NCBI GenBank assembly: GCA_963575745.1 | Contig: CAUYUJ010000114.1 | Coordinates: 1,054,001 to 1,118,000, forward strand | Source of the DNA: Prorocentrum cordatum | Taxonomy: Eukaryota | Reading direction: 5' to 3' | Length of the DNA stretch: 64,000 nt | Shown here: piece by piece, positions 1 to 64,000 of the stretch | Numbering within the stretch: the stretch's first letter is position 1 | How the letters are laid out: each line of letters begins with the position of its first letter | The notes under the pieces: model-generated | Seen by the model: only the letters and a program-made list of their open reading frames with translations | The model's database searches: none | Told to the model about the DNA's origin: nothing | Made by a program: the position numbers and the translations under genes

Positions 1-1883
1 AACACTGTTTCTGCGGCCCTCGCCTCTTCCTCGTTCGCTGCTGATGATGCGCGTGCCTAGAGCGCGTTGCTTGCCCCCCATCCTTTTTCTCCCGTCCGAG
101 CCAGTGAGTCCCGATTCAAGGCAGGTAGAATTTCGCACGTAACGCCGCCGCCCCCTCCGTTGCCCTCTTTTTGTTTCGTTATCTTCCGTAGCTGTTGCTG
201 TTGCCTGTTTTCGCCTTCTCCTGGCCACCTGGCGTGTGCGTACGTGCGTGTGTGCGTGCCTGCGTGTGGCGTTGGTGGTGTGTGTCCTGTTTCTTCTCGT
301 CCGTCGTTCCCCACCGTTCCCTTGTCGCGTGGTTGCTGGGGCGTGGCCTAAGATTGAATTGGGAGGACTCCCGATTCTCCTCCATTGCATGCTTGCCGAT
401 GGGAAGATGGTGTTCATGTAGGCCGCCACAGGTCCTTTCCCACCAGGACGGTCTCGTTTTGGGTCATTGGTTTTCCCCAGCGAGGCTGCAGGCTATAGCC
501 CCGAGCTATCCGCAGATCCTTCTACATATCTTGTCTTGGTCTTGCGGCGCGTGGCGTTCCAGGCGCCACCCACCAGGGTCGCAAGCGCCCCAATCCAGTC
601 CAATCGTTTTGCTTCCTCCCGCTCCTCCCGCAGCGCCAGCTCAATATGCGCGCGCGGCCGAGCCGGCGCCGTGGAGGCCCGCCATGCCCCGCAGAGTTTC
701 CAGAGGGGCGCGACAAACACAAACAAGCGCCGGTCCTCATGAAAAGATTCGGAAATACGGGGGATGGAGGGAAATAAGAACATCCATGTACGAATAACAT
801 ACACGGGGGGTGAATAATGGATTTCGCGTCGATTTGTGTTTGCGTCTCCTGTTTTTGCTGTGTTTTTTGGAGGGTCGGGAACGAATGCGAAGATTGGTTC
901 CGTTGCCTTTCGCGCGGTCATAGGCTCGTGGTTTTTGTCTCGCTGGCTGCGCTGGTCCACCCTCGTCCTTGCTGTTGCAATATTTCCTCGTCCCGTCCCC
1001 CCCTCCTCTTCCCTGCTGGTCCTCCTGATTGTGCTGTTGTGTTTTTTTGTTGCTTCTCTTCATGTTGCTGCTGCTTGTGCTGTTCCTGCTTATCGTCCTG
1101 TCTGCTGCGTCTGCTCCACATTCTCCTCTTCATTGCGCCGTTCACCCTCGTCCCCGTCATGATCGCCCATGTTCCTCTTCATCATATGTATGTTGCTCCT
1201 TGCTCCTGTTTTTGCTAGTGTTCCTGTTTCTCTTGCTCATCGTTGTCAAGCCTCCTGCTCGTCGTCCTTCTCCTGTTTCCTCTCACCCCGCCCATCCTTC
1301 TGGTCCATCTGTCTCCCGACATTCATTACACGCGGCCCCGAATATAGGTCGAATGGGGGGCCCAAGATGGCGTTTGACTGGACAGGCCAGCGACCTCGTG
1401 CACTCTCGGGGCGAAGGCATTTCCCGTCTCCCTGCCCCCTTCTCCTTCCCGACCCCCTCCTCCCTCCTCCCGTCTCCTTCTCCCCCGCCCCCCTCCTCCC
1501 CCCCTCCGCCCCTCCCCATTTCCGGTTGAAAATCGCATGGGGGGGATCGGAGGAATGGCGGTGCGCTCCCTGGTCTCGCCGCTTTCCTGCTCTCATACGG
1601 TTCCAAGAGGTCACGGGAAAGGGGCGAACGGGAATCCAGTTCGCCATTTTCTCCCAGACCCCCATATGGCTGTGGAGGTCGATCAATGGAGAGGAAACAT
1701 GTTGCCTGATACTTTCCACATGTCTCAAACACGTCTTAAACATATGTAAGACATGCTTAAAACGTGTTTAGAAGATTTCTCCTACATGTTAAACACACTC
1801 AAAACTCAACGATGGGACTGTTAGGGTGCCCACTGTCGTGGCACCCACAGCCCTATGGCCGCCGAGCGTGTCCCGAATCCTGT

Positions 1884-2024
1884 GGGCCATGATATTTTCC
1901 CAGATTTCATGGCGCCTCTTCCTTATTTCATTACGTCCCTGGCCCCCCCGCTGGGCCGCGCACATGCCGCCGGTCATGACTTGCAGTTCCCCCTCTTGGA
2001 CACCCCCCTCTTGGCCGCTCCCGA
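1884..2024. mobile_element. Family B MITE, 5'-truncated
   Basis: GGGCCATGAT...GCACATGCCGCCGGTCATGA...GGCCGCTCCCGA, as in the other copies. Confidence 0.8.
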
Positions 2025-4700
2025 TGCCGGTGGTGTGCCTCCACCCGATCTCGGTGGCGGTGGCAATCTTCTGGCTTCCAGGGCGGCCGAAATATTAGCA
2101 CCAGCACCGAAATCTAGGATCCGATGCCCCCCTGTGGAGGCACACCACCGATGTTGGTGCTGGTGCCAATCGACAATGGAGGTAGAAGAGTCCAAGATGC
2201 CCTCAGATGGCTCGAAGACGGCGCCAGATGCCTGCAAGGTCGTCCGAAGACAGCTCAAGAGGCCTCCTCCAGGGTTCGGGAACGGTTCCAGAGAGTGCCA
2301 AGATAGGCAAAGAGCCGGGCCCTCAGATATTTCCCGACTTTTTCAGAGACTCCAAGGTGGCTTCCAACTGGGTCCCAGGCAGGCCCGGATCGCTGAAGAT
2401 AGCTCCCAGGACGATCCCAAGAGGTCCCAACACCGCCCCAGGTCGGCTCCAAGAGGCCACGGTAAGCGGGCGAATTTGAAGTTAGTTCATAGTTTTCCAG
2501 GGCCCCGAGGTTGCCAACCTTTTTCTAGAAGTCGACAAGTGGGGCCCACGAGGCCCTCGAATAGAAGTGCTTTATCGGTTTGGGAGAGCGAATTTCTCGG
2601 GCCCTCAGGGCGCACGAGGTGGCCTCGGAGCGTTCAGGAGTCCAAGATGTCCTCTCCCAAGAATGCCCAGGCCAGGGTAGCCCAAGATCTGTCAATATAG
2701 CTTCAAGGATGCTTAAAGAGGCCTCCAGACCGCCCCAAGGCTCAAGAGAAAGCGGAACAGGGAGCGAATTGGATTCCAGTGCGCCGACTTCTCGGGCGTT
2801 TGAAATGTTAAAACCAATTCCAAAGTCGGCAGGAGGGCCTCACGAGGTTTTCACAACGATCAAATCCACTCTGGAGGGCGGGTTGGGAGCCGGCTCGCAA
2901 CTTCTTTCGGGCCCTCGGAGCGTCCAGTCTGGTTGCAGAGCGTCACGATGGCGTCCATGAAGGCCCAAATATAGCCCAAAGATTGCTCGAGATAGCTTCC
3001 GACACGCTTCGCGCCCCAAGACGGTCCCAAAAAACTAGATTCAAAGGGGCTAATTGGAGCACCGTTTGCCGAAATGGTTCCAACTCGACCAGTGGGGCCC
3101 ACGGGGCCCCTGAAGGAATGGCGCACGTACTCCATTTTCGAAGGCGAACTGGAGCCCAGTTCGCCACGTTACGGGCCCTCCGAGAGTCTCTGAAAGCCTC
3201 AGACTGTCCAAGGTGGTTTCCAAGAGGGTCCAAGATACCCCAAGATCATGGGTCATACCTTCCATGATGCTGGCAGCAGAAAAAGGGGCGGTGAATTGGC
3301 AGACCCCGCGGCCGCCTAGCGTTTCCTGAGAGGTGACAAGCGCGGCCCGCGAGTATCCCAGAGCGTCCAAGAGGGCGTCCGAGAGGCCTCAAGATAGACC
3401 AATCTGTTTCCATAGGGCCCCGCGAACGTCTCCCCACCCGAGGGTCGAGCTGCCAGAAAACAAGATGGTGCTGATCGCGACCCTCCCCGTGGTGTATCGA
3501 GAAGAGAGAAAAAACAAAGGGGCCCCGCGAACGTCCCAAGACGGCTCCAAGAGGCGACGGGACATTAGCGAATCGGAGTCCACTTCGCCGGTGCACGGGG
3601 CCCCGCGGCCGCCTGATAGTTCCACAAAGCCGACAAGCGGGGCCTGCGAGACTTTCAACAATGATGACGTCGTCCGTTTCGGAGGGCGAACTTGAATCCA
3701 GGTCGCCACTTGTCGGGCCTCCAGCGAGTTGACGATTGCCTCAGAGCGTCCGAGGTGACCTGTCAGAGGGCCTGAGAGAGCTTCCAAGGTCGCTCGGGCA
3801 TCCAAAATGCTTCCGACAGGCCCCAAGACCGCCCCTATACGGCTCCAAGAGGCCACGGCAGAGGGACGGGTTGGAATCTCGTTCGCCGCTTTTCTGGGCT
3901 CCGCAGCCACCGAACATACATATGAATGGGTATGGGTGAGGAGGGGGAGGCGTGCCACCGAGAACAAGAACCCCGCACGCAGGAACTGTGGAAAGCGAAC
4001 ATGCCAGTCTCCTTCGCCGTCGTCCGTCGCCATCTCCGCGGTCGTCGTCCACCGTCCGTCGTCGCCGTATAGTCGTCGTCGAGGTCGTCGTCGTCGTCGA
4101 CGTCGCCGACGTAGCCGCCGCCGCCTTCCTCCGTCCACCGTCCGCCGTCCGCCGCCCGCCGCCCGCCGCCCGTCGCCCGTCGCCCGTCGCCCGTCGCCCG
4201 TCGGCCGTCCGCCGGCCGTCCGCAGCCTGTCACCCGCGCGGCCCGCGCTCCCTTCCCCCCCCCCCCCCCTGCACAGCGCGCTGGAGACGCGCGCCGTGGC
4301 GGCGTCCGTCCGCAGCCTGTCACCCGCGCGGCCCGCGCCCCCGTCCCCCCCCCCCCCCGGCACAGCGCGCTGGAGACGCGCCCCGTGGCCTCGCTGCCCC
4401 TGCCCGCCGCCTTCGCCACCGCGGTGGCCACGGGCGGCGTCGCGGCCTCGGCCGGAGCCTTTTGGCGGCGCCGTCGGGCAGCGCCGCTCGGCCATCGCCG
4501 TGGTCGGCTTCGCCGCCGCCGGCCGTCGCCGCCGTGGTCGTTTTCGGCGTCGCGGGGGGTCACGTCAGGGCTGCGTGGGCTCCCAACCCTCCTTGTCAAA
4601 CCTCCTCCTCCTCCTCCTCCTCCTCCGCTTCCTTCCCCTCCTCCATCCTCCCCCTCCTCGACCTCCTCCTCCTTCTCATCCTCCTTCTCCTCCTCCTCCT

Positions 4701-4722
4701 TCCGTAGCCATTCTGGTTCAAG
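4701..4722 (+). other. Spliced-leader relic
   Basis: TCCGTAGCCATTCTGGTTCAAG, 20/22 to dinoSL, directly after a CCT microsatellite. Confidence 0.85.
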
Positions 4723-6320
4723 TTCAAACCGCTGGGTTTGGACGGCTTCAATTTGTCCGCAACTGGGAGGCCTGGGTCAAGACTTCTTGCTTGCAGGACT
4801 GCTGCCTTCTCCACATACGATCCCCACATGAGGTCGCCAGACCGTTGTGGGCACGAGCTTGGCCACACACCACCTCCCGTCCTCAGGCATGGTTGCTGGC
4901 CGCGTAGCTCGCAGGGGCGCCAAGAAGGGCTGGGGCAGCGACGGCATCAGCCCGTCCAAACCTCGTGGCAGATGAGCCGTTTTCGTATCGACGTGACCAC
5001 TCGCTGTCTTTTTCACGGTCGCCGAGCAGGGGACCCAGGAGCAGAAGCACTCGGGAGATTGACCGTGCGCCAGATGAGCCGATTGCATGGACATCCGCCC
5101 TGATGTGTGACCTTCGTGAGACTACCGGCAAGAGTTTCTGGACCCCGAGACCTCCATGCGCACCCAGATCTGCGACATAACGACCACGATCCAGGAGCAC
5201 GATGCGCGTATGAGTATACTCAAACAGCGAACGCCATGGAATCGCCAGGCCGTGATACACTGCGCGACGCTGTCGCCAAGATGATGGCCGCGAAGTTCGA
5301 TGTCATCAAGTCGCAGTCTGACCAGACGATGACGGCTCCACCTCCCCAGCTCGGCCGTCCCCAACCTGAGGTTAACTCCCGGGGACAAGAGTCCAACCCG
5401 AAGCGCGTGTTCGTGGGCGGTTTCCCCATGCCTGTCTTGGCCAGGGTGGTGATTTTTGCTGGCCGACCAGCTGAAGCCGATGGCGCTCGTTCCTCAGGGC
5501 ACGGGGTTCACGGTGAAGGCCCACAACATGAGCAAGTCATGGCATTGGCATTGACGATGAGATGCGCGCTCGCGAATTCGTTGACACGGTAAAGTGCAAG
5601 GGCTCGACCTGGCGCGACCCGAAGTCCAATGCCGTCGTCGAGTTGCGCGCCAGGATGGAGGCCCCCCGCCAGCGTCCGCAGGCGGAACACAGCGTTGGGC
5701 ATGCCTTGGTCCAAGGTGCAGGCTTGCATGAAGGAACGGTCTCTCTGGAGAGCGACCATTCAAGGCCTTCAAGGCGATTCATTGGCTTACGCCGCACCGC
5801 CGACCCCTTGGGGCGGCAGCAAGAGTGAAAGACGGACTTCGCAGAACGCGCGCGATCGCTGGGCAATCTTGGGGCTTCGGCCTGTCTTACGTAGCGTGTG
5901 GGGTTCAAGGGGGGGCCTTGTAGTGGATTGTTTTGAAGTTTTTCGTGGTCTTATGTGGGTTGCTCGGGGCCTTCACGGGGCCTGTCCCAGGCCTCCTTAT
6001 CCACCCCCTGGAAAGGCTCGGGGATCGTTGCGACCCAGCTGGGGGTGCGTCCGGCCAGAAGTTCGAGAGTGGACCCAGTTGTGTCGACGAGGAGCTTCCT
6101 GAAGGCCCAGAGGGGGCGGAGAGCGCCCAAGAACTAGGAGTCTCATGCCGCGAGCCTCGATCCACCCCGTGCTCCTTCCTTTGCGAAGGGGAGGCACTGG
6201 CCAGGGAGGTCGATCCTCATCCCAGGCCCTCGGTGGTGGTCCCGGGCACCAGAAACGGCTCCTGGAGGCTGAATTCGAGGAGATGCTTCGGGTGGTCGAA
6301 AGACCATGAACATTTGTGAA
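4723..6320 (+). pseudogene. Decayed retroposed sequence downstream of the SL relic (possibly LINE 5' region/ORF1)
   Basis: Non-repetitive, coding-like fragments in shifting frames (DAVAKMMAAKFDVIK, NPKRVFVGGFPMPVL, WRDPKSNAVVELRAR). No recognisable family. Confidence 0.35.
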
Positions 6321-6401
6321 ACTTAGGCAGTATTCGATTGTGGCCTCTTGGGCCCCTTTTGAGAATGCTCTTGGTAGTCCCGGCAGTACCGAGTGTTACA
6401 C

Positions 6402-6549
6402 GTATGTAGATGTGTATGCATGTATGTATGTATGCATGCATGCATGCATACATGCATGCATGCATGCATGCATGCATGCATGCATGTATGTATGTATGTA
6501 TGTATGTATGTATGTTTGTATGTATGTATGTATGTATGTATGTTTGTAT

Positions 6550-6586
<37 letters not shown>

Positions 6587-6613
6587 TACATGTATGCATA
6601 TACATATATGTAT
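6402..6613. repeat. Compound (TATG)/(TGCA)/(TA) microsatellite
   Basis: Directly visible. Confidence 0.95.
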
Positions 6614-9600
6614 ATCGAAGACGCCTACGGCGAATCACCGCCGCCCCCTGCCTTTGTGGAAGCGCCTATGTGGCCGAACGTTGAGGCCAGACCTGCCAAG
6701 CCATCGGACCATGTGTTCCCCGAATCGGTTTGGAAAGCCTTCGGGGAACACGTGGGCGTCTTGATGGTCATCGTCGCCGTCTTGGAGGCCTCTTGGGCGA
6801 TCTTTCGGCGATCTTTGGGGGCTCTTGGGCCGTCTCGGGCCGTCGGAAGGCCGAAAGAAGGGAAATGCCCAAATCCATCAAAAACCTTGGGAAAATCAGT
6901 GATTTTGGCATCTTTTGGCCTTCCTGGAGGCCCTCTTGGGGGCCTCTTGGGCCCTTTTGGGCCAGCTTCGAGCCAACTTCGGCCATCTTGGTGGGTTCCT
7001 GGCACGTCTGACGCCGTCGGGAGCCGTTTTGGGGGCCTTTCTGGGCCAACGGGGGACCCTCTTGGGGCGCTCCAGGGCCGTCTTGGAGGCCATCTTGGGC
7101 GTCTTGGAGGCCATCTTGTGTTGGAGGCCTCTTGGGCCGTCTTGGGGCCCTCTAGGGGCCATCTTGGAGGCCACTTGGGCCATCAGGGGGCTCTCTTGGG
7201 GGCCTCTTGGGCGATCTTGGGGGCTTCTTGGGCCGTCTTGAGCCGTCGGAGAGCCGAAAAGGCGCAAATGCCAAAATCCTTCAAAAACCAAGGGAAAATC
7301 AATGATTTTGCCCTCTTCGGACTCTCCTGGAGGACCTCTTGGAGGCCTCTTGGGCCGTCTGGGAGGCCTCTGGGGGGCCTCTTGGGCCGTCTTGGGCCGT
7401 CTTGGACTCTCTTGGGCCGTTTGGAGGCCGTCTTGGACCATCTCGGGCGGACTTGGAGGCCATCTTGGGCCATCTTCGCGATTTTTTGAGGATGTCCCGA
7501 GCGAAACGGCCGTTTTTGGGCACGGTGGCGGGACGGGCCGGAGCCCACTGGGGAGTTCTTTTGGAAAAAGAACCAAAACCAAAACCTGAAACATCCAGCA
7601 CGCCGTGCACCCCTGCAAGCAGGGGGCGGCGGATCGAAGACGCCTACGGCGAATCACCGCCGCCCCCTGCCTTTGTGGAAGCGCCTATGTGGCCGAACGT
7701 TGAGGCCAGACCTGCCAAGCCATCGGACCATGTGTTCCCCGAATCGGTTTGGAAAGCCTTCGGGGAACACGTGAGCGTCTTGATGGTCATCGTCGCCGTC
7801 TTGGAGGCCTCTTGGGCGATCTTTCGGCGATCTTTGGGGGCTCTTGGGCCGTGTCGGGCCGTCGGAAGGCCGAAAAAAGGGAAATGCCCAAATCCATCAA
7901 AAACCTTGGGAAAATCAGTGATTTTGGCATCTTTTGGCCTTCCTGGAGGCCCTCTTGGGGGCCTCTTGGGCCCTTTTGGGCCAGCTTCGAGCCAACTTCG
8001 GCCATCTTGGTGGGTTCCTGGCACGTCTGACGCCGTCGGGAGCCGTTTTGGGGGCCTTTCTGGGCCAACGGGGGACCCTCTTGGGGCGCTCCAGGGCCGT
8101 CTTGGAGGCCATCTTGGGCGTCTTGGAGGCCATCTTGGGCGTGTTGGAGGCCTCTTGGGCCGTCTTGGGGCCCTCTAGGGGCCATCTTGGAGGCCACTTG
8201 GGCCATCAGGGGGCTCTCTTGGGGGCCTCTTGGGCGATCTTGGGGGCTTCTTGGGCCGTCTTGAGCCGTCGGAGAGCCGAAAAGGCGCAAATGCCAAAAT
8301 CCTTCAAAAACCAATGGAAAATCAATGATTTTGCCCTCTTCGGACTCTCCTGGAGGACCTCTTGGAGGCCTCTTGGGCCGTCTGGGAGGCCTCTGGGGGG
8401 CCTCTTGGGCCGTCTTGGGCCGTCTTGGACTCTCTTGGGCCGTTTTGGAGGCCGTCTTGGACCATCTCGGGCGGACTTGGAGGCCATCTTGGGCCATCTT
8501 CGCGATTTTTTGAGGATGTCCCGAGCGAAACGGCCGTTTTTGGGCACGGTGGCGGGACGGGCCGGAGCCCACTGGGGAGTTCTTTTGGAAAAAGAACCAA
8601 AACCAAAACCTGAAACATCCAGCACGCCGTGCACCCCTGCAAGCAGGGGGCGGCGGATCGAAGACGCCTACGGCGAATCACCGCCGCCCCCTGCCTTTGT
8701 GGAAGCGCCTATGTGGCCGAACGTTGAGGCCAGACCTGCCAAGCCATCGGACCATGTGTTCCCCGAATCGGTTTGGAAAGCCTTCGGGGAACACGTGGGC
8801 GTCTTGATGGTCATCGTCGTCGTCTTGGAGGCCTCTTGGGCGATCTTTCGGCGATCTTTGGGGGCTCTTGGGCCGTCTCGGGCCGTCGGAAGGCCGAAAG
8901 AAGGGAAATGCCCAAATCCATCAAAAACCTTGGGAAAATCAGTGATTTTGGCATCTTTTGGCCTTCCTGGAGGCCCTCTTGGGGGCCTCTTGGGCCCTTT
9001 TGGGCCAGCTTCGAGCCAACTTCGGCCATCTTGGTGGGTTCCTGGCACGTCTGACGCCGTCGGGAGCCGTTTTGGGGGCCTTTCTGGGCCAACGGGGGAC
9101 CCTCTTGGGGCGCTCCAGGGCCGTCTTGGAGGCCATCTTGGGCGTCTTGGAGGCCATCTTGGGCGTGTTGGAGGCCTCTTGGGCCGTCTTGGGGCCCTCT
9201 AGGGGCCATCTTGGAGGCCACTTGGGCCATCAGGGGGCTCTCTTGGGGGCCTCTTGGGCGATCTTGGGGGCTTCTTGGGCCGTCTTGAGCCGTCGGAGAG
9301 CCGAAAAGGCGCAAATGCCAAAATCCTTCAAAAACCAATGGAAAATCAATGATTTTGCCCTCTTCGGACTCTCCTGGAGGACCTCTTGGAGGCCTCTTGG
9401 GCCGTCTGGGAGGCCTCTGGGGGGCCTCTTGGGCCGTCTTGGGCCGTCTTGGACTCTCTTGGGCCGTTTTGGAGGCCGTCTTGGACCATCTCGGGCGGAC
9501 TTGGAGGCCATCTTGGGCCATCTTCGCGATTTTTTGAGGATGTCCCGAGCGAAACGGCCGTTTTTGCGCACGGTGGCGGGTTCTGCCGGAGCCCACTGGG

Positions 9601-9685
9601 GAGTTCTTTTGGAAAAAGAACCAAAACCAAAACCTAACAGCTCATCCAGCACGCCGTGCACCCCTGCAAGCAGGGGGCGGCGGAT
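6614..9685 (+). mobile_element. Head-to-tail trimer of a ~1.02-kb non-coding element
   Basis: Units begin ATCGAAGACGCCTACGGCG at 6614, 7633 and 8657 and end GCAGGGGGCGGCGG(AT). Lengths about 1019, 1024 and 1027; near identical. Confidence 0.9.
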
Positions 9686-10479
9686 ATAGTGGCCGTCGGC
9701 CCATCCCGCCACCGTGCCTTGGTTGTCGGCCTGAGATCCTTGGTGCCTGGGTTGCGGGGTAGAAGTCACATGCATCAAGTGGTACTTGGGGCTTCTTTTG
9801 AGTTTTTTGGGGGCTTTTGGGGCCTCTTTGAAGGGCCTTTTGGGGGGCCTCTTGGGGCCTCTTGGGGGGCCTCTTGGGGGCCTCATGGGCCCTGTTGGGC
9901 GCCTCTTGGGCCCCCCTGTGACCGCTTTGGGGCGGGCGGCTCGGATTGTTGGTTCAGGCTCCCCCTCTTGGGTTTCTCTTTGGGCCGTCTTGGGTCACTT
10001 TTGGGCCGTCTTGGGAGCCTCTTGGGCCGTCTTGGCGCCCTCTTGGGGTGTCGAGCGCCTCTTCGGAGCCTATTGGGCCGTTTTGGGGCGGTCTTGGGGG
10101 ACTGGGGCCGTCTTCAGCGCCGTGAAGGCCGAACAGTCGTGTATGATAAAGATGTACGTCTCCCCATAGGAATTCGACGATTTTGGCCCCTTGGGCCACT
10201 TTGGGGAAAGCTCTTGGAGACTTCCTGGGCCGTCTGGGAGGCTTAGGGGTTCAGGGAGGGGGAAGCATCTCACACGCCATGACCCCAAGGGGTCGGCCGA
10301 TTCTCTTTCTGATCGAGAACGACGAGCGCACGATCATGCACGAAGTGAAGGAGCTGCAGCTCAACCAGTTCGATGCGCAGCTGCACTGCGAGAGTTTGGC
10401 GGAGCTTGGCATCGTCAGTCCGCGTCTCTCCCCTGGGCTCCTGTCGCCCAAGGAGGCCAGGAAAACCACTTTCCCGGGG

Positions 10480-10820
10480 GCGCCCGTCCCCTCTCCCTCT
10501 CCAGCGCGGACAACAACATCGCGCGGTCTGCCCTTGCAAAACCCTTCCCAACCGCGGCAGCAGCAAGTGCCGACCCCACCCAGACAGGATTCGTCAAGGG
10601 GAGGAGCCTCATTGACAATCTTGTGCTTCTTGACGGCAGGCTGCTAGGACGGGCAGGTGCTCTAGGACGGATGATTGCTGGAGGCTGCCTGCTCGACGTC
10701 CGCCAGGCCTTCGCGAGCGTCTTCCACCGGTGGCCCTCCAAGGTTTTAGGCAAGATGGGGCTCCCAGAGAAGACCCGCGTGGACATTCAATGGCTGTGCC
10801 GTAGCGCGTTCAATTTTGTT
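10480..10820 (+). mobile_element. Decayed non-LTR (LINE) reverse transcriptase, N-terminal motifs
   Basis: RPLSLSSADNNI...PTQTGFVKGRSLIDNLVLLD...LLDVRQAFASVFHRW..KVLGKMGLP matches LINE RT motifs RPISL, Q-GF-GRS--DN and LD--KAFD-V. Confidence 0.85.
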
Positions 10821-11689
10821 GGCCGGCTTGAGCTCAATTTGTTTTGGTTTTGGGCGAGGAGGAGGAGGAGGGGGAGGAGGAGAAGGAGGGGGAGGGGGAG
10901 GAGGACAAGCTAGGTGCGCTCGCGTCATATCTGACGTCCTACCCCTCCCTCCCATCCTTTACCATGGCGCTGATTTTCTCTATCCACGGACGCGTGTCGT
11001 AGCGGACCTGTGGCTCCGCGCGCGCGTGCGTAGTGGGTGGTGGTGCACGTGCGTGCGTGCGTGCGTGCGTGTGTGCGTGGTTGTGGTGGTGGTGCTGGTG
11101 CTGGTGCTGGTGCTGGTGCTGGTGCTCGTGCTGGTGCTGGTGCTGGTGCTGGTGCTGGTGCTGGTTGTGATGGTGGTGGTGGTGGTGGTGGTGGTGGTGG
11201 TGGTGGTGGTGGTGGTGGTGGTGCGGCGCGGTGGTGGCGGGCGGATGGGCGCGTGAGAAAGAGGCCCGCGCTGGGGCGATAACGCCATCCTGAACGACGG
11301 AGGCCAAACACCGATCCGAAAATGAGGCCCACGCTGCAGCGGGAGCACGAGTCGGAACGATTCGGGAGCAGAAATGAGGCCGGCGCCTCAGCGAGAGCAT
11401 CATTTGGAAAAAAAACGCGGGCGAAAACCCGTTTCCCGGGAATCCTGTATGCAAAAAAACAGTACGCGGGGGGCGTTCGGCCCGAAAATGACGCCGGCGC
11501 CTCAGCGAGAGTCGTTTCCCGGGATTTCCCGGGAATCCTGTGTGTAAAAAAGCAGTACGCGGAGGGTGCGCGGCCATCACCTGGACGCCATCAGGGGAAG
11601 AGGGAGAGTATTTTTATATTGAGTAATTGTGGAGGAGGAGGAGGAGGAGGAGGAGGAGGAGGAGGAGGAGGAGGAGGAGGGGGTGGGGG

Positions 11690-12790
11690 GGGGGGGCGAA
11701 GCAGGGCCGCCCTCTGTCTGGGGCACGCCGCGCTCTCATCGTGGATCCCGGGGTTCGGCGCGTTTGGAGCCTCCGGTGCACGCTGGAATTCCGTTTGGCG
11801 GCGTTCGCCGACGCTTTCGCATTCGCCTGCGCGGGCATGCTCGAACGTTTCCCTGCCGTGCGCGCTCCGTCTCCCGGGTCGCGCTAGGCCTATCACACTG
11901 GCCCGGTGTTCAACATCGACAAGTGCATTCTTCTCAGGACCAACGCCCAGGAGGCCATTCAGAGTTTTACCAGGGCCAGGCTCGACATCTCGCGATTCAG
12001 GATCCAGGGCATACCGGGGTGTAGTTGTAGGCCACGGTGCTGAAAGTCAAGAAGGTGGGCGGGAGTCTAGTGGGCAGCATAGTGGCGCACAACGCGTACG
12101 CTGCCCCAGTGCGTAGCCGCGTTGCACAGTTCTTGCCATCTCCGAAGTTTGTCAAGGCCAAAGAGCACGAGAGTCACCACGCTTTGGATCGTGCCCCTTC
12201 GGCATGCGATTCCGCGTCGAGTTTTCTTCCACACTAGTGCGCTGGGCCTGGGCGAAAACACTGCTCGCCTCAGCTCCGTGTCGCAGGCGACGGTTGCCAG
12301 GGCCGCCATCCAGAGTTCCGCTTTCCACGAGATGAGCGATTGGCTGAAAAACGATATGGGGTTAGATGGTGCCCATATCAGAGCTCGCCATGTCCACCCC
12401 CTCTTCTCCAACTCGGCGTTCTACAGTATGGCCCAACTTCCCGAATAATCTTCCCGCCAGGCGTCTACCAAACGCCCTCGCCAAGGTCATTAACAGTAAG
12501 CTATTCGATGTACAGGTTGAAGATATTTTCGGAGGTATAGTTGGAAATAGGAATCCCACTGCTAATAAACTTCATCTTGATATGATCCGCTTTAGGCTTC
12601 TCCTCACATTCAAATCGATTCCGCGTGTTTTGTTAGACCGGTGTGATGAGAATGATTTTCAATGCGTCGCCCACTGCACGTAATTTCCGCCAACATGCAG
12701 GATCAGTCGCGATGCAGTTTTTCACCATGTTGCTTCCTTCCCTGTTCGGCACTTCCTCCAGCCTGGGGGTGTGACCATCTCGCTGTAATC
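11690..12790 (+). mobile_element. Decayed LINE reverse transcriptase, catalytic and C-terminal part
   Basis: GAKQGRPLSG (GxxQGCPLS) about 11693-11722. AFADA (degenerate FADD) 11801-11815. In-frame stop at 11885-11887. FNIDKCIL about 11909. YRGVVVGHGA (YLG motif) about 12011, then frameshifted fragments. 3' limit approximate. Confidence 0.8.
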
Positions 12791-14779
12791 GTGCCTTGCT
12801 TTCGGGAACTGCAGTCTCGCGAGGAGATGACTGCCCACTAAGGTGGTGCCAGGCTGAGCTGGACTCAGAGACTCAGGACTCTCTCCCCGCGGCCTGTGGG
12901 CTGATCCTGTCCCCTGCTTCCCCTTTTCCCCCCCCCTGGCGGTGGCGCTCACCCTCCTCTTCCTCGCCCTCCTCATCCTACCCGTCCCCCTCCCCCCTTC
13001 TCGTCCTGCTCATCCTCCTCGTCTTCATTCTCCTCCACCTCCCACACTTCCTGGGGCAGGAGTCGCTGCCGGTGCCGCTGCGGATGTTGCCCATTTGAGA
13101 CAGACGTCGCCCGCCCAACGGCAGGCGCCCAAGACGTACATCCGACATCGTGATTTGTTTCGCCAAGTGGCCCCCCGGGGGTCGGGACCCCTTCTCGGGC
13201 AGAGTTGTTTCTACCAGGGCCGCTTTTTGACGGTCGTGGGGCCTGGTCAAGGCCGCCTGGGGACTCAAAATTGCCGGAGATGGTCCTTTGATTTTTTTTC
13301 CGACGCGTGGATGTCGTGGACTGCCGATCTTGGGCATCGTCCGCTGTTGCGCATCGTGCCCATTTCTTCCGTGCCCATTTCGTGGGCGTCGGGCTCGGCA
13401 TCGCCCCTCCCCCCCGGCCTGCCCGCGTGCTCTGCTCTCCAGCGCGAGTTCTGCCCCAGCGTGGACGGGCGGCATGGGGGGCGCGGCCTCTGCCCTAGTG
13501 GACTGGCTCGACGTTTGTCTGGTGGCGCCGGCAGCCTTCTGATGCGGCGGATGGCCTCATAGATGGCCGACCCCCTCCTGCCACCCCTCGCGTCCCAGAA
13601 CACGGCGTGTTGGGATCCTTCCATCCGGGCGAATTACCTGGGACGCACGACAACAAAATGCAAATTTGGTCTCGATGATGAGGTCTCGAAGCGCGCGGCC
13701 TTTCTCGCGAGGGCTCGAGAGGCACCCGGCTGGCATGCGCACAAGAGCCGCAAATCCATGGGGGCCGCCGCTGCGAGTGGACGCTGCTGGGACGGAAGAG
13801 TACCTGGAGATGCTGAGGGGCACCTCGTGGCGCCGCCGAGTTTCAGCCCCGGCGTGGCCTCCAGAGTCTTCATGAGTTTTTGGGCCGCCTCCGGGCCTGC
13901 CTCCTCCGGGCCCCGCGGAGGCGCTTCTGGAGGGCCCCCGCGGGGCCCGTTGAAGGGGCCCTGCGTACCATCCACAGGCGGCCGAGAATCAGGCAATGTT
14001 ACCAGCGTCGAACTTATCCCTATCCCTAAGATTGACACGCCAAAAGGCGATGACAATCTTAGGGATTCGCCCTCGAAAAATAAGGGAGTCCCTAAGATTG
14101 GCATCGTGATGAGGAGATGCCCAGCATAGGGATAAACATATGTTCCAGGCTGGTAGCAATGGCTGCTCCCGGGGGCAACGAATGGCTGCTCCCAGGGGCA
14201 GCCGATGCTCCCAGGGCGGCCAGGGGGGGGGGGATGACCACGGGACGTGGAAAGCATGGCGGGCGCCGTGAAATCTCTCCGGATCTCATGGCCCCATTCT
14301 CTTCTTTCGGCGCGCCCCCTGCCCCCCCCCCCTTCGCGACCGCACGCGCCTCGGGCCGCTGCTTGCGAGCCCCGCGCTGGAACGCTCCCCCTCCTTGGGC
14401 GCCCCCGACGAACTTGCGGATGGCCCGCGGGGCCCCTGGGCCGGGGAGCCGAACAGCCAGACGGCACGTCAGGGGCAGCGTCTCGGAAGGAGGGGGGGTC
14501 GGTGGACGGGGAGAAGCATCGGCCCCCACTCGCCCATGAATCGCCGATAGGGGCCTGATAGCCCACCCCGCCCTGGAACGTGCGGTTTCGCAAGCGGGAG
14601 CCAAACGCTGCCCCATCGGCGATGCATCGCCGATTCACGAGCTGGTTCCCGACGTCGTTGCCCCTCAGCCCCGCGAGCTCGATGCTGGCCCGATGTTTCC
14701 CGATCTGGCTCGATGTTGCCCGATTCTATATCTGTTCATGCGTCGGCGGCGAGCGAGGGGGGGAAGTGAGAAGATGCGG

Positions 14780-15020
14780 GCCTTCTCAGAAGGCTCGGAA
14801 GCCCCCCAGCCTTCTGAGAAGTCTGATCCTGCCCGGAAGACAGAGCATACCCTCTCAGAGGGCGCGAGGGGTTCTGAGAAGCCCCGCCGCCTCCTGAGAA
14901 GGCCTTCTCCCCCTCGCTCGCCGCCGAATGTTCCCGCCCTCCTGAGAAGGCCTTCTCCCCCTCGCTCCTGAGAAGGCCTTCTCCCCCTCCCTCCTGAGAA
15001 GGCCTTCTCCCCCTCGCTGG
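14780..15020. repeat. Minisatellite of ~26-bp units containing palindrome GAGAAGGCCTTCTC
   Basis: CTGAGAAGGCCTTCTCCCCCTC four times plus degenerate copies. Confidence 0.8.
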
Positions 15021-15064
15021 TTCCCGATCTAGCTCGATGTTCCCCCCCGCGAGCTGGTTCCCGG

Positions 15065-15243
15065 CCAGGAAGAATTTCGAGCGCCCCAAAAAAGTACCGA
15101 AACTCTAAACTTTTCACGTACCGCGCCCTGGGAGACACTCGCCCAACACTGTTTCGACACTGTCTCGACACTCCTTTGACACTTTTCTGGGTGCTCGAAA
15201 TTATGTCTGGGATGCGGTCCTTAAGCAGGACGGGAACAGCATA
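15065..15243 (+). mobile_element. Family A element copy (relative of the CPSII intron)
   Basis: Shares GCCCTGGGAGAC...TTTCGACAC...GGGTGCTCGAAATTATGTCTGGGATGCGGTC with 59409-59621. Confidence 0.8.
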
Positions 15244-15595
15244 AACCTGAACGGTGTTCTTGGTGATTCCGTGGGCCGTGTTCGTTTCGACTTCGTCTTG
15301 CGGCAGAGGCGTGTGCGAGACAGAAGCGAAGGCAGACGAAGACAATACGAACACCGTGCTCTCCCTCTCCCTCTCCCTCTCCCTCCTCCCTCCTCCCTCC
15401 TCCTCCTCCTCCTCCTCCTCCTCCTCCTCCTCCTCCTCCTCCTCCTCCTCCTCCTCCTCCTCCTCCTCCTCCTCCTCCTCCCCCCGCCGCGTGCCCCCGT
15501 CGGCCGAGGTCGCGCACGGCGGGTCCATCACGGCGAGCCGTCCTGCGGGAGGGAGGGCCCGGCCACGGGAGAGGAGGGAGAGAGATACACACACT

Positions 15596-15789
15596 TCGGG
15601 GGCGGAAAAGAGGGGGGTGATGAATAGGGGGGGGTGGATATCATGGCGCGGGCCATGATATCTCCCCAGATCTCATGGCGCCTCTTCTTGCATCATTACG
15701 TTCCTGGCCCCCCCGCTGGGTCGCGCACATGCCGCCGGTCATGATTTGCACCCCCCCCTCTTGGACACCCCCCTCTTGGCCGCTCCCGA
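15596..15789. mobile_element. Family B MITE nested in a family D element
   Basis: Same TIRs and body as 55955-56147. Flanked by AGAGATACACACACT and AGGGATACACGCACT. Confidence 0.85.
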
Positions 15790-16952
15790 AGGGATACACG
15801 CACTGTTCACTTCTCTACCTCTTCGGAGGGTCCTCGATGTTTTGGGGTGCCAGGGTCTTTTCGTTTCTAATTGTTCTGTCCTGGGCCTCTTCCTGGCCAC
15901 TGAGGGGCCAGGAACAACTAGAAAGAGCACGGCTAGAAATGAACGACGTGTATCCTGGCGGCGCGCACAAGGGGGTGGAGCGAGGGGCGTGGCCGTGTGA
16001 GAAGGCGGGGCGCCTCGTACACCGGCGGGGGCCGTCTTTAAAAGCCCTCCGGGCTTCTGATGAGCCGTCCCAGAAGCCTCTCTGGAGCCTTCCCAGAAGG
16101 CCCACAAGGCCCCCGCCTGCTAAGAAGCATCCCGCCTTCTAAGAAGCATCCCGCCTTCTTACAAGGCCACTCCCCCTGCACGCGCCGCCAAAGATCTCGA
16201 TCGACTGCGGTCAAGACGCTGAAATCAGGACCACTTTGGGCTCAGGAGTGTCTCTGGGTTTGGGGCCGCTCTGCAGATCTGGGTCGAGGCTTGCCTTGGC
16301 CAGGGAAGCTCTGTCGTTGCTTGTCCAGCTGCCTTCGGCAAGCCCCGCCACTGTACCAGCCCGCCACCATGGGTTGCGACTGTTCGGGGGACGCACAGGG
16401 AGGCCGTAACGTGTGACATTTCCTGTCCCGAAGCTTGCGAGAGCCGCAACATGTGACACACCCTTCCGCGTCGTGTCGGGGATTAGTTTCTCGTCTTCGT
16501 CGTCGTACTCGTTGCTTCCGTCCTTCCTTGGGCTCCTGTATGGCAGTCTCGGTGGTCCTTCGGGCCACTTCTAGGCCGTCATGGGGGCCCTCTTGGCCGT
16601 CTGGCGGGTCACTTCTGGCAGCCGTGGGGCCGTCCTTGGACCGTCGAGGGGTTCTCCGAAGCCGTTTTGGACCCCTCACCAGTATGGGGCTTTCTTGGAG
16701 CCGTCAAGAGGCCCTTTCAGGCTGCGCGGAATCAGTCTTGGAGGATTGTTTGATATGAGAGCTTTTCTAGGCGGTCTTAGGGCCGTACTGGAGGAGGCTA
16801 GGTCGTAGAAACACGGACATACTGCACATGCACACCTACATCAGCATATATGATCACACGCTTGTGAATGCATACGCACATACTTACATACATACATGAA
16901 TGCATACACACATACACACATACATACATACATGCATGCATACATACATACA

Positions 16953-18118
16953 TGAAAGAGCGTGTTCTACCGCTGCTGGCGGAAAACCGGGGGGGGTCAC
17001 TACCGGCTCGAACCCCTCCCCCCCCCCCCCAGCTCATCATGAAAAGGGGGGGGGGTCACTACCGGTTCGAACCCCTCCCCCCCCCCCCCAGCTCATCATG
17101 AAAAGGGGGGGGGGTCACTACCGGTTCGAACCCCCCCCCCCCCCTCGAAAACCGAGTGGGGGTGCGGACAGAGGTGGGGACGGTGTTGGTGGGACAGTGG
17201 TGAGGGGACAGCGGGACAGTGGTGGGGACAGTGGGACAGTGGGACAGTAGAGGGCCGGTAGTGGTGGGGACAGTGGTGAGGACAATGGTGGGAACAGGGG
17301 GGACAGTGGACAGTGGTGGGGACGGTGGTGGTGGGGACAGTGGTGTGGGCACAGTGGGAATGAGGTGGAAACAGTGGGACAGTGGAGGGTACAATGGTGG
17401 TGGGGACAGTGGTGAAGGCGGTGGCGAGGACGGCGGTGGGACAATGGGACAGAGGTACAGTGGGGACAGTGGTGGGGACAGTGGGGACAGTGGTGGGAAC
17501 AGTGGGACAGCTCAGTGGGACAGCGGCGGAGTCAGTGGGACAGTGGGGACAGTGGGGATAGTCGGGCAGTGGTTGGGGCCGTGGAGACAGTGGGGAGAGT
17601 GGAACCGTGGTGGGAACAGTGGTGGGGACAGTGGGGACAGTGCGACAGTGGTGGGGGCACTGGTGGGGACACAGTGGGGACAGTGGTGGTGAGGACAGTG
17701 GTGCTGGGAACAACAGTGGAGGATGTGATGCGGACGGTGGTAGGGACCGGGAGTCGTTTGCTGGCGGTGAGTGGGGGGGTAGGGAGGGGTTCGAACCGGT
17801 AGTGATCCCCCTCCGGTTTTCGAGGGGGGTGGGGGGGTTCGAACCGGTAGTGACCCCCCCCGGTTTTCCGGATCCGGAGGGGGGGGGGGGGGGAGGGGTT
17901 CGAACCGGTAGTGACCCCCCCCGGTTTTCGAGGGGGAGGGGGGGGGGGAGGGGTTAGGGGAGGGGGGGGTTTTGCCGGGGGAGGGGGGGGGGGGAGGAGG
18001 GTTCCAGCAGGCAGGAGGGGGGGGATTTTCGGGGGGGGGGGGAGGGGCGACCCCCGGGTTCCGGAGGAAAAGGTTGGCAATTTTCCAGAGTAAAGCGGCG
18101 GTGGATCGCGCTCTCTCA
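16953..18118. mobile_element. Foldback-like element with arrayed inverted subterminal repeats and central (GGGACAGTG)n minisatellite
   Basis: Degenerate 25-bp TIR (TGAAAGAGCGTGTTCTACCGCTGCT vs rc TGAGAGAGCGCGATCCACCGCCGCT). Three GGTCACTACCGG(T/C)TCGAACCC units on the left and three inverted units on the right. Sits inside a (TACA)n tract. Confidence 0.75.
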
Positions 18119-19445
18119 CATACATACATACATACATACATGCATGCATACATATGTATATATATATATATATACATATGTGTATATATATATATACATA
18201 CATACACACATCCACACCTACACACATACATACATACATACATACATACATACGTACGTACGTACGTACGTACGTACATACATACATACATACATACGTA
18301 CATACAACCATACATACACACATACATACGTGCATACATATATGTATATATGCATCATACTTCACACACGCACACATACATAAATACATACATACATGCA
18401 TGCATACATACACGCATACACGCACATACATGCATATCCGCATACATACGTGCGCACATACATAGACACACACCTACAACATACATACACACATACATGC
18501 ATACATGTACACACACCTTACACACCTGCATACCTACCTACCTACCTACGTACATATATACAGCCATGCATACATGCACACCCATACATACATACATACA
18601 CAGATACATACATCCATACACACATACATGCAGACATACATACATACAGACACATGCATTCATATGTGCATGCAATCATGCACGCATACATGCATCCACA
18701 ACATCCATACACCAGCACATCCACATATACATACATAAACACATACATACATACATACACCCATATATACACACACGCATCCATAAAGATATAAATGTGT
18801 ACATACATACCTCAATTCATCCATCAATCCATCCATCCATCAACTCATCCCTCCGTCCGTCCATGAGCACACAGTCCATACATAAAAGCATGCATGCACA
18901 CCATTCCATACATACATGCACATATACATGCATACATACATGCATGTATACATGCATGCATGCATGCATGCATACATACATACATACACATACATGCACA
19001 CATGCATGCATACGTACGTACATGCACACATACATGCAGCGACACATACATACACATGTACCCATACATTCATACATAGATGCATGCATTCATGCATGCA
19101 TACATGCATACATACATACACATATACATACATACGTACACGCATACACGCATGCATACACTTATCCATGAGTGCATGCATACATACATAAATACATACA
19201 TACATACATACATACATACATACATACATACATACATGCATGCATCAATACATACATATATGCATGCATGCATACAAGCACGCATGCGTGTATACATACA
19301 GGTGCATACATTCATAGGTGCATGCATGTATGCATGTACATACAGACATGCTTACCTCAATGCATGCATACATACATACAGACAGACAGACAGACCGACA
19401 GACACATCTATGTATATATACACCTTATATTATATATATACATAC
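18119..19445. repeat. 1.3-kb degenerate (TACA)/(TGCA) microsatellite
   Basis: Directly visible. Continues left of the foldback element at about 16815-16952. Confidence 0.95.
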
Positions 19446-20595
19446 AAGACTGCAGTGGCGCTTCGCGCCATGCACCTTGGTCCTTGAAGTTTGGTATGCA
19501 GGCGGAATGGCAGGAAGGTCAAACCGACAATTTAGCGATAACTCCTGTTTGCCTTTTCCGGCATCGCCGCTATAATGATGTTATTCGTTATCCTTCCTCC
19601 ATGCTTATTGTCTCTTATTTTCGCCATACCCTGCGCATTCTCCCCATCCTCCTCAGCTCTTTTTTGCAGAGGCTCCTCCTTGGAGAGCCTCTAGGGGCCT
19701 CACAAAAGTTGTTTCGGGCTTTCTTAATGCCTTCTGGAGGCCTCCTGGGCGTATTCTGAGGGCCTCCGGGGGCTTCCTCGGGCCACCCTGCCTCCAACCG
19801 CCGTCTCCCTGAACGACCGAATCACGATTTGGAATTCTTCGGAGGGTGTCTTTGGGCCATCTTGTGCCGCCATGGGGCTCTCTGAGCGCCATCTTGGACC
19901 CGTGTTGTGCCGTTTTGGGGTTCTCTTGGACTGCCTGGAAGCCCTTTCGGATGGTTGTGTGGCGATTTGGGAGCCTCCCAGGCGGCTTCGGACGCCCAGA
20001 AGACCGCCGTCTTGGAGCGTCGGGAAGCCGAAAAGAGGAGAACCCCAAAATTCACCAAAAACCAATGATTTTTGCCTCGGGGGGCCTTCTTGGGAGTGCT
20101 CTTGGAGGCCTCTTTGGGGCCGTCCTGGAGGCCTCTGAGGCCATCTTGAGGTCACGTCGGTCGCTCTTGGAGCGCTCTTGTGCTGTCTTGGGGGTCTTTG
20201 GGGCGTCTCCGATGACCGCCCTGATCGCCCTAAGTGTGCTGGGAAGGCTTGGCAAAACGCCTTGCGAGGCCCGGTGGCCGCTTCGAGGCCCGTTCGGAGG
20301 GCCCCAAAGCCCCAGGTCCCAGGAGTCCGGTTTTGGGGGGGGGGGGGGGGTGACGGGTTTTCCCCCCGCCCGGGTTTTCAAAAATATAGGAAGAGGAATA
20401 TATATATATATATATATATATATATCGGAATTGGCCAGGGGGGGGGCCGGACCCCTGCCCTGTGGTGGTATGGAGGTCCTGGGCGACCTGTGGGGGCCCC
20501 GAGGGCTCCAGGCGGCTCCAAAGGCCGCCAGGACCGGCTCAAGACTGCCCAAATTGCTCCGAGAGCGTCCCAAGACGCCCCAATATGGCGTCAAC

Positions 20596-20617
20596 ACCGT
20601 AGCCATTTTGGCTCAAG
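20596..20617 (+). other. Perfect dinoflagellate spliced leader embedded in genomic DNA
   Basis: ACCGTAGCCATTTTGGCTCAAG, 22/22 to DCCGTAGCCATTTTGGCTCAAG, immediately followed by ATG. Confidence 0.97.
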
Positions 20618-23600
20618 ATGTTTCGTTTCGATGGCTTGCTGCAACGACGAACATGCGGCTGTCCTCTGTTCCGGTTGGCATGCACTTCCGCCTTGGCCGC
20701 ATCGGTGATGGTCGCTCTTCTCAGGAGGCGAAATGCGCGAGCGCCCGCTGACTCCGACAGAGAGCTCGGAGGTTTCGCGGCCGCACGTGCTTGCGACAAC
20801 AAGCGTTGCCTTGGATCAGTCGGGTGGAGCACTGGATGTGTTACAATGACGGAGTGTTCGGGCTGCCCCCAGTGCAGCTACACGTGGCAAAGAATGCTGG
20901 CCGTTGCACCGGCAGCGGCGAGTGCTGAAGCATTGGCAGGGCGGCCACGGGCCGCGGCGGAGAGTACTACCATGCTGGCCTACACCGGGCACGCCATCGG
21001 TGGACCCGTTGCAAGCGCCAGATCGAATACTAGCTCCTGGTTCGCGCCTGCACGCCCATCTGCGGACGAAAAGCCTGGTGAGAACGGGGCCGTGCCTTCG
21101 GCGAGGGAGGCCACCACAACCACCGAGACCACGACGTCTTCGTCCAACACTCGGCAGCCGTACTCGCTGCTTCCTCCAGATCAGAGCTGTGCATCGTACC
21201 AGCTCGCTGACGTGCTTTCCGAGGATGAGTGTTTCGGAGATGCTGTGCAGCATAATCGAGTTGGCTTGGGCGACAAGCAGACTATCGGAAAGCCCACTTG
21301 GGATGGCATGAGTTTTTACGGCTGCGTGTATAACATTGAAGCGGACTTGGTCATGTTCAACGATCAGTCACCGAACCCGAGCTACACTTCAACACAACAA
21401 CAAAACATCTGCCTTGGCGTGGCAACCACAACCACCTCTTCAACCTTCACTATCACAAGTTCGAGCACTTTGTCGAGCAGTGAGACCAGAAGCAGCACCA
21501 GCCCGACCAGCAGCACCAGCGAAACCACCACGACCCGGACCAGCAGAACCCTGACCAGCATCAGCGAGATCAGCGTGACCAGCATCAGCGAGACCAGCAG
21601 CACCAGCGCGACCAGCATCAGCGAGACCAGCAGCACCGCAACCAGCAGGACCCTGACCAGCACCGCAACAAGCAGGACCCTGACCGGCACCAGCACGACC
21701 AGCATCAGCGAGACCAGCAGCACCGTAACCAGCACCGGAACGACCATCACTGGAACGACCAGCACAAGCGAGTCCAGCATCACCGCCACTACTGTTTCCA
21801 ACACGCATCAGCCCTATTCCTTGCTTCCTCCAGATCAGAGCTGTGCATCGTACCAGCTCGCTGACGTGCTTTCCGAGGATGAGTGTTTCGGAGATGCTGT
21901 GCAGCATAATCGAGTTGGCTTGGGCGACAAGCAGACTATCGGAAAGCCCACTTGGGATGGCATGAGTTTTTACGGCTGCGTGTATAACATTGAAGCGGAC
22001 TTGGTCATGTTCAACGATCAGTCACCGAACCCGAGCTACACTTCAACACAACAACAAAACATCTGCCTTGGCGTGGCAACCACAACCACCTCTTCAACCT
22101 TCACTATCACAAGTTCGAGCACTTTGTCGAGCAGTGAGACCAGAAGCAGCACCAGCCCGACCAGCAGCACCAGCGAAACCACCACGACCCGGACCAGCAG
22201 AACCCTGACCAGCATCAGCGAGATCAGCGTGACCAGCATCAGCGAGACCAGCAGCACCAGCGCGACCAGCATCAGCGAGACCAGCAGCACCGCAACCAGC
22301 AGGACCCTGACCGGCACCAGCGCGACCAGCATCAGCGAGACCAGCAGCACCGCAACCAGCAGGACTTTGACTGGCACCAGCACGACCAGCATCAGCGAGA
22401 CCAGCAGCACCGCAACCAGCAGGACCCTGACCGGCACCAGCGCGACCAGCATCAGCGAGACCAGCAGCACCAGCGCGACCAGCATCAGCGAGACCAGCAG
22501 CACCAGCGCGACCAGCATCAGCGAGACCAGCAGCACCAGCACGACCAGCATCAGCGACACCAGCAGCACCGCAACCAGCAGGACCTTGACTGGCACCAGC
22601 ACGACCAGCATCAGCGAGACCAGCAGCACCGCAACCAGCAGGACCCTGACCAGCACCAGCGCGACCAGCATCAGCGAGACCAGCAGCACCAGCGCGACCA
22701 GCATCAGCGAGACCAGCAGCACCAGCGCGACCAGCATCAGCGAGACCAGCAGCACCAGCGCGACCAGCATCAGCGACACCAGCAGCACCGCAACCAGCAG
22801 GACCCTGACTGGCACCAGCACGACCAGCATCAGCCACACCAGCAGCACCGCAACCAGCAGGACCTTGACTGGCACCAGCACGACCAGCATCAGCGAGACC
22901 AGCAGCACAGTAAACCATGATCTGACGTGGCTCGGCATGGACCAGAGTACATCTAGCGCGGGAGTGACGAGCATTGAAGTCATGATTCTGTTCGGTCTTG
23001 TCCTCGCGGGCGGCATCGCTATGTGGGTCTTTGCGGTCACAATCATCACGAGGTACCAGCGTCGAAAGCGCGCGGCAACAACCGCGCCCACGGACCTTCT
23101 TAGCCATTCGGGTCAGCCTGGAGCCCTGCGGATCAGTGCGCAAGCTTGCGACGCTGACCCTGGCACTGCGGGCGGGCCGGTCTCCCCGCCCCTGCCGCCG
23201 CGGGTCGGCACGGCGCCAGCGGGCACCCGTGGCCAGCCGTCTGCCAGCCTCGAGGGGGCCATCCGCGAGGCTTTCGGGTCCATGGGCGAGTTCAAGGCCC
23301 GCTTCGAGGCCCAGTGCGCCCGAGGTGGCTCCGCCTGGGCCTGGCTCGTGGTGACCGCTGACAGCAGGCTGGCTATCACGTCCACGCTGAGCCAGGAAAA
23401 CCCCTTCGTGGACGGCGCCGAGGAGGATATCCCTGGGGCCCCAATCCTGGCCTGCAGCGTCTGGGATCACGCCAGCGGCCTGGAGCAGTTCCAGTGCCAG
23501 CACCAAGCCTACATGCAAGCTTGGTGGAGAGTGGTGAATTGGGAGACCGTCAGTACATTGTACGACGAGGCCCTCAATAGCAAGGCCCCAACTACCGAGG

Positions 23601-23698
23601 GCAACCTTGTCGGTGATACAACTGTGGAATGTACTCATATGCCGCCGATTGGCAGTGCGCCCTTGCATCGGCCCGTGGCGATACCTGATATTTGGTGA
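20618..23698 (+). CDS. 1026-aa membrane protein: two Cys-containing modules, Ser/Thr mucin-like stalk, TM helix, degenerate Fe/Mn-SOD C-terminal domain
   Basis: Intronless ORF starting directly after a perfect SL. About 90-aa module QPYSLLPPDQSC...NICLGVA twice (654-nt offset). TSISETSS repeats. TM IEVMILFGLVLAGGIAMWVFAVTIIT followed by RYQRRKR. Tail AIREAFGSMGEFKARF...GSAWAWLVV...NP...PILACSVWDHA...WWRVVNWETV matches the Sod_Fe_C pattern. Exact start and stop uncertain. Confidence 0.8.
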   Translation: MFRFDGLLQRRTCGCPLFRLACTSALAASVMVALLRRRNARAPADSDRELGGFAAARACDNKRCLGSVGWSTGCVTMTECSGCPQCSYTWQRMLAVAPAAASAEALAGRPRAAAESTTMLAYTGHAIGGPVASARSNTSSWFAPARPSADEKPGENGAVPSAREATTTTETTTSSSNTRQPYSLLPPDQSCASYQLADVLSEDECFGDAVQHNRVGLGDKQTIGKPTWDGMSFYGCVYNIEADLVMFNDQSPNPSYTSTQQQNICLGVATTTTSSTFTITSSSTLSSSETRSSTSPTSSTSETTTTRTSRTLTSISEISVTSISETSSTSATSISETSSTATSRTLTSTATSRTLTGTSTTSISETSSTVTSTGTTITGTTSTSESSITATTVSNTHQPYSLLPPDQSCASYQLADVLSEDECFGDAVQHNRVGLGDKQTIGKPTWDGMSFYGCVYNIEADLVMFNDQSPNPSYTSTQQQNICLGVATTTTSSTFTITSSSTLSSSETRSSTSPTSSTSETTTTRTSRTLTSISEISVTSISETSSTSATSISETSSTATSRTLTGTSATSISETSSTATSRTLTGTSTTSISETSSTATSRTLTGTSATSISETSSTSATSISETSSTSATSISETSSTSTTSISDTSSTATSRTLTGTSTTSISETSSTATSRTLTSTSATSISETSSTSATSISETSSTSATSISETSSTSATSISDTSSTATSRTLTGTSTTSISHTSSTATSRTLTGTSTTSISETSSTVNHDLTWLGMDQSTSSAGVTSIEVMILFGLVLAGGIAMWVFAVTIITRYQRRKRAATTAPTDLLSHSGQPGALRISAQACDADPGTAGGPVSPPLPPRVGTAPAGTRGQPSASLEGAIREAFGSMGEFKARFEAQCARGGSAWAWLVVTADSRLAITSTLSQENPFVDGAEEDIPGAPILACSVWDHASGLEQFQCQHQAYMQAWWRVVNWETVSTLYDEALNSKAPTTEGNLVGDTTVECTHMPPIGSAPLHRPVAIPDIW

Positions 23699-25252
23699 AT
23701 TCGGATTGGCTTCGGTGAGCGATGGCCCCGATGCCCCCCCCCCGACTCAGGTACCACACACCCGGTTTCCGTCTCTCTTCTTCCTCCTCTTCTTCCTCCT
23801 CCTCCTCCTCCTCCTCCTCCTCCTCATCTCCCTCCTCTTCATCGTCCCGTTCCTCCCCTTCAAACGGCTGCGCCCTCTGCGCGGTCGTGTCTTTCGTGAG
23901 TAGACCCAACCCAAGTTGGTGCTCCCATATTTCGAAGGTATATTGCACTGCCTTAACTCCTTCCTGTGTAACATGTCATCCGTGTGCGGACACAGCTGCT
24001 TGCCGGCATCAGCGATGTGCGTCGCAGGCCGCAGTGGTCCCAAGCAGCCGTTTGGGGCCAACCCCTCTGCGCCAGCACGGGCGGGGACATCTTCGCGGCG
24101 TTCTGCTTGCTGCTGGCGTGGCATCTGTATGAGCCAGGGGCACGACGTCACCCTGTCTACGCGCTGGCCAGCAGCCAGCCCGAAGGGAGGCTTGCTGTCG
24201 AATGTGTTGGCGCTCCGCCCACCTCATACAGCCAGCGCGTGGCCTGCGCCAGCGCACACACGCCGAGCCGACCGACAGCATCCTCGCCACAACAACAGGC
24301 AGCCACGCGGCTTGCAGCGACCAGTGGCGGCGTGCGCGGCGTTCGCTCTTGGCGCCCACGGCTGTCGTTCGCCTCGGAGGCAAAGGCGAGGGCAGGCTGC
24401 CGCGTGTCTACGCGTGTCCTATGCCACGGCGGGCCCGTACCAGGCCTTGGCCGTCCAGGCGATGCCGCGTGTCCAGTGTCGCGGCGTGTTCCTCCTCTGT
24501 TTCACCGGTGGCGAGCCCCGCACCGCGTCGCCGCGTGTCGTGGTCTTTGATTGCATGGCTCCAGTATCACTCACCCATCCTCATCCCCGTCAGGCCACGG
24601 TATCTCAGCCCTCTGATTAACGCATCAACGTACGGACAAAAAAAAGAGGCCCCAATATGGCGTCAACAAGGGCCAAGAGGCCGCCAAGACGCCCCAAGAG
24701 GGCTTCAAGAGGCCTCCCACAAGCACCCCAGGAAGCAGAAATCTCCGAAATCCTTTTTTAAAGGAAACGTGCAGTTTCAGCATCGTCGCTTCTCCGCGTG
24801 TTGACAGCGTCTCAGACGGTCCAGGAGGCGGCACAGGAGGCTCCGCAACCGCTTCCGTAGTCATATTCCCAAAGCGTTCTGGCCTCCAGGCGTTTCGACG
24901 ATTCTGCTCTTACCTCTCCTCCTCCAGGTTAAGAGGCACCTCAAGGCGACGGAGATGACTCGACGGTGTTCCCCCAGCTGTCTTGTTCTGGCCACTCCCA
25001 GTGATCAGAAACTCCGCCCTTCGGGCAGGTAGAAGGAGGAGGCGCAGCGGCGGAGGAGGCGGGGACGATGCGGAGGTGGAGGAGGAGGAGGAGGAGGAGG
25101 AGGAGTGGTAGGAGGAAGATGAGAGGATGGAGTAGGAGGGAGGACGAGCGAGGAGGGAGGATGGTGAGAATGGGGAAGAGGAGAAACGGGAGAAGAGAGA
25201 GGGGAACGAAGAGGGAGGATGGACGGGGGGGAGTAGGCAGAGGACAAGCAAG

Positions 25253-25306
<54 letters not shown>

Positions 25307-25461
25307 GGGAAGGAGACACATAGCTTAAATCTCGTTCCTCGAATCTCCATCCTCAGCAACGACGACGACGGTGGCGGCGGCGCCTGGGAGGCCTCCAGAA
25401 TCCCAAGCAGACCAACGGAGCCCCAAAAATGGCCAGAAGCATCCCGAGATCTCGCTCCTCC

Positions 25462-25463
<2 letters not shown>

Positions 25464-25494
<31 letters not shown>

Positions 25495-25527
25495 TCGACG
25501 ACGACGTCGACGACGACGACGACGACC

Positions 25528-25591
<64 letters not shown>

Positions 25592-25622
25592 CGAAACCGT
25601 GGCGGCGGCAGCGGCAGCGGCA

Positions 25623-25657
<35 letters not shown>

Positions 25658-26340
25658 AGCGGCGACGACGACGACGACGGCAACGACGACGACGACGACG
25701 ACGGCGACGACACGGCGACGGCTGCGGCAGCGTGACGGCGCTGTGGCGGCTGCGGCGGCGGCTGCGGCGGTGGCGACGACGCCGGTCAGCGGCCCGCCCC
25801 GAGTCCCCCGAGAGGCGAGGCCGGCGGCACCCGCCGCGGCGAGGGCCGTCGTGGGCGCGGCGGCGGCCCAGGCTCGGCGGTGCACACGAGGGGGCGGCGC
25901 GAGGGGGCGGTGGGCCTCAGAGAGGAGGAGGAGGAGGAGGAGGAGGAGGAGGAGGAGGAGGAGGAGGAGGAGGAGGAGGAGGAGGAGGAGGAGGAGGAGG
26001 AGGAGGAGGAGGAGGAGGAGGAGGAGGAGGAGGAGGAGGAGGAGGGAGGAGGGGAGGGAGGAGGAGGAGGAGGAGGAGGAGGAGGAGGAGGAGGAGGAGT
26101 GGGAGGAGGAGGAGGAGGAGGAGGAGGAGGAGGAGGAGGAGGAGGAGGAGGAGGAGGGGCGGCGCGAGGGGGCGATGGGCCTCTGAGAGAGAAGGAGGAG
26201 GAGGAGGAGAGGAGGAGGGGAGGAGTGAGGAGGAGGAGGAGGAGGAGGATAGGAGGAGGAGGAGGAGGAGGAGGAGGAGGAGCAGGAGGAGGAGGAGGAG
26301 GAGGAGGAGGAGGAGGAGGAGGAGGAGGAGGAGGAGGAGG
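25464..26340. repeat. (GAC)n, (GGC)n and long (GGA)n microsatellites
   Basis: Directly visible. Confidence 0.95.
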
Positions 26341-27396
26341 GGGCGCGAGGGGGCGGTGGGCCTCTGAAAGAGGCGGGTCCCGGAAAGGGTTTCGCCGCCG
26401 AGGGTCGAAGGAGTCGGCACACCCTTTCCGGGCGGAGGGTCGGCGGAAGGCGGCGGGAGTCGAGCGAGGCTACCTCTGCCAGCGGAAGCCTGCGGAAGGA
26501 AAAAATGCCCCCCGAGGAGGCGGCAACATGTCGGGATTCAGGGCTTCAGGAACCTCGGAGGGCACCAACTATACACCTACACCGATCCTGGGCCCAGGGT
26601 GATCCTGGCCAGGATCGGTGTTGGTGTATAGTTGGTGCTTTCCTAGAACCCGCCAAGAAGGTTTGCGGGGGTTCCAAGACGGCAGGGGCCTTCTCCGAGA
26701 CACTGCAGGCCCTCAAGAGGTCTTCGTGGGAGCCTCGAGGCCCCTCGGGAGAGGGCCCCTCGGCTTCCTGGAAGCCCCTCGGCTTCTTGGAGGGCCCCTC
26801 CCCTCGCGCCACCCCCGGAGTGCGCGCCGCCAGCAGGCACCAGTCGCGCAGCCGCGTCATTCCGCCAGGAGACGCCGCCAACGACGACCGGCCCCCGCTT
26901 TCGATCCGATGCCATGCGAGTCGGTTGGCGGATCGGGGCTGCGATGCCGCGCGGCTTCGGTTCGGTTCGGATCGGTTCACGGGCAGCGGCCAGAGCCGGC
27001 CAGAGACAGGCGCGGCGATCTGATTTCGATTGGATTCGGGACGATTCGCCTGCGATCCGATCCGTTTCCGATCTGGTCGAATTTCGCGATTCGATCTAGG
27101 TCGGGCCTGCTGGCGACGGCGACCTCGGATATCCAACGTCGGCGTCGTCCTTCGGCGAGTGGGGGGCCGAGGTTTTTTTGAACGTGTCTGGGGTTCTCAT
27201 CGTCACGGCTGGAGGCAGCTCGAAAGACTGAACAGGGTAGATGCCGACATGGGCCGAGGGATCGATGTTGAACGGATTTTAGTCGATCCTCTCGCGCCCT
27301 GACGACAAGAACAGGTCGGCGGTTTTCACCCTTTGCGGCGGCGGCGGCGGCGGCGGCGGCGGCAGCGGCAGCGACAGCGGCGGTGACGACAGCGAT

Positions 27397-27437
<41 letters not shown>

Positions 27438-29475
27438 CAGTCAAGATTTCCGAGGGTTTCTGTACATTCCTGGGAGTTCCGAACGGCCGCCCCGAGCACG
27501 GCCGCCCGAGGCCCGCCGAGAAATCCGGTCGGGGTCCTGCGGGGCTCTTTCGGCGAGGGGTCCCGTCGTCGCCATGGCTGGGCGCGGCTCGGAGAGAGGG
27601 TCTAAAACGACGCGAGGATCGGGACAAAATCGGATCGGGATAACTCGAAATCTCTGAGAATCGGCGGGTTTGGAGGATGTATTGGGCGCCGCGGCCGCTC
27701 CAGAGCGTTCCGGAACGCTCTGAGAGCGCTCCGGAACGCTCTGGAGCGATTTATCCCGATCCTAGCCCTGTTTTAGGGTCACCATGGAGTGTCGGAGAGT
27801 TATCGGGACAGATCTGGAGTGAATTCGGGTCAGGAGGGAGGCGACGGAGGATCAGGAAGAGGAGGAGGACGACAACGACGACACGATGATGTGTTGTGAG
27901 GCTTGTTCTGTTGCCTCCCCAGGGGCCCTCGTCGCCACGGCTGGGTCCGCTGGGAGATCTTGGCCAGAAGGCCTTCCAGGACCAGCCCCAGGGTGGTAGG
28001 CGAATGGAACGACGACGGCGGCGACGACGATTTCGTCGTCGTTGCCGCCTTCGTCGCTGCTGGTCTTCGGGGGATGCCCTACATCCTCGGTACGCGGGTT
28101 TAGTTGTTAAAGCCACGCCTCCGCCTCACTCACCTGCCTCCTTCCTCTCTCATTTAATGCTCAGCTTCTTCCACACGCAGGCCATCCACACCCAGTCCCA
28201 GTGGCACTCCTACTCACTCATTTTCAGGCTCACTCCGCAGGTCTGAGAGAGAGAGAAAGACAAAACAAAGGACGGAAAATGAACAAAACAGAGTGACAGA
28301 GAGAGAAGTTCAGTTCACCCTGCTTGCTCAATCTGCGGGTCTGCGCAGGGCCTCGTCTCGCTTATTACAGCGGCACCGCCTTCTCATATATTCTCTTGAG
28401 AGGTGTAAGAATGTCAGCACAGTGTCACACAGAAGCCAGTCTCAAACTGCAGCCAGCTAGGGCGAAGCATGCAATCTACCGTTGATGTTCAGTCACCAGG
28501 GCCCTGACTAAGTTACGAATCCCTCTCTTTGGGAAGGAAGTATTGGAATCGTTGGATGTGAGTTGATTGTTTGTTGACTGCGTCCGCTGATATAACAACT
28601 GGCCGGTGTTGCTCCATACAGAACATAGATTGTCATGGGAGGCGTTAGTGTCAGAAGATTTCGGGAAAGACAAGGACACCAGTGAGATGAGTTTCCTTTT
28701 GTGTTCTCCAAATGACGGAATATGTTGGGCACCCAGTTTGCTTATACAAATTCTTTAGTGCGCAACGAGAGGGGGTGCAAACGCTACCGCGCCACCACGC
28801 AATCACACAGCCCAACACAAAAAGCTTCGATCCGAATCCAATATCCTAGTCGTCGATCCGATCCAAGTCCGATTCCGTGCCGAGATGCGGCACGACCCGA
28901 CGCACGTTCCAATCCAACTCGATCTCCCAGCTCGATGCCGAGCCGAGCTCGCAGACATCAGGAGCGTAGCGTCCAAGAGGAGGGTGAGGACCAGGGGGTG
29001 CAGATATCATGGACCAAGGGGGTGCAGATATCATGGACCAGGGCCATGATAACTATCTCCCAGGCTTCGCTGCCCATCTTCTTCTTGTTCCAGAACGTGC
29101 CACGGCCCCCGCGCGTCCGCGCAGCGCACGCGCCTCTGGCCATGATTCAGGAGGGGAAAACACACACACAGACACAATTCATCGACGACTCCCAGGAAAA
29201 TGTGGGCAGCGGGGGGGGGGGGACACGAAAACCCAGAAGATCTGAGAAGATGGAGGGAATCCTGGGACTTGTGCCTCTTTCTCTGTGTGGGCCCCTGGGC
29301 CTCTTCAAGATATGCGCAGCCCCCTCTTCCTGGCCACCCCCCTCCTCCTCCTCCTCCTCCTCCTCCTCCTCTTCCTCCTCCTCCTCCTCCTCCTCCTCCT
29401 CCTCCTCCTCCTCCTCCTCCTCCTTCTCCTTCTTCTTGGGCGCACGGCCCGCTGCCGCGCCGATCCCGCGGCGAG

Positions 29476-29520
29476 GACCTGCGTCGGCATCGACACCACC
29501 GGCGACGGCCGCGCCGACCT
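29476..29520 (+). CDS. Candidate micro-exon TCVGIDTTGDGRADL
   Basis: AG|G acceptor, GT donor at 29521, all complete codons end in C. DxxGDG calcium-loop-like motif. Confidence 0.45.
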
Positions 29521-30444
29521 GTGCGCGGGAGGTTTCCCGCCCGCCCGCCCCTCCCCACGCGTGGGCGCCGCCGGAGACCGGCGATCCGCGGCCTCGGATC
29601 GCCGCCGGCGTCTTCGTCGGGCCGTCGGCGTCGGAGCGTCGGCGTCGGAGCGTCGTCGGGAGGTCGCGGGGTGTCTCGAGGCCCGCGGCGTCGTCGGGGC
29701 GCCGTCGTCGGGTCGCCGTCGGGGTCGTCGTCGGGGTCGTCGGCGGGGTGGCCCCTCGGGGCCTCGGGGATCGATGCGGCCCGGTGCGTGCCTCGGGAAG
29801 GCGCGGGCAGACAGTTCGAGTCGTGGTTTTGTGTCATGCTGCATTTTACGGCGACGCCAGGTCTTCCGTCGTGGTCGTCGGGTCGTCGTCATCGTCATCG
29901 TCAGGTTGCCAGCGTCGTAAATGGGTCGTCGGCCGAGTCGTCGTGTCATCGGGTCTTCGTCAGGGGGTGGGGGGGAGGAGAAGGTGGAGGAAGAAGAACA
30001 CGAGAACTAGCACGGGGGGGAAGGGGGAAGAGGCCAGGGGAGGAGGAGAAGGAGGAGGAGGAGTAGAAGGAACAGTGGGAGGAGGAGCAGGAGGAGGAGG
30101 AGGAGGGAGGAGGAGGAGGAGGATTTCAGAGTAGCGCTCATGCCCTCGAGGGTAAGGATTGGCCCTCTCGATGTCAGGTGATGCCCATGTGCTCTCCCAT
30201 CCTTGGCATGGTGTGGAGGAGCTGAGCAGTGGGGCAAGGGGGAGGGTAAGGAGGAGGGGGGGAGAGGAACGAACAACGACCGCACATTGCAAAATCGAGC
30301 GAGGAGGGGAGCCGACACTCCCAGACGTTGCGAGCAGATCACGGAGGGCGTCTTTCCGGGACTGGCCCCCTGGCCATCAACCAAACCCCCAGGGCGATGA
30401 ATCGACCAAGAACAGCGAACATGAATATACGTTTTCGAAGTGTA

Positions 30445-30474
30445 CGACGGCGATGACGACGATGACGATGACGA

Positions 30475-30507
<33 letters not shown>

Positions 30508-30553
30508 TGACGACGACAAAGGCGACGACGGCGATGACGGCGATGACGACGAA

Positions 30554-30595
<42 letters not shown>

Positions 30596-30669
30596 AACGA
30601 CGACGACGGCGATGACGACGACGGCGATGACGACGACGACGGTAATGACGACGACGCCAACGATGGCGA

Positions 30670-30752
<83 letters not shown>

Positions 30753-31144
30753 ACGTCGACGTCGACGACGACGACGACGACGGCGGCGATGGTGACGACG
30801 GCGGCGATGACGACGACGGCGATGACGACGACGACGGTAATGACGACGACAGCAACGATGGCGATGACGACGACGACGACGACGGCGATGACGACCACGA
30901 TGACGACGATGACGATGACGACGACGGCTGCGACGACAACGATGATGACGGCGACGACGACGACGACGGTGGCGTCGACGACGGCGACGACTACGACGGC
31001 GATGACGACGACGACGATGTCGACGACGCGACAACGTCGACGACGACGACGACGACGATGTCGATGACGACGATTACGACGATTACGACGACGACGACGG
31101 CGACGACGATGACCACAACGAACATGACGACGACGACGACAACC

Positions 31145-31196
<52 letters not shown>

Positions 31197-31240
31197 TGAT
31201 GACGACGTCGACGACGACGACGACGGACGCCAACGACGAC
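30445..31240. repeat. Interrupted (GAC)n microsatellite
   Basis: Directly visible. Confidence 0.95.
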
Positions 31241-31775
31241 CGCACCGAGCGTCCAGATGGGAGGGCCCGCGTGGCCAGCGTCGGCATCGTCTCCACGCTG
31301 GCGTCGCCGATGTCTGGGGGGGATCTGGGAGTTGCATGGGAGGGACCCCAACGCAGGGCTCATTCTGACTCCTCCGACTCGACTCGATTCGATTCCGCTG
31401 TGGCTTCAGGTGCTTCTCAATTGAGGCCTGATTGGCCTGCCGATGTCCGCCGATCCGAGCTGCTTCGGTCGCCTACCCGACTTGTCGATTCGATGATGGG
31501 CCCTCCTGCCCACATGGGGCCCCCCCCTGGGGCCCCGACGATACAGAGGGCACCACCACCAAAACGTCACAAAAACGTCACCACCACGACGCTATGTCAC
31601 AGAAACGTCACAAACAACGTCACAAAAACGCCACGAAACGTCACAAAAACGCCACAAAAACGATAAGGGTACCCCGACGCTATGCCACAAAAACGTCACC
31701 ACTGAAACGTCACCGACCACGACGGCGCATCGGCGGAGCGCGCCCGCGGGCCTCCGGTGCGGCGGGGCCGGGCGG

Positions 31776-31827
31776 CTTCGTGTCGGGTGTGGACCGCGAC
31801 GGCGACGGCGTCCCCGACTGCCTGCAG
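31776..31827 (+). CDS. Candidate micro-exon (L)FVSGVDRDGDGVPDCLQ
   Basis: Phase-compatible with 29476-29520. DxDxDGxPD motif, CAG|GA donor. Upstream dinucleotide is GG, not AG. Confidence 0.4.
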
Positions 31828-32562
31828 GACCCGCGGGCCGCCCCGCGCGCGGGGTCGAAGCTCGCCGGCGGTGGCTTGGGTGGTTTTCGGCTTCGGGGGG
31901 CCCTGGCCGAGCCCCGGGACCGTCAAGAGATGAGTCGGGATGAGAAATCGGCCCTGGGGAAGGGTTCGGATTTCGCGTACAAAAAAATCAAGACATCGCA
32001 TGTCTGGGGATGTCAACGACCAAGATGTCACGGAATCTCATCGACGCCGATTTTGTTCATGGTCCATGTCAGTTGTCGCCGATTCGCGCGGATGATCCAC
32101 GAGTTGACGATGAGCGATGACCAAGATCGATCCCGACGTTTCCGCGTTCAGTCTTGGTCATGGTTTTTGTTTGTTCTTTCCCTCCATCGCAGGCGAACTC
32201 TCGCCCAAAATCCCCGAGTTCCCTCCCAAAAGACTGGCCGCTCAGGAAAGGAGGAGAACTCGAGGTTGCACCCCCTGGCCAGGGGGGGGCTACTCGGGCG
32301 CATCCCCGAGGGTATGTCTGCGAAGGTGCTCCAGATTGCTGGCCCAGTGGAACACCCAGCAGAGTCGAAGGATTTGGGTCGACGCGCGCCCCGTGGAGAG
32401 CAGACGGGTCGCTCCAGAACATCTCGGACGTGGATGGACGGACCCTGGCAAGGGGGAACAAAAATGCGAGACCTGCTGCTTGCAGCTTTTTTCTTGCGGC
32501 CCCGCCGCCCAGCGCCTTCCTCGACACACTGGCGCCTCGTGCAGCAGATTCTGGCCCCCCCC

Positions 32563-32987
<425 letters not shown>

Positions 32988-33406
32988 CCAGGCATCGCTC
33001 TTCCTCCTCCTCATCCTCCTCCTCCTCCACCTGCGTCCGCCCCAGATCTATCGCACTCGAGCGATCGAGAATCCAAGCCCCGTCGCGTCGTGAAGAAGTC
33101 ACGACGGAGGGTTTGGGCGCGCTCTTTCCTAACATATGCAGTCAACCCGCATGTTAAGGATGGGCAACCTTCCAAAGGGTACCCTTGCATCCTTGCCTCC
33201 TCGGTCCATCCTTCGCCGCTTTCGCTGGCCGCGCCCCGCTCGAAAAGCTTCGACGTGGACGTCCAGGGCCCGTGCATCCTTTACCGCGCATCCTTCCTGT
33301 GCTGGTTAACCGTGCCGCACTCGAGCGATCGAGAACCCAAAGCCCCGTCGCGTCGTGAAGGAGTCGCGACGGAGGCATTGGGCGCGCTCTCTCCTTGACA
33401 TCTGTC

Positions 33407-33567
33407 AGGAGGAGAAAAAACACGCAGACACGATTCATCGTCCACTCCCAGGAAAATATGGGAAAAGATGGGAAGTGGTGGGGAAGACAGAAACCCCGAA
33501 AATATGGGAACATATGGGGAATTATGTTATTTGTGTGTATTTATTTGTGTGTCCCAGGGCCCCTTCA
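33407..33567 (+). mobile_element. Family C ~160-bp element (other copies about 29150-29307, 33905-34045, 37271-37432, 45812-46525, 54223-54383, 58147-58309)
   Basis: AGGAGG..AAACACACAGACAC..ATCGTCGA..CCCAGGAAAATATGGGAA..TTTGTGTGTCCCAGGGCCCCTTCA. About 7-bp flanking duplication ATCTGTC/ATCTGGC. Confidence 0.85.
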
Positions 33568-35247
33568 ATCTGGCGCTCCGCCGGAGAAGGGCCCCGCAGA
33601 GCCCACGGGGAGAGCCCGCGCCCGCCCGGTGCCGGCAGCGGTTTTTCGCCGGGGGCAGCCTCGCAGCGCATGCTCGGAGCCGTGCCCTCGCCCCCGTGCT
33701 GGCGCCGCACGCTTGGTGGGGGCGACCACGACGCCCTGTGAAAGATTCGGAGGAAGATTCCTTCACTCGGGCGAAGAGAGCTATGCACATGCACCGATGC
33801 CGGCCAGGCCCATCCTTGGCCCAGGATCGGTGCATGTGCCTTCCTGGCCAAGGGCTCGGGATGGGCCTGGCCAGAATGTCGGTGTATGTGCATAGTTCTC
33901 TTTCCTCTATAGTCGTCGATTCCCAAGAGAAGGTGGGAACATATGTGGAGCGGGGGGGAAGGCGAAGGCACCACAAGTATGGGAGAAGATTGGGAATCTT
34001 TTTCATATTCGTGTGCATTTATTTGTGTATCCCTGGGCCCCTTCACCAGGCCCCAGGATCGTCCCAGGGGGCCCGGGATGTGCAGCTGGACCCGGGCAGA
34101 GGCTCGGGGTGTCCGCGGGGGCCCCGTGCCGAAGAGATGGGGACGTCAGATCTCTCCGGGGAGAGGGGCTCCGCCCTCGATCGGGGGCAACGGCACGGGC
34201 GAGGGGGAGCGATGAGCTCAGGGGTGAACGCGTTGACCCCCAACCGCCCACTGGTCGTCGAGGGGGCTCGGAGGGCCCCACCCCGCCCAGGAGCACGTGC
34301 GGACTCGCTATCTGGGACCTGTCGCCAGTGCGTCAGCGCTGTGCCGCCGATTCGAGCGCGATGTTTCCTCCCCTGCGCCAGTCTCCCCCCCCCCCTCGAG
34401 GGGGGGGCCTCCTCCTCCTCCTCCTCCTCCTCCTCCTCCTCTCCTCCTCCTCCTCCTCCTCCTCCTCCTCCCTCTCCTCCCCTCCTCCTCCTCATCCTCT
34501 CCTCCTCTCCTCTCCTCCTCTCCTTCTCCTCCTCCTCCTCCTCTCCTCCTCCTCCGCCTCCCTCCTCCTCCCCCCCTCCTCCCCCTCCTCCTCCTCCTCC
34601 TCCTCCTCCTCCTCCTCCTCCTCCTCCTCCTCCTCCTGTCGCTGCCCCTCGCTGGACAGAGCGGGGAGTCGGCGCCCTTTCCCGCGGCGGGAGGCCCGCG
34701 GGAGCAGAGCGGGGGCGGCGGTCCGCAGCCAGAGGCCCTGCGGAAGCAGAGTCTTCCCCCTAGAATTAAGTTGGGCACGTCCCTCTATGGGAGCAAGATT
34801 CAAGAATAGTCAAACTAGTCTGGGGACGATGCTTGGACCATTTCTGCATGTTTTTGGAGTTGTTTTTTGTATGCTTCATTTTTCGCCCAAAATCAAGGGC
34901 GTAACCAAAAAACGCCCCTACCCTGGTTTATGAGGCGCTGTGCGCTGAACCTCCTCTGGGCTGGGTAAGCCCTGGGTATCGCGCGTGCCGCGCGGCGTCC
35001 TGGCGGCTCTCTGGCCTGTGCGAGCTCCCAGGAAGTTCATTGACCACGCACTTGTAACCCAGGGTAGGGGCGTTTTTTTCACTCCTCAACAAAATCCCCC
35101 TACAGGGGGACAGGCCCGACTCAACCCTAGAAGAAGAACACGTCGCGTGCCCAGCAGGCACGCGAGCAAGCAGACGACGTGGCCGCGGACGGCGGATGCT
35201 CGACTCGACCTCGCCTGAAGATGTCCCTGCTGCTCGTGCAGCATCCC

Positions 35248-35435
35248 AGAGGAGGAAAAGGTACCCATAATTCATGTCTACTTCTTCGAAGCTTCTTGAA
35301 TGTTTGTTTGGGGTGCCAAGATCCCTTCATTTCTAATTGTTCTATCCTGGGCCTCTTCCTGGCCACTAGGGGGCCAGGAACAAATAGAAACGAGCACAAT
35401 TAGAAAAGAGCACGATTAGAAAGGAACGACGTGTA
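35248..35435 (+). mobile_element. Family D ~185-bp dispersed element (other copies about 15570-15952 and 49283-49465)
   Basis: AGAGGAGG...TCATGTCTACTTCTTCG...CCTGGGCCTCTTCCTGGCCAC...GGCCAGGAACAA...TAGAAAGGAACGA shared by three loci. Confidence 0.8.
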
Positions 35436-38400
35436 CCCGTACCGCTACCCTCCGCCCGTCTTCCCATTTCAGGGCCTCCTGGGAGGCCTTCGTCGCCGCC
35501 GCTGGATTCGCCTCGAGATCCTGGTCGGAACGCGCCCCGGGAGAGGCCTGGGGAGTAGCGGTATCGGTACCTTCTGGTTTCCCCAAAAATCTTGGATTCG
35601 CTTCGAGATCATGGTCGCAACGCGAACCCGGAGAGGCCTGGGGAGTAGCGGTCACGGTACCGCTTGGTTTCCCCAAGCATCGTGGGCCGCCCAGATGACG
35701 TGCGAGCAGATGGGGTTGGAGGATCGCGCCGCATCGCCGATGCATCGGCGAGGCGGCTCGATGCGGAGCCCGACTTTCTCCACGCCGACGTCGGCGATGC
35801 ACCGCCGACGTCGGCGCTGCATCGCCAATGCGTCGGTGATGCATCGCCGATCCAGCGCGATCCTCCGACCCCATCTATTCGGACTCAATGTGGGAGTGCT
35901 CAAGGATGAGAAGGGGGAGAAAGGAGAAAAGAACCGATTCAGCAGCGCTGCTTGTTCGCACTGCCGCTTGCCGTCTACTGGACGGGGTGGCAGCGAATGC
36001 AAGCTTCCAAAAAAGACCTAGGCGCATTCGCAGACCAATTTTGTCGTGCCCTACCCCAAGAGATATCATGTGTTGGGTGATTCGAGATCTCCTGATTGAT
36101 TCAAGGGGGGCCCCAGCCAGGGGACTGGATTAGGAGGGAATGCGTCCAATCGTCGACCATGCGGTTTCGCTTTCGGGCGCCTATTGCCGATCCATCGGCG
36201 ATGTGTCGCCGATTCCAGGTCGATGTTTCCCCCCCCGAGCCCCCCCCCGCATCGCTGCCCCTCGACAGGGCCCTGTTCGATCCGATCGATCCGATTCGAT
36301 TATGATTCCGGCCGGCCCGATCCCATTCGATTCTGATATTCTGACGATCCGATACGGCTTGATGCGTGCAGGGCCTTGCTGTACATTTTGGCGCGGCCGA
36401 TCCGAATCGATTCCGACTCCGTGCCGATGTGGCCCGATCCAACACATGTCGATTCGATCCCATGTCCCAATTCGATGCCGACGGATCCTGTCCTCAACCG
36501 GAGCGGGCGAAGGAGGGGGAGGAGGGGAGGATTACGAATTGTTCCGTGTGCAGCCAGCTTCGGTCTGGCCGCCACGCACATACTTCTAGACGTAGACGCT
36601 CTGGCGACTCCAGGCACACACTTCTAGACGTAGACGCTCTGGCGACTCCAGGCGCCAGGTCAGATCAGCTGCACTAGCCGCCCCACTCTGCTATACCTCC
36701 ACCTATCGTCCACCCCGAAGGGATCGCGCGACGCATCCCGATGCGCATCGGTGACGCGGCGCGATCTGAATGCTGGAGCCCGACCTTCTCCACCCGATTG
36801 AGCAACGCCGACAACCCGGTTTGGCTGCGCGGACATTCGTCGGAAGCTGCCCGCAGGGTCGCGCGTGAGTGCCCTCGTTTCCAATGTAGCGTGCCGCACT
36901 GGCGGCCCGCGTAAGCCACCGCGTACGGTCGCTATGCCGTCGTGCGTGAGGCCCGCTTTGTTTCTTCGATCAAGTGTCTTGGCATCGCTCGGACGTGTGC
37001 ACTTTTCCTTCGGCGAGGACCATCGAGGAGCATCCTTGATCATTTGGAGAAAAACCCAGTCGTCGTCGACCAGCGCAGATGGGGTCGAAGGATATAGCGG
37101 CCAGCGCCGCATCGCCGGTGCATCGCCGACGCGGCGCGATTCGGAAGCCGGTCTTCTCCACTCGAAAGCATCGAATGCAGCACGATTTTGGCCCGTATCT
37201 GAATTCGTTTCTTGGTCCCCCCCTGGCCTGCGCACGTTCCACTGGTCCTGATCTGCGAACCCCCTCTTTCAGAAGGGAACAAAAACACACAGACACAATT
37301 AATCGTCGATCCCCAGGAAAATATGTAAAAATATTGGAAGTGGGGGGGAAGACAATAATCAAAAAAATATGGGAAAATATGGGGAATCCTTTTATTTGTG
37401 TGTATTTATTTGTGTGTCCCAGGGCCCCTTGACTCTTGGCCGCCCCCCTCTCGGGCGCCTCCGAAGCCGCCAGCGCGCAGCCACAGCGCCGACGTACGAA
37501 GATCGCTCAGCGGGGCGGCCGCCAGAGCGACCGTCCACGCGGAGCGGTGACGACTGCCCGCCACGCTCGCGCACGAGCGTTTGTGGCAGCGCCCGCGCAG
37601 ACCTCTGGGGTCGAGGAGGAGGAGGAGGAGGAGGAGGAGCAGGAGGAGCAGGAGGAGCAGGAGGAGCAGGAGGAGCAGGAGGAGCAGGAGGAGCAGGAGG
37701 AGCAGGAGGAGCAGGAGGAGGAGGAGGAGCAGGAGGAGGAGGAGCAGGAGGAGCAGGAGGAGGAGGAGGAGGAGCAGGAGGAGGAGGAGGAGCAGGAGGA
37801 GGAGGAGGAGGACCGCGCAGACTTCTGGGGTCGGCGCTGGACCCCTCCCCACGCCGCGGGCGGCGTCGCCGGCACCTCCCCCGGGCGCGCTCCGCGCGGC
37901 GGGTGAGGGGTGTGGGAAGGGGGGCGCAGCACCCACCCCGGAAAAAGCCGCGCGGGCCTCCGAGCGTCGAGGCTCGTGCTTTTTTGCTCTCCTCATCGCC
38001 GACGCGGCGCGAGCCTCCCATGCCCCGAAGGACCCCAGGAACTTCACCGCGCTCCAGGCCCAGGGGGGGGGGGGGCAGAGGCGGGGAGGGCCCAGACCAT
38101 GGGCAGGCCGGAGAGGGAGAGAGGAAAACCTCCTCCCTCCCCGTTGGGAACCAGGAGTTTCCTCCTCCTCCTCCTCCTCCTCCTGCTCCTCCTCCTCCTC
38201 CCCCTCCTCCTCCTCCTCCTCCTCCTCCTCCTCCTCCTCCGCCTCCTCCTCCTCCTCCCGTTGGCAACCCAGAGAGGAAAAAACGCCACAAACGGAAACG
38301 TTTGGCGCTCCGCACGGATTTCTGGGATCTGCGCTGGACCCCTCTTCCTGGCGGGGCCCAGCCCGGATCCAAGAGATCCGCTCGGAGCCCCAGGAGTTTC

Positions 38401-41211
38401 TGTTTCTGCCGTGTTTGCTCCTTCTGGTGAAGAGCAAGAGCTGCAGCTGTGGGCTTTCACAGTGAGAAGGGGGATGGGGGAGCTGAGGTGCAGTCCGCCA
38501 TTTGCCCGGAGTGTCCGCGAGGCGGGCGGGGTGACGGGCCTTCTGTGGCCACGGCCACGAGCACCTCCTCGGACATGGAGGGGGTCGGGGCTTGAGCCCC
38601 TCTCGGGCGGATCCTCGGCCCGGGTTGTGTGTTACAGCCGGGGCCCGGAAGAAGGAACCCTTTTCGTTGGGGAGGGGCTCGGTGTTCCGTGACTGTTCTA
38701 CAGTTTGCCTTTTGTTTTCCTCAGGTTTTCTATGGGAAATCGAAGCTCAACTTATGGGAGAAAGGGGCCCCGTTCCTTATTTTGGGTTCCTTAGGTCAAC
38801 GCCCCGACTGTACGTACGCGGGACGTCGAAGGATAATATACGACAATGACAATCGAAGGACAAGAACGCCATAGACATTAATTTGTGGCGCTCCTCGCGG
38901 ATTTCTTGGATCCGCGCCGGGGCCGGGAGCGCCTCTGGCGCCGCCCCTGGCGCCCGAGGCGCGCCAGCGAGGGGGGGGGGGTCCAGCGCAGGTCCAGGAA
39001 GTCCGCGCGGAGCTCCTGAAGTGCATGTTCATGGCGCTGTTTTGTCTTCTCGTTATGCACGCGGGGCGTCGAAGAAGAAAGCATGACAATCAAACGAACA
39101 TTGCCGGAGGTCTGGCAGTTTTTGCTTCTGAAGCTGTCCCGTGCGTGCTGGAGCATGGAGGCAGTGAAGGCGTGGCGGCCGCGGGAGAGTGAGGCAGGTT
39201 TCAGAGCCAGCTCCTCCGTGAGCATCCGCCAGCGCCCTTCAGGGTCCCATTCGATCCGGTCGATGCGATTCGATATCGGCCTCGACCAGGTCGACCCGAT
39301 TCGGTTCCCAAATTTCCGATTCTCATTTTCCATGCATCCTGTACATCCCCAGTCTTCCCAACCCTCTTGTTTTGGGTTCTCGTTTTGAATAGAGCGCTGT
39401 GCCCTCAAACCTCCCGAGGGCTCTCGAGGGCGACGACGTCGGACAACCTCCTGGTGATCCGCGGTCCATGTTTCGACTTTCTGTCCAGGGGGGCCACTGG
39501 CGGACCTGGCAGCCCGCCTTCGGACTTCCGGCGCCCGCACGGAGCGCTCCCGGAAAGCGAACCTAAAGTTGGCGCACGAGCTCGGCTTGGCCAAGTTCCT
39601 GCAGGACGGAAATCGGCGCCCGCCAGCAGTTGCAGCCGCGCTTCTCCCGATAGCTGCTGATGCTCCAATGGCGCGAGCGGCCACGCCCTCGACAGGCGGC
39701 GACCGGTCACGTATCAAAAGCAGGAATTCCCACTGCGCGCGCGGAGCTGTCCCGTCACATGGCGGACTGCGCTGTTGGATCGCAGAGCGCGGCAGGATGG
39801 GGCGCCGCGGAGCGCATGGCGCTGTCTTGTGTCCATGCCGCATCGATTCTTCAGTTGCCATTTGTCCGTAGTGCATCCGGGCACTTGCAGCGCTTAGCGC
39901 AGGTCGCTGTTTGTCATAGCGCGCATGGCGCCGCTGTGCAACGGGAGCATAATTAGCGCGCGGTGGTGTTACTCCCACGAAGCATGTCTCCAGTGCCTTC
40001 ATACGCAGGTTTCCACGCCCCCTCGCGGTCGCCTACATGCCAACGATCTGACTCTCAAAAACGATTCTGCGAATGTGAAACATTCGACTATGGCCCGGCA
40101 TTTTCTAGCAAAGCGTTCAAAGGCGCGGTGGATCGCGTTTTTGCGATGAGCGGTCCGATGTATAGTCGCCTCATGTGTACAAAGAGTTGGGTACGTCCCC
40201 GGGTAATTTTAACTGTGATGGGTTTCGGTGTTGTCGCGAGGGGCTATTTGACGTTCGGCGCCTCTAAGCTGTTTCCACGAAGCTGATGTTGGAGCGAGTG
40301 GCATGTTTTTGAGAGGCCGAAGCTGGGCGGTGAGCGGTACGCAACGGGCGCTTTTCCGGCACATGCCCGGGCGGAAACGAAAGTGGGGACGACAGGAGAT
40401 TTTGGTTTGGCGATTGGCAACGGATATGGTAGAATTGCGCGTGTGTTTTGCGCATGTGGATGGATGACGGCGGATGGGTGGCGACGGATGGGTGGCGATG
40501 GACATGGGCAGATGTCTTTTGTGTGCATGTGTGTACTTGTTGTGTGTTCTTCTAGCACCGTCCTCAAAGCTGGATTGCAAATTGCCTTGGTGCCGCTGTC
40601 GACGTATGCGAGTGTCGCAACACATCGCCGTTGCAGATAAGATAAATGCCGCGCGGGAAGTCATGGTTGCGGTACGGGTGTCCGCGCGTGCACCGGGGGC
40701 ATCGATAGGGAGGGATACGCATAGGGGGGACGCATCGACACCCAATCGCCCATTGATCGCAGATAAGGGGCCCGATAGCTCCAACCTGCCCAGGAAGGTG
40801 CGGATACAGCATCGGAGGCCCATCGCCAATTTATCGGCGATGTATCGCCAATTCCAGGTCGATGTTTCCCCCCCTATGCCAGTCCCCCCCTATCGTTGCC
40901 CCTTAGTGCACCTGTGCGGGTGGACGCGAGATTCGTTGTATGCATCGGCGGAGAGAGAGAGAGAGAGAGAACAAAAGAGAGAGAGAGAGAGAGAGAATGG
41001 AGAAACACAGATACATATAAATATAGAAAAAGAGAGAGAGAGCATAAATGAAGGGAATGGGACGAGACGATGTATGATACTTGTGGCGTTGATGCGGATA
41101 CTACTGGAATTGCTGCCGCGGGATGGTCACGTCGTAGGCGCGCGAGGGGGTGTAAGAAGAAGGATGAGGAGGTGGAGAAGACTGAGGAGACAGATTGGAG
41201 GGAGACGGGGG

Positions 41212-42820
41212 GATGATGATGTTAATGTTGATGATGATGATGACGATGATGATGAGTGATGATGATGATCATCATGATGATGGTCATAGTGATGACGATG
41301 GTGGTGATGGTGATGATGATGATGCTTATGATGGTGATGCTGATGACGATTATGGTGGTGATGATGATGATGGTGATGATGATGGTGGTGATGATGATGA
41401 TGGTGATGGTGATGGGGATGGTGTTGGTGATGGGGATGGTGATGGTGATGGTGATGATGATGGTAATGGTGATGGTGATGGTGATTGTGATGGTGATGGT
41501 GATTGTGGTGGTGATGACGATGAGAATGAGGAAGAGGAGAAGGAGGAGGAGGAGGAGGAGGAGGAGGAGGAGAAGAAGGAGGAGGAGGAGGATGGCGAAG
41601 GAGGAAGATGAGGAGACGGAGAGCGGAGAGGGGAAACACCAGTGCGCTGTCTTTGTGCCGCCAGACGGCGGATGGGGGTCGGAGGAGGGGGGCAGGAGAG
41701 ACAGCAGGAGGGCGAGGAAGAGGATTTTTTTGGGGGAGAGGCGCAAACGCGCGGGGATCGGGTGCAAGCCAGCCTGCAATCGGCACGGTGCAATCCGAAG
41801 CAGCGGCGACGAGAGCTGCCGGCAGCGGGCGAGCGCCCAGCAGCGGGTCCGCCAGCACGGCTGAGAGACGGCCCCGAGGCCGAACTCGGAGACCCGAAAA
41901 CCAAAGCGAGCCACTCTGCCGCCCACAGGGGCAGAGGAGAGGGGGGGTGGGAGACCCCTCCTCCTCCGCCCCCTCCTCCTCCTCCTCCTCCTCCCCCTCC
42001 TTCCCCCTCCTCCTCCTCCTCCTCCTCCTCCCTCCTCCTCCTCCTCCTCCTCCTCCTCCTCCCCTCCTCCTCCTCCTCCTCACCTCCTCCCCCTCCTCCC
42101 CCTCCTCCTCCTCCTCCTCCTCCTCCTCCCCTCCTCCTCTCCTCCTCCTCCTCCTCCTCCTCCTCCACCTCCTCCTCCTCCTCCTCCTCCTCCTCCTCCT
42201 CCCCCTCCTCCCCTCCCCTCCCCTCCCCCTCCCTCTCCCCTCCACCCTCCGCGCCCTCCCCCTCCCCTCCCCCCGTGCCCAGACCACACGGGGGGCGGCC
42301 CCCCTGCGCAAACAGTCGCCGCAGAGGGAGAAGTGCGAGGGGAGAGGGGGGCGGGAGCGATGGGGGAGAAGGACTCCTCCTCCTCCTCCTCCTCCTCCTC
42401 CACCTCCTCCTCCCCCTCCTACTCCCCTCCACCTCCTCCTCCTCCCTTCCTCCTCCTCCTCCTCTCCTCCTCCTCCTCCTCCTCCACCTCCTCCTCCTCC
42501 TCCCTCCTCCTCCTCCTCCTCCTCCTCCCCCTCCCCCTCCCCCTCCCCTCCCCCTCCCTCTCCCCCTCCACCTCCGCGCCCTCCCCCTCCCCTCCCCCCG
42601 TGCCCAGACACACGGGGGGCGGCCCCCCTGCGCAAACAGTCGCCGCAGAGGGAGAAGTGCGAGGGGAGAGGGGGGCGGGAGCGATGGGGGAGAAGGACTC
42701 CTCCTCCTCCTCCTTCCTCCTCCTCCTCCTCCTCCTCCTCCTCCTCCTCCTCCTCCCCCTCCCCCTCCTCCTCCTCCTCCTCCTCCTCCTCCTCCTCCTC
42801 CTCCTCCTCCTCCTCCTCCT
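41212..42820. repeat. (GAT/GGT)n, (GGA)n and (CCT)n microsatellites with a ~130-bp duplicated spacer
   Basis: Directly visible. Spacer at about 42245-42375 repeated at about 42570-42700. Confidence 0.9.
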
Positions 42821-43388
42821 GCCGTCCTCCTGCGCCCTTTCTCCGGGGGCGCCGCTGGACCCCCCTGGCTCTTCGGGGGCTCTTCGCGGGGCACCAGTCA
42901 TAGACTTGGGGCTTCTGCCCCCCTGGGGCAGGCCCAGAGGTTGACACCAAGACCAAGATCGGCGGTGTGCCTCCACCGAGGGAAGAAGCTCCCGATCTCG
43001 GCGACGAGGGTGATGTTCCGGCTTCCAGGGTGACCGAAATATCACCGCCAGCACCGACATCTGGCGTGCCCCTCTACAGGGGACGATTCTTGGAGGAGTT
43101 TGGGGTGATTTTCGAGCATGATTTTGGTTATTTTTCATTTTTTTTCCTCCCAAAATCCGCCAGCAGGATCATCTCTCCCGTGTGGAGGCAACCCCCTGTG
43201 CTGGTGCTGGTGCCCCGAGGGCGCCCTCGACGGCGCGAGGTCCTTCGCGCCTCGCGCCTCGGCTCCGACTCCTCCTCCGCCCCCTCCTTCCCCCTCTGGG
43301 GAGGCGGCGCGAGCGCGCGACGTCGTTCGCACGTCGCGCGCTCTCGCGCCGCGCGAAGCGCGAAGTCGGGAGCCCCTGGTGCCCACTT

Positions 43389-43542
43389 TAGGGGGCCACA
43401 TGCGAACCCTACCCCTACCCCCCACGATTTCTGAGGGGGAGGGTGGGGTTCGCTTCGTTCGGGAGCTCTCGAGCGAAGTGAACCCCACCCTCCCCCTCAG
43501 AAGTCCTGGGGGGTAGGGGTAGGGTTCGCATGTGGCCCCCTA
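43389..43542. mobile_element. 154-bp almost fully palindromic MITE with TSD CACTT
   Basis: TAGGGGGCCACATGCGAACCCTACCCCTACCCCCCA ... TGGGGGGTAGGGGTAGGGTTCGCATGTGGCCCCCTA. CACTT at 43384-43388 and 43543-43547. Confidence 0.9.
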
Positions 43543-45034
43543 CACTTCCAGGCTTCCAGCCCTGGGGCTCTGTGGGGGGGCCTCGCTGCCCTCGCGGGGC
43601 TCCTCTGCACGGCGCGCCTCCGAGCCCAGCCCCGACACCTCGGAGGCGCGCCCCTGCAGGCGCTTGTAGGGTGCTCTTCTTCGTGGTCTCCTTTTGATTC
43701 TATGCGTAGGAGCGGGCTTTGGGGCCCCCTTTGGACTTTCTGGGCGGCCTCACGGGCCCCTCTGGGCTCTCACTGGGCTTGTCTTCGGGGCGCTATTGGC
43801 CCCCTTGGCCCCCTCTAGCGCCCAGAGGGCCATCGCCGTGTGTAGATTTGGGCCGAACCCCCGCGGGGCCGGTTTGGCCCTCACTTCGGGGCCCTCTTGG
43901 GCCCGTCTGGCGCCTGGCGGCCCAGACTCTATGCATGAAGTTGGACCCCTCGGCCCCTTTGAGGTTCGCTCGGGGTCCCTGCGGGCCCTCGTGAGGCTCT
44001 CCTTCAGGGTTCTCTTGGAGCCCTCTTGCGCTGGATGTGGGCCCCTCGGGCCTCCTTGAAGCTCTCTTGGGGGTCCCTTCCCGATCTCCTCCAGGGCCCT
44101 CCTGGACCTCTCCTTGCCTTCTTGCGGTGGGGGCGTTCGCTAGGGAACGGCACCCAGGAGGCTTCAGACCTTGGAGGGTTCCTTATCTGATGAGGGCGGC
44201 GGTGATATTCATGGCCAAGCCTCGATTGGAGTTCCACCGGCCTCCAGACCCTGGATTCCTTATAGAAGGGTTCCTTAGTTATCCAATGCCCCCACCGTAT
44301 CTCGTGGGCCGTCTCGGGATGCCTCTTCGGGGCCTTGCTGTGCCTCTCTCCCGCGCCAAGGGCCATCTCTATGCATGGAGTTGGGCCCTGAGGCCGTCTC
44401 CAACCTCCTGTGGGGCTTCCTCGGCCCGTCATCGGAGTCACTCTTGGACCCCACCGGCTTCTAGAAGCCCAACCCTGGGCATGGAGACGGATCCTTTCCC
44501 CTCGCCTCGATGCGAGTTGGGGCTTCCTCTTGGGGGTTACACTCTGCTGTCCTGCAGCCTTTCTTCGGGGCCCTGATGGACTTCTCTGTCACCCAGTGCC
44601 CCAACTCCACGCGGAGGCTAAGACCCATTCGCCATCTTGGCGCGCTCCCGTGGGCCTTCCACGTCCCCGCAGACTGTTCCACTGCCTTTCTTTGAGGCCC
44701 TCTTGGGCTCCGGCGACGCCCAACTTCACGCGCCCAGCGCTACGTGCACAGTTTGGCCCTTCGGCTCCGTCGCGGCGCTCTCGGAGGCACTCTCATCCGC
44801 CAATAATCATATCAGCCTTCATGGCCATCGCGATCGTCTTACTGACGTTGACAGTCTGAGCCCTCCAAACTTTGTTTCCAACCCTCCTGCGTTGGGTTCT
44901 CGTTTTGAATAGAGCAGCTGCGGTCGCGATTCCTCTCCTCTCCTCTCCCGCCCCCTCCTCCTTTCCTCTTCCCCGCTGCTTCCTACCTCGCTCGCTCCTG
45001 CGTGCCAGTTTGTCTCCTACCTCACCATCCTTGT

Positions 45035-45420
45035 GGGGCTGCGATCTCCGAAACTGTCGCCACTTTCGATGGCTGCTGGGGGGCCCAGCGGAGTGGGGTC
45101 ATACGCAGATGCAGATTCGACCTCGCCATCCCTGGGGGGCTGCGATCTGCGAAAGTGACCACTTTCGAGGGCTGCTGGGGGGCCCAGCGGAGTGGGGTCA
45201 TACGCAGATTCAGATTAGACCTCGCCTTCCCTGGGGGGCTGCAATCTGCGAAACTGTCACCACTTTCGAGGGTTGCTGGGGGGCCCAGCGGAGTGACGTC
45301 ATACGCAGATTCAGATTAGACCTCGCCATCCCTGGGGGGCTGCGATCTGCGAAACTGTCGCCACTTTCGAGGGCTGGTGGGGGTCCCAGCAGAGTGACGT
45401 CATACGCAGACTCAGATTAC
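45035..45420. repeat. ~100-bp tandem repeat, about 3.8 copies
   Basis: GGGGCTGCGATCT..GAAA..CCACTTTCGA..GGGCCCAGCGGAGT..TCATACGCAGAT recurs at about 45035, 45136, 45236 and 45336. Confidence 0.9.
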
Positions 45421-45858
45421 CCTCCACTCCATCCTTCTCCTGCCCCTCGTTCCTGTCCCCGTTCCGTTGTTCTTCGAGCTTGGGGCCTCAATCCTCGTTC
45501 TTTCGATCGTCGACTTGTGAGTCGTGCAAAGCATGCGCATCCCATGTAGTTTGCGCAGCAATTCACCGCGTCTACACTGTCGTTGTTCCTGCTAATGTTG
45601 GCCTACTCCTCCTGCCACTTGATGCACATGGGTTGGGTACGTCGCAGGGTAATTGATCATCGCGACCCCGTGCTCCTTCAAGCCTCTCCGACCATCCAAG
45701 CCGCACAAACCATCCTGACCAGTTTGACCACCCTAACGCGTTTCACCCTCCCAGCCGCTTCGTGTCCCATTGGCAGTGTTCCTGCCGATGTCGATCATCC
45801 CCATGATTCTCAGGAGGGAAAACACACACAGACACAATTAATCGTCGATCCCCAGTGA

Positions 45859-46443
45859 GTGTGTGTGTGTGTGTGTGCGTGCGTGTGTGTGTGTGTGTGT
45901 GTGTGTCTGTGGGTGTGGGTGTGCGTGTGCGTGTGTGCGTGTGCGTGTGCGTGTGCGTGTGCGTGTGCGCGTGCGCGTGCGCGTGCGCGTGCGCGTGCGC
46001 GTGCGCGTGCGCGTGCGTGCGCGCGTGTGCGTGCGTGCGTGCGTGCGTGTGTGCGTGTGTGCGTGCGTGTGTGCGTGTGTGCGTGTGTGCGTGTGTGCGT
46101 GTGTGCGTGTGTGCGTGTGTGCGTGTGTGCGTGTGTGCGTGTGTGCGTGTGTGCGTGTGTGCGTGTGCGCGTGTGTGCGTGTGTGCGTGTGTGCGTGTGT
46201 GCGTGTGTGCGTGTGTGCGTGTGTGCGTGTGCGTGTGTGCGTGTGTGCGTGTGTGTGCGTGCGTGTGTGCGCGTGTGTGTGCGTGTGCGTGCGCGTGCGC
46301 GTGTGTGCGTGTGCGCGTGCGCGTGTGCGCGTGTGCGTGTGCGTGTGCGTGTGCGTGTGCGTGTGCGTGTGCGTGTGCGTGTGCGTGTGCGTGTGCGTGT
46401 GCGTGTGCGTGTGTGCGTGTGCGTGTGCGTGTGCGTGTGCGTG

Positions 46444-46505
<62 letters not shown>

Positions 46506-46510
46506 CGTGT
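45859..46510. repeat. ~650-bp alternating purine-pyrimidine (GT/GC) microsatellite
   Basis: Directly visible. Lies within a family C element. Confidence 0.95.
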
Positions 46511-47028
46511 CCCAGGGCCCCTTCAGATTCTCCTGTCTGCGGGGGCACTGGTGCTCTCCCAGCGGACCCCGGGCACGGACTCGATGGCGGGCGCCCCGTG
46601 GGGTTCCGCCGGGCCCCGGCGATGTGCCCTGGCCACGTGCAGCCCGTGGCGAGGAGAGGCAACGGGAACGCTCGGACGCCTACGAGGATCTCCGCCTGGC
46701 AGGGCTCCTCCTCCTCCTCCCCCTCCTCCTCCTCCTCCTCCTCTCCTCCTCCTCCTCCTCCTCCTCCTCCCCCTCCTGTTCCTCCTCCGCACTTCCTCCT
46801 CCTCCTCCCCCTCCTCCTCCTCCTCCTCCTCCTCCTCCTCCTCCTCCTCCTCCCCAGGGCTCGCCGCCGACTGGCTCCTCCTGCGCGCGAGCGGCGCGGT
46901 CCCGCCGCCCCTCGCCCGAGCCCCGGCTCCGACTCCTCCCCCCCCCACTGCCACCACCGCAGGTGGCTGCGCCGCTGTGGTCTCTTCGTCACTGTCGTCG
47001 TCGTCGTCGTCGTCGGTCGTCGTCGTCG

Positions 47029-47136
<108 letters not shown>

Positions 47137-49074
47137 TGCTCAGCCCGTGGCGCGGGCAGCGTGGTTCCGCTGCAGGGCCCCCAATGCCCCACGTCCGCCT
47201 ACAGTCCGATGCGAGCGGCGGAGGCTGGAGGTGTTCGAATATTGGGTTATACAGGCCTGCAGGCAACGGCATTCTGATATCGAATGGCCTTCGGCCCATC
47301 CTGTCATCGTGCTTGGATCGTGGGTCGGAGGCCTCAGGGATGATTCTTGGGTCGCTTCGAAGCGCCCTCGGAGGCCTCTTGGGGGCAGTTTTGGGGGCCT
47401 CCTGGGAGCCTCTTCTGGGGGCATCCAGAGGGTCTCTTGAGGGCCCCTTGGGGCCTCCCTGGGGGCCTCTCGGAGCCTCTGGCGGGCCCCTGGGCAGCCT
47501 CTCGGAGCTTCCTGGGGGCCTCGCGGGGACGGGGGCTCGAAATGTCTGCTCGGTTCTCCCGCCTGGGCCCCCTCTTCGAGCAGTCGTGAGGGCCTCTTGG
47601 GCAGTTCTTGGAGGCCTCCTGGGCTGTCCTGGGGCCCTCGTGAGCCGTTTTGGCGGCGTCTTGGAGACCACCTGGGCCGTCTTGGTGCGATATCGGGGAC
47701 CTCTTTGGTAATCTTGGAGCGTCGGGAAGCAAGTCCGTCCAACACCTAAAGGACATCAGTAAGGTTTGAAGCATGGGGGCCTTCTTGGCAGGCCTCTTGG
47801 AGGCCCCTGGGATTTTCAACAGGGGTTAAAGGCAAGCGTATCGAGCACCGTGCCTGCGTCCGCTGCGGTTTGTATCTCAAGCGGCTAGCCACAAGTAATT
47901 GCCCCTATGTATGGGGCACTACTGCATCTGAGTGGTTCACATCATCCTTCATGGTGCATTAATTCATGTCATGCCGTACCCCTCACATACCTGCTCAGAA
48001 CTGTGGCATGGCTAGGCCATAGGACACTCTCACACGTCTAAGGCGTAACATATGGTACGGCTCACCATGCCGCTTTCGACTTGGTGGCGGAGCTGGCCTC
48101 ATCTTCATGTGGTTGGCCCTACCTCTCAGACCAGTAGCCCACGGCACACAATGGCCTTCTCTCTGGTAGCACATTTGATTGATGGCGCCGACTTCCCTTC
48201 GGGGATCCGAGCCAGGAAACCGGCAGACACGTTACATTACAACGACCGACGGCCACGTCGGCTTCCACATGTATGCCACGGCGCTACGCCTCTGCGCTCC
48301 GATCCACCATCAACCAATTAGTCATACGCTGTCCTGCTCCATCTCCTCGAGTGGCGAGTGGCAACCTACCAACGCGAGGCTCGGAGGGGAAGGGCATAGC
48401 GACGGCTGGATGTGTGCAGCGACCGGTGTGTGTATCCATGCTGTTTGGGCGCGTTGTGGGCTCAAGCTTTTTGTTGTCAGAAGCCAGCTCGCAGGCCGCA
48501 GCGAAACGAGCCCGCCGCAGACACCTTCCGCGCAGATCGGAGGAGGGCCAGTTGAGACAACGGCGATTCTCCCGCCCAGCCCAAATCGGCTCAAAACTGG
48601 TCCCCGGACCCCTTCGGAAGGTCCGTCCTGGCCTGTTTTTCGGAGCAGGCCCAGCCGTGGCGACGAGCAGCCTGCAGGATCCTCCAGAAAGGACGACAGC
48701 AGAGAACGCCAGGAGGAGGAGGAGGAGGAGGAGGAGGAGGAGGAGGAGGAGGAGGAGGGGAGGAGGAGGAGGAGAGAGAGGAGGAGGAGGAGGAGGAGGA
48801 GGAGGAGGAGGAGGAGAGGAGGAGGAGGAGGGAGGAGGAGGAGGAGGAGGAGGAGGAGGGAGGAGGAGGGGGAGGGGGAGGAGGAGGAGGAGGAGGAGGA
48901 GGAGGAGGAGGAGAGGAGGAGGAGGAGGAGGCGGAGGCGGCGGAGGCGGAGGGAGGAGGAGGGAGGAGGAGGGAGGAGGTGGGAGGAGGGGAGGCGGAAG
49001 CGGAGGAGGAGGAGGAGGAGGAGGAGGAGGAGGAGGAGGAGGATTATCTCGACTGGCCCCCCTCCGAGCAGACC

Positions 49075-49269
49075 ATGGCCCGCACCTCCGCCCCCCTGCT
49101 GGTCGCCGCCGTGCTCGGCCTCGCGGCGCTGGCGTCCACCGTCGCCTTCGTGCCTCCCGCGGCGCCCTCGGAGGCGCCCGCGCTGCGCGGCGGCGCCGCG
49201 GCGGCCGCCGCGGCGTACGGCGGCCTCGCCGCCGCGGTGCCCGAGCCAGCGGCCGCGTGGTCGGAGCAG
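49075..49269 (+). CDS. First exon of a probable plastid-targeted protein (signal peptide, F-motif transit peptide, hydrophobic segment)
   Basis: ACCATGG start. MARTSAPLLVAAVLGLAALASTVA-FVPP-AAPSEAPALRGGAAAAAAAYGGLAAAVPEPAAA-WSEQ. Very high GC3. Candidate CAG|GA donor. Confidence 0.65.
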
Positions 49270-51414
49270 GACTCCAGTGGTCAGAGGAGGAACAGGCACC
49301 CGTCGTTCATGTCTACTTCTTCGAGGTCTTGACTTTTTTGGGGGCCGAGATCCTTTCACTTCCAAGTGTTCTATCCTGGGCCTTTTCCTGGCCACGAGGG
49401 GGCCAGGAACAATTAGAAACGAGCACAAGTAGAAGTGATCACGATTAGAAAGGAACGAGGTGCACCACCCGCACCTCTGCCCCCCTCTTGCCGCTTTCCC
49501 TTTCTTGGGGGGGCCTCCTGGGAGGCCCGCGCCGTCACCGCCACCTCTTGGTGTTTCCCCAGGGGGGGGGTCGTATGCCAAGAGGCACCCGGATTGCCTC
49601 CAGGGTGCTCCGGGTTTTTGGGGGGTTTTGTTGGTCCTGCTATGGAACGCGTGACGCGCCCACGCGAAAAATCTCAGCGGACTTCCTGGGGTCCCAGGGT
49701 TGGGCTTCTTGTGAAAAGGTTTCTTGTGGTCCAGCCCCCACTGTAGGGCCCCCCACGGTCTGGAACTTTTGGCGCGTGTCGCTCCGTTGGCGGGTGTTGG
49801 CCCACCACACTGCGGCGCGACACGCTATCCACGTCAAGGTTAGCAGGACATGGCTAACCAGTACGTGGGTCATGCACCAGTGTCCTAGTTTGTCGCTGTC
49901 CCCTTTTAGGGGGCCCTGACAGGAGCTCAACAAGGCAGGCCTGTTCTTCTCGGTCTTCAGGGGCACCAGCAAAGGGGGCTTAGGATCTTGGCGTCTCAAT
50001 TCTTTTACAGTCAGGCATTTTGACTTGTTAGGGGCCCCAGGACCAACACAGGCCGATCTGGCTCGCAAAATGCCGCAGAATGATGGGGTCCGGGGCTCCA
50101 GCCGTGATTTCTCATGACGTGGCAATTTTTGTCGCGATGAGGTTCCCCTAACGAGGGCCTGCGGTCGATCTGTCGGCGGTGCACCGCCGATTCCAGGTCA
50201 GCGTCGTCCCCTCCTGAGCCAGTCGGGTCGGACGAAAGGGGGGGGGACAGGGAAAGTCTAGGCCTCCCAAATGGAGTACGAGTAAATGGGGTCGGAGAAT
50301 CGCGCCGCATCGCCGATGCATCGCCGATGCGGCTCGATGTAGAGCCCGATTTTCTCCACGCCGACGTTGCAGATGCGTCGCCGATGCTGGCGATGATGCA
50401 TGATCGATGCATCGGCGATGCATGTTCGATGCGTCGCGATCCTCCGAGACCATCTACTCGCACTCCATTGGGGAGGCCTCTAGGTAAAGGGTACGACATC
50501 TGCTGCATGCAGCTGGTTTCGGCCCCGCCGCCAGGCGCTTTCCTCGATACCGTGGCGCATCTGGCGCCGGGAAGATCAGCCACGTGAGTTGATTCGCCAA
50601 GCCACCCTTACTACGTAATTAACCCCCCATCAATCCGGTTTCTAGAAGAACTAAGAATGAAAAAAAAAAAATCTTTCGGCGGCCCGCATGGATCTGATTT
50701 CTTGGATCTTCGCTGGACGGACCCCCTTCCGTGGAGGCGCGCGGAGCGCGCCAGGGGCGGCGCTGGAGGCGCCGCCAGCGGAGTCCAGCGCCGATCTCAG
50801 AATTTTTCCCCGCGGACCTCTTCGTTGTCCTCCGCCGTTCGCTCCGCCACCAGGTCTTCTTCGTCTTCTTCTTCGTGGCGGGCTTGGCCCGCATGCTCAC
50901 GGTCGGCAAGCTCTGATCGGCACGCACGATGTGGGTATTCCAGATTTCGTAATAAAGGGAGGGGGGTCTCATTTCGGGGGGGGTCTCTTCCAGGCTATCT
51001 TGGAGGGCCTGGGGGGTCTGGGGACGATGTTTTGGAGGGTTCTCCCACGGGGGAGGTCTGAAATGGCTTGTCTTGGAGGGTCCCTCCCTTTTATTGCGAA
51101 ATCTGGAGTACGGGAAGGACGGGTACGAAGACCGACAGCGGGTCTTCTTGTGGTCGGGACGCGCTGTCGGTGTCGCCGCGGACGCTGCCCGGTCGAGGCA
51201 GACGGCCGCCCGCCCAGCAGAGGGCGCTGCTGGTGCTGGACGGCCCGTGCTGTCGGGCACCGCACCCGATCTGTCCGCACCTGTCTGGCGGGCGTTGTGT
51301 TGCTCCCCTCCTACTTTTAAGGACCACCTCCCAGAAATACTGTCTGTCCGCACCTGTCCGCACCTGTCTGTCGGGCACCGCACCCGTTCTTTCCGCACCT
51401 GTCTGGCGGGCGTT

Positions 51415-51620
51415 GTGTTGCTCCCCTCCTGCTTGAGGACCGCATCCCAGAAATAGTTTCGAGCACCCGGAAAAAAAGTGCCAAAAGGGTGTCGAAACGG
51501 TGTCGAAACAGTGTCGGGCGAGCGTCTCCCAGGGCCCGACAGGTGAACACCCTTGAGTTTTTGGGTACCTACTTGGGCGCTCGAGATTCCTTCTGGTGAT
51601 CCAGGCCAAAGTTATAGAGG
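51415..51620 (-). mobile_element. Family A element copy
   Basis: Reverse complement is colinear with the CPSII intron: GATCACCAGAA, CGAGCGCC, TGTCGGGCCCTGGGAGACGCT, TTTCCGGGTGCTCGA, TATTTCTGGGATG, GGGAGCA. Confidence 0.85.
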
Positions 51621-53294
51621 ATGACGATTAATAAATGACCGGGAGTCGTGTTCACGCGGCGGCGCCCGGGATGACGATTAGACAGAACTGCCCGCGGGCT
51701 GGAAAACTGTTTTCTTTCATCGTTCTCCGCCAGTGAGAAGATTGTGCAGAAATGGCAGAAAACTCTTTTTTTAATCTCGTTCCCCCCTCGTTTTTTTATT
51801 CATCGTCATCTCGCATTCGGTGGGAGCATCATAGAAGTCGGGCGCGTCCAAGCCCGAGGCGGGCGCCGCGCGCGGGGGCGGCTCGCCACCCGCAGCCCCT
51901 CTCTCCTCCCCAGGGGCGCCCAGGGCGCCGGTCTGCGCGGCTGCCCCCCGCCGGGCGGCGGTCGGCTCGGAGCGGCGCGGCTCGGTCGGCTGCTGCGCCG
52001 CTGCTGCGCCGCCTCTCGCAGGAGGAGGAGGAGGAGGAGGAGGAGGAGGAGGAGGAGGAGGAGGAGGAGGAGGAGGAGGAGGAGGAGAGGAGGGAGGAGG
52101 AGGGAGGAGGAGGAGGAGGAGGAGGAGGAGGAGGAGGAGGAGGAGGAGGAGGAGGAAGAGGAGGAGGAGGAGGAGGAGGAGGAAATGGCGAGGCGTCCTG
52201 GCTCGCCGATAGCCCCACGAAACAATGTTCTAAGAACCTCGTGTGGCTCCCACGAAATCTTCTTAGAACATGTCTGGTTGAGATCTGTCTTGTTTCAACC
52301 CCTCGGGCTTACGTATGTTCTAAGAACATTGTCTTTGTTCTTAGATCATGTCTGGGTTCTGGGAACTTTTGGGGTTCGAAGAACATGTCGTGGTAGGACC
52401 ATAGGAATGCCGGGACGGTCGGTCCCTGCTCCTTTCTCCGAGGCTGGGGCGTGTCCAGAATCCACCGACCGGGAGACCGGTGTCCCTGAGCTCCGGCAGG
52501 CTCGGGGCCTAAGCGACGGGGGTCCATGCCAACGGGGGTCAGCCAGGGCACTTGCAGATCCTGCAGGATCCTGAGAAGACCCCCTCTGGCTGACCCGGGT
52601 CAGCGAGCCGCTCGTGGCCGCGAGGCGGCCGCGCACATTGGCTGACCCGGGTTTGCGAAGACCTGCATTTCAGTTTTTTTGTCCTGCATTGCAGTTTTTT
52701 GGTTTCCTGCTGACCCGGGTCTGGATTGACCCGGGTCAAAAGATCCCCGACAAGCGGTGGCAGGGGGCCTCAATAATACACTCGGGGCGCTGAAGAAGGA
52801 CCCCTTTTCGTGCGCGAGGGGCTCAGTGGTTCTTGCTTGTGTCACAGCTTGCCTGAGATTTTCCTCAGCTCTTCGATGGGACCTCGAAGTTGACCTTCTG
52901 GAACAGAGGGGCCTCGTTCCTCATTCAGGGTCCTTTAGGGCAACGCCTCGACAGTCCATCCACTTCCACCGCCTTGTTGGGGTCCCAGGGCACCGCTTCC
53001 CCAGGCGCCCGTGGAGAAGTCCCCGCCTCGCAGCTGCGCCCGTTCTGGCCTGCCTGCGGCCGGGCGGTTTCGGTCGGCTTCGGTTTCGCTGCCGGCCCCG
53101 TCGGGCTTTTCTCACCGAGCGCGCTCCACTACTCGCAAAGTGCCTACTCGCAAACGTCCGAAAAACAGATGTCGGCTTTGACGTAATTTGTCCTGGATCC
53201 CCCGCGGCGTATCCATGGCCATTTGCGAGTGGTCACTTTGCGAGTAGTGGAACGCGCTCGTCTATTTTCGGTTCCTGGTTGCCGTCGTCGTCGT

Positions 53295-53335
<41 letters not shown>

Positions 53336-53418
53336 TCGTCGTTGTCGTCGTGGTCGTCGGCGTCGGCGTCGGCATCGTCGTCGGCGTCGGCGTCGGCGTC
53401 GGCGTCATGGTGGTCGTG

Positions 53419-53465
<47 letters not shown>

Positions 53466-55954
53466 GGTGGTCGTGGTCGTGGTCGTCGTCGTCGTCGGTT
53501 CCTGGTTGCCGCCGTGGACGCCCCTGCGCTGCCCTCGTGCTCGTCCTCGCGTCGGCCCGGCTGGGTTTTTGTAGGCTGGCCGCCCGGCCGGCGCCGGCAG
53601 CGGTCAGCCAGCCTTGCGCGCGGTCAGCGCGAGCTCGCGCCCGACTGCCCTGGGAGGACAAGCAGCTGCAAAAAGATGATCTCTCGGATGTCCGCGCGGA
53701 GTTCTTGGATCGGCGTCGGGTCCCCATGGCGGCGCCGCTGGCGCCGCCCCTGGCGCGGCCCGCGCGCCAGGGAGGGGTGTCCAGTGCCTGTCCAAGAAAT
53801 CCGCGCGGCCCTCCGAGAAATTATGTTTAGCCATTTTGCTGCTCCTCTAGATTCCAAGACAAAGCGAAGGCGGCCCGCGAAAAAGCGCGCCCGACCGAGT
53901 CGTGGAGCACGGTGCGGCCACTCTTGAGGAAGGCAGGGTGCCGGCGTGGAAGAGGGGGGAGGACGGCCGTGCTTTTCGTTGGGTCTTCGAACAGCTTCCT
54001 GCTCAGAGGAAGAGGCGCGTTGGGCCCATAGGAATGTCGGGCCGGACGAAAGGGGGGGATTGGGAAAGGGGGGGTTACGACATTTGCTGCACGCAGCCGG
54101 TTCCGGCCTCACCGAGGGGCCCATGCCTCGATACATAGACGCCTCCGGCGCCGGGAGGCGCCGGGATAATCAGCTGCGTGAGCCGATTCTCACCCCCGCC
54201 CTTTGCTATCCCCCCCTTTCTCAGCAGGGAAAGAAACACACAGACACAATTAATCCTCGAGTCCCAGGAAAATATGGGAAAATATGGGAATTGGGCGGGA
54301 AGACAAAAACCCAGAAAATATAGGAAAATATGGGGAATCATTTCATTTGTGTGTACTCATTTGTGTGTCCCAGGGCCCCTTCACTTTCGCCCGACCCGAG
54401 AATGCCCGGGCGATCGGCCCCTGCCCAGCCGGGCCGCGCCGTCGCTCGCCCGTCGGCCCCGCGCCCCGCGCGCGCGCCCCGCGCGCGGCTCCCAGGCCGC
54501 GGCGGCGCGCGCACAGCCCGCGGCGCGGCTCGTCCAGGGCCAGGCGGGGCCGCGCGCGCCGGGGGCGATGCTCCTTGGGGCCCGGCCACGGGAGCCAGGG
54601 GCCACGACGGGAGGAGGAGGAGGGGGAGGAGGAGGAGGAGGAGGAGGAGGAGGAGGAGGAGGAGGAGGAGGAGGAGGAGGGGGAGCAGGAGGAGGAGGAG
54701 GAGAGGAGGAGGAGGGAGGAGAGGAGGAGGAGGAGGAGGAGGAGGAGGTGGAGGAGGAGGAGGAGGAGGAGGAGGAGCAGGAGGAGGAGGAGGAGGAGGA
54801 GGAGGAGGGGGGTGCATCGACCCCCAATAGCCCACTTTCGTGTAGTCCAAAACCCGGGTAGTGGGGCACCAGAAGGCCGCCCGAAGGCCTCTCGAGGGAG
54901 CTCTGGAAGTTCCTGGAAGGAGCTTCCGAAGGAAATTCTGACAAGCTTCTGGGCACTCGTATTGGGAAACGCTTAGAGCAGGTCTCTCGGGACCCGTTGC
55001 AAGGTCAGGCATGGCGCGCCGAGGTGTTTCACGGAAGCCAGATCGACCCCCAATCGCCCATTGATCGCCGTTGCGAGGCCCGATAGCCCCACCCCCGGTC
55101 CAGGAATATGCAGGTTCGCTATCGGAGGCCTATCGCCGATCTGTCGACGAGGAATCGCCGATTACAGGTCGATGTTTCCCCCCTGTTCTGGACCCCATCT
55201 ATCGATGCCCCTTTTTTGCGGGACGCAGACTAACAGGTTCGATTGTGCCGACATTCGCGCGTAAGCTGCCCGCGTCAGGTCGCGCGTAAGCGCCCTCGTT
55301 CTCAGCTTGGTGTGCCGCGCTAGCGAACTACGCAAGCTGAGGCGTGAGGTCGCTATGTCATCTCGCGCCAGACCCGTTTCTGATCGTCGCTCTCTTCCTC
55401 TCGTTGTGAACAATCACGGCCGCTGGGCCAGGCGGGGCCGCGCCGCGCACGTCGGGGCCGATCAGCTGGATCTTGGTTCGACCTGGGGGCCCGTTGGAAG
55501 CGATCTCGGGGCATCGGTCTGCCAGGCTTGGCCGAGATTTTTGGGGGCACCGGTCAGGCGTGGCGGGCCCTTCTCGGGTCGGAGGTGGATAGACCTCCTA
55601 CCCTGACACGTCGAGTAGTGAACCGTCCGTTTCCGGTTCTCGAGAGAGCGCCGCGGCCGTCATATTCCAGGCTTGCGCCCGCCAGGTTTGGGCCCGAGGC
55701 CGTTTTCACGAAACCAGGTTTTACTAAAGGGAGGTCTGCCAGGCGTGGCCGAGATTTTTGGGGGGGCACCCGTCAGGCGTGGCGGGCCCTCCTCGGGGCC
55801 CGCCTGGGCGATCGCGGGGCCACCGTGGGCGGGGGCCAGCCTCGGGCCGCTGGGGGCCGCGTGGCGAGGCCGCGCGCGCCCAGGGCCGCCTCCGAGCAGA
55901 GAGAGACGCCCTCCACGTGGCCCAACGATTCGAGACGGCGGCAGAGATCCCCTT

Positions 55955-56147
55955 TCGGGAGCGGAAAAGAGGGGGGGGATGACTAGGGGGGGGTGGATTT
56001 CATGGCGCGGGCCATGATTTTTCCTTTGATTTCATGCCCTTCTGCTTATTTTATTACGTCCCAGGCCCCCCCGCTGGGCCGCGCACATGCCGCCGGTCAT
56101 GATTTGCACCCCCCCCTCTTGGACACCCCCCTCTTGGCCGCTCCCGA
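55955..56147. mobile_element. Family B MITE (193 bp, 22-bp TIR, TSD CCCTT)
   Basis: TCGGGAGCGGAAAAGAGGGGGG ... CCCCCCTCTTGGCCGCTCCCGA. CCCTT at 55950-55954 and 56148-56152. Confidence 0.88.
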
Positions 56148-57491
56148 CCCTTATAAGTGCAAGCACGGCGCGGTGGGCGGCAACGGGGCGGCCACGGGTG
56201 GCACCGCGGCGAAACCTCGGCGGGCACCGCGAGCGGCGACCGTTGCTCAGGGGCGGCCTCTCTTGTGCCGTTTTTTGTGGGCCAGGGCGGGGGGAGGTGC
56301 GGCGGAGTTATTCCCGCCTGCTGGCGCCCTCCCCCTGCCGTAGGGTGCCTCGCTAAACGTGGCGTACAGAGCGTGGAGTTCAAAACAAATCAAGACGGTC
56401 ACGTTACCGCCCGTGGCCGTCTTGGGTCCCGAGATAGGCGGGCGGCCGCGCGGCGAGACCTCGGCAGACCTCCCAAGTGGGCTGCAGCGAGGCGGCCACG
56501 CGGGGGCCACGAGGCCGCCACGGCGACGGGCGGCCACGCGGCGAGACTTCGGCGAACCCGTCCAATCCCGCAGTGGCAGAAGCAAGACCCCCTAGGTGCA
56601 AGCACTCTCTTTCTTCTTTCGCCCGGGTGAATGCCATGACAAACCCGATGAGCAGCAGACAAATGGCCGGGGATTCATTAGGTTGCTCAATGACTGGAGC
56701 TACGAAAATTCAAAACCGGCCTGCGCCGGCTCAGCGAGAAGAGAGGAGGCGTAGTCGATCCAAAACTCGCGACATGGCGGTGGACAGCGCGATCACTTCG
56801 CGATCACTTCGCACTGAAACGGTGAAGCGGTGCAAGCACTCTCTGGGGACATAAATAAAACAAAACACTCCTCACCGCTGCCACCCACGGACCGCGACGC
56901 CCCCCTCCCTCGAGACACACTGGGAGCCCCACCACCTCCTATTGTGGCGCAGGGGTCGACCTAAACGGCGCTTGGGCGATGTCGTGGGCTGTTCTCGTTT
57001 CGATTTCGTGTTGCGGCAAAGGCGGATTGGAGGCAAGACGACGGAAAACGAAAACAAGTTGAAAACGAAATCCTACTGTTTAGGTCGACCCCTGCCGTGG
57101 CGGCCCCTCTCCGCCGCGCGCGCCGGGGCCCACGCCGGGCGCTCCAGCAGAGCGGGGCCTGGCCTTCGGCGGCACCTCCTCCCCCATTCGGCGGGAGGCG
57201 TGCGGAGGCCAAGCGGGGGGGGGCAGGGGGGCGGGCCCGCCAGCGAGAGGCCGGCGGGAGGCGGCGGGAGTCAACGCGAGACTCAGGATGCTCCGACCTG
57301 CTCCAGCCTTGATTCGACTAGACGTAGGAGTGACCTTTCGCCGGAGTGACCTTTGTTGCGGGCACAGATGGGCCCTCAGATGGCTGAAAACGAAGCGGTA
57401 GTAGCGCCTCGCGCGCCTGTGTTTGGTCCCCCCGCGGCCTCCCAAAGGCCGCGCACCAGAGGTCATTCTTACCCAGGGTCACTCCTGCGTG

Positions 57492-57668
57492 TAGCCGATT
57501 GATCACAAGAAAACATGTCGAGCACCAGGGAAATACCAACATTGGAGGGTGTTTTCGTGTCGGGCCCTCCGCCAGCGTGTCGGGCAGACGCTGTTTCGGC
57601 ACTGATTTCTCCGGGTGCTCGAAATGATGCCTGGGATGTGGTTCTCAAGTATGCGGGGAACAACATAG
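57492..57668 (+). mobile_element. Family A element copy (diverged)
   Basis: TTGATCACAAGAAA...GAAATACC...GTGTCGGGCCCT...AGACGCTGTTTCG...CCGGGTGCTCGA...CTGGGATGTGGT. Confidence 0.75.
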
Positions 57669-58991
57669 CGCGAGACGTATTTGATTTTGATTCGGATGGT
57701 TTCGGTGTCGGCCACGTGGGGGGCGCTCGAGAGAGGGCATCGTTTTTGAGGGTCGAAGGAGTTGCCATCTCTGCCTCGGCGACGGTCGGCGCAAGTCGAG
57801 CGGGGGCGCCTCTGCCGACGGAAGGCCAGCGGCAGTAAAAGATCGCACCCCCAAAGTGGTTATAATGTTGGGGGGCTGCAGGGCTCCCGGAGCCACCCAC
57901 GTGGCGGGGGTGAGCGCAAGCGGGGGCCAGCCAATCCTTTGTGGCCGGCCCAGGCTTGGGAGAGGCTCGGGTCAAGCAGTGGCGAAGCGTCCTGGCGTGC
58001 CTATGGGACTGCCTTGCTTGAACACATCGGGCTTATGCCCTAAGGCTCTAAGAACAGATTGTTGGTTCTTAGAGCGCTTTCGGGTGCCAAGAACATGTCG
58101 TGGTAGGCCTAGACGAATGCTGGGGCGGTGGGTCCCTGCTCAATTCAGGAGGAAAAGAAACACACAGACACAATGAATCGTCGATTCCCCAGAAAATACG
58201 GGAAACTATGGGAAGTGGGGGGGAAGACAGAAACCCACAGAATACAGGAAGAGATGGGGAATAGTTTTATCTGTGTGTATATCTATTTGTGTGTCCCAGG
58301 GCCCCTTCCTCAATCGGGGCCGACGCCCCGCGCCCTCCCTCCGCCCAGCTGGCCCTGGAAGCCCCTCCGCGGCTGCCCCCGGGGACCGCCCCGTGGCCCC
58401 CGGCGGGCCCGGGGCAGCGCTGGCCCGGCCTCTCCGCCACGCCGCCACGCTGCGGGGCGGCGCCGAAGGCTGCGCCGCCTCGTCGGCGGGGCGGCGCCCC
58501 GCCCTCGGCAGAGGGCGAGGGGGCGAAGCAGGAGGCCGAGGAGAAGATCCTGCTCCTCCTCCTGCTCCTCCTCCTCCTCATCATCATCCTTCTCCTCCTC
58601 TTGTTTTCATTACTATTACGATTCTCCTCCTCCTCCTCCTCCTCCTCCTCCTCCTCCTCCTCCTCCTCCTCCTCCTCCTCCTCTTGTTAGTATTACTGTT
58701 CTTCTCCATGTTGGCCAGCTGCTGAAGCCTGAGGCCCTCGCACCCGAACTCGAAGCAGAAAGAACGCCATTAACATAAACTTGTGGCACCTCGCGCCAAA
58801 AGTTTCTGCTTATGCCGTTTTCTTTTTCCACACACGGCCCCCACAGCCCTGAGACCCAGTTGTTGCATCTTTGTGTTCACTCCGGGCGCTTCCGCCCCGT
58901 TTCGGGGACCCCGCACCAGGAGTGCCGCGAGGGGACGAGGTCGAGGGTCCCAGCCTGCCGCCCGCGCAGCGAGAAGCTCGGGGCGAGGATT

Positions 58992-59029
58992 TCCGCAGCC
59001 CTTTTGGCTCAAGCCGTTTGGCTCTAAAG
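58992..59029 (+). other. Tandem dinoflagellate spliced-leader relics upstream of CPSII
   Basis: TCCGCAGCCCTTTTGGCTCAAG (20/22 to dinoSL) at 58992-59013, then CCGTTTGGCTCTAAAG resembling the truncated relic CCATTTTGGCTCAAG, ending about 40 nt before the ATG. Confidence 0.85.
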
Positions 59030-59070
59030 ACCCTCTGCTGCGCAGACCCCACCCGGCCGAGCTCGGCGCC

Positions 59071-59406
59071 ATGGCCGCGACGAGCAGTGCCGCCGCCGCG
59101 GCGCGGCCGGCCGACCCCGCCCGACTCGCCGGGTGGCTGGCGTCCCGGCGGGCGGCCACGCTCGAGCTGGCCGACGGCAGCGTCTTCGAGGGCTTCTCCT
59201 TCGGGTATGGGGGATCCACGACTGGCGAGGTCGTCTTCAACACGGGCATGGTAGGGTACCCCGAGTCGCTCACGGACCCGTCGTACGCCGGGCAGATCCT
59301 CGTGCTCACGTTCCCGCTGGTGGGGAACTACGGCGTGCCCGACGGCGAGGAGCGCGACGCGCTCGGCCTCCTTCGGCACTTCGAGAGCGAGAGGATACAC
59401 ATCAAG
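59071..59406 (+). CDS. CPSII: Carbamoyl-phosphate synthetase II (GATase-CPS fusion), exon 1
   Basis: ATG at 59071 (context GCCATGG). Translates MAATSS...[17 protein letters not shown]...[39 protein letters not shown]...FESERIHIK, the CPS small-chain N-terminal domain. 336 nt, phase 0, ends AAG|GC. Confidence 0.93.
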
Positions 59407-59627
59407 GCTTATGATGCTCCAGCCTACTTTAGCCTTGATCACCAGAAAGAGTTCCGAGCGCCAGAGAAATACCTTCAAACTTGGGGGTTTTCACGTGTCG
59501 GGCCCTGGGAGACGCTGTTTCGACACTCTTTCGACACTCTTTCGACACTCTTTCGACACTTTTCCGGGTGCTCGAGATTATTTCTGGGATGTGGTCTTTG
59601 AGTACGATGGGAGCATCATGAATCAAG
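59407..59627 (+). other. 221-nt GC-AG intron of CPSII
   Basis: Removing GCTTATG...AATCAAG joins CAC ATC AAG to GCC CTC GTG and restores a continuous CPS frame (IHIK-ALVV). GC donor and AG|G acceptor are typical of dinoflagellates. Confidence 0.88.
59409..59621 (+). mobile_element. 213-bp non-autonomous TIR element (family A, Introner-like) forming the CPSII intron
   Basis: 8-bp direct repeat ATCAAGGC at 59401-59408 and 59622-59629. Ends TTATGATGCTCC and GGAGCATCATGA form a 12-bp inverted repeat with 1 mismatch. Homologous copies elsewhere in the window. Confidence 0.88.
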
Positions 59628-62600
59628 GCCCTCGTGGTCTCGGACTACTCCTTCGTGGCGTCCCACTACACGGCGAGGAGGACGCTGGGGCAGTGGCTCG
59701 AGGCGCACAAGATCCCGGGCATCTACGGTGTGGACACCCGCGCGCTGACCAAGCTCATCCGCATGCACGGCGCGCTGCTGGGCAAGGTCGTCGTGGAGGG
59801 CAGCGCGCCCTCGGCGTCCATGGAGTTCTCGGACCCCAACGAGACGAACCTGGCGGCTACCGTCTCGCGCTCCCAGAAGCAGGTGTTCGTGCCCCCTCCG
59901 CGGGCGGCGGACGGCGCCGCGGCGCCGCTCGCCGAGGAGGCCGAGAAGCAGGTCACCATCCTCGCCGTGGACTGCGGCATGAAGAACAACATCATCCGAT
60001 ACTTCGTGGAATGCCTCCGCGTCAGGCTGGTCGTGGTGCCCTGGGACTACGATTTTACAAAGGACGAGTTTGATGGCCTATTCTTGAGCAACGGACCTGG
60101 GAACCCCTTGATGTGTGAGGTCACGATCGGGCATGTCCGCGAGGTCATGCTGCGCCGGCCAACCTTGCCAATATTCGGCATCTGTTTAGGCAATCAGATC
60201 CTGGGGCTGGCATCTGGAGCCCAGACTTACAAGATGAAGTTCGGCAATCGCGGCATGAACCAGCCCTGCGTGGACATGCGCACCACGCGCTGCTACATCA
60301 CCCCGCAGAACCACGGCTTTGCCATCGATAACGCGTCGCTGGCAGACGGCTGGATGCCGCTCATGATCAACGCCAACGACGGCAGCAACGAAGGAATCAT
60401 CCACAGCGGCCGCCCATGGTTCTCCGTGCAGTTCCACCCCGAGGCGTGCGGCGGCCCCACCGACACGGCGTTCCTCTTCCATCAGTTCCTCAACAACATA
60501 TCCAGCCCGACCCAGCTGGTGACCACGATCCCGTACTCGCCCCCGAAAGTCTATCGCAAGGTGCTCGTCCTCGGCTCGGGCGGGCTCACCATCGGCCAGG
60601 CGGGCGAGTTCGACTACTCTGGCAGCCAGGCCATCAAGGCCCTCCGCGAGTCGGGCGTGTTCTCCATCGTGGTCAACCCCAACATCGCGACCGTGCAGAC
60701 CTCGTGGGGATACGCCGACCGGGTGTACTTCCTGCCCGTCACCGTGGAGTTCGTCACGCAGGTGATCCAGCGCGAGCGCCCCGACGGCATCCTGTGCTCC
60801 TTCGGCGGCCAGACGGCGCTCAACTGCGGCATCAGGCTCGAGGAGGAGGGCGTGCTGTCCAAGTACGACGTCAAGGTGCTGGGAACACCGATCAAGGCAG
60901 TCATCACGACTGAAGACCGCGAGCTGTTCGCCACGGCGGTGGACCACTGCGGATACAAGGTTGCCGAGAGCGCCTGCTGCACGACCGCTGAGGAAGCTGT
61001 GGCCGCCGCGGCAAAGATCGGCTATCCGGTGCTGGTCCGGGCTGCCTTCGCCCTCGGCGGCCTCGGCAGCGGCTTCGCGACGGGAGAGGGCGAGCTGAGG
61101 CGCCTGGTGCAGGTGGCGCTGGTGAACAGCCCGCAGGTCATCGTCGACAAGAGCTTGAAGGGCTGGAAGGAGCTCGAGTACGAGGTCGTGCGCGACGCAA
61201 ATGGCAACTGCATCACGGTGTGCAACATGGAGAACTTCGATCCCATGGGCATCCACACGGGCGACTCCATCGTCATTGCCCCGTCGCAGACGCTCACGAA
61301 CGCCGAGTACTTCAGACTGCGCGAGTGCGCTCTGAAGGTGGTGTGCCATTTGGGTGTGGTGGGTGAGTGCAACATCCAGTACGCGGTAGACCCGCACAGC
61401 CAGGAGTTCCGCATCATCGAGGTCAACGCACGCTTGTCGCGGAGCAGCGCGCTGGCGTCGAAGGCAACCGGGTACCCGCTCGCGTATGTCGCCGCGAAGT
61501 TGGCCCTCGGTGGCGACCTGGTGAGCTTGCGCAACAGCGTCACCAAGTGCACGACCGCTTGCTTCGAGCCGAGCCTCGACTACATTGTCGCGAAGGTTCC
61601 CCGCTGGGACCTGCGCAAGTTCTCGACGGTGGACCAGGAGGTCGGCAGCTGCATGAAGAGCGTAGGAGAGGTGATGTCCATCGGGCGCACCTTCGAGGAG
61701 ACCATCCAGAAGGCTCTCCGCATGGTCGACGAGGCCTGCAGGGGCTTCGACTCCGAGCGCTTCGACCTGGAGCTGGCCCACCGCGGCGAGGACGACACCG
61801 TGCACCTCGTCCGGGCAGAGCTGGTGAGGCCGACGCCGACGCGGGTGTGGGCCATCGCGAAGGCCTTCGAGCTCGGCATGGACGTGGAGGAGGTCCACCG
61901 CCTGACGCGCATCGACCGCTGGTTCCTGTCGAAGCTCATGAACGTCCACGCCGTCAAGCACGCGCTGCAGACCCTCGACCTCCCTGGCCTCGCGGCCAGC
62001 CCGCAGCTGCTCCGCGAGGCCAAGCGGTGCGGCTTCGCGGACCGCCAGATTGCGCCCCTGCTGCACTTCCAGGACGGCGTGGGCGCGCACGGCAAGTGGG
62101 AGTACCACGGCGGCCCGGTGCACGACTACCACGTCCGCGCCCTGCGGAAGAGTGCGGGCATCGTTCCCGTCGTGAAGCAGATCGACACACTCGCGGCCGA
62201 GTTTCCAGCGCACACCAACTACCTCTACCTCACGTACAGCGGCATCGAGAACGACGTGAACCTCGCCAGCCTCGGCTCTCAGGAGGAGGACACAAGCCAG
62301 CCGGAGGCTCCTATCATGGTCATCGGCTGCGGCCCGTACCGCATTGGCAGCAGTGTCGAGTTTGATTGGTGCTCCGTGTCCTGCGTCAAGACGCTGCGAG
62401 GGCTCGGCAAGCGCGCAATCATCATCAATTGCAACCCAGAGACAGTGTCGACAGACTACGACGAATCGGACCGTCTTTACTTCGACGAGCTCAGCCACGA
62501 AACCGTGCTCGACGTCGCCGAGATGGAGCAGTGCGCCGGCATGATCGTGTCTGTCGGCGGGCAGATACCCAACAACTTAGCCATGCGGCTGCATCAGGTC

Positions 62601-63914
62601 GGCGTCAAGATCTTGGGCACATCGGTTGATTCAATCGATGCCTGCGAGAACAGGTTCAAGTTCAGTCAGCTCTGTGACGCTCTCCGCATAGACCAGCCAG
62701 AGTGGTCCGAGTTCACGACCGTGGAGGAGGCCTTCTTTTTTTGCAATCGCGTCAGCTTTCCCGTGCTGGTGCGTCCATCTTACGTGCTCAGCGGAGCCGC
62801 CATGCGAGTGGTGAACTCGGCGGGCGAATTGGAGAGGTTTCTTCGGGCCGCGGCCGTTGTGAGCCGCGAGTACCCCGTGGTGGTGTCGAAGTACATCGCG
62901 GGGGCCAAGGAGGTCGAGCTCGACGCCGTGGCTCAGAACGGAGTGATGTTGAACTATGCCATCGCGGAGCACGTCGAGAACGCTGGCGTGCATAGTGGGG
63001 ACGCTTCTCTGCTCCTTCCAGCACAGAAACTATTCGTGGAGACACAGCGCCGTGTTAAGCAGATCGGGCAAAAACTTTGCAGGGAGTTGAACATCTCGGG
63101 TCCGTTCAACATCCAGTTCATCTGCAAAGAGAATGATGTCAAGGTGATCGAGTGCAACCTGCGCGCTTCCCGGTCTATGCCTTTCATTTCCAAGACCTAC
63201 AACATTAATTTCATCGAGCTCGCGACTCGGGTGTTCCTTGGCATGCCTGTGCACCCCAAGCCAGTGCAGCCGATGGACATGGAGTACGTTGCGTGCAAGG
63301 CGCCCGTGTTCTCGTTCGGGCGGCTGAAGAACTCCGACCCGAGGCTTGGAGTGGAGATGCAGTCTACTGGCGAGGTGGCGTGCTTCGGGGTGAACAAGTA
63401 CGAAGCCTTCCTGAAGGCGATGATCGCCACCGGTTTCAAGCTTCCGGCCAAGAACATTTTGGTATCCATCGGCCCGAGGTCGCAAAAGCATGAGTTTTTG
63501 GAGGTCGCCGACTTGTTCGTGGCCATGGGGTTCCAGTTGTATGCAACAAAGGGCACTCACGAGGCTCTCAAGAACCACGGCATCGAGTCCTGCGTCTTCA
63601 CGTTCAAGGCGCGCGTGAAGAGGGAGCCGAATGTGCTGACCTTGCTGCAGGGCGGCGCGCTCGACCTCGTCATCAACGTGCCCGACGGCATGGACTCGCA
63701 GGCGCTCACGGACGGCTTCGACATCCGGCGGGCGGCCATCGACAGCGGCACCTCCCTGATCACCGACATGAAGACGGCGGTGCTCACCGGCATGGCGCTG
63801 CACCGGAAGTGGGTGCGGGAGACGTCCGGGAGGGCGTTCTGGTCCTACGGCTCCTGGCAGGAGTACACCGAGCCGGGCGACGTGCTGTCGGCGCACGGGG
63901 CCGCGCCACCGTGA
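59628..63914 (+). CDS. CPSII: Carbamoyl-phosphate synthetase II, exon 2 (GATase, two ATP-grasp domains, MGS-like domain)
   Basis: Resumes in frame ALVVSDY...GVDTRALTK. GATase motifs LSNGPGNP, FGICLGNQ (catalytic Cys) and QFHPE. Large-chain motifs KVLVLGSGGLTIGQAGEFDYSGSQA, IEVNARLSRSSALASKATGYPLA, GCGPYRIGSSVEFDW, IECNLRASRS. C-terminal MGS-like region (LYATKGT, DLVINVP, IRRAAID). No DHOase or ATCase domain, so not CAD. Joined protein about 1540 aa. Confidence 0.97.
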   Translation, partial: ALVVSDYSFVASHYTARRTLGQWLEAHKIPGIYGVDTRALTKLIRMHGALLGKVVVEGSAPSASMEFSDPNETNLAATVSRSQKQVFVPPPRAADGAAAPLAEEAEKQVTILAVDCGMKNNIIRYFVECLRVRLVVVPWDYDFTKDEFDGLFLSNGPGNPLMCEVTIGHVREVMLRRPTLPIFGICLGNQILGLASGAQTYKMKFGNRGMNQPCVDMRTTRCYITPQNHGFAIDNASLADGWMPLMINANDGSNEGIIHSGRPWFSVQFHPEACGGPTDTAFLFHQFLNNISSPTQLVTTIPYSPPKVYRKVLVLGSGGLTIGQAGEFDYSGSQAIKALRESGVFSIVVNPNIATVQTSWGYADRVYFLPVTVEFVTQVIQRERPDGILCSFGGQTALNCGIRLEEEGVLSKYDVKVLGTPIKAVITTEDRELFATAVDHCGYKVAESACCTTAEEAVAAAAKIGYPVLVRAAFALGGLGSGFATGEGELRRLVQVALVNSPQVIVDKSLKGWKELEYEVVRDANGNCITVCNMENFDPMGIHTGDSIVIAPSQTLTNAEYFRLRECALKVVCHLGVVGECNIQYAVDPHSQEFRIIEVNARLSRSSALASKATGYPLAYVAAKLALGGDLVSLRNSVTKCTTACFEPSLDYIVAKVPRWDLRKFSTVDQEVGSCMKSVGEVMSIGRTFEETIQKALRMVDEACRGFDSERFDLELAHRGEDDTVHLVRAELVRPTPTRVWAIAKAFELGMDVEEVHRLTRIDRWFLSKLMNVHAVKHALQTLDLPGLAASPQLLREAKRCGFADRQIAPLLHFQDGVGAHGKWEYHGGPVHDYHVRALRKSAGIVPVVKQIDTLAAEFPAHTNYLYLTYSGIENDVNLASLGSQEEDTSQPEAPIMVIGCGPYRIGSSVEFDWCSVSCVKTLRGLGKRAIIINCNPETVSTDYDESDRLYFDELSHETVLDVAEMEQCAGMIVSVGGQIPNNLAMRLHQVGVKILGTSVDSIDACENRFKFSQLCDALRIDQPEWSEFTTVEEAFFFCNRVSFPVLVRPSYVLSGAAMRVVNSAGELERFLRAAAVVSREYPVVVSKYIAGAKEVELDAVAQNGVMLNYAIAEHVENAGVHSGDASLLLPAQKLFVETQRRVKQIGQKLCRELNISGPFNIQFICKENDVKVIECNLRASRSMPFISKTYNINFIELATRVFLGMPVHPKPVQPMDMEYVACKAPVFSFGRLKNSDPRLGVEMQSTGEVACFGVNKYEAFLKAMIATGFKLPAKNILVSIGPRSQKHEFLEVADLFVAMGFQLYATKGTHEALKNHGIESCVFTFKARVKREPNVLTLLQGGALDLVINVPDGMDSQALTDGFDIRRAAIDSGTSLITDMKTAVLTGMALHRKWVRETSGRAFWSYGSWQEYTEPGDVLSAHGAAPP

Positions 63915-64000
63915 GGTCCCCGGGGGCGAGGTCCTCTCCAGCCCGGCGGCCTGGGGGTCGCGGGCCCCGCTGGGCTGGCGGGGCCGTCGTGGGCGGCCGG

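What the first reader, a model, noticed from the sequence alone, without database searches (positions are those of the whole stretch)
20577..24668. Complete, young dinoSL retrocopy with intact TSD and poly(A)
Seen: a 19-20 bp identical TSD brackets a perfect 22-nt SL, an intronless ORF, about 0.9 kb of 3' sequence and an A8 tail. The host CCAAGA-rich repeat reads through once the insert is removed. Known: long TSD plus poly(A) is the signature of LINE target-primed reverse transcription, and SL relics mark mRNA recycling in dinoflagellates. Inference: direct junction-level evidence that LINE machinery performs this recycling. A decayed LINE RT lies 8-10 kb upstream.
Basis: partly seen in the sequence, partly recalled or inferred. 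Interest (0 to 1): 0.75.

Follow-up and report, generated by a model that had tools for sequence, protein, structure and literature searches.

The report
Dinoflagellate mRNA copied back into DNA
A complete dinoflagellate messenger RNA, still carrying its spliced leader and a short poly(A) tail, sits in the genome between two copies of a 20-base target sequence, the scar expected of LINE-type insertion; it is a clean example of a known process whose enzyme has not been identified.

Summary
A 20-bp exact direct repeat (20577-20596 and 24649-24668) brackets a perfect 22-nt dinoflagellate spliced leader, an open 1026-codon frame, a 939-nt 3' UTR and an A8 run. The 20-mer and all its 10-mers occur only at these two places in the window. 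With the insert removed, the flanks align continuously to an inverted copy of the same minisatellite at 6.8-10.1 kb. Contigs of four public runs, one on record as poly(A) RNA, lie collinear on the insert with no intron-like joint.

It is therefore a processed retrocopy of a mature mRNA. LINE-type target-primed reverse transcription in trans is the best mechanism, but it is inferred from the scar alone. The nick site is not L1-like, three bases (GAG) separate tail and repeat, and the nearby RT remnant is weak and dead.

No parent locus could be sought because no genome is held. One contig carries leader end plus a 14-nt relic with three T, against four T here, so another copy probably exists.

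This scan already noted similar leader-to-poly(A) retrocopies and leader-headed LINEs elsewhere in this genome. I file it as a new member of a known kind, of moderate interest.

The parts
20440..20576 (+). Left flank: degenerate CCAAGA-type minisatellite (host repeat)
   Evidence: Read. Aligns to the inverted minisatellite at 6.8-10.1 kb. Unit about 11 nt and multiples.
20577..20596 (.). Left copy of the 20-bp target-site duplication
   Evidence: exact, only two copies in the window, next best match 4 mismatches.
20574..20592 (.). Small inverted repeat at the target (6-bp stem, 7-nt loop); the left edge of the duplication lies in its stem
   Evidence: -6.4 kcal/mol with DNA parameters. 4.2% of window positions have such a hairpin starting within 5 nt, so this is a mild coincidence.
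20596..20617 (+). Complete 22-nt dinoflagellate spliced leader encoded in DNA (first base shared with the duplication)
   Evidence: 21-nt core at 0 mismatches, directly followed by ATG rather than an SL-RNA intron.
20618..23698 (+). Open frame of 1026 codons plus stop: cargo gene
   Evidence: Contigs of four runs lie collinear on it with no intron-like joint.
21168..22312 (+). Internal tandem duplication of 654 nt (491 nt exact: 21168-21658 = 21822-22312)
   Evidence: A 142-nt contig over the junction (21710-21851) is present with 0 differences in X5, X6 and X15; in X1 a 156-nt contig (21696-21851) covers it, also with 0 differences.
22225..22908 (+). Ser/Thr-rich coding repeats (33-, 60- and 219-nt periods)
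   Evidence: translation.
22970..23038 (+). Hydrophobic stretch followed by basic residues: likely membrane span
   Evidence: Read by eye from the translation. No predictor was run; this is inference.
23240..23554 (+). Sod_Fe_C domain (C-terminal half of an Fe/Mn superoxide dismutase) with no N-terminal half
   Evidence: PF02777, E 2.5e-22, residues 875-979; 42% identity to a Bacillus SOD, with S-V-W-D-H where that enzyme has D-V-W-E-H.
23699..24637 (+). 3' UTR (939 nt) including a (CCT)n run at 23773-23840
   Evidence: One 1702-nt contig (X5) runs from the coding part to 24622, with 26 letters in place of 68 over the (CCT)n run.
24638..24645 (+). A8: remnant of the poly(A) tail
   Evidence: The contigs' last letters lie at 24622-24634; contigs cannot show an RNA end.
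24646..24648 (+). GAG between tail and duplication: extra bases, or part of a 25-nt duplication with one mismatch
24649..24668 (.). Right copy of the 20-bp target-site duplication
24669..24760 (+). Right flank: continuation of the CCAAGA-type minisatellite
10473..10793 (+). Truncated reverse-transcriptase remnant, about 9.8-10.1 kb upstream; not part of the insert
   Evidence: RVT_1 below cut-off; translation shows RT-like motifs, then simple repeats; 25 of 30 nearest named Atlas clusters carry RVT_1.

Best explanation
A mature mRNA was reverse-transcribed directly at a nicked chromosomal site in a minisatellite. The enzyme was most likely a non-LTR (LINE-type) retrotransposon endonuclease/reverse transcriptase acting in trans.

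The mRNA had been trans-spliced to the 22-nt leader directly in front of its start codon and polyadenylated after a 939-nt 3' UTR.

Proposed steps:
1. The bottom strand was nicked at the left edge of what became the duplication.
2. cDNA synthesis started at the RNA's 3' tail and ran to the very 5' end of the leader.
3. The top strand was cut 20 bp downstream.
4. Fill-in duplicated the 20 bp.

Shown: the anatomy (leader, collinear intronless body, A-run, 20-bp duplication, host repeat continuous across the site) and the existence of matching RNA-library contigs.

Inferred: the order of nicks, the enzyme class and the age.
For: - Perfect leader in DNA, abutting the left repeat copy at offset 0 and followed by ATG.
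- A8 lies 3 nt before the right copy.
- The 20-bp repeat is exact and unique: 2 of 2 matches at up to 3 mismatches, 0 expected. All its 10- to 12-mers occur only twice.
- It is the only pair longer than 14 nt among the 5 repeat-plus-A-run pairs in the window.
- The empty site built in a script aligns across the junction in 38 of 87 HSPs to the inverted host minisatellite. The best is 70.7% over 157 nt, E 1.7e-19.
- Contigs of 4 of 4 laid runs, one on record as poly(A) RNA, lie collinear from 20607 to 24634. The only joints are inside the coding repeats and the (CCT)n run. The main contigs of X1, X5 and X6 show 0 differences; X15 shows 15 substitutions and 1 insertion.
- 17 of 24 listed runs, from 9 studies, hold half or more of the sampled words.
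- Poly(A) tail plus target-site duplications are the stated hallmarks of L1-type retroposition. LTR-mediated retrocopies lack them and are flanked by LTR sequence (passages in PMC5131818).
- L1 duplications peak at 14-16 bp (passage in PMC2912911), so 20 bp is in range.
- No LTR or other element sequence lies between the duplication and the mRNA ends.
Against: - This is one locus, with no empty allele seen and no parent locus found.
- The inferred nick site is GC-rich (C|GCCCC, or CC|AAGAC in the 25-nt reading), unlike L1's TTTT/AA.
- The tail is only 8 A and is separated from the duplication by GAG.
- No intact LINE lies in the window. The RT remnant scores below Pfam's cut-off, with no endonuclease domain, no PDB relative and no longer relative.
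- SymbioLINE-Dnmt elements of Symbiodinium have duplications but lack poly(A) tails (PMC5890265, figure legend). Not every dinoflagellate LINE would therefore prime on a poly(A) tail.
- Exact 18-30-nt direct repeats are common in this kind of minisatellite: 139 pairs in the window, of which I read the first 80.
- A census of 136 distinct leader occurrences in AT-rich environmental contigs showed no excess of flanking repeats over shifted controls and 0 with an A-run. Those are other organisms and the test has low power.
Confidence: 0.72

Rival explanations
1. It is a retrocopy, but not made by a LINE. Either a cDNA made elsewhere (by an LTR-element or other reverse transcriptase) was captured at a staggered double-strand break, or a Penelope-like element's machinery inserted it.
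For: - The nick site is not L1-like, and extra bases (GAG) lie at the 3' junction.
- Song et al. 2017 state that the mediator is unknown and that a Ty1/copia element had been proposed (PMC5585692, passages).
- No intact LINE lies in the window.
Against: - LTR-mediated retrocopies are chimeras flanked by LTR sequence, often partial, and lack a tail and duplications (PMC5131818). Here the full mRNA ends abut the duplication directly.
- A 20-bp duplication exceeds the few-bp duplications of integrases (recalled).
- Break capture is not expected to give a clean 20-bp duplication with a full-length cDNA (inference).
Confidence: 0.17
2. The repeat is a chance recurrence within the periodic host minisatellite. 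The gene is a resident single-exon gene whose upstream sequence merely resembles the leader.
For: Exact 18-24-nt repeats are frequent in the related minisatellite at 6.8-10.1 kb.
Against: - The 20-mer has no third copy at up to 3 mismatches, and none of its 10-mers recurs.
- Its copies end and begin at the mRNA's two ends.
- The leader match is 22 of 22. The leader is added to mRNAs by trans-splicing (PMC6050394 abstract), so its presence in DNA in front of a start codon marks reverse transcription.
Confidence: 0.03
3. Assembly artefact: cDNA or transcript reads were built into the genome assembly.
For: The insert is identical to contigs of transcriptome-sized runs. No run that covers the flanks was available.
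Against: - Contamination would not create a 20-bp duplication of the flanking sequence.
- It would not sit inside a repeat that is continuous across the site.
Confidence: 0.03

Closest known systems
DinoSL-tagged retrogenes ('recycled' processed cDNAs) of dinoflagellates. Slamovits and Keeling 2008 as cited in PMC6050394; Song et al. 2017, PMC5585692; Open Biol 2025, PMC12014239.
   Same: A DNA-encoded spliced leader in front of an intronless gene copy. One contig also shows the leader-plus-truncated-relic pattern of repeated recycling.
   Different: The passages I read identify retrogenes by the leader relic only and say the mediating enzyme is unknown or 'presumably' a LINE. The words 'target site' and 'flanking' do not occur in PMC5585692 or PMC12014239. 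Here both junctions are intact: full 22-nt leader, A-run and 20-bp duplication.
L1-mediated processed pseudogenes and retrocopies of mammals (hallmarks as listed in PMC5131818 and PMC7692494; structures in PMC2912911)
   Same: Intronless, full-length, with a 3' A-tail and a flanking duplication in the 10-20-bp range.
   Different: The nick site is not TTTT/AA. The tail is only 8 A, with 3 extra bases. The 5' end is a trans-spliced leader with no extra G. The responsible element is unidentified.
SymbioLINE-Dnmt elements of Symbiodinium (PMC5890265)
   Same: Dinoflagellate LINEs with endonuclease and RT domains that leave target-site duplications.
   Different: They are described as lacking poly(A) tails and having conserved UTRs, so they are not obvious partners for a polyadenylated mRNA. 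None is present in this window.
Earlier notes of this scan on the same genome: a 14-3-3 leader-to-poly(A) retrocopy with a 16-bp duplication (e1-7695158), and LINEs that begin with the leader inside their duplication (e1-7626471, e1-7630467)
   Same: The same anatomy on other DNA of this genome.
   Different: Those are AI notes that I could not re-examine. This locus has a longer cargo (4.05 kb), a 20-bp duplication and no cap-derived G.

Membership tests
Leader-tagged processed retrocopy (dinoflagellate retrogene) | Spliced leader encoded in genomic DNA directly upstream of the gene body | tested here: met
   22 of 22 at 20596-20617, followed by ATG.
Leader-tagged processed retrocopy (dinoflagellate retrogene) | Body collinear with the mature transcript (no introns) | tested here: met
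   Contigs of 4 of 4 runs, including one poly(A) RNA library, are collinear. Joints occur only inside repeats.
Leader-tagged processed retrocopy (dinoflagellate retrogene) | A separate parent gene elsewhere in the genome | tested here: inconclusive
   - No genome is held.
- The metagenome scan and the protein search found only ordinary SODs.
- One X1 contig carries a 14-nt relic with 3 T where this locus has 4 T, which hints at another copy.
LINE-type target-primed reverse transcription product | Target-site duplication of about 7-20 bp flanking the whole insert | tested here: met
   20 bp exact and unique.
LINE-type target-primed reverse transcription product | 3' poly(A) tail adjoining the duplication | tested here: met
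   A8 at 24638-24645. It is short and 3 nt from the duplication.
LINE-type target-primed reverse transcription product | Endonuclease nick-site consensus shared with a resident LINE (for L1: TTTT/AA) | tested here: not met
   The site is GC-rich, so the L1 consensus is not met. The consensus of this genome's own LINEs could not be tested.
LINE-type target-primed reverse transcription product | An active LINE with endonuclease and RT in the same genome | not testable with these tools
   Only a truncated, sub-threshold RVT_1 remnant lies in the window. Earlier scan notes report intact LINEs elsewhere, unchecked by me.
SL RNA gene | Leader exon followed by its own intron (GT donor) rather than by coding sequence | tested here: not met
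   The leader is followed by ATGTTTCG and a 1026-codon frame. No Rfam family reaches threshold in the window.
Fe/Mn superoxide dismutase (cargo protein) | Both the N-terminal (PF00081) and C-terminal (PF02777) domains, with the metal-binding Asp and His of the C-terminal motif | tested here: not met
   Only PF02777 is found. Ser stands where the Bacillus enzyme has Asp in D-V-W-E-H. That this Asp binds the metal is recalled.

The most novel reading that the evidence does not exclude
The locus records the second turn of a recycling loop.
- The source gene is itself a retrogene with a worn relic (14 nt, three T).
- Its mRNA was trans-spliced at the relic's own last AG and so gained a fresh leader right at the ATG.
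- That mRNA was inserted by the same endonuclease/RT that moves the leader-headed LINEs of this genome. The nick falls in the stem of a small hairpin within a minisatellite.

If so, leader trans-splicing and one LINE family form a self-reinforcing gene-duplication engine with a structure-based target. Each copy arrives with built-in trans-splice acceptors.
Probability: 0.25. Interest if true: 0.7.

Novelty: new member of a known kind. Interest (0 to 1): 0.5.

Why it matters
About a fifth to a quarter of dinoflagellate genes are reported to be leader-tagged retrogenes (PMC6050394 passages). Even so, the papers I could search say the mediating enzyme is unknown or only presumed to be a LINE (PMC5585692, PMC12014239).

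A locus with both junctions pristine gives the exact scar: a 20-bp duplication, a short A-tail, full-length cDNA up to the first base of the leader, and no cap G. This turns the question into a countable one. The same measurements on all leader-headed inserts and all LINE insertions of one genome would show whether they share an endonuclease.

By itself this is one clean instance of an expected outcome.

Tried and rejected
- Own genome: not held. No parent search, copy count or target census was possible.
- Metagenome scan with the C-terminal 265 aa: 108 pattern matches and 1 relative, an ordinary SOD at 37% identity on a 77-kb contig.
- Protein database with the same part: 37 hits, all ordinary Fe/Mn SOD-like proteins at 48% identity or less. 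No near-identical protein.
- RT remnant: no PDB relative at E up to 10. No longer relative among 8000 candidates. The Atlas gives only RVT_1-type leads.
- Flank cover: the flanks 20000-20606 and 24698-25200 had no cover in the four laid runs. All are contigs and none is known to be DNA, so this says nothing about an empty allele or about transcription limits. Contig ends at 24622-24634 cannot show an RNA end.
- Census in IMG/VR contigs (119 stretches; 136 distinct leader occurrences, mostly 16-25% GC):
  - Repeats of 12 nt or more flanking the leader: 22 of 136, against 9-29 at seven shifted control anchors.
  - Repeats with an A-run: 0 of 136, against 0-4.
  - No signal. These are other, AT-rich organisms and only exact matches were sought, so power is low.
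- The 20-mer in IMG/VR: 0 matches.
- Scan notes by sequence for the 3' part and for the left flank: nothing. Notes near this window: none.
- Rfam over the window: 0 matches.
- Pfam on 215 further stop-to-stop frames of the window: besides the RT remnant and the CPSase gene, only three sub-threshold low-complexity hits.
- Literature for a duplication-flanked leader retrocopy: searches found none. Subscription journals and supplements were not seen.
Full report
**What is there**

- The 20-mer GCCCCAATATGGCGTCAACA stands at 20577-20596 and again at 24649-24668.
- Directly after the first copy comes the complete dinoflagellate spliced leader, 20596-20617. The 21-nt core has 0 mismatches.
- An ATG follows at 20618 and opens a frame of 1026 codons that ends at 23698.
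- After that come a 939-nt 3' UTR, A8 at 24638-24645, the three bases GAG and the second copy of the 20-mer.
- The A at 20596 can be counted with the duplication or as the leader's first base, hence '19-20 bp'.
- BLAST also reports a 25-nt match with one mismatch (20572-20596 vs 24644-24668). In that reading the tail is A6 and the target supplied AAGA.

**More than chance**

- At up to 3 mismatches on both strands the 20-mer has only these two matches, with none expected in 100 shuffles.
- The nearest other 20-mer differs at 4 places. Every 10-, 11- and 12-mer of it occurs exactly twice.
- This matters because the flanks belong to a degenerate minisatellite of about 11 nt and multiples, in which exact 18-24-nt repeats are common. 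There are 139 pairs of 18-30 nt in the window. I read the first 80; nearly all lie in the array at 6.8-10.1 kb or in the coding repeats.
- I scanned the window for exact repeats of 12-40 nt, 150-12000 nt apart, with an A-run of 6 or more ending within 8 nt before the second copy. Five pairs passed. This one is 20 nt; the other four are 12-14 nt.

**The host repeat is continuous across the site**

I built the empty site inside a script from the left flank with one repeat copy plus the right flank. It was neither printed nor typed. It gave 87 HSPs against the rest of the window. Of these, 38 span the duplication with at least 5 nt on either side. All 20 of those that were printed hit the inverted minisatellite at 6.8-10.1 kb:
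- 70.7% over 157 nt, E 1.7e-19.
- 65.9% over 232 nt.

Periodic repeats align in many registers, so this is supportive rather than strong.

**The insert is a transcript**

Seventeen of 24 listed public runs, from 9 studies, hold at least half of the sampled words. I laid four of them, all as contigs. One is on record as poly(A) RNA; the kind of the other three is not on record.
- In all four the contigs lie collinear on 20607-24634.
- The only joints fall inside the Ser/Thr-coding repeats and the (CCT)n run, where de Bruijn contigs collapse.
- The main contigs of X1, X5 and X6 show 0 differences.
- The RNA library X15 shows 15 substitutions and one inserted base. It therefore comes from a related strain or copy.
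- Of the 12 substitutions inside the frame, 3 are synonymous. That shows no clear purifying selection, but n is small.
- The junction of the internal 654-nt tandem duplication is covered by contigs in all four runs, so the duplication is not an assembly error. It is 491 nt exact, 21168-21658 = 21822-22312.
- A diverged contig in X1 (25 differences, 121 letters replaced) shows that related copies exist.

**A hint of another copy**

One X1 contig ends, 5' of position 20607, in the nine letters CTCAAGCCA.
- It therefore reads: leader end, then CCA, then TTTGGCTCAAG, then ATG.
- That is the classic leader-plus-truncated-relic pattern, but with three T where this locus has four.
- If this locus were the template, re-spliced at the AG inside its own leader, four T would be expected.
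- My preferred reading, at about two to one, is that another copy with an older relic is the source. The mRNA copied here would have been trans-spliced at the AG just before the ATG.
- A one-T difference between strains is the alternative.

**Mechanism**

A leader is added to mRNA only by trans-splicing (PMC6050394 abstract). Leader plus intronless body plus A-run between duplicated target therefore means that a mature mRNA was reverse-transcribed into this site.

Poly(A) tail and target-site duplications are the listed hallmarks of L1-type retroposition. LTR-mediated retrocopies lack both, are often partial and are flanked by LTR sequence (PMC5131818, passages). L1 duplications peak at 14-16 bp (PMC2912911, passage). 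Here the mRNA ends abut the duplication with no foreign sequence between them. Target-primed reverse transcription by a non-LTR element in trans is therefore the best explanation.

It remains an inference, for these reasons:
- The inferred bottom-strand nick lies in GC-rich sequence, not TTTT/AA.
- GAG separates tail and duplication. It could be untemplated bases, a mixed tail, or a mutated 25-nt duplication.
- The tail is short.
- The described SymbioLINE-Dnmt family lacks poly(A) tails (PMC5890265, figure legend).

The left edge of the duplication lies in the stem of a 6-bp hairpin at 20574-20592, with -6.4 kcal/mol. Such hairpins start within 5 nt of 4.2% of window positions, so I record this only as a lead.

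**The nearby RT**

- The frame 10170-10910 gives RVT_1 at E 9.3e-5 and 22.7 bits, against a cut-off of 29.6. It covers profile positions 6-105 of 205.
- Its translation shows RT-like blocks and then runs into simple repeats.
- No endonuclease domain was found in 25 neighbouring frames at E up to 1.
- There was no PDB match and no longer relative.
- 25 of 30 nearest named Atlas clusters carry RVT_1.

It is a dead fragment. Its type is not established, and proximity has no bearing on a trans-acting process.

**The cargo**

- An N-terminal part with no family match.
- A four-cysteine module present twice through the internal duplication.
- About 500 residues of Ser/Thr-rich repeats.
- A hydrophobic stretch followed by basic residues (by eye).
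- A tail with only the C-terminal domain of Fe/Mn superoxide dismutase: PF02777, E 2.5e-22, 42% identity to a Bacillus SOD.

The N-terminal SOD domain is absent. Ser replaces the Asp of the D-V-W-E-H block seen in the Bacillus row. That this Asp is a metal ligand is recalled. The protein is probably not an active dismutase.

**What is in print**

I saw the following:
- Passages of PMC12014239: 'likely mediated by retrotransposons'; the terms 'target site' and 'flanking' are absent.
- Passages of PMC6050394 and PMC5890265.

Six searches combining dinoflagellate or spliced-leader terms with target-site-duplication, TSD, TPRT or processed-pseudogene terms returned no paper describing a duplication-flanked leader retrocopy. 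Supplements and subscription journals were not seen, and Slamovits and Keeling 2008 is known to me only as cited.

**Generalisation attempt**

The leader core occurs exactly in 119 stretches of IMG/VR 'viral' contigs.
- There are 136 distinct occurrences, mostly at 16-25% GC.
- They are followed by diverse sequences, so they are not SL RNA genes.
- Flanking repeats were no more frequent than at shifted control anchors, and none had an A-run.

These are other organisms and the method needs exact matches, so this neither supports nor weakens the reading for this genome.

**Earlier notes of this scan**

Notes on other pieces of the same genome report a 14-3-3 leader-to-poly(A) retrocopy with a 16-bp duplication, several LINEs whose first bases are the leader inside their duplication, and a retrogene at a hairpin used by LINEs. 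They agree with this reading but are unchecked AI notes. I could not re-examine their sequences.

**Verdict**

- It is a complete, apparently recent processed retrocopy: a new member of a known kind.
- The LINE attribution is the best-supported mechanism (about 0.7) but is not demonstrated.
- Interest is moderate. The locus is a clean exemplar that defines what to count in a genome-wide test.

Noticed in passing
window 58993-59029 and 58774-63911: A carbamoyl-phosphate synthase gene (small chain, GATase and large chain domains) lies behind a leader relic with 2 mismatches. A second, truncated relic follows directly, so the gene was recycled twice. The CPSase small-chain profile is split between two frames (58774-59598 and 59622-63911), which means an intron or a frameshift. 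The 3' end runs off the window, so no duplication could be sought.
   Followed up: partly
window 4702-4722: A third leader relic (2 mismatches) abuts a (CCT)n-type microsatellite on its 5' side. No family match in the frame behind it and no A-run of 6 or more before 7873. It resembles the 'microsatellite-leader-cargo' pattern of scan note e1-7625312.
   Followed up: partly
window 6800-10120: The host-type minisatellite (unit about 11 nt, GGGCCATCTTG and multiples) lies in inverted orientation and is organised in a higher-order tandem of 1023-1024 bp (matches at 7121, 8144 and 9168).
   Followed up: partly
window 20574-20592: A 6-bp inverted repeat with a 7-nt loop lies at the insertion target. 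The duplication's left edge falls in its stem. The mismatch in the right-hand copy weakens the stem (-6.4 vs -3.1 kcal/mol). Background is 4.2% of positions.
   Followed up: yes
window 20618-23698: The cargo protein joins a mucin-like Ser/Thr-rich part and a likely membrane span to a lone SOD C-terminal domain with Ser in place of the Asp of the D-V-W-E-H block. In this search the nearest proteins were ordinary SODs at 48% identity or less.
   Followed up: partly
window 21168-22312: A 654-nt in-frame tandem duplication with 491 nt of exact identity lies inside the coding region, and its junction is covered by contigs in all four runs. It is a very recent internal duplication.
   Followed up: yes
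L002-L119 (IMG/VR contigs): Contigs filed as giant-virus bins, mostly 16-25% GC, carry the exact 21-nt dinoflagellate leader core 136 distinct times. Diverse sequences follow it, and recurrent hexamers precede it (ATTTTA 20, TTTTTA 18, AAACCA 14, CTAGTA 10). They look like DNA of an AT-rich leader-using eukaryote rather than viruses.
   Followed up: partly
L047 and L084: In two GC-rich environmental contigs the leader is preceded by a run of 5-6 G. This fits copied cap or untemplated bases. The window's locus has none.
   Followed up: no
window 16982-17144, 17774-17953, 18118-19276: Tandem units of 59-61 nt with long G and C runs around a TTCGAACC core appear in both orientations. A 1.16-kb (ACAT)n microsatellite accounts for the GC dip at 18-20 kb.
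   Followed up: no

What the first reader, a model, noticed from the sequence alone, without database searches (positions are those of the whole stretch)
20618..23698. Unusual architecture: mucin-stalk surface protein with a probably inactive SOD C-domain after the TM helix
Seen: [Cys module][S/T stalk][identical Cys module][long S/T stalk][TM about 22973-23050][RYQRRKR][Pro/Gly linker][SOD-like domain about 23237-23575]. Known: Fe/Mn SODs need two His from the N-terminal helical domain plus Asp and His from DxWEHA. Here the N-domain is absent and the motif reads SVWDHA (23456-23473; Asp ligand to Ser, Glu to Asp), while the fold residues FGS, WAWLVV, NP and VNW persist. Inference: a pseudo-enzyme domain repurposed as a cytoplasmic interaction or redox-sensing tail of a receptor-like protein. 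I do not recognise this combination.
Basis: partly seen in the sequence, partly recalled or inferred. Interest (0 to 1): 0.8.

Follow-up and report, generated by a model that had tools for sequence, protein, structure and literature searches.

The report
Membrane mucin with dead SOD tail
A red-tide dinoflagellate expresses an intronless, retro-copied gene for a mucin-like surface protein whose inner tail is a leftover half of the cell's own superoxide dismutase that can no longer hold its metal, a rare domain combination of unknown use.

Summary
ORF 20618-23698 (+) encodes 1026 aa: hydrophobic N-terminus, two near-identical Cys modules, two stalks that are 71% Ser+Thr, one TM helix, RYQRRKR, a disordered linker and a Sod_Fe_C domain (79 bits). 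No Sod_Fe_N was found. A 100% identical protein is on record as Prorocentrum cordatum.

A complete 22-nt dinoflagellate spliced leader lies in the DNA directly before the ATG. An A8 run follows the 3'UTR. A 19-nt target-site duplication brackets the unit. RNA contigs from four studies cover only this unit and join TM, linker and SOD_C without a break.

The tail derives from the species' own Fe/Mn SOD (65% identity). It is sister to that SOD in a tree, on a roughly 35-fold longer path. Three of four metal-ligand positions are gone, so it is not an SOD enzyme.

One relative (442 aa, 50% identical over TM+tail) has the same layout. No other turned up in searches of 5.8 billion and 1.84 billion proteins.

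The function of the tail is inferred: a non-catalytic cytoplasmic module. I rate it a new variant of known kinds, of moderate interest.

The parts
20577..20595 (+). left target-site duplication GCCCCAATATGGCGTCAAC (19 nt)
   Evidence: The exact 19-mer occurs only here and at 24649-24667 in the 64-kb window. It abuts the spliced-leader relic.
20596..20617 (+). DNA-encoded dinoflagellate spliced leader (DinoSL) relic, 22 of 22 nt, directly before the ATG
   Evidence: The sequence read equals DCCGUAGCCAUUUUGGCUCAAG as quoted in PMC6050394 (passage). The 15-nt core has 1 exact match and 2 near matches in the window, against 0.07 expected.
20618..23698 (+). coding sequence, 1026 aa plus stop; no intron needed
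   Evidence: ORF list and translation. It is 100% identical to the public P. cordatum model P0002 outside a 119-aa stretch of the repeats.
20654..20722 (+). N-terminal hydrophobic stretch aa 13-35 (probable signal peptide or signal anchor), followed by RRRNARA
   Evidence: Kyte-Doolittle mean of 1.94 for aa 17-35, the second-highest peak in the protein. No signal-peptide predictor was available.
21143..21427 (+). Cys module 1 (aa 176-270, 4 Cys), family unknown
   Evidence: No Pfam hit at E up to 10. It is 87% identical to modules of P0156, a 1281-aa P. cordatum protein in which the modules follow a hydrophobic N-terminus.
21428..21796 (+). Ser/Thr stalk 1 (aa 271-393, 71% S+T)
   Evidence: Composition and tandem repeats.
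21797..22081 (+). Cys module 2 (aa 394-488), part of a 654-nt-offset tandem duplication
   Evidence: 490 nt are 100% identical to copy 1. RNA contigs at 21696-21851 bridge stalk 1 into module 2 in 3 of 4 runs laid; the fourth (X5) reaches back only to 21706 (table 8).
22082..22912 (+). Ser/Thr stalk 2 (aa 489-765, 71% S+T), period 15/33/60/219 nt
22913..23071 (+). conserved juxtamembrane segment (WL..DQ.TSSAGV), TM helix aa 786-811 and basic stop-transfer RYQRRKR
   Evidence: Hydropathy. The segment is conserved in P0003 (alignment A1).
23072..23206 (+). Pro/Gly/Ala-rich linker, predicted disordered
   Evidence: AlphaFold2 pLDDT of 34-51 for tail residues 1-50. No significant similarity to the SOD presequence or N-domain in shuffle tests.
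23207..23602 (+). SOD-derived region: interdomain loop plus Sod_Fe_C fold (Pfam aa 875-979 = nt 23240-23554), ending in the KAPTTEG shared with the species' own SOD. The degenerate motif SVWDHA is at 23456-23473.
   Evidence: Pfam. tblastn of P0153 against the window gives 64.7% identity over 133 aa at 23213-23602. AF2 core at high pLDDT. Foldseek hits Mn/Fe SODs, rmsd 2.2 A over 115 columns.
23603..23695 (+). C-terminal extension (31 aa), partly conserved with P0003 (EC..PP..A.L..P)
   Evidence: Alignment A1. Low pLDDT.
23699..24637 (+). 3' UTR, with a CTC/TTC repeat at 23775-23847
   Evidence: RNA contigs cover 23841-24637 and stop there in all 4 runs. The longest ORF in it has no Pfam hit. 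TRF.
24638..24645 (+). poly(A) relic (A8), followed by GAG
   Evidence: Sequence.
24649..24667 (+). right target-site duplication (19 of 19 identical to the left copy)

Best explanation
This is an expressed, intronless processed retrogene of the dinoflagellate Prorocentrum cordatum.

Origin. A complete mRNA, from spliced leader to poly(A), was reverse-transcribed and inserted into a short-period repeat. This left a 19-nt target-site duplication.

Product. The gene encodes a single-pass, type-I-like membrane protein:
- Outside: an N-terminal hydrophobic signal, a small Cys-rich stretch, and two copies of a 4-Cys module, each carried on a Ser/Thr-rich (mucin-like, presumably O-glycosylated) stalk.
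- In the membrane: one TM helix followed by a basic stop-transfer motif.
- Inside: a disordered linker and a domain that descends from the C-terminal half of the organism's own Fe/Mn superoxide dismutase.

The tail is not an enzyme. The SOD N-terminal helical hairpin is gone, and three of the four metal-ligand positions are lost. The first His lay in the missing helix, the second-His column is Pro, and Asp is Ser. The Glu and Tyr-Tyr of the motif that follows the Asp ligand (assigned to the dimer interface from recalled knowledge) are also lost. The tail therefore cannot be a canonical SOD.

The conserved unit is juxtamembrane + TM + basic motif + linker + SOD_C + short C-extension. The only relative found shares it under a different ectodomain.

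Inferred mechanism. The ectodomain is an exchangeable adhesion or recognition part. The SOD-derived fold is kept as a non-catalytic cytoplasmic scaffold or binding module.

Shown: gene structure, retroposition hallmarks, transcript, descent of the tail, loss of ligands, predicted fold.
Inferred: topology, glycosylation, and any binding role of the tail.
For: Retrogene:
- A 22/22 DinoSL sits at 20596-20617 directly before the ATG (SL sequence from a passage of PMC6050394).
- An A8 run is at 24638-24645.
- A 19/19 direct repeat sits at exactly the two boundaries and nowhere else in the window.

Transcript:
- 20 of 24 listed runs, from 9 studies, hold at least half of the sampled words. 4 of them are recorded as poly(A) RNA-seq.
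- In 4 of 4 runs laid (4 studies, 2 of them recorded RNA), cover starts at 20601-20648 and ends at 24604-24637. There is none in 19600-20504 or 24668-25000.
- Contigs of 892-935 nt span 22879/22918 to 23772, that is repeat end, TM, linker, SOD_C and stop, without a joint in 3 runs. A 563-nt contig spans 23182-23743 in the fourth.
- The X1 contig starts with 4 unmatched letters and then matches from 20601. That geometry is expected for CTCAAG+CCATTTTGGCTCAAG transcripts of retrogenes (passage of PMC12014239). The letters themselves were not shown.

Tail descent:
- Sod_Fe_C scores 79 bits.
- The tail is 64.7% identical to P0153, the P. cordatum SOD that has both domains.
- In the tree of 48 rows and 137 columns, (window tail, P0003) has support 100/93 and is sister to P0153 with support 100/98, inside a clade with dinoflagellate-type sequences.

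Fold: AF2 places 72 residues at pLDDT 90 or more. Foldseek returns Mn/Fe SODs, best E 1.2e-10.

Loss of function: of 52 family-conserved columns the window keeps 33, P0003 keeps 38 and P0153 keeps 50. The ligand columns read P, S and H.

Family:
- P0003 (442 aa) is 50% identical over TM+tail and has the same order of parts.
- Both reading frames are open to a similar C-terminus.

Polymorphism: among 4 runs there is no difference in the SOD_C domain and 1 difference in the 648-nt tail, against 11 in the first 523 nt (Fisher p = 0.0017).

Ectodomain outside: the same Cys module follows directly on a hydrophobic N-terminus that I read by eye as a signal peptide in P0156.
Against: - No test shows a function for the tail.
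- Changes relative to P0153 hit conserved columns as often as variable ones (15 of 44 against 33 of 87, p = 0.70). The path from the split with P0153 is 0.68 against 0.018. Both fit relaxed constraint as well as a new function.
- Tail polymorphism is not significantly lower than in the 3'UTR (1/648 against 5/870, p = 0.25).
- Only two family members were found, one of them an unnamed 2560-nt metagenome or metatranscriptome contig whose DNA I could not fetch, so no dN/dS was possible.
- Short-read contigs do not bridge the long repeat (about 21851-22879). One-molecule continuity there rests on the retrogene structure.
- RNA contigs could come from an identical parent locus rather than from this copy.
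- Signal peptide and topology rest on hydropathy and charge only.
- 8 of the 11 differences in the first 523 nt are non-synonymous, so that part evolves fast.
Confidence: 0.6

Rival explanations
1. A young chimeric gene whose SOD-derived tail has no function of its own. The tail is a decaying passenger, kept in frame only because the gene is recent. The protein works, if at all, through its ectodomain and TM anchor.
For: - Long branches after the split from the canonical SOD (0.15 stem + 0.53, against 0.018).
- Substitutions are blind to SOD-family conservation.
- Catalytic residues, and the Glu and Tyr-Tyr assigned to the dimer interface from recall, are lost.
- Only two members were found in the two protein searches.
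- The locus is a retrocopy.
- A public alternative model (P0155, 614 aa) stops inside the repeats without TM or tail.
Against: - Two lineages, 50% identical over TM+tail, both keep an open frame through linker, domain and C-extension. Over that much divergence a neutral 215-codon stretch should have collected frameshifts or stops (inference).
- Within the SOD_C region, 31 of 45 family-conserved columns persist, including the Trp, Leu, Val, Thr and Pro positions (their reading as core positions is mine). The fold is predicted with high confidence.
- There are six shared derived residues, including a new Cys at 960.
- No polymorphism was seen in the domain in 4 runs.
Confidence: 0.22
2. The tail still does redox or metal chemistry in a non-canonical way. 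It could use a new site built from the retained His951 with the conserved Cys residues. It could instead be completed in trans by a separately encoded N-domain or by the canonical SOD, placing dismutase or a superoxide/peroxide sensor at the inner face of the membrane.
For: - The relative P0003 keeps D-V-W-E-H, that is the Asp and His ligands.
- His951 is kept in both proteins.
- Cys946 and Cys960 are kept in both, and Cys844 and Cys1005 also align with Cys in P0003.
- Membrane-bound Mn-SODs exist (PDB 1gv3, title).
Against: - The window protein lacks 3 of 4 ligand positions.
- No Sod_Fe_N is encoded anywhere in the 64-kb window (tblastn with P0153 matched only 23213-23602).
- Nothing tested here shows metal binding.
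Confidence: 0.1
3. A plastid or endomembrane precursor rather than a surface protein. On this reading, signal + Ser/Thr-rich region + hydrophobic helix is an overgrown version of the multipartite targeting presequence that dinoflagellate plastid proteins, including the parental SOD, carry. The tail would be the cargo.
For: - The parental SOD P0153 and its relatives L001 and P0004 start with a hydrophobic signal, an F(L/T)AP-like motif and a second RR-hydrophobic stretch (sequences). L013 also has a hydrophobic start, but I did not see those motifs clearly in it.
- By eye there is a GL...GG(I/V) resemblance between that stretch and the TM helix.
Against: - Local alignment of TM+linker against presequence+N-domain is not better than shuffles in 8 of 8 comparisons (96 to 761 of 1000 shuffles reach the score).
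- About 750 aa of Cys modules and repeats is far beyond any presequence (recalled knowledge).
- The Cys module is shared with a large multi-domain protein that has LRR_5 and Cys-rich repeats.
Confidence: 0.05
4. An assembly or annotation artefact that joins two unrelated genes.
For: - The repeats make assembly difficult.
- The public models disagree inside the repeat array (907 and 614 aa against 1026 aa).
Against: - The stalk-end/TM/SOD_C junction lies on single RNA contigs in 3 of 4 runs from different studies.
- The SL relic, poly(A) relic and TSD frame the whole unit.
- P0003 has the same junction.
Confidence: 0.03

Closest known systems
Fe/Mn superoxide dismutase of the same organism (P0153, 301 aa, named 'Superoxide dismutase [Fe]' by its source)
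   Same: The C-terminal alpha/beta domain is 64.7% identical over 133 aa, including the interdomain loop (AP.GT.G.PSASLEGAI) and the lineage-specific KAPTTEG end. P0153 is sister in the tree.
   Different: - No alpha-hairpin N-domain.
- Asp ligand is Ser, Glu is Asp, and Tyr-Tyr is Ser-Gly.
- A TM helix and a 785-aa ectodomain stand in place of the targeting presequence.
- The path from the split is about 35-fold longer.
P0003 (442 aa, unnamed metagenome/metatranscriptome protein, called 'superoxide dismutase' by its source)
   Same: Same order of parts: juxtamembrane motif, TM, basic motif, linker, SOD_C without N-domain, C-extension. It is 50% identical over these parts. It shares the derived residues N925S and Y960C and the loss of Tyr-Tyr.
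   Different: - Unrelated and shorter ectodomain, with no Cys module and only a short Thr/Ala/Pro/Glu-rich stretch.
- Keeps D-V-W-E-H.
- Has a partial internal repeat of the start of SOD_C.
- Organism unknown.
Membrane-bound Mn-SOD of cyanobacteria (PDB 1gv3, 'catalytic portion of a cyanobacterial membrane-bound manganese superoxide dismutase')
   Same: An Fe/Mn-SOD fold tethered to a membrane by one helix. It appears among the Foldseek hits (rank 36).
   Different: There the anchor is N-terminal to a complete, active two-domain enzyme. Here the N-domain and ligands are lost and a large ectodomain is present. That the cyanobacterial anchor is N-terminal is recalled, not tested.
Dinoflagellate retrogenes marked by DNA-encoded DinoSL relics
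   Same: A DinoSL relic lies upstream of the CDS and the copy is expressed. The literature reports many such genes, 477 in P. minimum transcriptome data (passages of PMC6050394 and PMC12014239).
   Different: Here the relic is complete (22/22), abuts the ATG with no further 5'UTR, and comes with a poly(A) relic and a 19-nt target-site duplication. No paper in the searched library held 'dinoflagellate', 'retrogene' and 'target site duplication' together.
SOD-derived non-enzymes (viral Cu/Zn-SOD-like decoys, seen in the abstract of PMC7605207; mitoribosomal Fe/Mn-SOD-like proteins, recalled)
   Same: An SOD fold kept after loss of catalysis.
   Different: Those are soluble or ribosome-bound and, as far as I recall, keep both Fe/Mn-SOD domains or belong to the Cu/Zn family. 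None is the cytoplasmic tail of a mucin-like membrane protein.

Membership tests
Fe/Mn superoxide dismutase (enzyme) | C-terminal alpha/beta domain (Pfam Sod_Fe_C, PF02777) | tested here: met
   79.3 bits against a cut-off of 20.9, aa 875-979. The fold is confirmed by AF2 plus Foldseek.
Fe/Mn superoxide dismutase (enzyme) | N-terminal alpha-hairpin domain (Pfam Sod_Fe_N, PF00081) | tested here: not met
   No hit at E up to 1 on the whole protein and the tail, nor at E up to 10 on aa 1-181 and 175-271, while P0153 scores 89 bits. tblastn of P0153 finds only its residues 140-270 in the window. Shuffle tests of TM+linker against presequence+N-domain were not significant.
Fe/Mn superoxide dismutase (enzyme) | Four metal ligands (His, His, Asp, His) | tested here: not met
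   In alignment A3 the second-His column (90% His) is Pro857, the Asp column (99%) is Ser947, and only His951 is kept. The helix with the first His has no counterpart. Assignment of these columns as ligands is from established knowledge of the family.
Fe/Mn superoxide dismutase (enzyme) | Dimer-interface Glu and Tyr-Tyr after the His (D-x-W-E-H-A-Y-Y) | tested here: not met
   Glu is Asp950 and Tyr-Tyr is Ser953-Gly954. The role of these positions in the dimer is recalled.
Dinoflagellate processed retrogene | DNA-encoded DinoSL or relic upstream of the coding sequence | tested here: met
   22 of 22 nt at 20596-20617.
Dinoflagellate processed retrogene | General retroposition hallmarks: poly(A) relic and target-site duplication at the two ends | tested here: met
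   A8 at 24638-24645. The 19-nt exact repeat is at 20577-20595 and 24649-24667 only.
Dinoflagellate processed retrogene | Collinear with the mature mRNA (no introns) | tested here: inconclusive
   All RNA contigs outside the repeats are collinear. The repeat array 21851-22879 is not bridged by short-read contigs. The only joints there are a 1031-nt skip with 11 foreign letters and a 22-nt side. The public model removes 357 nt inside the array.
Mucin-like type I membrane glycoprotein | Ser/Thr-rich tandem-repeat region | tested here: met
   71% S+T over 123 and 277 aa. TRF arrays.
Mucin-like type I membrane glycoprotein | Cleavable signal peptide and a single TM helix with the cytoplasmic side positive | tested here: inconclusive
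   There are hydropathy peaks at aa 17-35 (1.94) and 788-806 (2.41), and RYQRRKR follows the second. No SignalP or DeepTMHMM was available. The first stretch is followed by RRRN, which is unusual for a cleaved signal.
Mucin-like type I membrane glycoprotein | O-glycosylation of the stalk | not testable with these tools
   Needs biochemistry.
Membrane-bound Mn-SOD (cyanobacterial type) | Complete, active two-domain SOD attached to the anchor | tested here: not met
   See the rows on the N-domain and the ligands.

The most novel reading that the evidence does not exclude
The juxtamembrane + TM + SOD_C unit is a new kind of receptor tail. A former dismutase half would be re-used as a cytoplasmic sensor or docking site, reading superoxide, peroxide or metal status through the retained His and the conserved Cys residues, or holding the canonical SOD at the membrane. 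That would couple contact at a mucin-like, modular ectodomain to redox signalling in a bloom-forming dinoflagellate. The unit would be spread and re-equipped with new ectodomains by retroposition and module exchange.
Probability: 0.12. Interest if true: 0.75.

Novelty: new variant of a known kind. Interest (0 to 1): 0.45.

Why it matters
It is a clean, datable example of how dinoflagellates make new genes. Half of a housekeeping enzyme was cut loose from catalysis, joined to a membrane anchor, given an exchangeable mucin-like ectodomain, and copied through an mRNA intermediate.

The copy carries a full spliced leader, a poly(A) relic and a target-site duplication. That points to target-primed reverse transcription.

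If the tail proves to bind something, it would add an SOD-derived fold to the list of pseudoenzyme signalling modules. It would also give a handle on surface biology in a red-tide species, where few surface proteins appear to be characterised (my impression; not searched). If it proves inert, it shows how long a dead domain can ride along in an expressed gene.

Tried and rejected
- Self-association of the tail: complex prediction with two copies of tail residues 55-185 gave no verdict (score 0.01, mark 0.32). It counts neither way.
- Cys module identity:
  - No Pfam hit at E up to 10.
  - The protein atlas gave only unnamed clusters at 0.86-0.87, below the level that means anything.
  - The AF2 model built from 3 rows had pLDDT 46 and was not searched.
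- Remnant N-domain or presequence in TM+linker: phmmer extended the alignment to a solved SOD back to tail residue 30, with a shared 'GG'. Local alignments against the presequence+N-domain of P0153, L001, L013 and P0004 were no better than shuffles. I therefore place the start of homology at about aa 864.
- DNA of P0003 for dN/dS: the metagenome scan gave 51 loci. None covered query residues 1-43, the part with the juxtamembrane segment and the TM helix. The contig of P0003 was not among them, and I read only 5 of the 51.
- Own genome: none is held. I could not look for the parent locus, paralogues or N-domain-only genes.
- Other C-domain-only hits among 18 long representatives: P0058 and P0125 keep the canonical DVWEHAYY and look like chimeric or frameshifted calls, not relatives of this family.
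- Empty-site test: the flanks are a degenerate repeat of about 12 nt. The match of the joined flanks to other arrays (74-78% identity) is therefore weak evidence.
- Supplements of the genome paper: the 2 files held as text had no 'superoxide dismutase', PF02777 or Sod_Fe_C. Other supplementary tables were not visible and may list expression or peptides for this gene.
- Earlier findings of this scan: nothing.
- Parts of the window without RNA cover (19600-20504 and 24668-25000) are used only together with the SL and poly(A) boundaries.

Full report
**What is there**

The + strand holds one open frame, 20618-23698, of 1026 codons.
- a hydrophobic N-terminus, aa 13-35;
- a short Cys-rich stretch;
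- Cys module 1, aa 176-270;
- a stalk, aa 271-393, 71% Ser+Thr;
- Cys module 2, aa 394-488;
- a second stalk, aa 489-765, 71% Ser+Thr;
- a TM helix, aa 786-811, the strongest hydropathy peak at 2.41;
- RYQRRKR;
- a Pro/Gly/Ala linker;
- a Sod_Fe_C domain, aa 875-979, 79.3 bits against a cut-off of 20.9.

Sod_Fe_N gave no hit at E up to 1 on the whole protein, nor at E up to 10 on the two N-terminal pieces given. The motif SVWDHA is at 23456-23473. The two Cys modules differ in 1 of 95 residues. The DNA is identical over 490 nt at an offset of 654.

**Whose gene**

A protein search restricted to lengths of 564-1796 aa found one hit to the tail. It is a 907-aa 'unnamed protein product [Prorocentrum cordatum]', 100% identical. 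That model equals this frame minus 119 aa that it removes from inside the repeat array. A second public model of 614 aa shares the N-terminus. It leaves the frame inside the repeats and stops. No whole genome is held for the window.

**The locus is a processed retrogene**

Directly before the ATG the DNA reads ACCGTAGCCATTTTGGCTCAAG (20596-20617). This is the complete 22-nt dinoflagellate spliced leader as quoted in PMC6050394 (passage seen). In these organisms the leader is added to mRNAs by trans-splicing. A leader written in the genome therefore marks a copy made from mRNA.

At the other end, after a 939-nt 3'UTR, comes A8 (24638-24645). The 19-mer GCCCCAATATGGCGTCAAC stands immediately before the leader and again three bases after the A-run. 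It occurs nowhere else in the window. Leader, poly(A) relic and target-site duplication together are the signature of a retroposed full-length mRNA.

The flanks are a degenerate short-period repeat, so an 'empty site' comparison with related arrays is only weakly informative. In the paper library searched, no paper held 'dinoflagellate', 'retrogene' and 'target site duplication' together. Retrogenes marked by leader relics are themselves well described, with 477 reported for P. minimum (passages of PMC12014239).

**Transcript**

Of 24 runs listed, 20 (from 9 studies) hold at least half of the sampled words of 20400-24000. Four of those are recorded as poly(A) RNA-seq. I laid four runs from four studies: X10 and X11, recorded as RNA, and X1 and X5, guessed to be RNA. 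The results:
- In all four, cover begins at 20601-20648 and ends at 24604-24637. There is none in 19600-20504 or 24668-25000. The covered stretch is therefore the unit between leader and A-run.
- Contigs of 892-935 nt run from 22879 or 22918 to 23772 in X1, X10 and X5. They put the last stalk repeats, the TM helix, the linker, SOD_C and the stop codon on one piece. X11 has 23182-23743.
- Contigs at 21696-21851 join stalk 1 to module 2 in three runs, and X5 starts at 21706. The duplication is therefore in the RNA too.
- The long array 21851-22879 is not bridged, as expected for short reads. That the whole frame was once one mRNA follows from the retrogene structure.
- The X1 contig has 4 unmatched letters and then matches from 20601. 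This is the geometry expected if the retrocopy's own transcript is trans-spliced within the relic (CTCAAG followed by CCATTTTGGCTCAAG, as described in PMC12014239). I could not see the letters.

Contigs cannot show which locus was transcribed, so an identical parent locus is not excluded.

**Where the tail comes from**

An exhaustive profile-free search of 1.84 billion representatives with the 202-aa tail gave 2805 hits at E up to 0.001, but only one at E up to 1e-30. That hit is P0003, 442 aa.

A profile search of the 5.8-billion-protein collection (lengths 141-774 aa) added P0153, a 301-aa P. cordatum 'Superoxide dismutase [Fe]' with both Pfam domains. P0153 matches the window at 23213-23602 with 64.7% identity over 133 aa. 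The match includes the interdomain loop and the end KAPTTEG.

In a maximum-likelihood tree of 48 C-domains (137 columns), the window tail and P0003 are sisters (100/93). Together they are sister to P0153 (100/98). This group lies inside a clade of dinoflagellate-type sequences, L001 and P0015, then P0004 and L013. Branch lengths are 0.53 (window), 0.25 (P0003) and 0.15 (their stem), against 0.018 for P0153. The bootstrap had not fully settled (correlation 0.976).

Upstream of about aa 864 there is no significant similarity to the SOD presequence or N-domain. Local scores were reached by 96 to 761 of 1000 shuffles in 8 of 8 comparisons. An extension of a phmmer alignment back to a shared 'GG' is too weak to count.

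**Is it an enzyme?**

Among 52 columns that are at least 80% conserved in 80 sequences that are mostly full-length two-domain SODs, the window keeps 33, P0003 keeps 38 and P0153 keeps 50.
- The column of the second ligand His is Pro857.
- The Asp column is Ser947.
- His951 is kept.
- The Glu before it is Asp, and the Tyr-Tyr after it is Ser-Gly.
- The helix that carries the first His is absent.

The ligand identities are established knowledge of the family and were not tested here.

AlphaFold2 with an 82-row alignment predicts the C-domain fold with 72 residues at pLDDT 90 or more. It leaves the linker (tail residues 1-55) and the last 35 residues unstructured. Foldseek finds Mn/Fe SODs, best 5a9g at E 1.2e-10 and rmsd 2.2 A over 115 columns. 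The fold is kept and the catalytic apparatus is not.

**A small family**

P0003 has the same order of parts. A juxtamembrane WL..DQ.TSSAGV is followed by a TM helix with GL...GGIA.W, then QRR.RAA, a linker with a conserved Cys, SOD_C without the N-domain, and a short C-extension. It is 50% identical overall.
- Its ectodomain is unrelated.
- It keeps D-V-W-E-H but has also lost Tyr-Tyr.
- It shares the derived residues N925S and Y960C with the window protein.
- Its source calls it 'superoxide dismutase'. Its contig (2560 nt) could not be fetched, and its cluster could not be listed.

Of 18 longer hits that I scanned with Pfam, 15 have both full SOD domains. One (P0031) has a glycosyl-hydrolase domain, a fragment of the N-domain and the C-domain. 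Two have the C-domain only, but with a canonical DVWEHAYY, and look like faulty gene calls.

**The ectodomain is modular**

The Cys module has no Pfam match. It recurs at 87% identity, with the same preceding linker, in P0156. P0156 is a 1281-aa P. cordatum protein with a hydrophobic N-terminus that I read as a signal peptide, Cys-rich repeats, an LRR_5 match and a hydrophobic C-terminal region. This places the module outside the cell. It also indicates that the ectodomain has been shuffled between genes.

**Constraint**

In favour of constraint on the tail:
- Two open frames are kept at 50% identity.
- The fold is predicted confidently.
- No difference was seen in the SOD_C domain among four runs. 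There is 1 difference in the 648-nt tail against 11 in the first 523 nt (p = 0.0017). Of those 11, 8 are non-synonymous.

Against:
- The tail is not significantly less polymorphic than the 3'UTR (p = 0.25).
- Changes relative to P0153 fall on conserved and variable columns alike (15/44 against 33/87, p = 0.70; for P0003 9/44 against 31/87, p = 0.11).

The SOD constraints are gone. Whether new ones replaced them cannot be settled without more sequences.

**Reading**

The best-supported account is an expressed retrogene for a type-I-like, mucin-like membrane protein whose cytoplasmic tail is a catalytically dead, fold-preserving derivative of the cell's own SOD.
- The adaptor or scaffold role is inferred.
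- A decaying passenger domain is the main rival.
- A residual redox or metal role, a targeting-presequence origin and an artefact are less likely.

**Not done**

- signal-peptide and topology predictors;
- the genome beyond the window;
- the DNA of P0003;
- full-length reads.

Noticed in passing
window 58993-59029 and 59072-63914 (+): A second retrogene candidate. A spliced-leader-like sequence (TCCGCAGCCCTTTTGGCTCAAG, 2 mismatches) is followed at once by a more decayed relic (CCGTTTGGCTCTAAAG). Both lie upstream of a fused carbamoyl-phosphate synthase: the small chain, GATase, large-chain domains and MGS lie in ORFs 58783-59598 and 59634-63911, which are in different frames. Two relics in tandem suggest two rounds of retroposition.
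   Followed up: partly
window 4701-4722 (+): A third spliced-leader relic, TCCGTAGCCATTCTGGTTCAAG (2 mismatches), directly after a CTC/CTT repeat. No gene was assigned downstream.
   Followed up: no
window 24617 (+), run X5: One contig leaves the window sequence 20 nt before the A-run and continues for 255 other letters (table 7). It could be the 3' end of a parent or allelic locus, or another poly(A) site.
   Followed up: no
window 7076-9494: Tandem copies with a period of about 1024 nt (for example 7232, 8255 and 9279) are made of the same degenerate 12-nt unit (CCCAAGAxGGCC) as the flanks of the retrogene.
   Followed up: partly
window 22322-22678 (+): The public 907-aa model removes these 357 nt as an intron, although they lie inside the in-frame Ser/Thr repeat array. 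A 614-aa model leaves the frame in the same array. No RNA contig shows either joint, and contigs are unreliable in repeats.
   Followed up: partly
P0153, L001, P0004 (N-termini): The canonical dinoflagellate SODs closest to the tail begin with a hydrophobic signal, an F(L/T)AP-like motif, and then SRR plus a hydrophobic stretch ending in A-x-A before the mature YELPP (YDLP in P0004). This resembles a twin-arginine lumen-targeting signal (read by eye).
   Followed up: no
window 19000-19384 and 25034-25775: Long microsatellites flank the region: (ACAT)n and derivatives upstream, and (AGG)n, (CGA)n and (CGG)n downstream. They produce long spurious ORFs on both strands.
   Followed up: no

What the first reader, a model, noticed from the sequence alone, without database searches (positions are those of the whole stretch)
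59401..59629. Transposon-born intron: the TSD of a TIR element supplies both splice sites in CPSII
Seen: the only interruption in a 4.6-kb CDS is a 213-bp element with 12-bp TIRs (TTATGATGCTCC / GGAGCATCATGA) between two copies of ATCAAGGC. The left TSD gives AAG|GC (GC donor) and the right TSD gives AG|G (acceptor), so splicing 59407-59627 removes the element plus one TSD and restores the protein exactly. Three further family members lie at about 15065-15243, 51415-51620 (minus) and 57492-57668. Known: Introners create introns by co-opting TSDs, 8-bp TSDs typify hAT elements, and dinoflagellates use GC donors. Inference: an Introner-type family re-intronised a retrogene for a core pyrimidine/arginine enzyme.
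Basis: partly seen in the sequence, partly recalled or inferred. Interest (0 to 1): 0.85.

Follow-up and report, generated by a model that had tools for sequence, protein, structure and literature searches.

The report
Transposon insertion spliced as an intron
A small 213-base mobile element has landed inside an otherwise intron-free dinoflagellate gene for carbamoyl-phosphate synthase, and the 8 bases it duplicated on insertion supply both splice sites, a neat but already described way of making new introns.

Summary
A 213-bp element (59409-59621) has 12-nt terminal inverted repeats (11 of 12 complementary). It lies between two exact copies of ATCAAGGC and is the only interruption of a 4,623-nt reading frame. 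That frame encodes a fused small-plus-large-subunit, glutamine-type carbamoyl-phosphate synthase.

Nine cuts would remove the element plus one repeat. Only 59407-59627 gives usable ends (GC...AG, phase 0). Exon 1 then abuts exon 2 with no gap in 15 of 15 homologues and in human CPS1.

A spliced-leader relic upstream marks the gene as a dinoflagellate retrogene. Three diverged copies of the element lie elsewhere in the window. RNA-derived contigs from four public runs carry the exact 221-nt skip.

These contigs cannot show that this copy, rather than an uninterrupted paralogue or allele, produced the joined RNA. The hAT label and the claim that the family specialises in making introns are not shown. 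None of the other three window copies lies in a recognisable gene.

Introners of dinoflagellates that take both splice sites from the target-site duplication, including families with 8-nt duplications, are already in print. Verdict: real, well-formed, new member of a known kind.

The parts
58999..59013 (+). Relic of the dinoflagellate spliced leader (15-nt core, 1 mismatch). A second, degraded copy follows directly at about 59014-59029. It lies 58 nt upstream of the start codon.
   Evidence: 3 matches in the window against 0.07 expected. Sequence read.
59071..59406 (+). Exon 1 coding part (112 codons): N-terminal extension and the first half of the CPSase small-chain domain.
   Evidence: PF00988 profile positions 1-63; human CPS1 residues 33-116 align to residues 123-206 of the translation.
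59401..59408 (+). Left copy of the 8-bp target-site duplication ATCAAGGC. It holds the exon end AAG and the donor GC.
   Evidence: D3.
59407..59627 (+). Proposed GC-AG intron, 221 nt, phase 0. It consists of 2 nt of the left duplication, the element, and 6 nt of the right duplication.
   Evidence: It is the only one of 9 equivalent cuts with G[TCA]...AG ends (offset 6). A joint skipping 221 nt with 8 ambiguous letters appears in X3 and X15 contigs.
59409..59621 (+). Non-autonomous TIR element (MITE-like), 213 bp, with no coding capacity. It folds back on itself.
   Evidence: RNA fold -84.1 kcal/mol, z = -3.3. No Rfam match at E<=1.
59409..59420 (+). Left terminal inverted repeat.
   Evidence: I5. 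Contigs of X2 and X3 become unlike the window exactly before 59409 (table 7).
59431..59439 (+). Internal 9-mer that is the exact reverse complement of 59401-59409 (unexplained).
   Evidence: I6. Chance about 0.005.
59511..59565 (+). Four tandem 11-nt units inside the element.
   Evidence: D1.
59610..59621 (+). Right terminal inverted repeat.
   Evidence: I5.
59622..59629 (+). Right copy of the target-site duplication. It holds the acceptor AG and the first exon-2 bases GC.
   Evidence: D3.
59628..63914 (+). Exon 2 (1,428 codons plus stop): rest of the small-chain domain, GATase with its catalytic Cys, two CPSase large-chain ATP-grasp units, oligomerisation domain and MGS-like domain.
15065..15242 (+). 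Diverged family copy (77% to the CPS copy) with a degraded left end. It lies in no recognisable gene.
51416..51612 (-). Diverged family copy (79%).
57492..57666 (+). Diverged family copy (69%), 1.3 kb upstream of the spliced-leader relic of the CPS gene.

Best explanation
A young copy of a short, non-autonomous cut-and-paste transposon inserted into the coding sequence of an intronless retrogene. The element is 213 bp long, has 12-nt terminal inverted repeats and folds back on itself. The gene encodes glutamine-dependent carbamoyl-phosphate synthase in a high-GC dinoflagellate.

Insertion duplicated 8 bp of the target, ATCAAGGC. That octamer ends in AG|GC. The left copy therefore offers exon-AAG|GC-intron and the right copy offers intron-AG|GC-exon. 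The spliceosome can remove the element plus one copy of the duplication (59407-59627, GC-AG, phase 0) and restore the original message base for base.

Shown: the anatomy, the exact restoration of the protein, the retrogene origin, the multi-copy family, and the existence of the joined form in RNA-derived contigs.

Inferred: that this very copy is transcribed and spliced, and that the insertion survived because it happened to be splice-competent. About 1 target site in 6 in this gene would be.
For: Anatomy: (the only TSD-plus-TIR structure in complex sequence in 64 kb; 0 in 20 shuffles).

Splice geometry. Of the 9 equivalent cuts, only offset 6 gives G[TCA]...AG.

Exact restoration:
- The Pfam small-chain domain is split 1-63 and 73-125 across the insert.
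- Human CPS1 residues 33-116 align to residues 123-206 of the exon-1 translation, so its last residue, 208, falls at 118. CPS1 residues from 120 align to exon-2 residue 2 onward, so residue 1 falls at 119.
- Exon 1 ends in the alignment column directly before the one where exon 2 begins, and all 15 homologues aligned run through ungapped.
- Exon 2 is colinear with a 74%-identical homologue.
- The frame is 4,623 nt with no stop.

Retrogene: a spliced-leader relic lies upstream.

Family: three more copies in the window. Contigs whose likeness begins at 59405, 59408 or 59409 have unrelated flanks.

RNA:
- A joint 59400->59622 skips 221 nt, with 8 letters fitting either side. It appears in X3 (labelled RNA by guess, depth 258) and X15 (polyA metatranscriptome, depth 7.5).
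- In X1 and X2, three contigs each carry the last 16 nt of exon 1 directly before 59622.
- No depth at 59483-59564 in any of the 4 runs.
- Unitigs identical to the window on both sides of the insert are present in X1, X2, X3 and X15.

Literature:
- GC donors, and G plus A/C/T after the acceptor, are the dinoflagellate norm. Introner classes take both sites from an AGGH duplication, and 8-nt duplication classes make introns in 5 frames.
- Both sites recruited from the duplication or neighbouring exon sequence is also reported.
Against: All RNA evidence is from assembled contigs, not reads, and from runs whose strain identity with the window is unknown.

At least two haplotypes of the gene are present in each run. 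The junction contig of X3 differs from the window at 3 of 107 bases. X15 also shows a junction with a variant exon-1 end. Uninterrupted paralogues, alleles or other species therefore certainly contribute joined RNA.

The tables are truncated (66 pieces and 24 loose ends not shown), so retained-insert transcripts of this locus cannot be excluded.

A splice-competent target is not rare. 751 of 4,616 sites (16%) in this gene would do, so the geometry alone does not prove function.

No DNA of the same strain was examined. No whole genome is held.
Confidence: 0.7

Rival explanations
1. The insertion is an unspliced, recently disrupted copy or allele (a null). The working enzyme and all joined RNA come from uninterrupted paralogues or alleles. 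The AG|GC geometry is a coincidence.
For: Several haplotypes of the gene are seen in every run. The X3 junction contig has 3 differences in 107 nt from the window. A variant exon-1 end sits at the junction in X15. 16% of target sites would look splice-competent by chance. A perfect duplication and near-perfect repeats mean the insertion is too young for frame decay to show.
Against: No listed contig joins exon 1 or exon 2 of this locus to the element (the list is truncated). Unitigs identical to the window flank the insert on both sides in all 4 runs. The geometry matches published, efficiently spliced dinoflagellate Introners, including GC as a favoured donor.
Confidence: 0.2
2. Same event, different anatomy. 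The element itself begins with AGGC (59405), carries the donor, and makes only a 4-bp duplication (ATCA). The AGGC that opens exon 2 is then a required or preferred target motif and not a duplicated one.
For: AGGY lies directly outside a T[TC]ATG terminus in 3 of 11 termini seen. These are the left end of this copy, the right end of copy 15065-15242 read on the minus strand, and an X15 contig whose likeness starts at 59405. The background is 0.008 per position.
Against: Other copies lose likeness at 59408 or 59409 with flanks ending AGAC or TGCA. The right end of this copy has no inverted counterpart of AGGC. An 8-of-8 repeat needs no extra coincidence, whereas this reading needs a 1-in-256 match of the target to the element end.
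Confidence: 0.12
3. An old, inherited spliceosomal intron, or an assembly artefact, that only resembles a transposon.
For: None found. Orthologous genomic DNA could not be examined, because only mRNA-like or protein records were reachable.
Against: The gene carries a spliced-leader relic and is otherwise intronless over 4.6 kb, so any intron post-dates retroposition. The insert has homologous copies at three unrelated places in the window and in unrelated transcript contigs. It has an exact 8-bp duplication and 11/12 inverted ends.
Confidence: 0.03

Closest known systems
Introner-like elements of Polarella glacialis, class 14/13 (both splice sites from an AGGH duplication) and class 3 (8-nt duplication, introns in 5 frames). 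Source: Roy et al., bioRxiv 10.1101/2020.10.14.339549; the first two of four parts of the text read.
   Same: A dinoflagellate host and a DNA-transposon signature. Both the donor G[ACT] and the acceptor AG are taken from the duplicated target. The exon resumes with GH, the mRNA is unchanged after splicing, and the GC donor is favoured.
   Different: No sequence comparison with those classes was possible because their sequences are not held here. Here only one intronic copy is documented, in a different, GC-rich genome. AGGC sits at positions 5-8 of an 8-nt duplication. That is one of the 5 frames fully inside the octamer, which matches the number reported for class 3 but was not checked against it.
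Introners across eukaryotes (Gozashti et al. 2022, PMC9860276; passages read), such as Symbiodinium microadriaticum 4-bp TSD plus TIR families and Florenciella families that co-opt both sites.
   Same: Non-autonomous elements with TSDs and TIRs whose insertion creates an intron. Cases are reported where both splice sites come from the TSD or neighbouring exon.
   Different: Those families were defined by many near-identical introns in many genes. That criterion is not met or testable here.
'Introner elements' counted in introns of Prorocentrum cordatum and other free-living dinoflagellates (Dougan et al., bioRxiv 10.1101/2022.07.25.501386; passages read).
   Same: A high-GC dinoflagellate genome (59.7% overall and 65.9% in genes there; 57-69% in all but one 2-kb step of this window). 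Introns have inverted repeats at both ends plus short direct repeats.
   Different: That survey used a pattern search (inverted repeats of 8-20 nt, direct repeats of 3-5 nt) without family or mechanism analysis. Its supplementary tables were not seen. Whether the window comes from that species was not tested.
Ordinary MITEs / hAT-type non-autonomous elements
   Same: Small size, terminal inverted repeats, fold-back structure, no coding capacity, multiple diverged copies and an 8-bp duplication.
   Different: The termini (TTATG / TCATG) do not fit the hAT end motif as I recall it. No transposase was found in the window. Several other superfamilies also make 8-bp duplications (from established knowledge, not tested).

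Membership tests
Introner / Introner-like element | Belongs to a multi-copy family of similar sequences | tested here: met
   Three further copies in the window at 69-79% identity. At least four contigs with unrelated flanks in RNA-derived assemblies.
Introner / Introner-like element | Insertion creates a complete intron whose removal leaves the coding sequence unchanged, or nearly so | tested here: met
   GC...AG at 59407-59627. The frame is 4,623 nt with no stop. The protein is contiguous with 15 of 15 homologues and human CPS1.
Introner / Introner-like element | The intron is spliced in vivo from the interrupted copy | tested here: inconclusive
   The exact 221-nt skip appears in contigs of X3 and X15, and junction-compatible loose ends appear in X1 and X2. 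These are contigs only, with several haplotypes and no DNA of the same strain.
Introner / Introner-like element | Many family members constitute introns of unrelated genes | not testable with these tools
   No genome is held. In the window, 1 of 4 copies lies in a recognisable gene. Pfam hits and codon periodicity are absent around the other three. Two metagenome scans and two viral scans found no copy.
MITE (miniature inverted-repeat transposable element) | Short, non-coding, with terminal inverted repeats, a target-site duplication and multiple copies | tested here: met
   213 bp, 11/12 TIR, 8/8 TSD. Fold-back with z = -3.3. Family copies.
hAT superfamily | 8-bp target-site duplication | tested here: met
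   D3. Not exclusive to hAT.
hAT superfamily | Characteristic terminal motif and a hAT transposase with matching ends | tested here: not met
   The termini read TTATG / TCATG and do not fit the motif as recalled. No transposase domain appeared among 132 of the 142 ORFs of 185 aa or more that were scanned at E<=1e-5. An autonomous partner elsewhere in the genome could not be sought.
Dinoflagellate retrogene (recycled trans-spliced mRNA) | Relic spliced-leader sequence just upstream of an intron-poor gene | tested here: met
   The 15-nt core with 1 mismatch lies at 58999-59013, followed by a second degraded copy. The window has 3 matches against 0.07 expected.
Glutamine-dependent carbamoyl-phosphate synthase (fused small plus large chain, no ATCase/DHOase) | Small-chain domain, GATase with catalytic Cys, two ATP-grasp CPSase units, oligomerisation and MGS-like domains | tested here: met
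   Pfam. Cys lies in the motif GICLGNQ where human CPS1 has Ser. The best relatives are 1.5-1.6 kaa dinoflagellate and other alveolate CPS. Its role (pyrimidine versus arginine) was not tested.

The most novel reading that the evidence does not exclude
The family is more than a MITE that was lucky once. It may aim at, or be strongly filtered for, proto-splice sites, with AGGY placed exactly against its TTATG terminus (3 of 11 termini against 0.008 background). Its internal 9-mer complementary to the duplicated target (p about 0.005) may pair with the splice-site region of the pre-mRNA or reflect sequence-guided target choice. That would be an element built to be an intron in a lineage where retrogenes are steadily re-intronised.
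Probability: 0.12. Interest if true: 0.6.

Novelty: new member of a known kind. Interest (0 to 1): 0.35.

Why it matters
The direction of the change is unusually clear here. The gene bears a spliced-leader relic and is otherwise intronless, so it started without introns. The single intron still shows the transposon's inverted ends and an intact duplication. It is a clean teaching example of intron birth in an essential metabolic gene, and a handle on a possibly active element family in a large, GC-rich dinoflagellate genome. It adds no new principle, because the same mechanism has been described at genome scale in Polarella, Symbiodiniaceae and other protists.

Tried and rejected
- Whole-genome census of the family: no genome is held for this window.
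- Scans of metagenome contigs and viral contigs with two conserved element motifs: 0 matches each. This says nothing about absence in nature.
- Earlier notes of this scan: none for the element or the genome.
- Rfam on 59300-59750: no match at E<=1.
- Coding context of the other three copies. Pfam on 132 ORFs gave only a superoxide-dismutase domain elsewhere and two sub-threshold hits. A GC3-periodicity track seemed to show an exon beside copy 15065-15242, but translation and sequence showed it to be a (GAG)n microsatellite, so that reading was rejected.
- Target-site duplications for the three older copies: none recognisable. Their left ends are degraded or different.
- Empty site in orthologous genomic DNA: only proteins and mRNA-like records were reachable, so it was not tested.
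- In one search, the middle of the element (59483-59564) has no cover in any run. This is not used as evidence because it is a tandem-repeat stretch and the runs are contigs.
- Search for print on intron gain in dinoflagellate retrogenes: 2 papers, neither on the point by title or abstract.
Full report
**What is there.** The window is GC-rich: 57-69% per 2-kb step, except for one low-GC stretch at 18-20 kb. At 59401-59629 the sequence reads as follows:
- ATCAAGGC
- a 213-bp insert that begins TTATGATGCTCC and ends GGAGCATCATGA
- ATCAAGGC again

The two octamers are identical (D3). The insert ends are 11 of 12 complementary, with 10 contiguous exact (I5).

I scanned the whole window for any exact 8-mer pair flanking an 80-800 bp stretch whose ends are at least 11/12 inverted. 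Nineteen structures appeared. Eighteen sit in simple or tandem repeats at 17.1-19.4 kb and 30.7-31.2 kb. The only one in complex sequence is this one, and 20 shuffles gave none.

The insert also holds four tandem 11-nt units (D1). It folds as one long hairpin that brings its two ends together: -84.1 kcal/mol, z = -3.3, with 1 of 200 shuffles folding as well. It matches no Rfam family.

**The gene.** Upstream and downstream frames translate to one protein. Pfam finds the CPSase small-chain domain split across the insert. Profile positions 1-63 lie before it and 73-125 after it. They are followed by GATase, two large-chain ATP-grasp units, the oligomerisation domain and the MGS-like domain.

The GATase keeps its catalytic cysteine where ammonia-dependent human CPS1 has serine. 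This is therefore a glutamine-dependent, fused carA-carB type enzyme without ATCase or DHOase. Its closest relatives (up to 78% identity over the first 400 residues of exon 2) are 1.5-1.6 kaa proteins. Those that carry a source name come from dinoflagellates and other alveolates.

With 59407-59627 removed, the frame from the ATG at 59071 to the stop at 63914 is 4,623 nt with no internal stop. It is colinear with a homologue throughout exon 2.

**Exactness of the restoration.** Against human CPS1, residues 123-206 of the exon-1 translation align to chain residues 33-116. Its last residue, 208, therefore falls at 118. Residue 2 of exon 2 aligns to 120, so residue 1 falls at 119. In a MAFFT alignment with 15 homologues, exon 1 ends in the column directly before the one where exon 2 begins. 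All 15 homologues run through ungapped.

**Splice geometry.** Because of the 8-bp repeat, nine different cuts remove the element plus one repeat and give the same product. Only one has G[TCA] at its start and AG at its end: 59407-59627, GC...AG, phase 0, with the exon resuming GC (and read).

This fits what is reported for dinoflagellates. GC and GA donors are frequent, GC is possibly the preferred donor, and G followed by A, C or T is conserved just after the acceptor.

The geometry is not rare by chance. 751 of 4,616 possible 8-bp targets in this coding sequence (16%) would allow an exact G[TCA]...AG excision with this element, in either orientation.

**Retrogene.** The 15-nt core of the dinoflagellate spliced leader, with one mismatch, lies at 58999-59013. 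It sits 58 nt before the ATG and is followed at once by a second, degraded copy. The window has 3 matches against 0.07 expected.

Tandem leader relics upstream of an intron-poor gene are the accepted mark of a gene re-integrated from a trans-spliced mRNA. This rests on established knowledge recalled here, not read. The gene therefore began without introns, and the insert is a gain.

**The family.** blastn of the element against the window finds three further copies:
- 51416-51612 (-), 79% identity
- 15065-15242 (+), 77% identity
- 57492-57666 (+), 69% identity

It also finds a 42-nt right-end fragment at 51298-51339. The copies are 69-81% alike among themselves. They share the right half and the right terminus best.

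Their left ends are degraded or different, and no target duplication can be recognised. The family is therefore old, while the CPS copy, with a perfect duplication, is young.

None of the three older copies lies in a recognisable gene. Pfam on 132 of the 142 ORFs of 185 aa or more gave only a superoxide-dismutase domain at 20.6-23.7 kb and two sub-threshold hits. An apparent codon periodicity next to the 15-kb copy turned out to be a (GAG)n microsatellite.

**RNA evidence.** No whole genome is held. One search for public runs returned 24 rows, 20 of which hold part of a 2-kb stretch around the insert, none with more than half of its sampled words. I laid contigs of four runs from four studies (X1, X2, X3, X15) on 58950-60150 at 90% likeness.
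- A joint from 59400 to 59622 skips 221 nt, with 8 letters fitting either side. This is exactly the ambiguity expected from the duplication. It stands in one contig of X3 (labelled RNA by guess, depth 258) and one of X15 (polyA metatranscriptome, depth 7.5).
- In X1 and X2, three contigs each carry, directly before 59622, 16 letters that equal the last 16 bases of exon 1 before the duplication.
- The middle of the element has no cover in any run.
- Nothing covers the first two bins, 58950-59031, in any run, which fits transcript-derived data.
- Unitigs identical to the window lie on both sides of the insert in all four runs.

**Limits of the RNA evidence.** These are assembled contigs. Every run shows at least two haplotypes of the gene. 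The X3 junction contig differs from the window at 3 of 107 bases. X15 also shows a junction with a different exon-1 end.

The tables are truncated, with 66 pieces and 24 loose ends not shown. The joined form certainly exists, but part of it comes from uninterrupted relatives. Splicing of this very copy is likely, not proven.

**Other copies in the contigs.** Several contigs become unlike the window exactly at 59409 (X2, X3), 59408 (X15, two contigs) or 59405 (X15). They also diverge at 59615 on the right (X1-X3), with unrelated flanks. This confirms the left boundary and shows that near-identical copies sit in other transcribed places.

**Open points.**
- The 9-mer at 59431-59439 is the exact reverse complement of 59401-59409 (I6). 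Only 25 of 4,616 coding 8-mers occur on either strand of the element, so the chance is about 0.005 post hoc. The motif is part of the family, since diverged versions are present in two other copies. I cannot tell chance from a role in RNA pairing or target choice.
- AGGY lies directly outside a TTATG-type terminus in 3 of the 11 termini whose flanks I could read, against 0.008 per position in the window. This may reflect a preference or filter for proto-splice sites. Alternatively, some copies carry AGGY themselves, in which case this insertion would have a 4-bp duplication and an element-borne donor. Copies whose flanks end AGAC or TGCA argue against the second reading.

**Comparison with what is known.**
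- The first two parts of the Roy et al. preprint describe Polarella glacialis classes that recruit both splice sites from an AGGH duplication. They also describe a class with an 8-nt duplication that makes introns in five frames and both orientations. AGGH can sit fully inside an octamer at five positions, and here it is the last of them.
- Passages of Gozashti et al. 2022 report families with both sites recruited from the duplication or neighbouring exon.
- Passages of Dougan et al. report introns with terminal inverted and short direct repeats enriched in a GC-rich free-living dinoflagellate. Their supplementary tables were not seen.
- Passages of Gozashti et al. 2025 add diversity of transposon origins and horizontal transfer.
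- A search for dinoflagellate, retrogene and intron gain returned two papers, neither on the point by title or abstract. I therefore found no explicit description of an Introner re-intronising a leader-relic retrogene. It follows directly from the published mechanism.

**Verdict.** The hAT label and the family-level "Introner" status are not established. It is a new member of a known kind, of moderate to low interest.

Noticed in passing
window 20603-23695 (+): A perfect 15-nt spliced-leader core at 20603-20617 opens a 1,031-aa uninterrupted ORF. Its C-terminus carries an Fe/Mn superoxide dismutase C-terminal domain (E 2.5e-22). This is apparently a second intronless retrogene. The long N-terminal part has no Pfam match.
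   Followed up: partly
window 4708-4722 (+): A third, weaker spliced-leader-like match (2 mismatches).
   Followed up: no
window 18000-20000: GC falls to 0.44 in a block of CATG/CATA-type short repeats. These generate many spurious TSD/TIR-like structures.
   Followed up: no
window 17123-17906: Runs of about 12 C and about 12 G, 700-780 bp apart, each next to a copy of GGTTCGAAC. This could be another inverted-end structure or a repeat artefact.
   Followed up: no
window 15380-15480 and 14900-15030: A long (GAG)n microsatellite and three copies of a ~22-nt unit lie beside family copy 15065-15242. The microsatellite mimics codon periodicity.
   Followed up: yes
window 51620-51690 (-) and 51298-51339 (-): At the left end of copy 51416-51612, a 12-nt motif (TAATCGTCATCC) occurs twice, about 48 nt apart. 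A separate 42-nt right-end fragment of the family lies about 80 bp away. This suggests nested or rearranged insertions.
   Followed up: no
window 51640-51650 (-) and 57462-57472 (+): Copies 51416-51612 and 57492-57666 share GGTCATT just outside the presumed left terminus. The older subfamily may have a longer or different left end.
   Followed up: partly
contig of X3 ending its likeness at 59439: A transcript contig joins the first 31 nt of the element directly to sequence resembling the family's right end. This looks like an internally deleted, even shorter derivative of the family.
   Followed up: no
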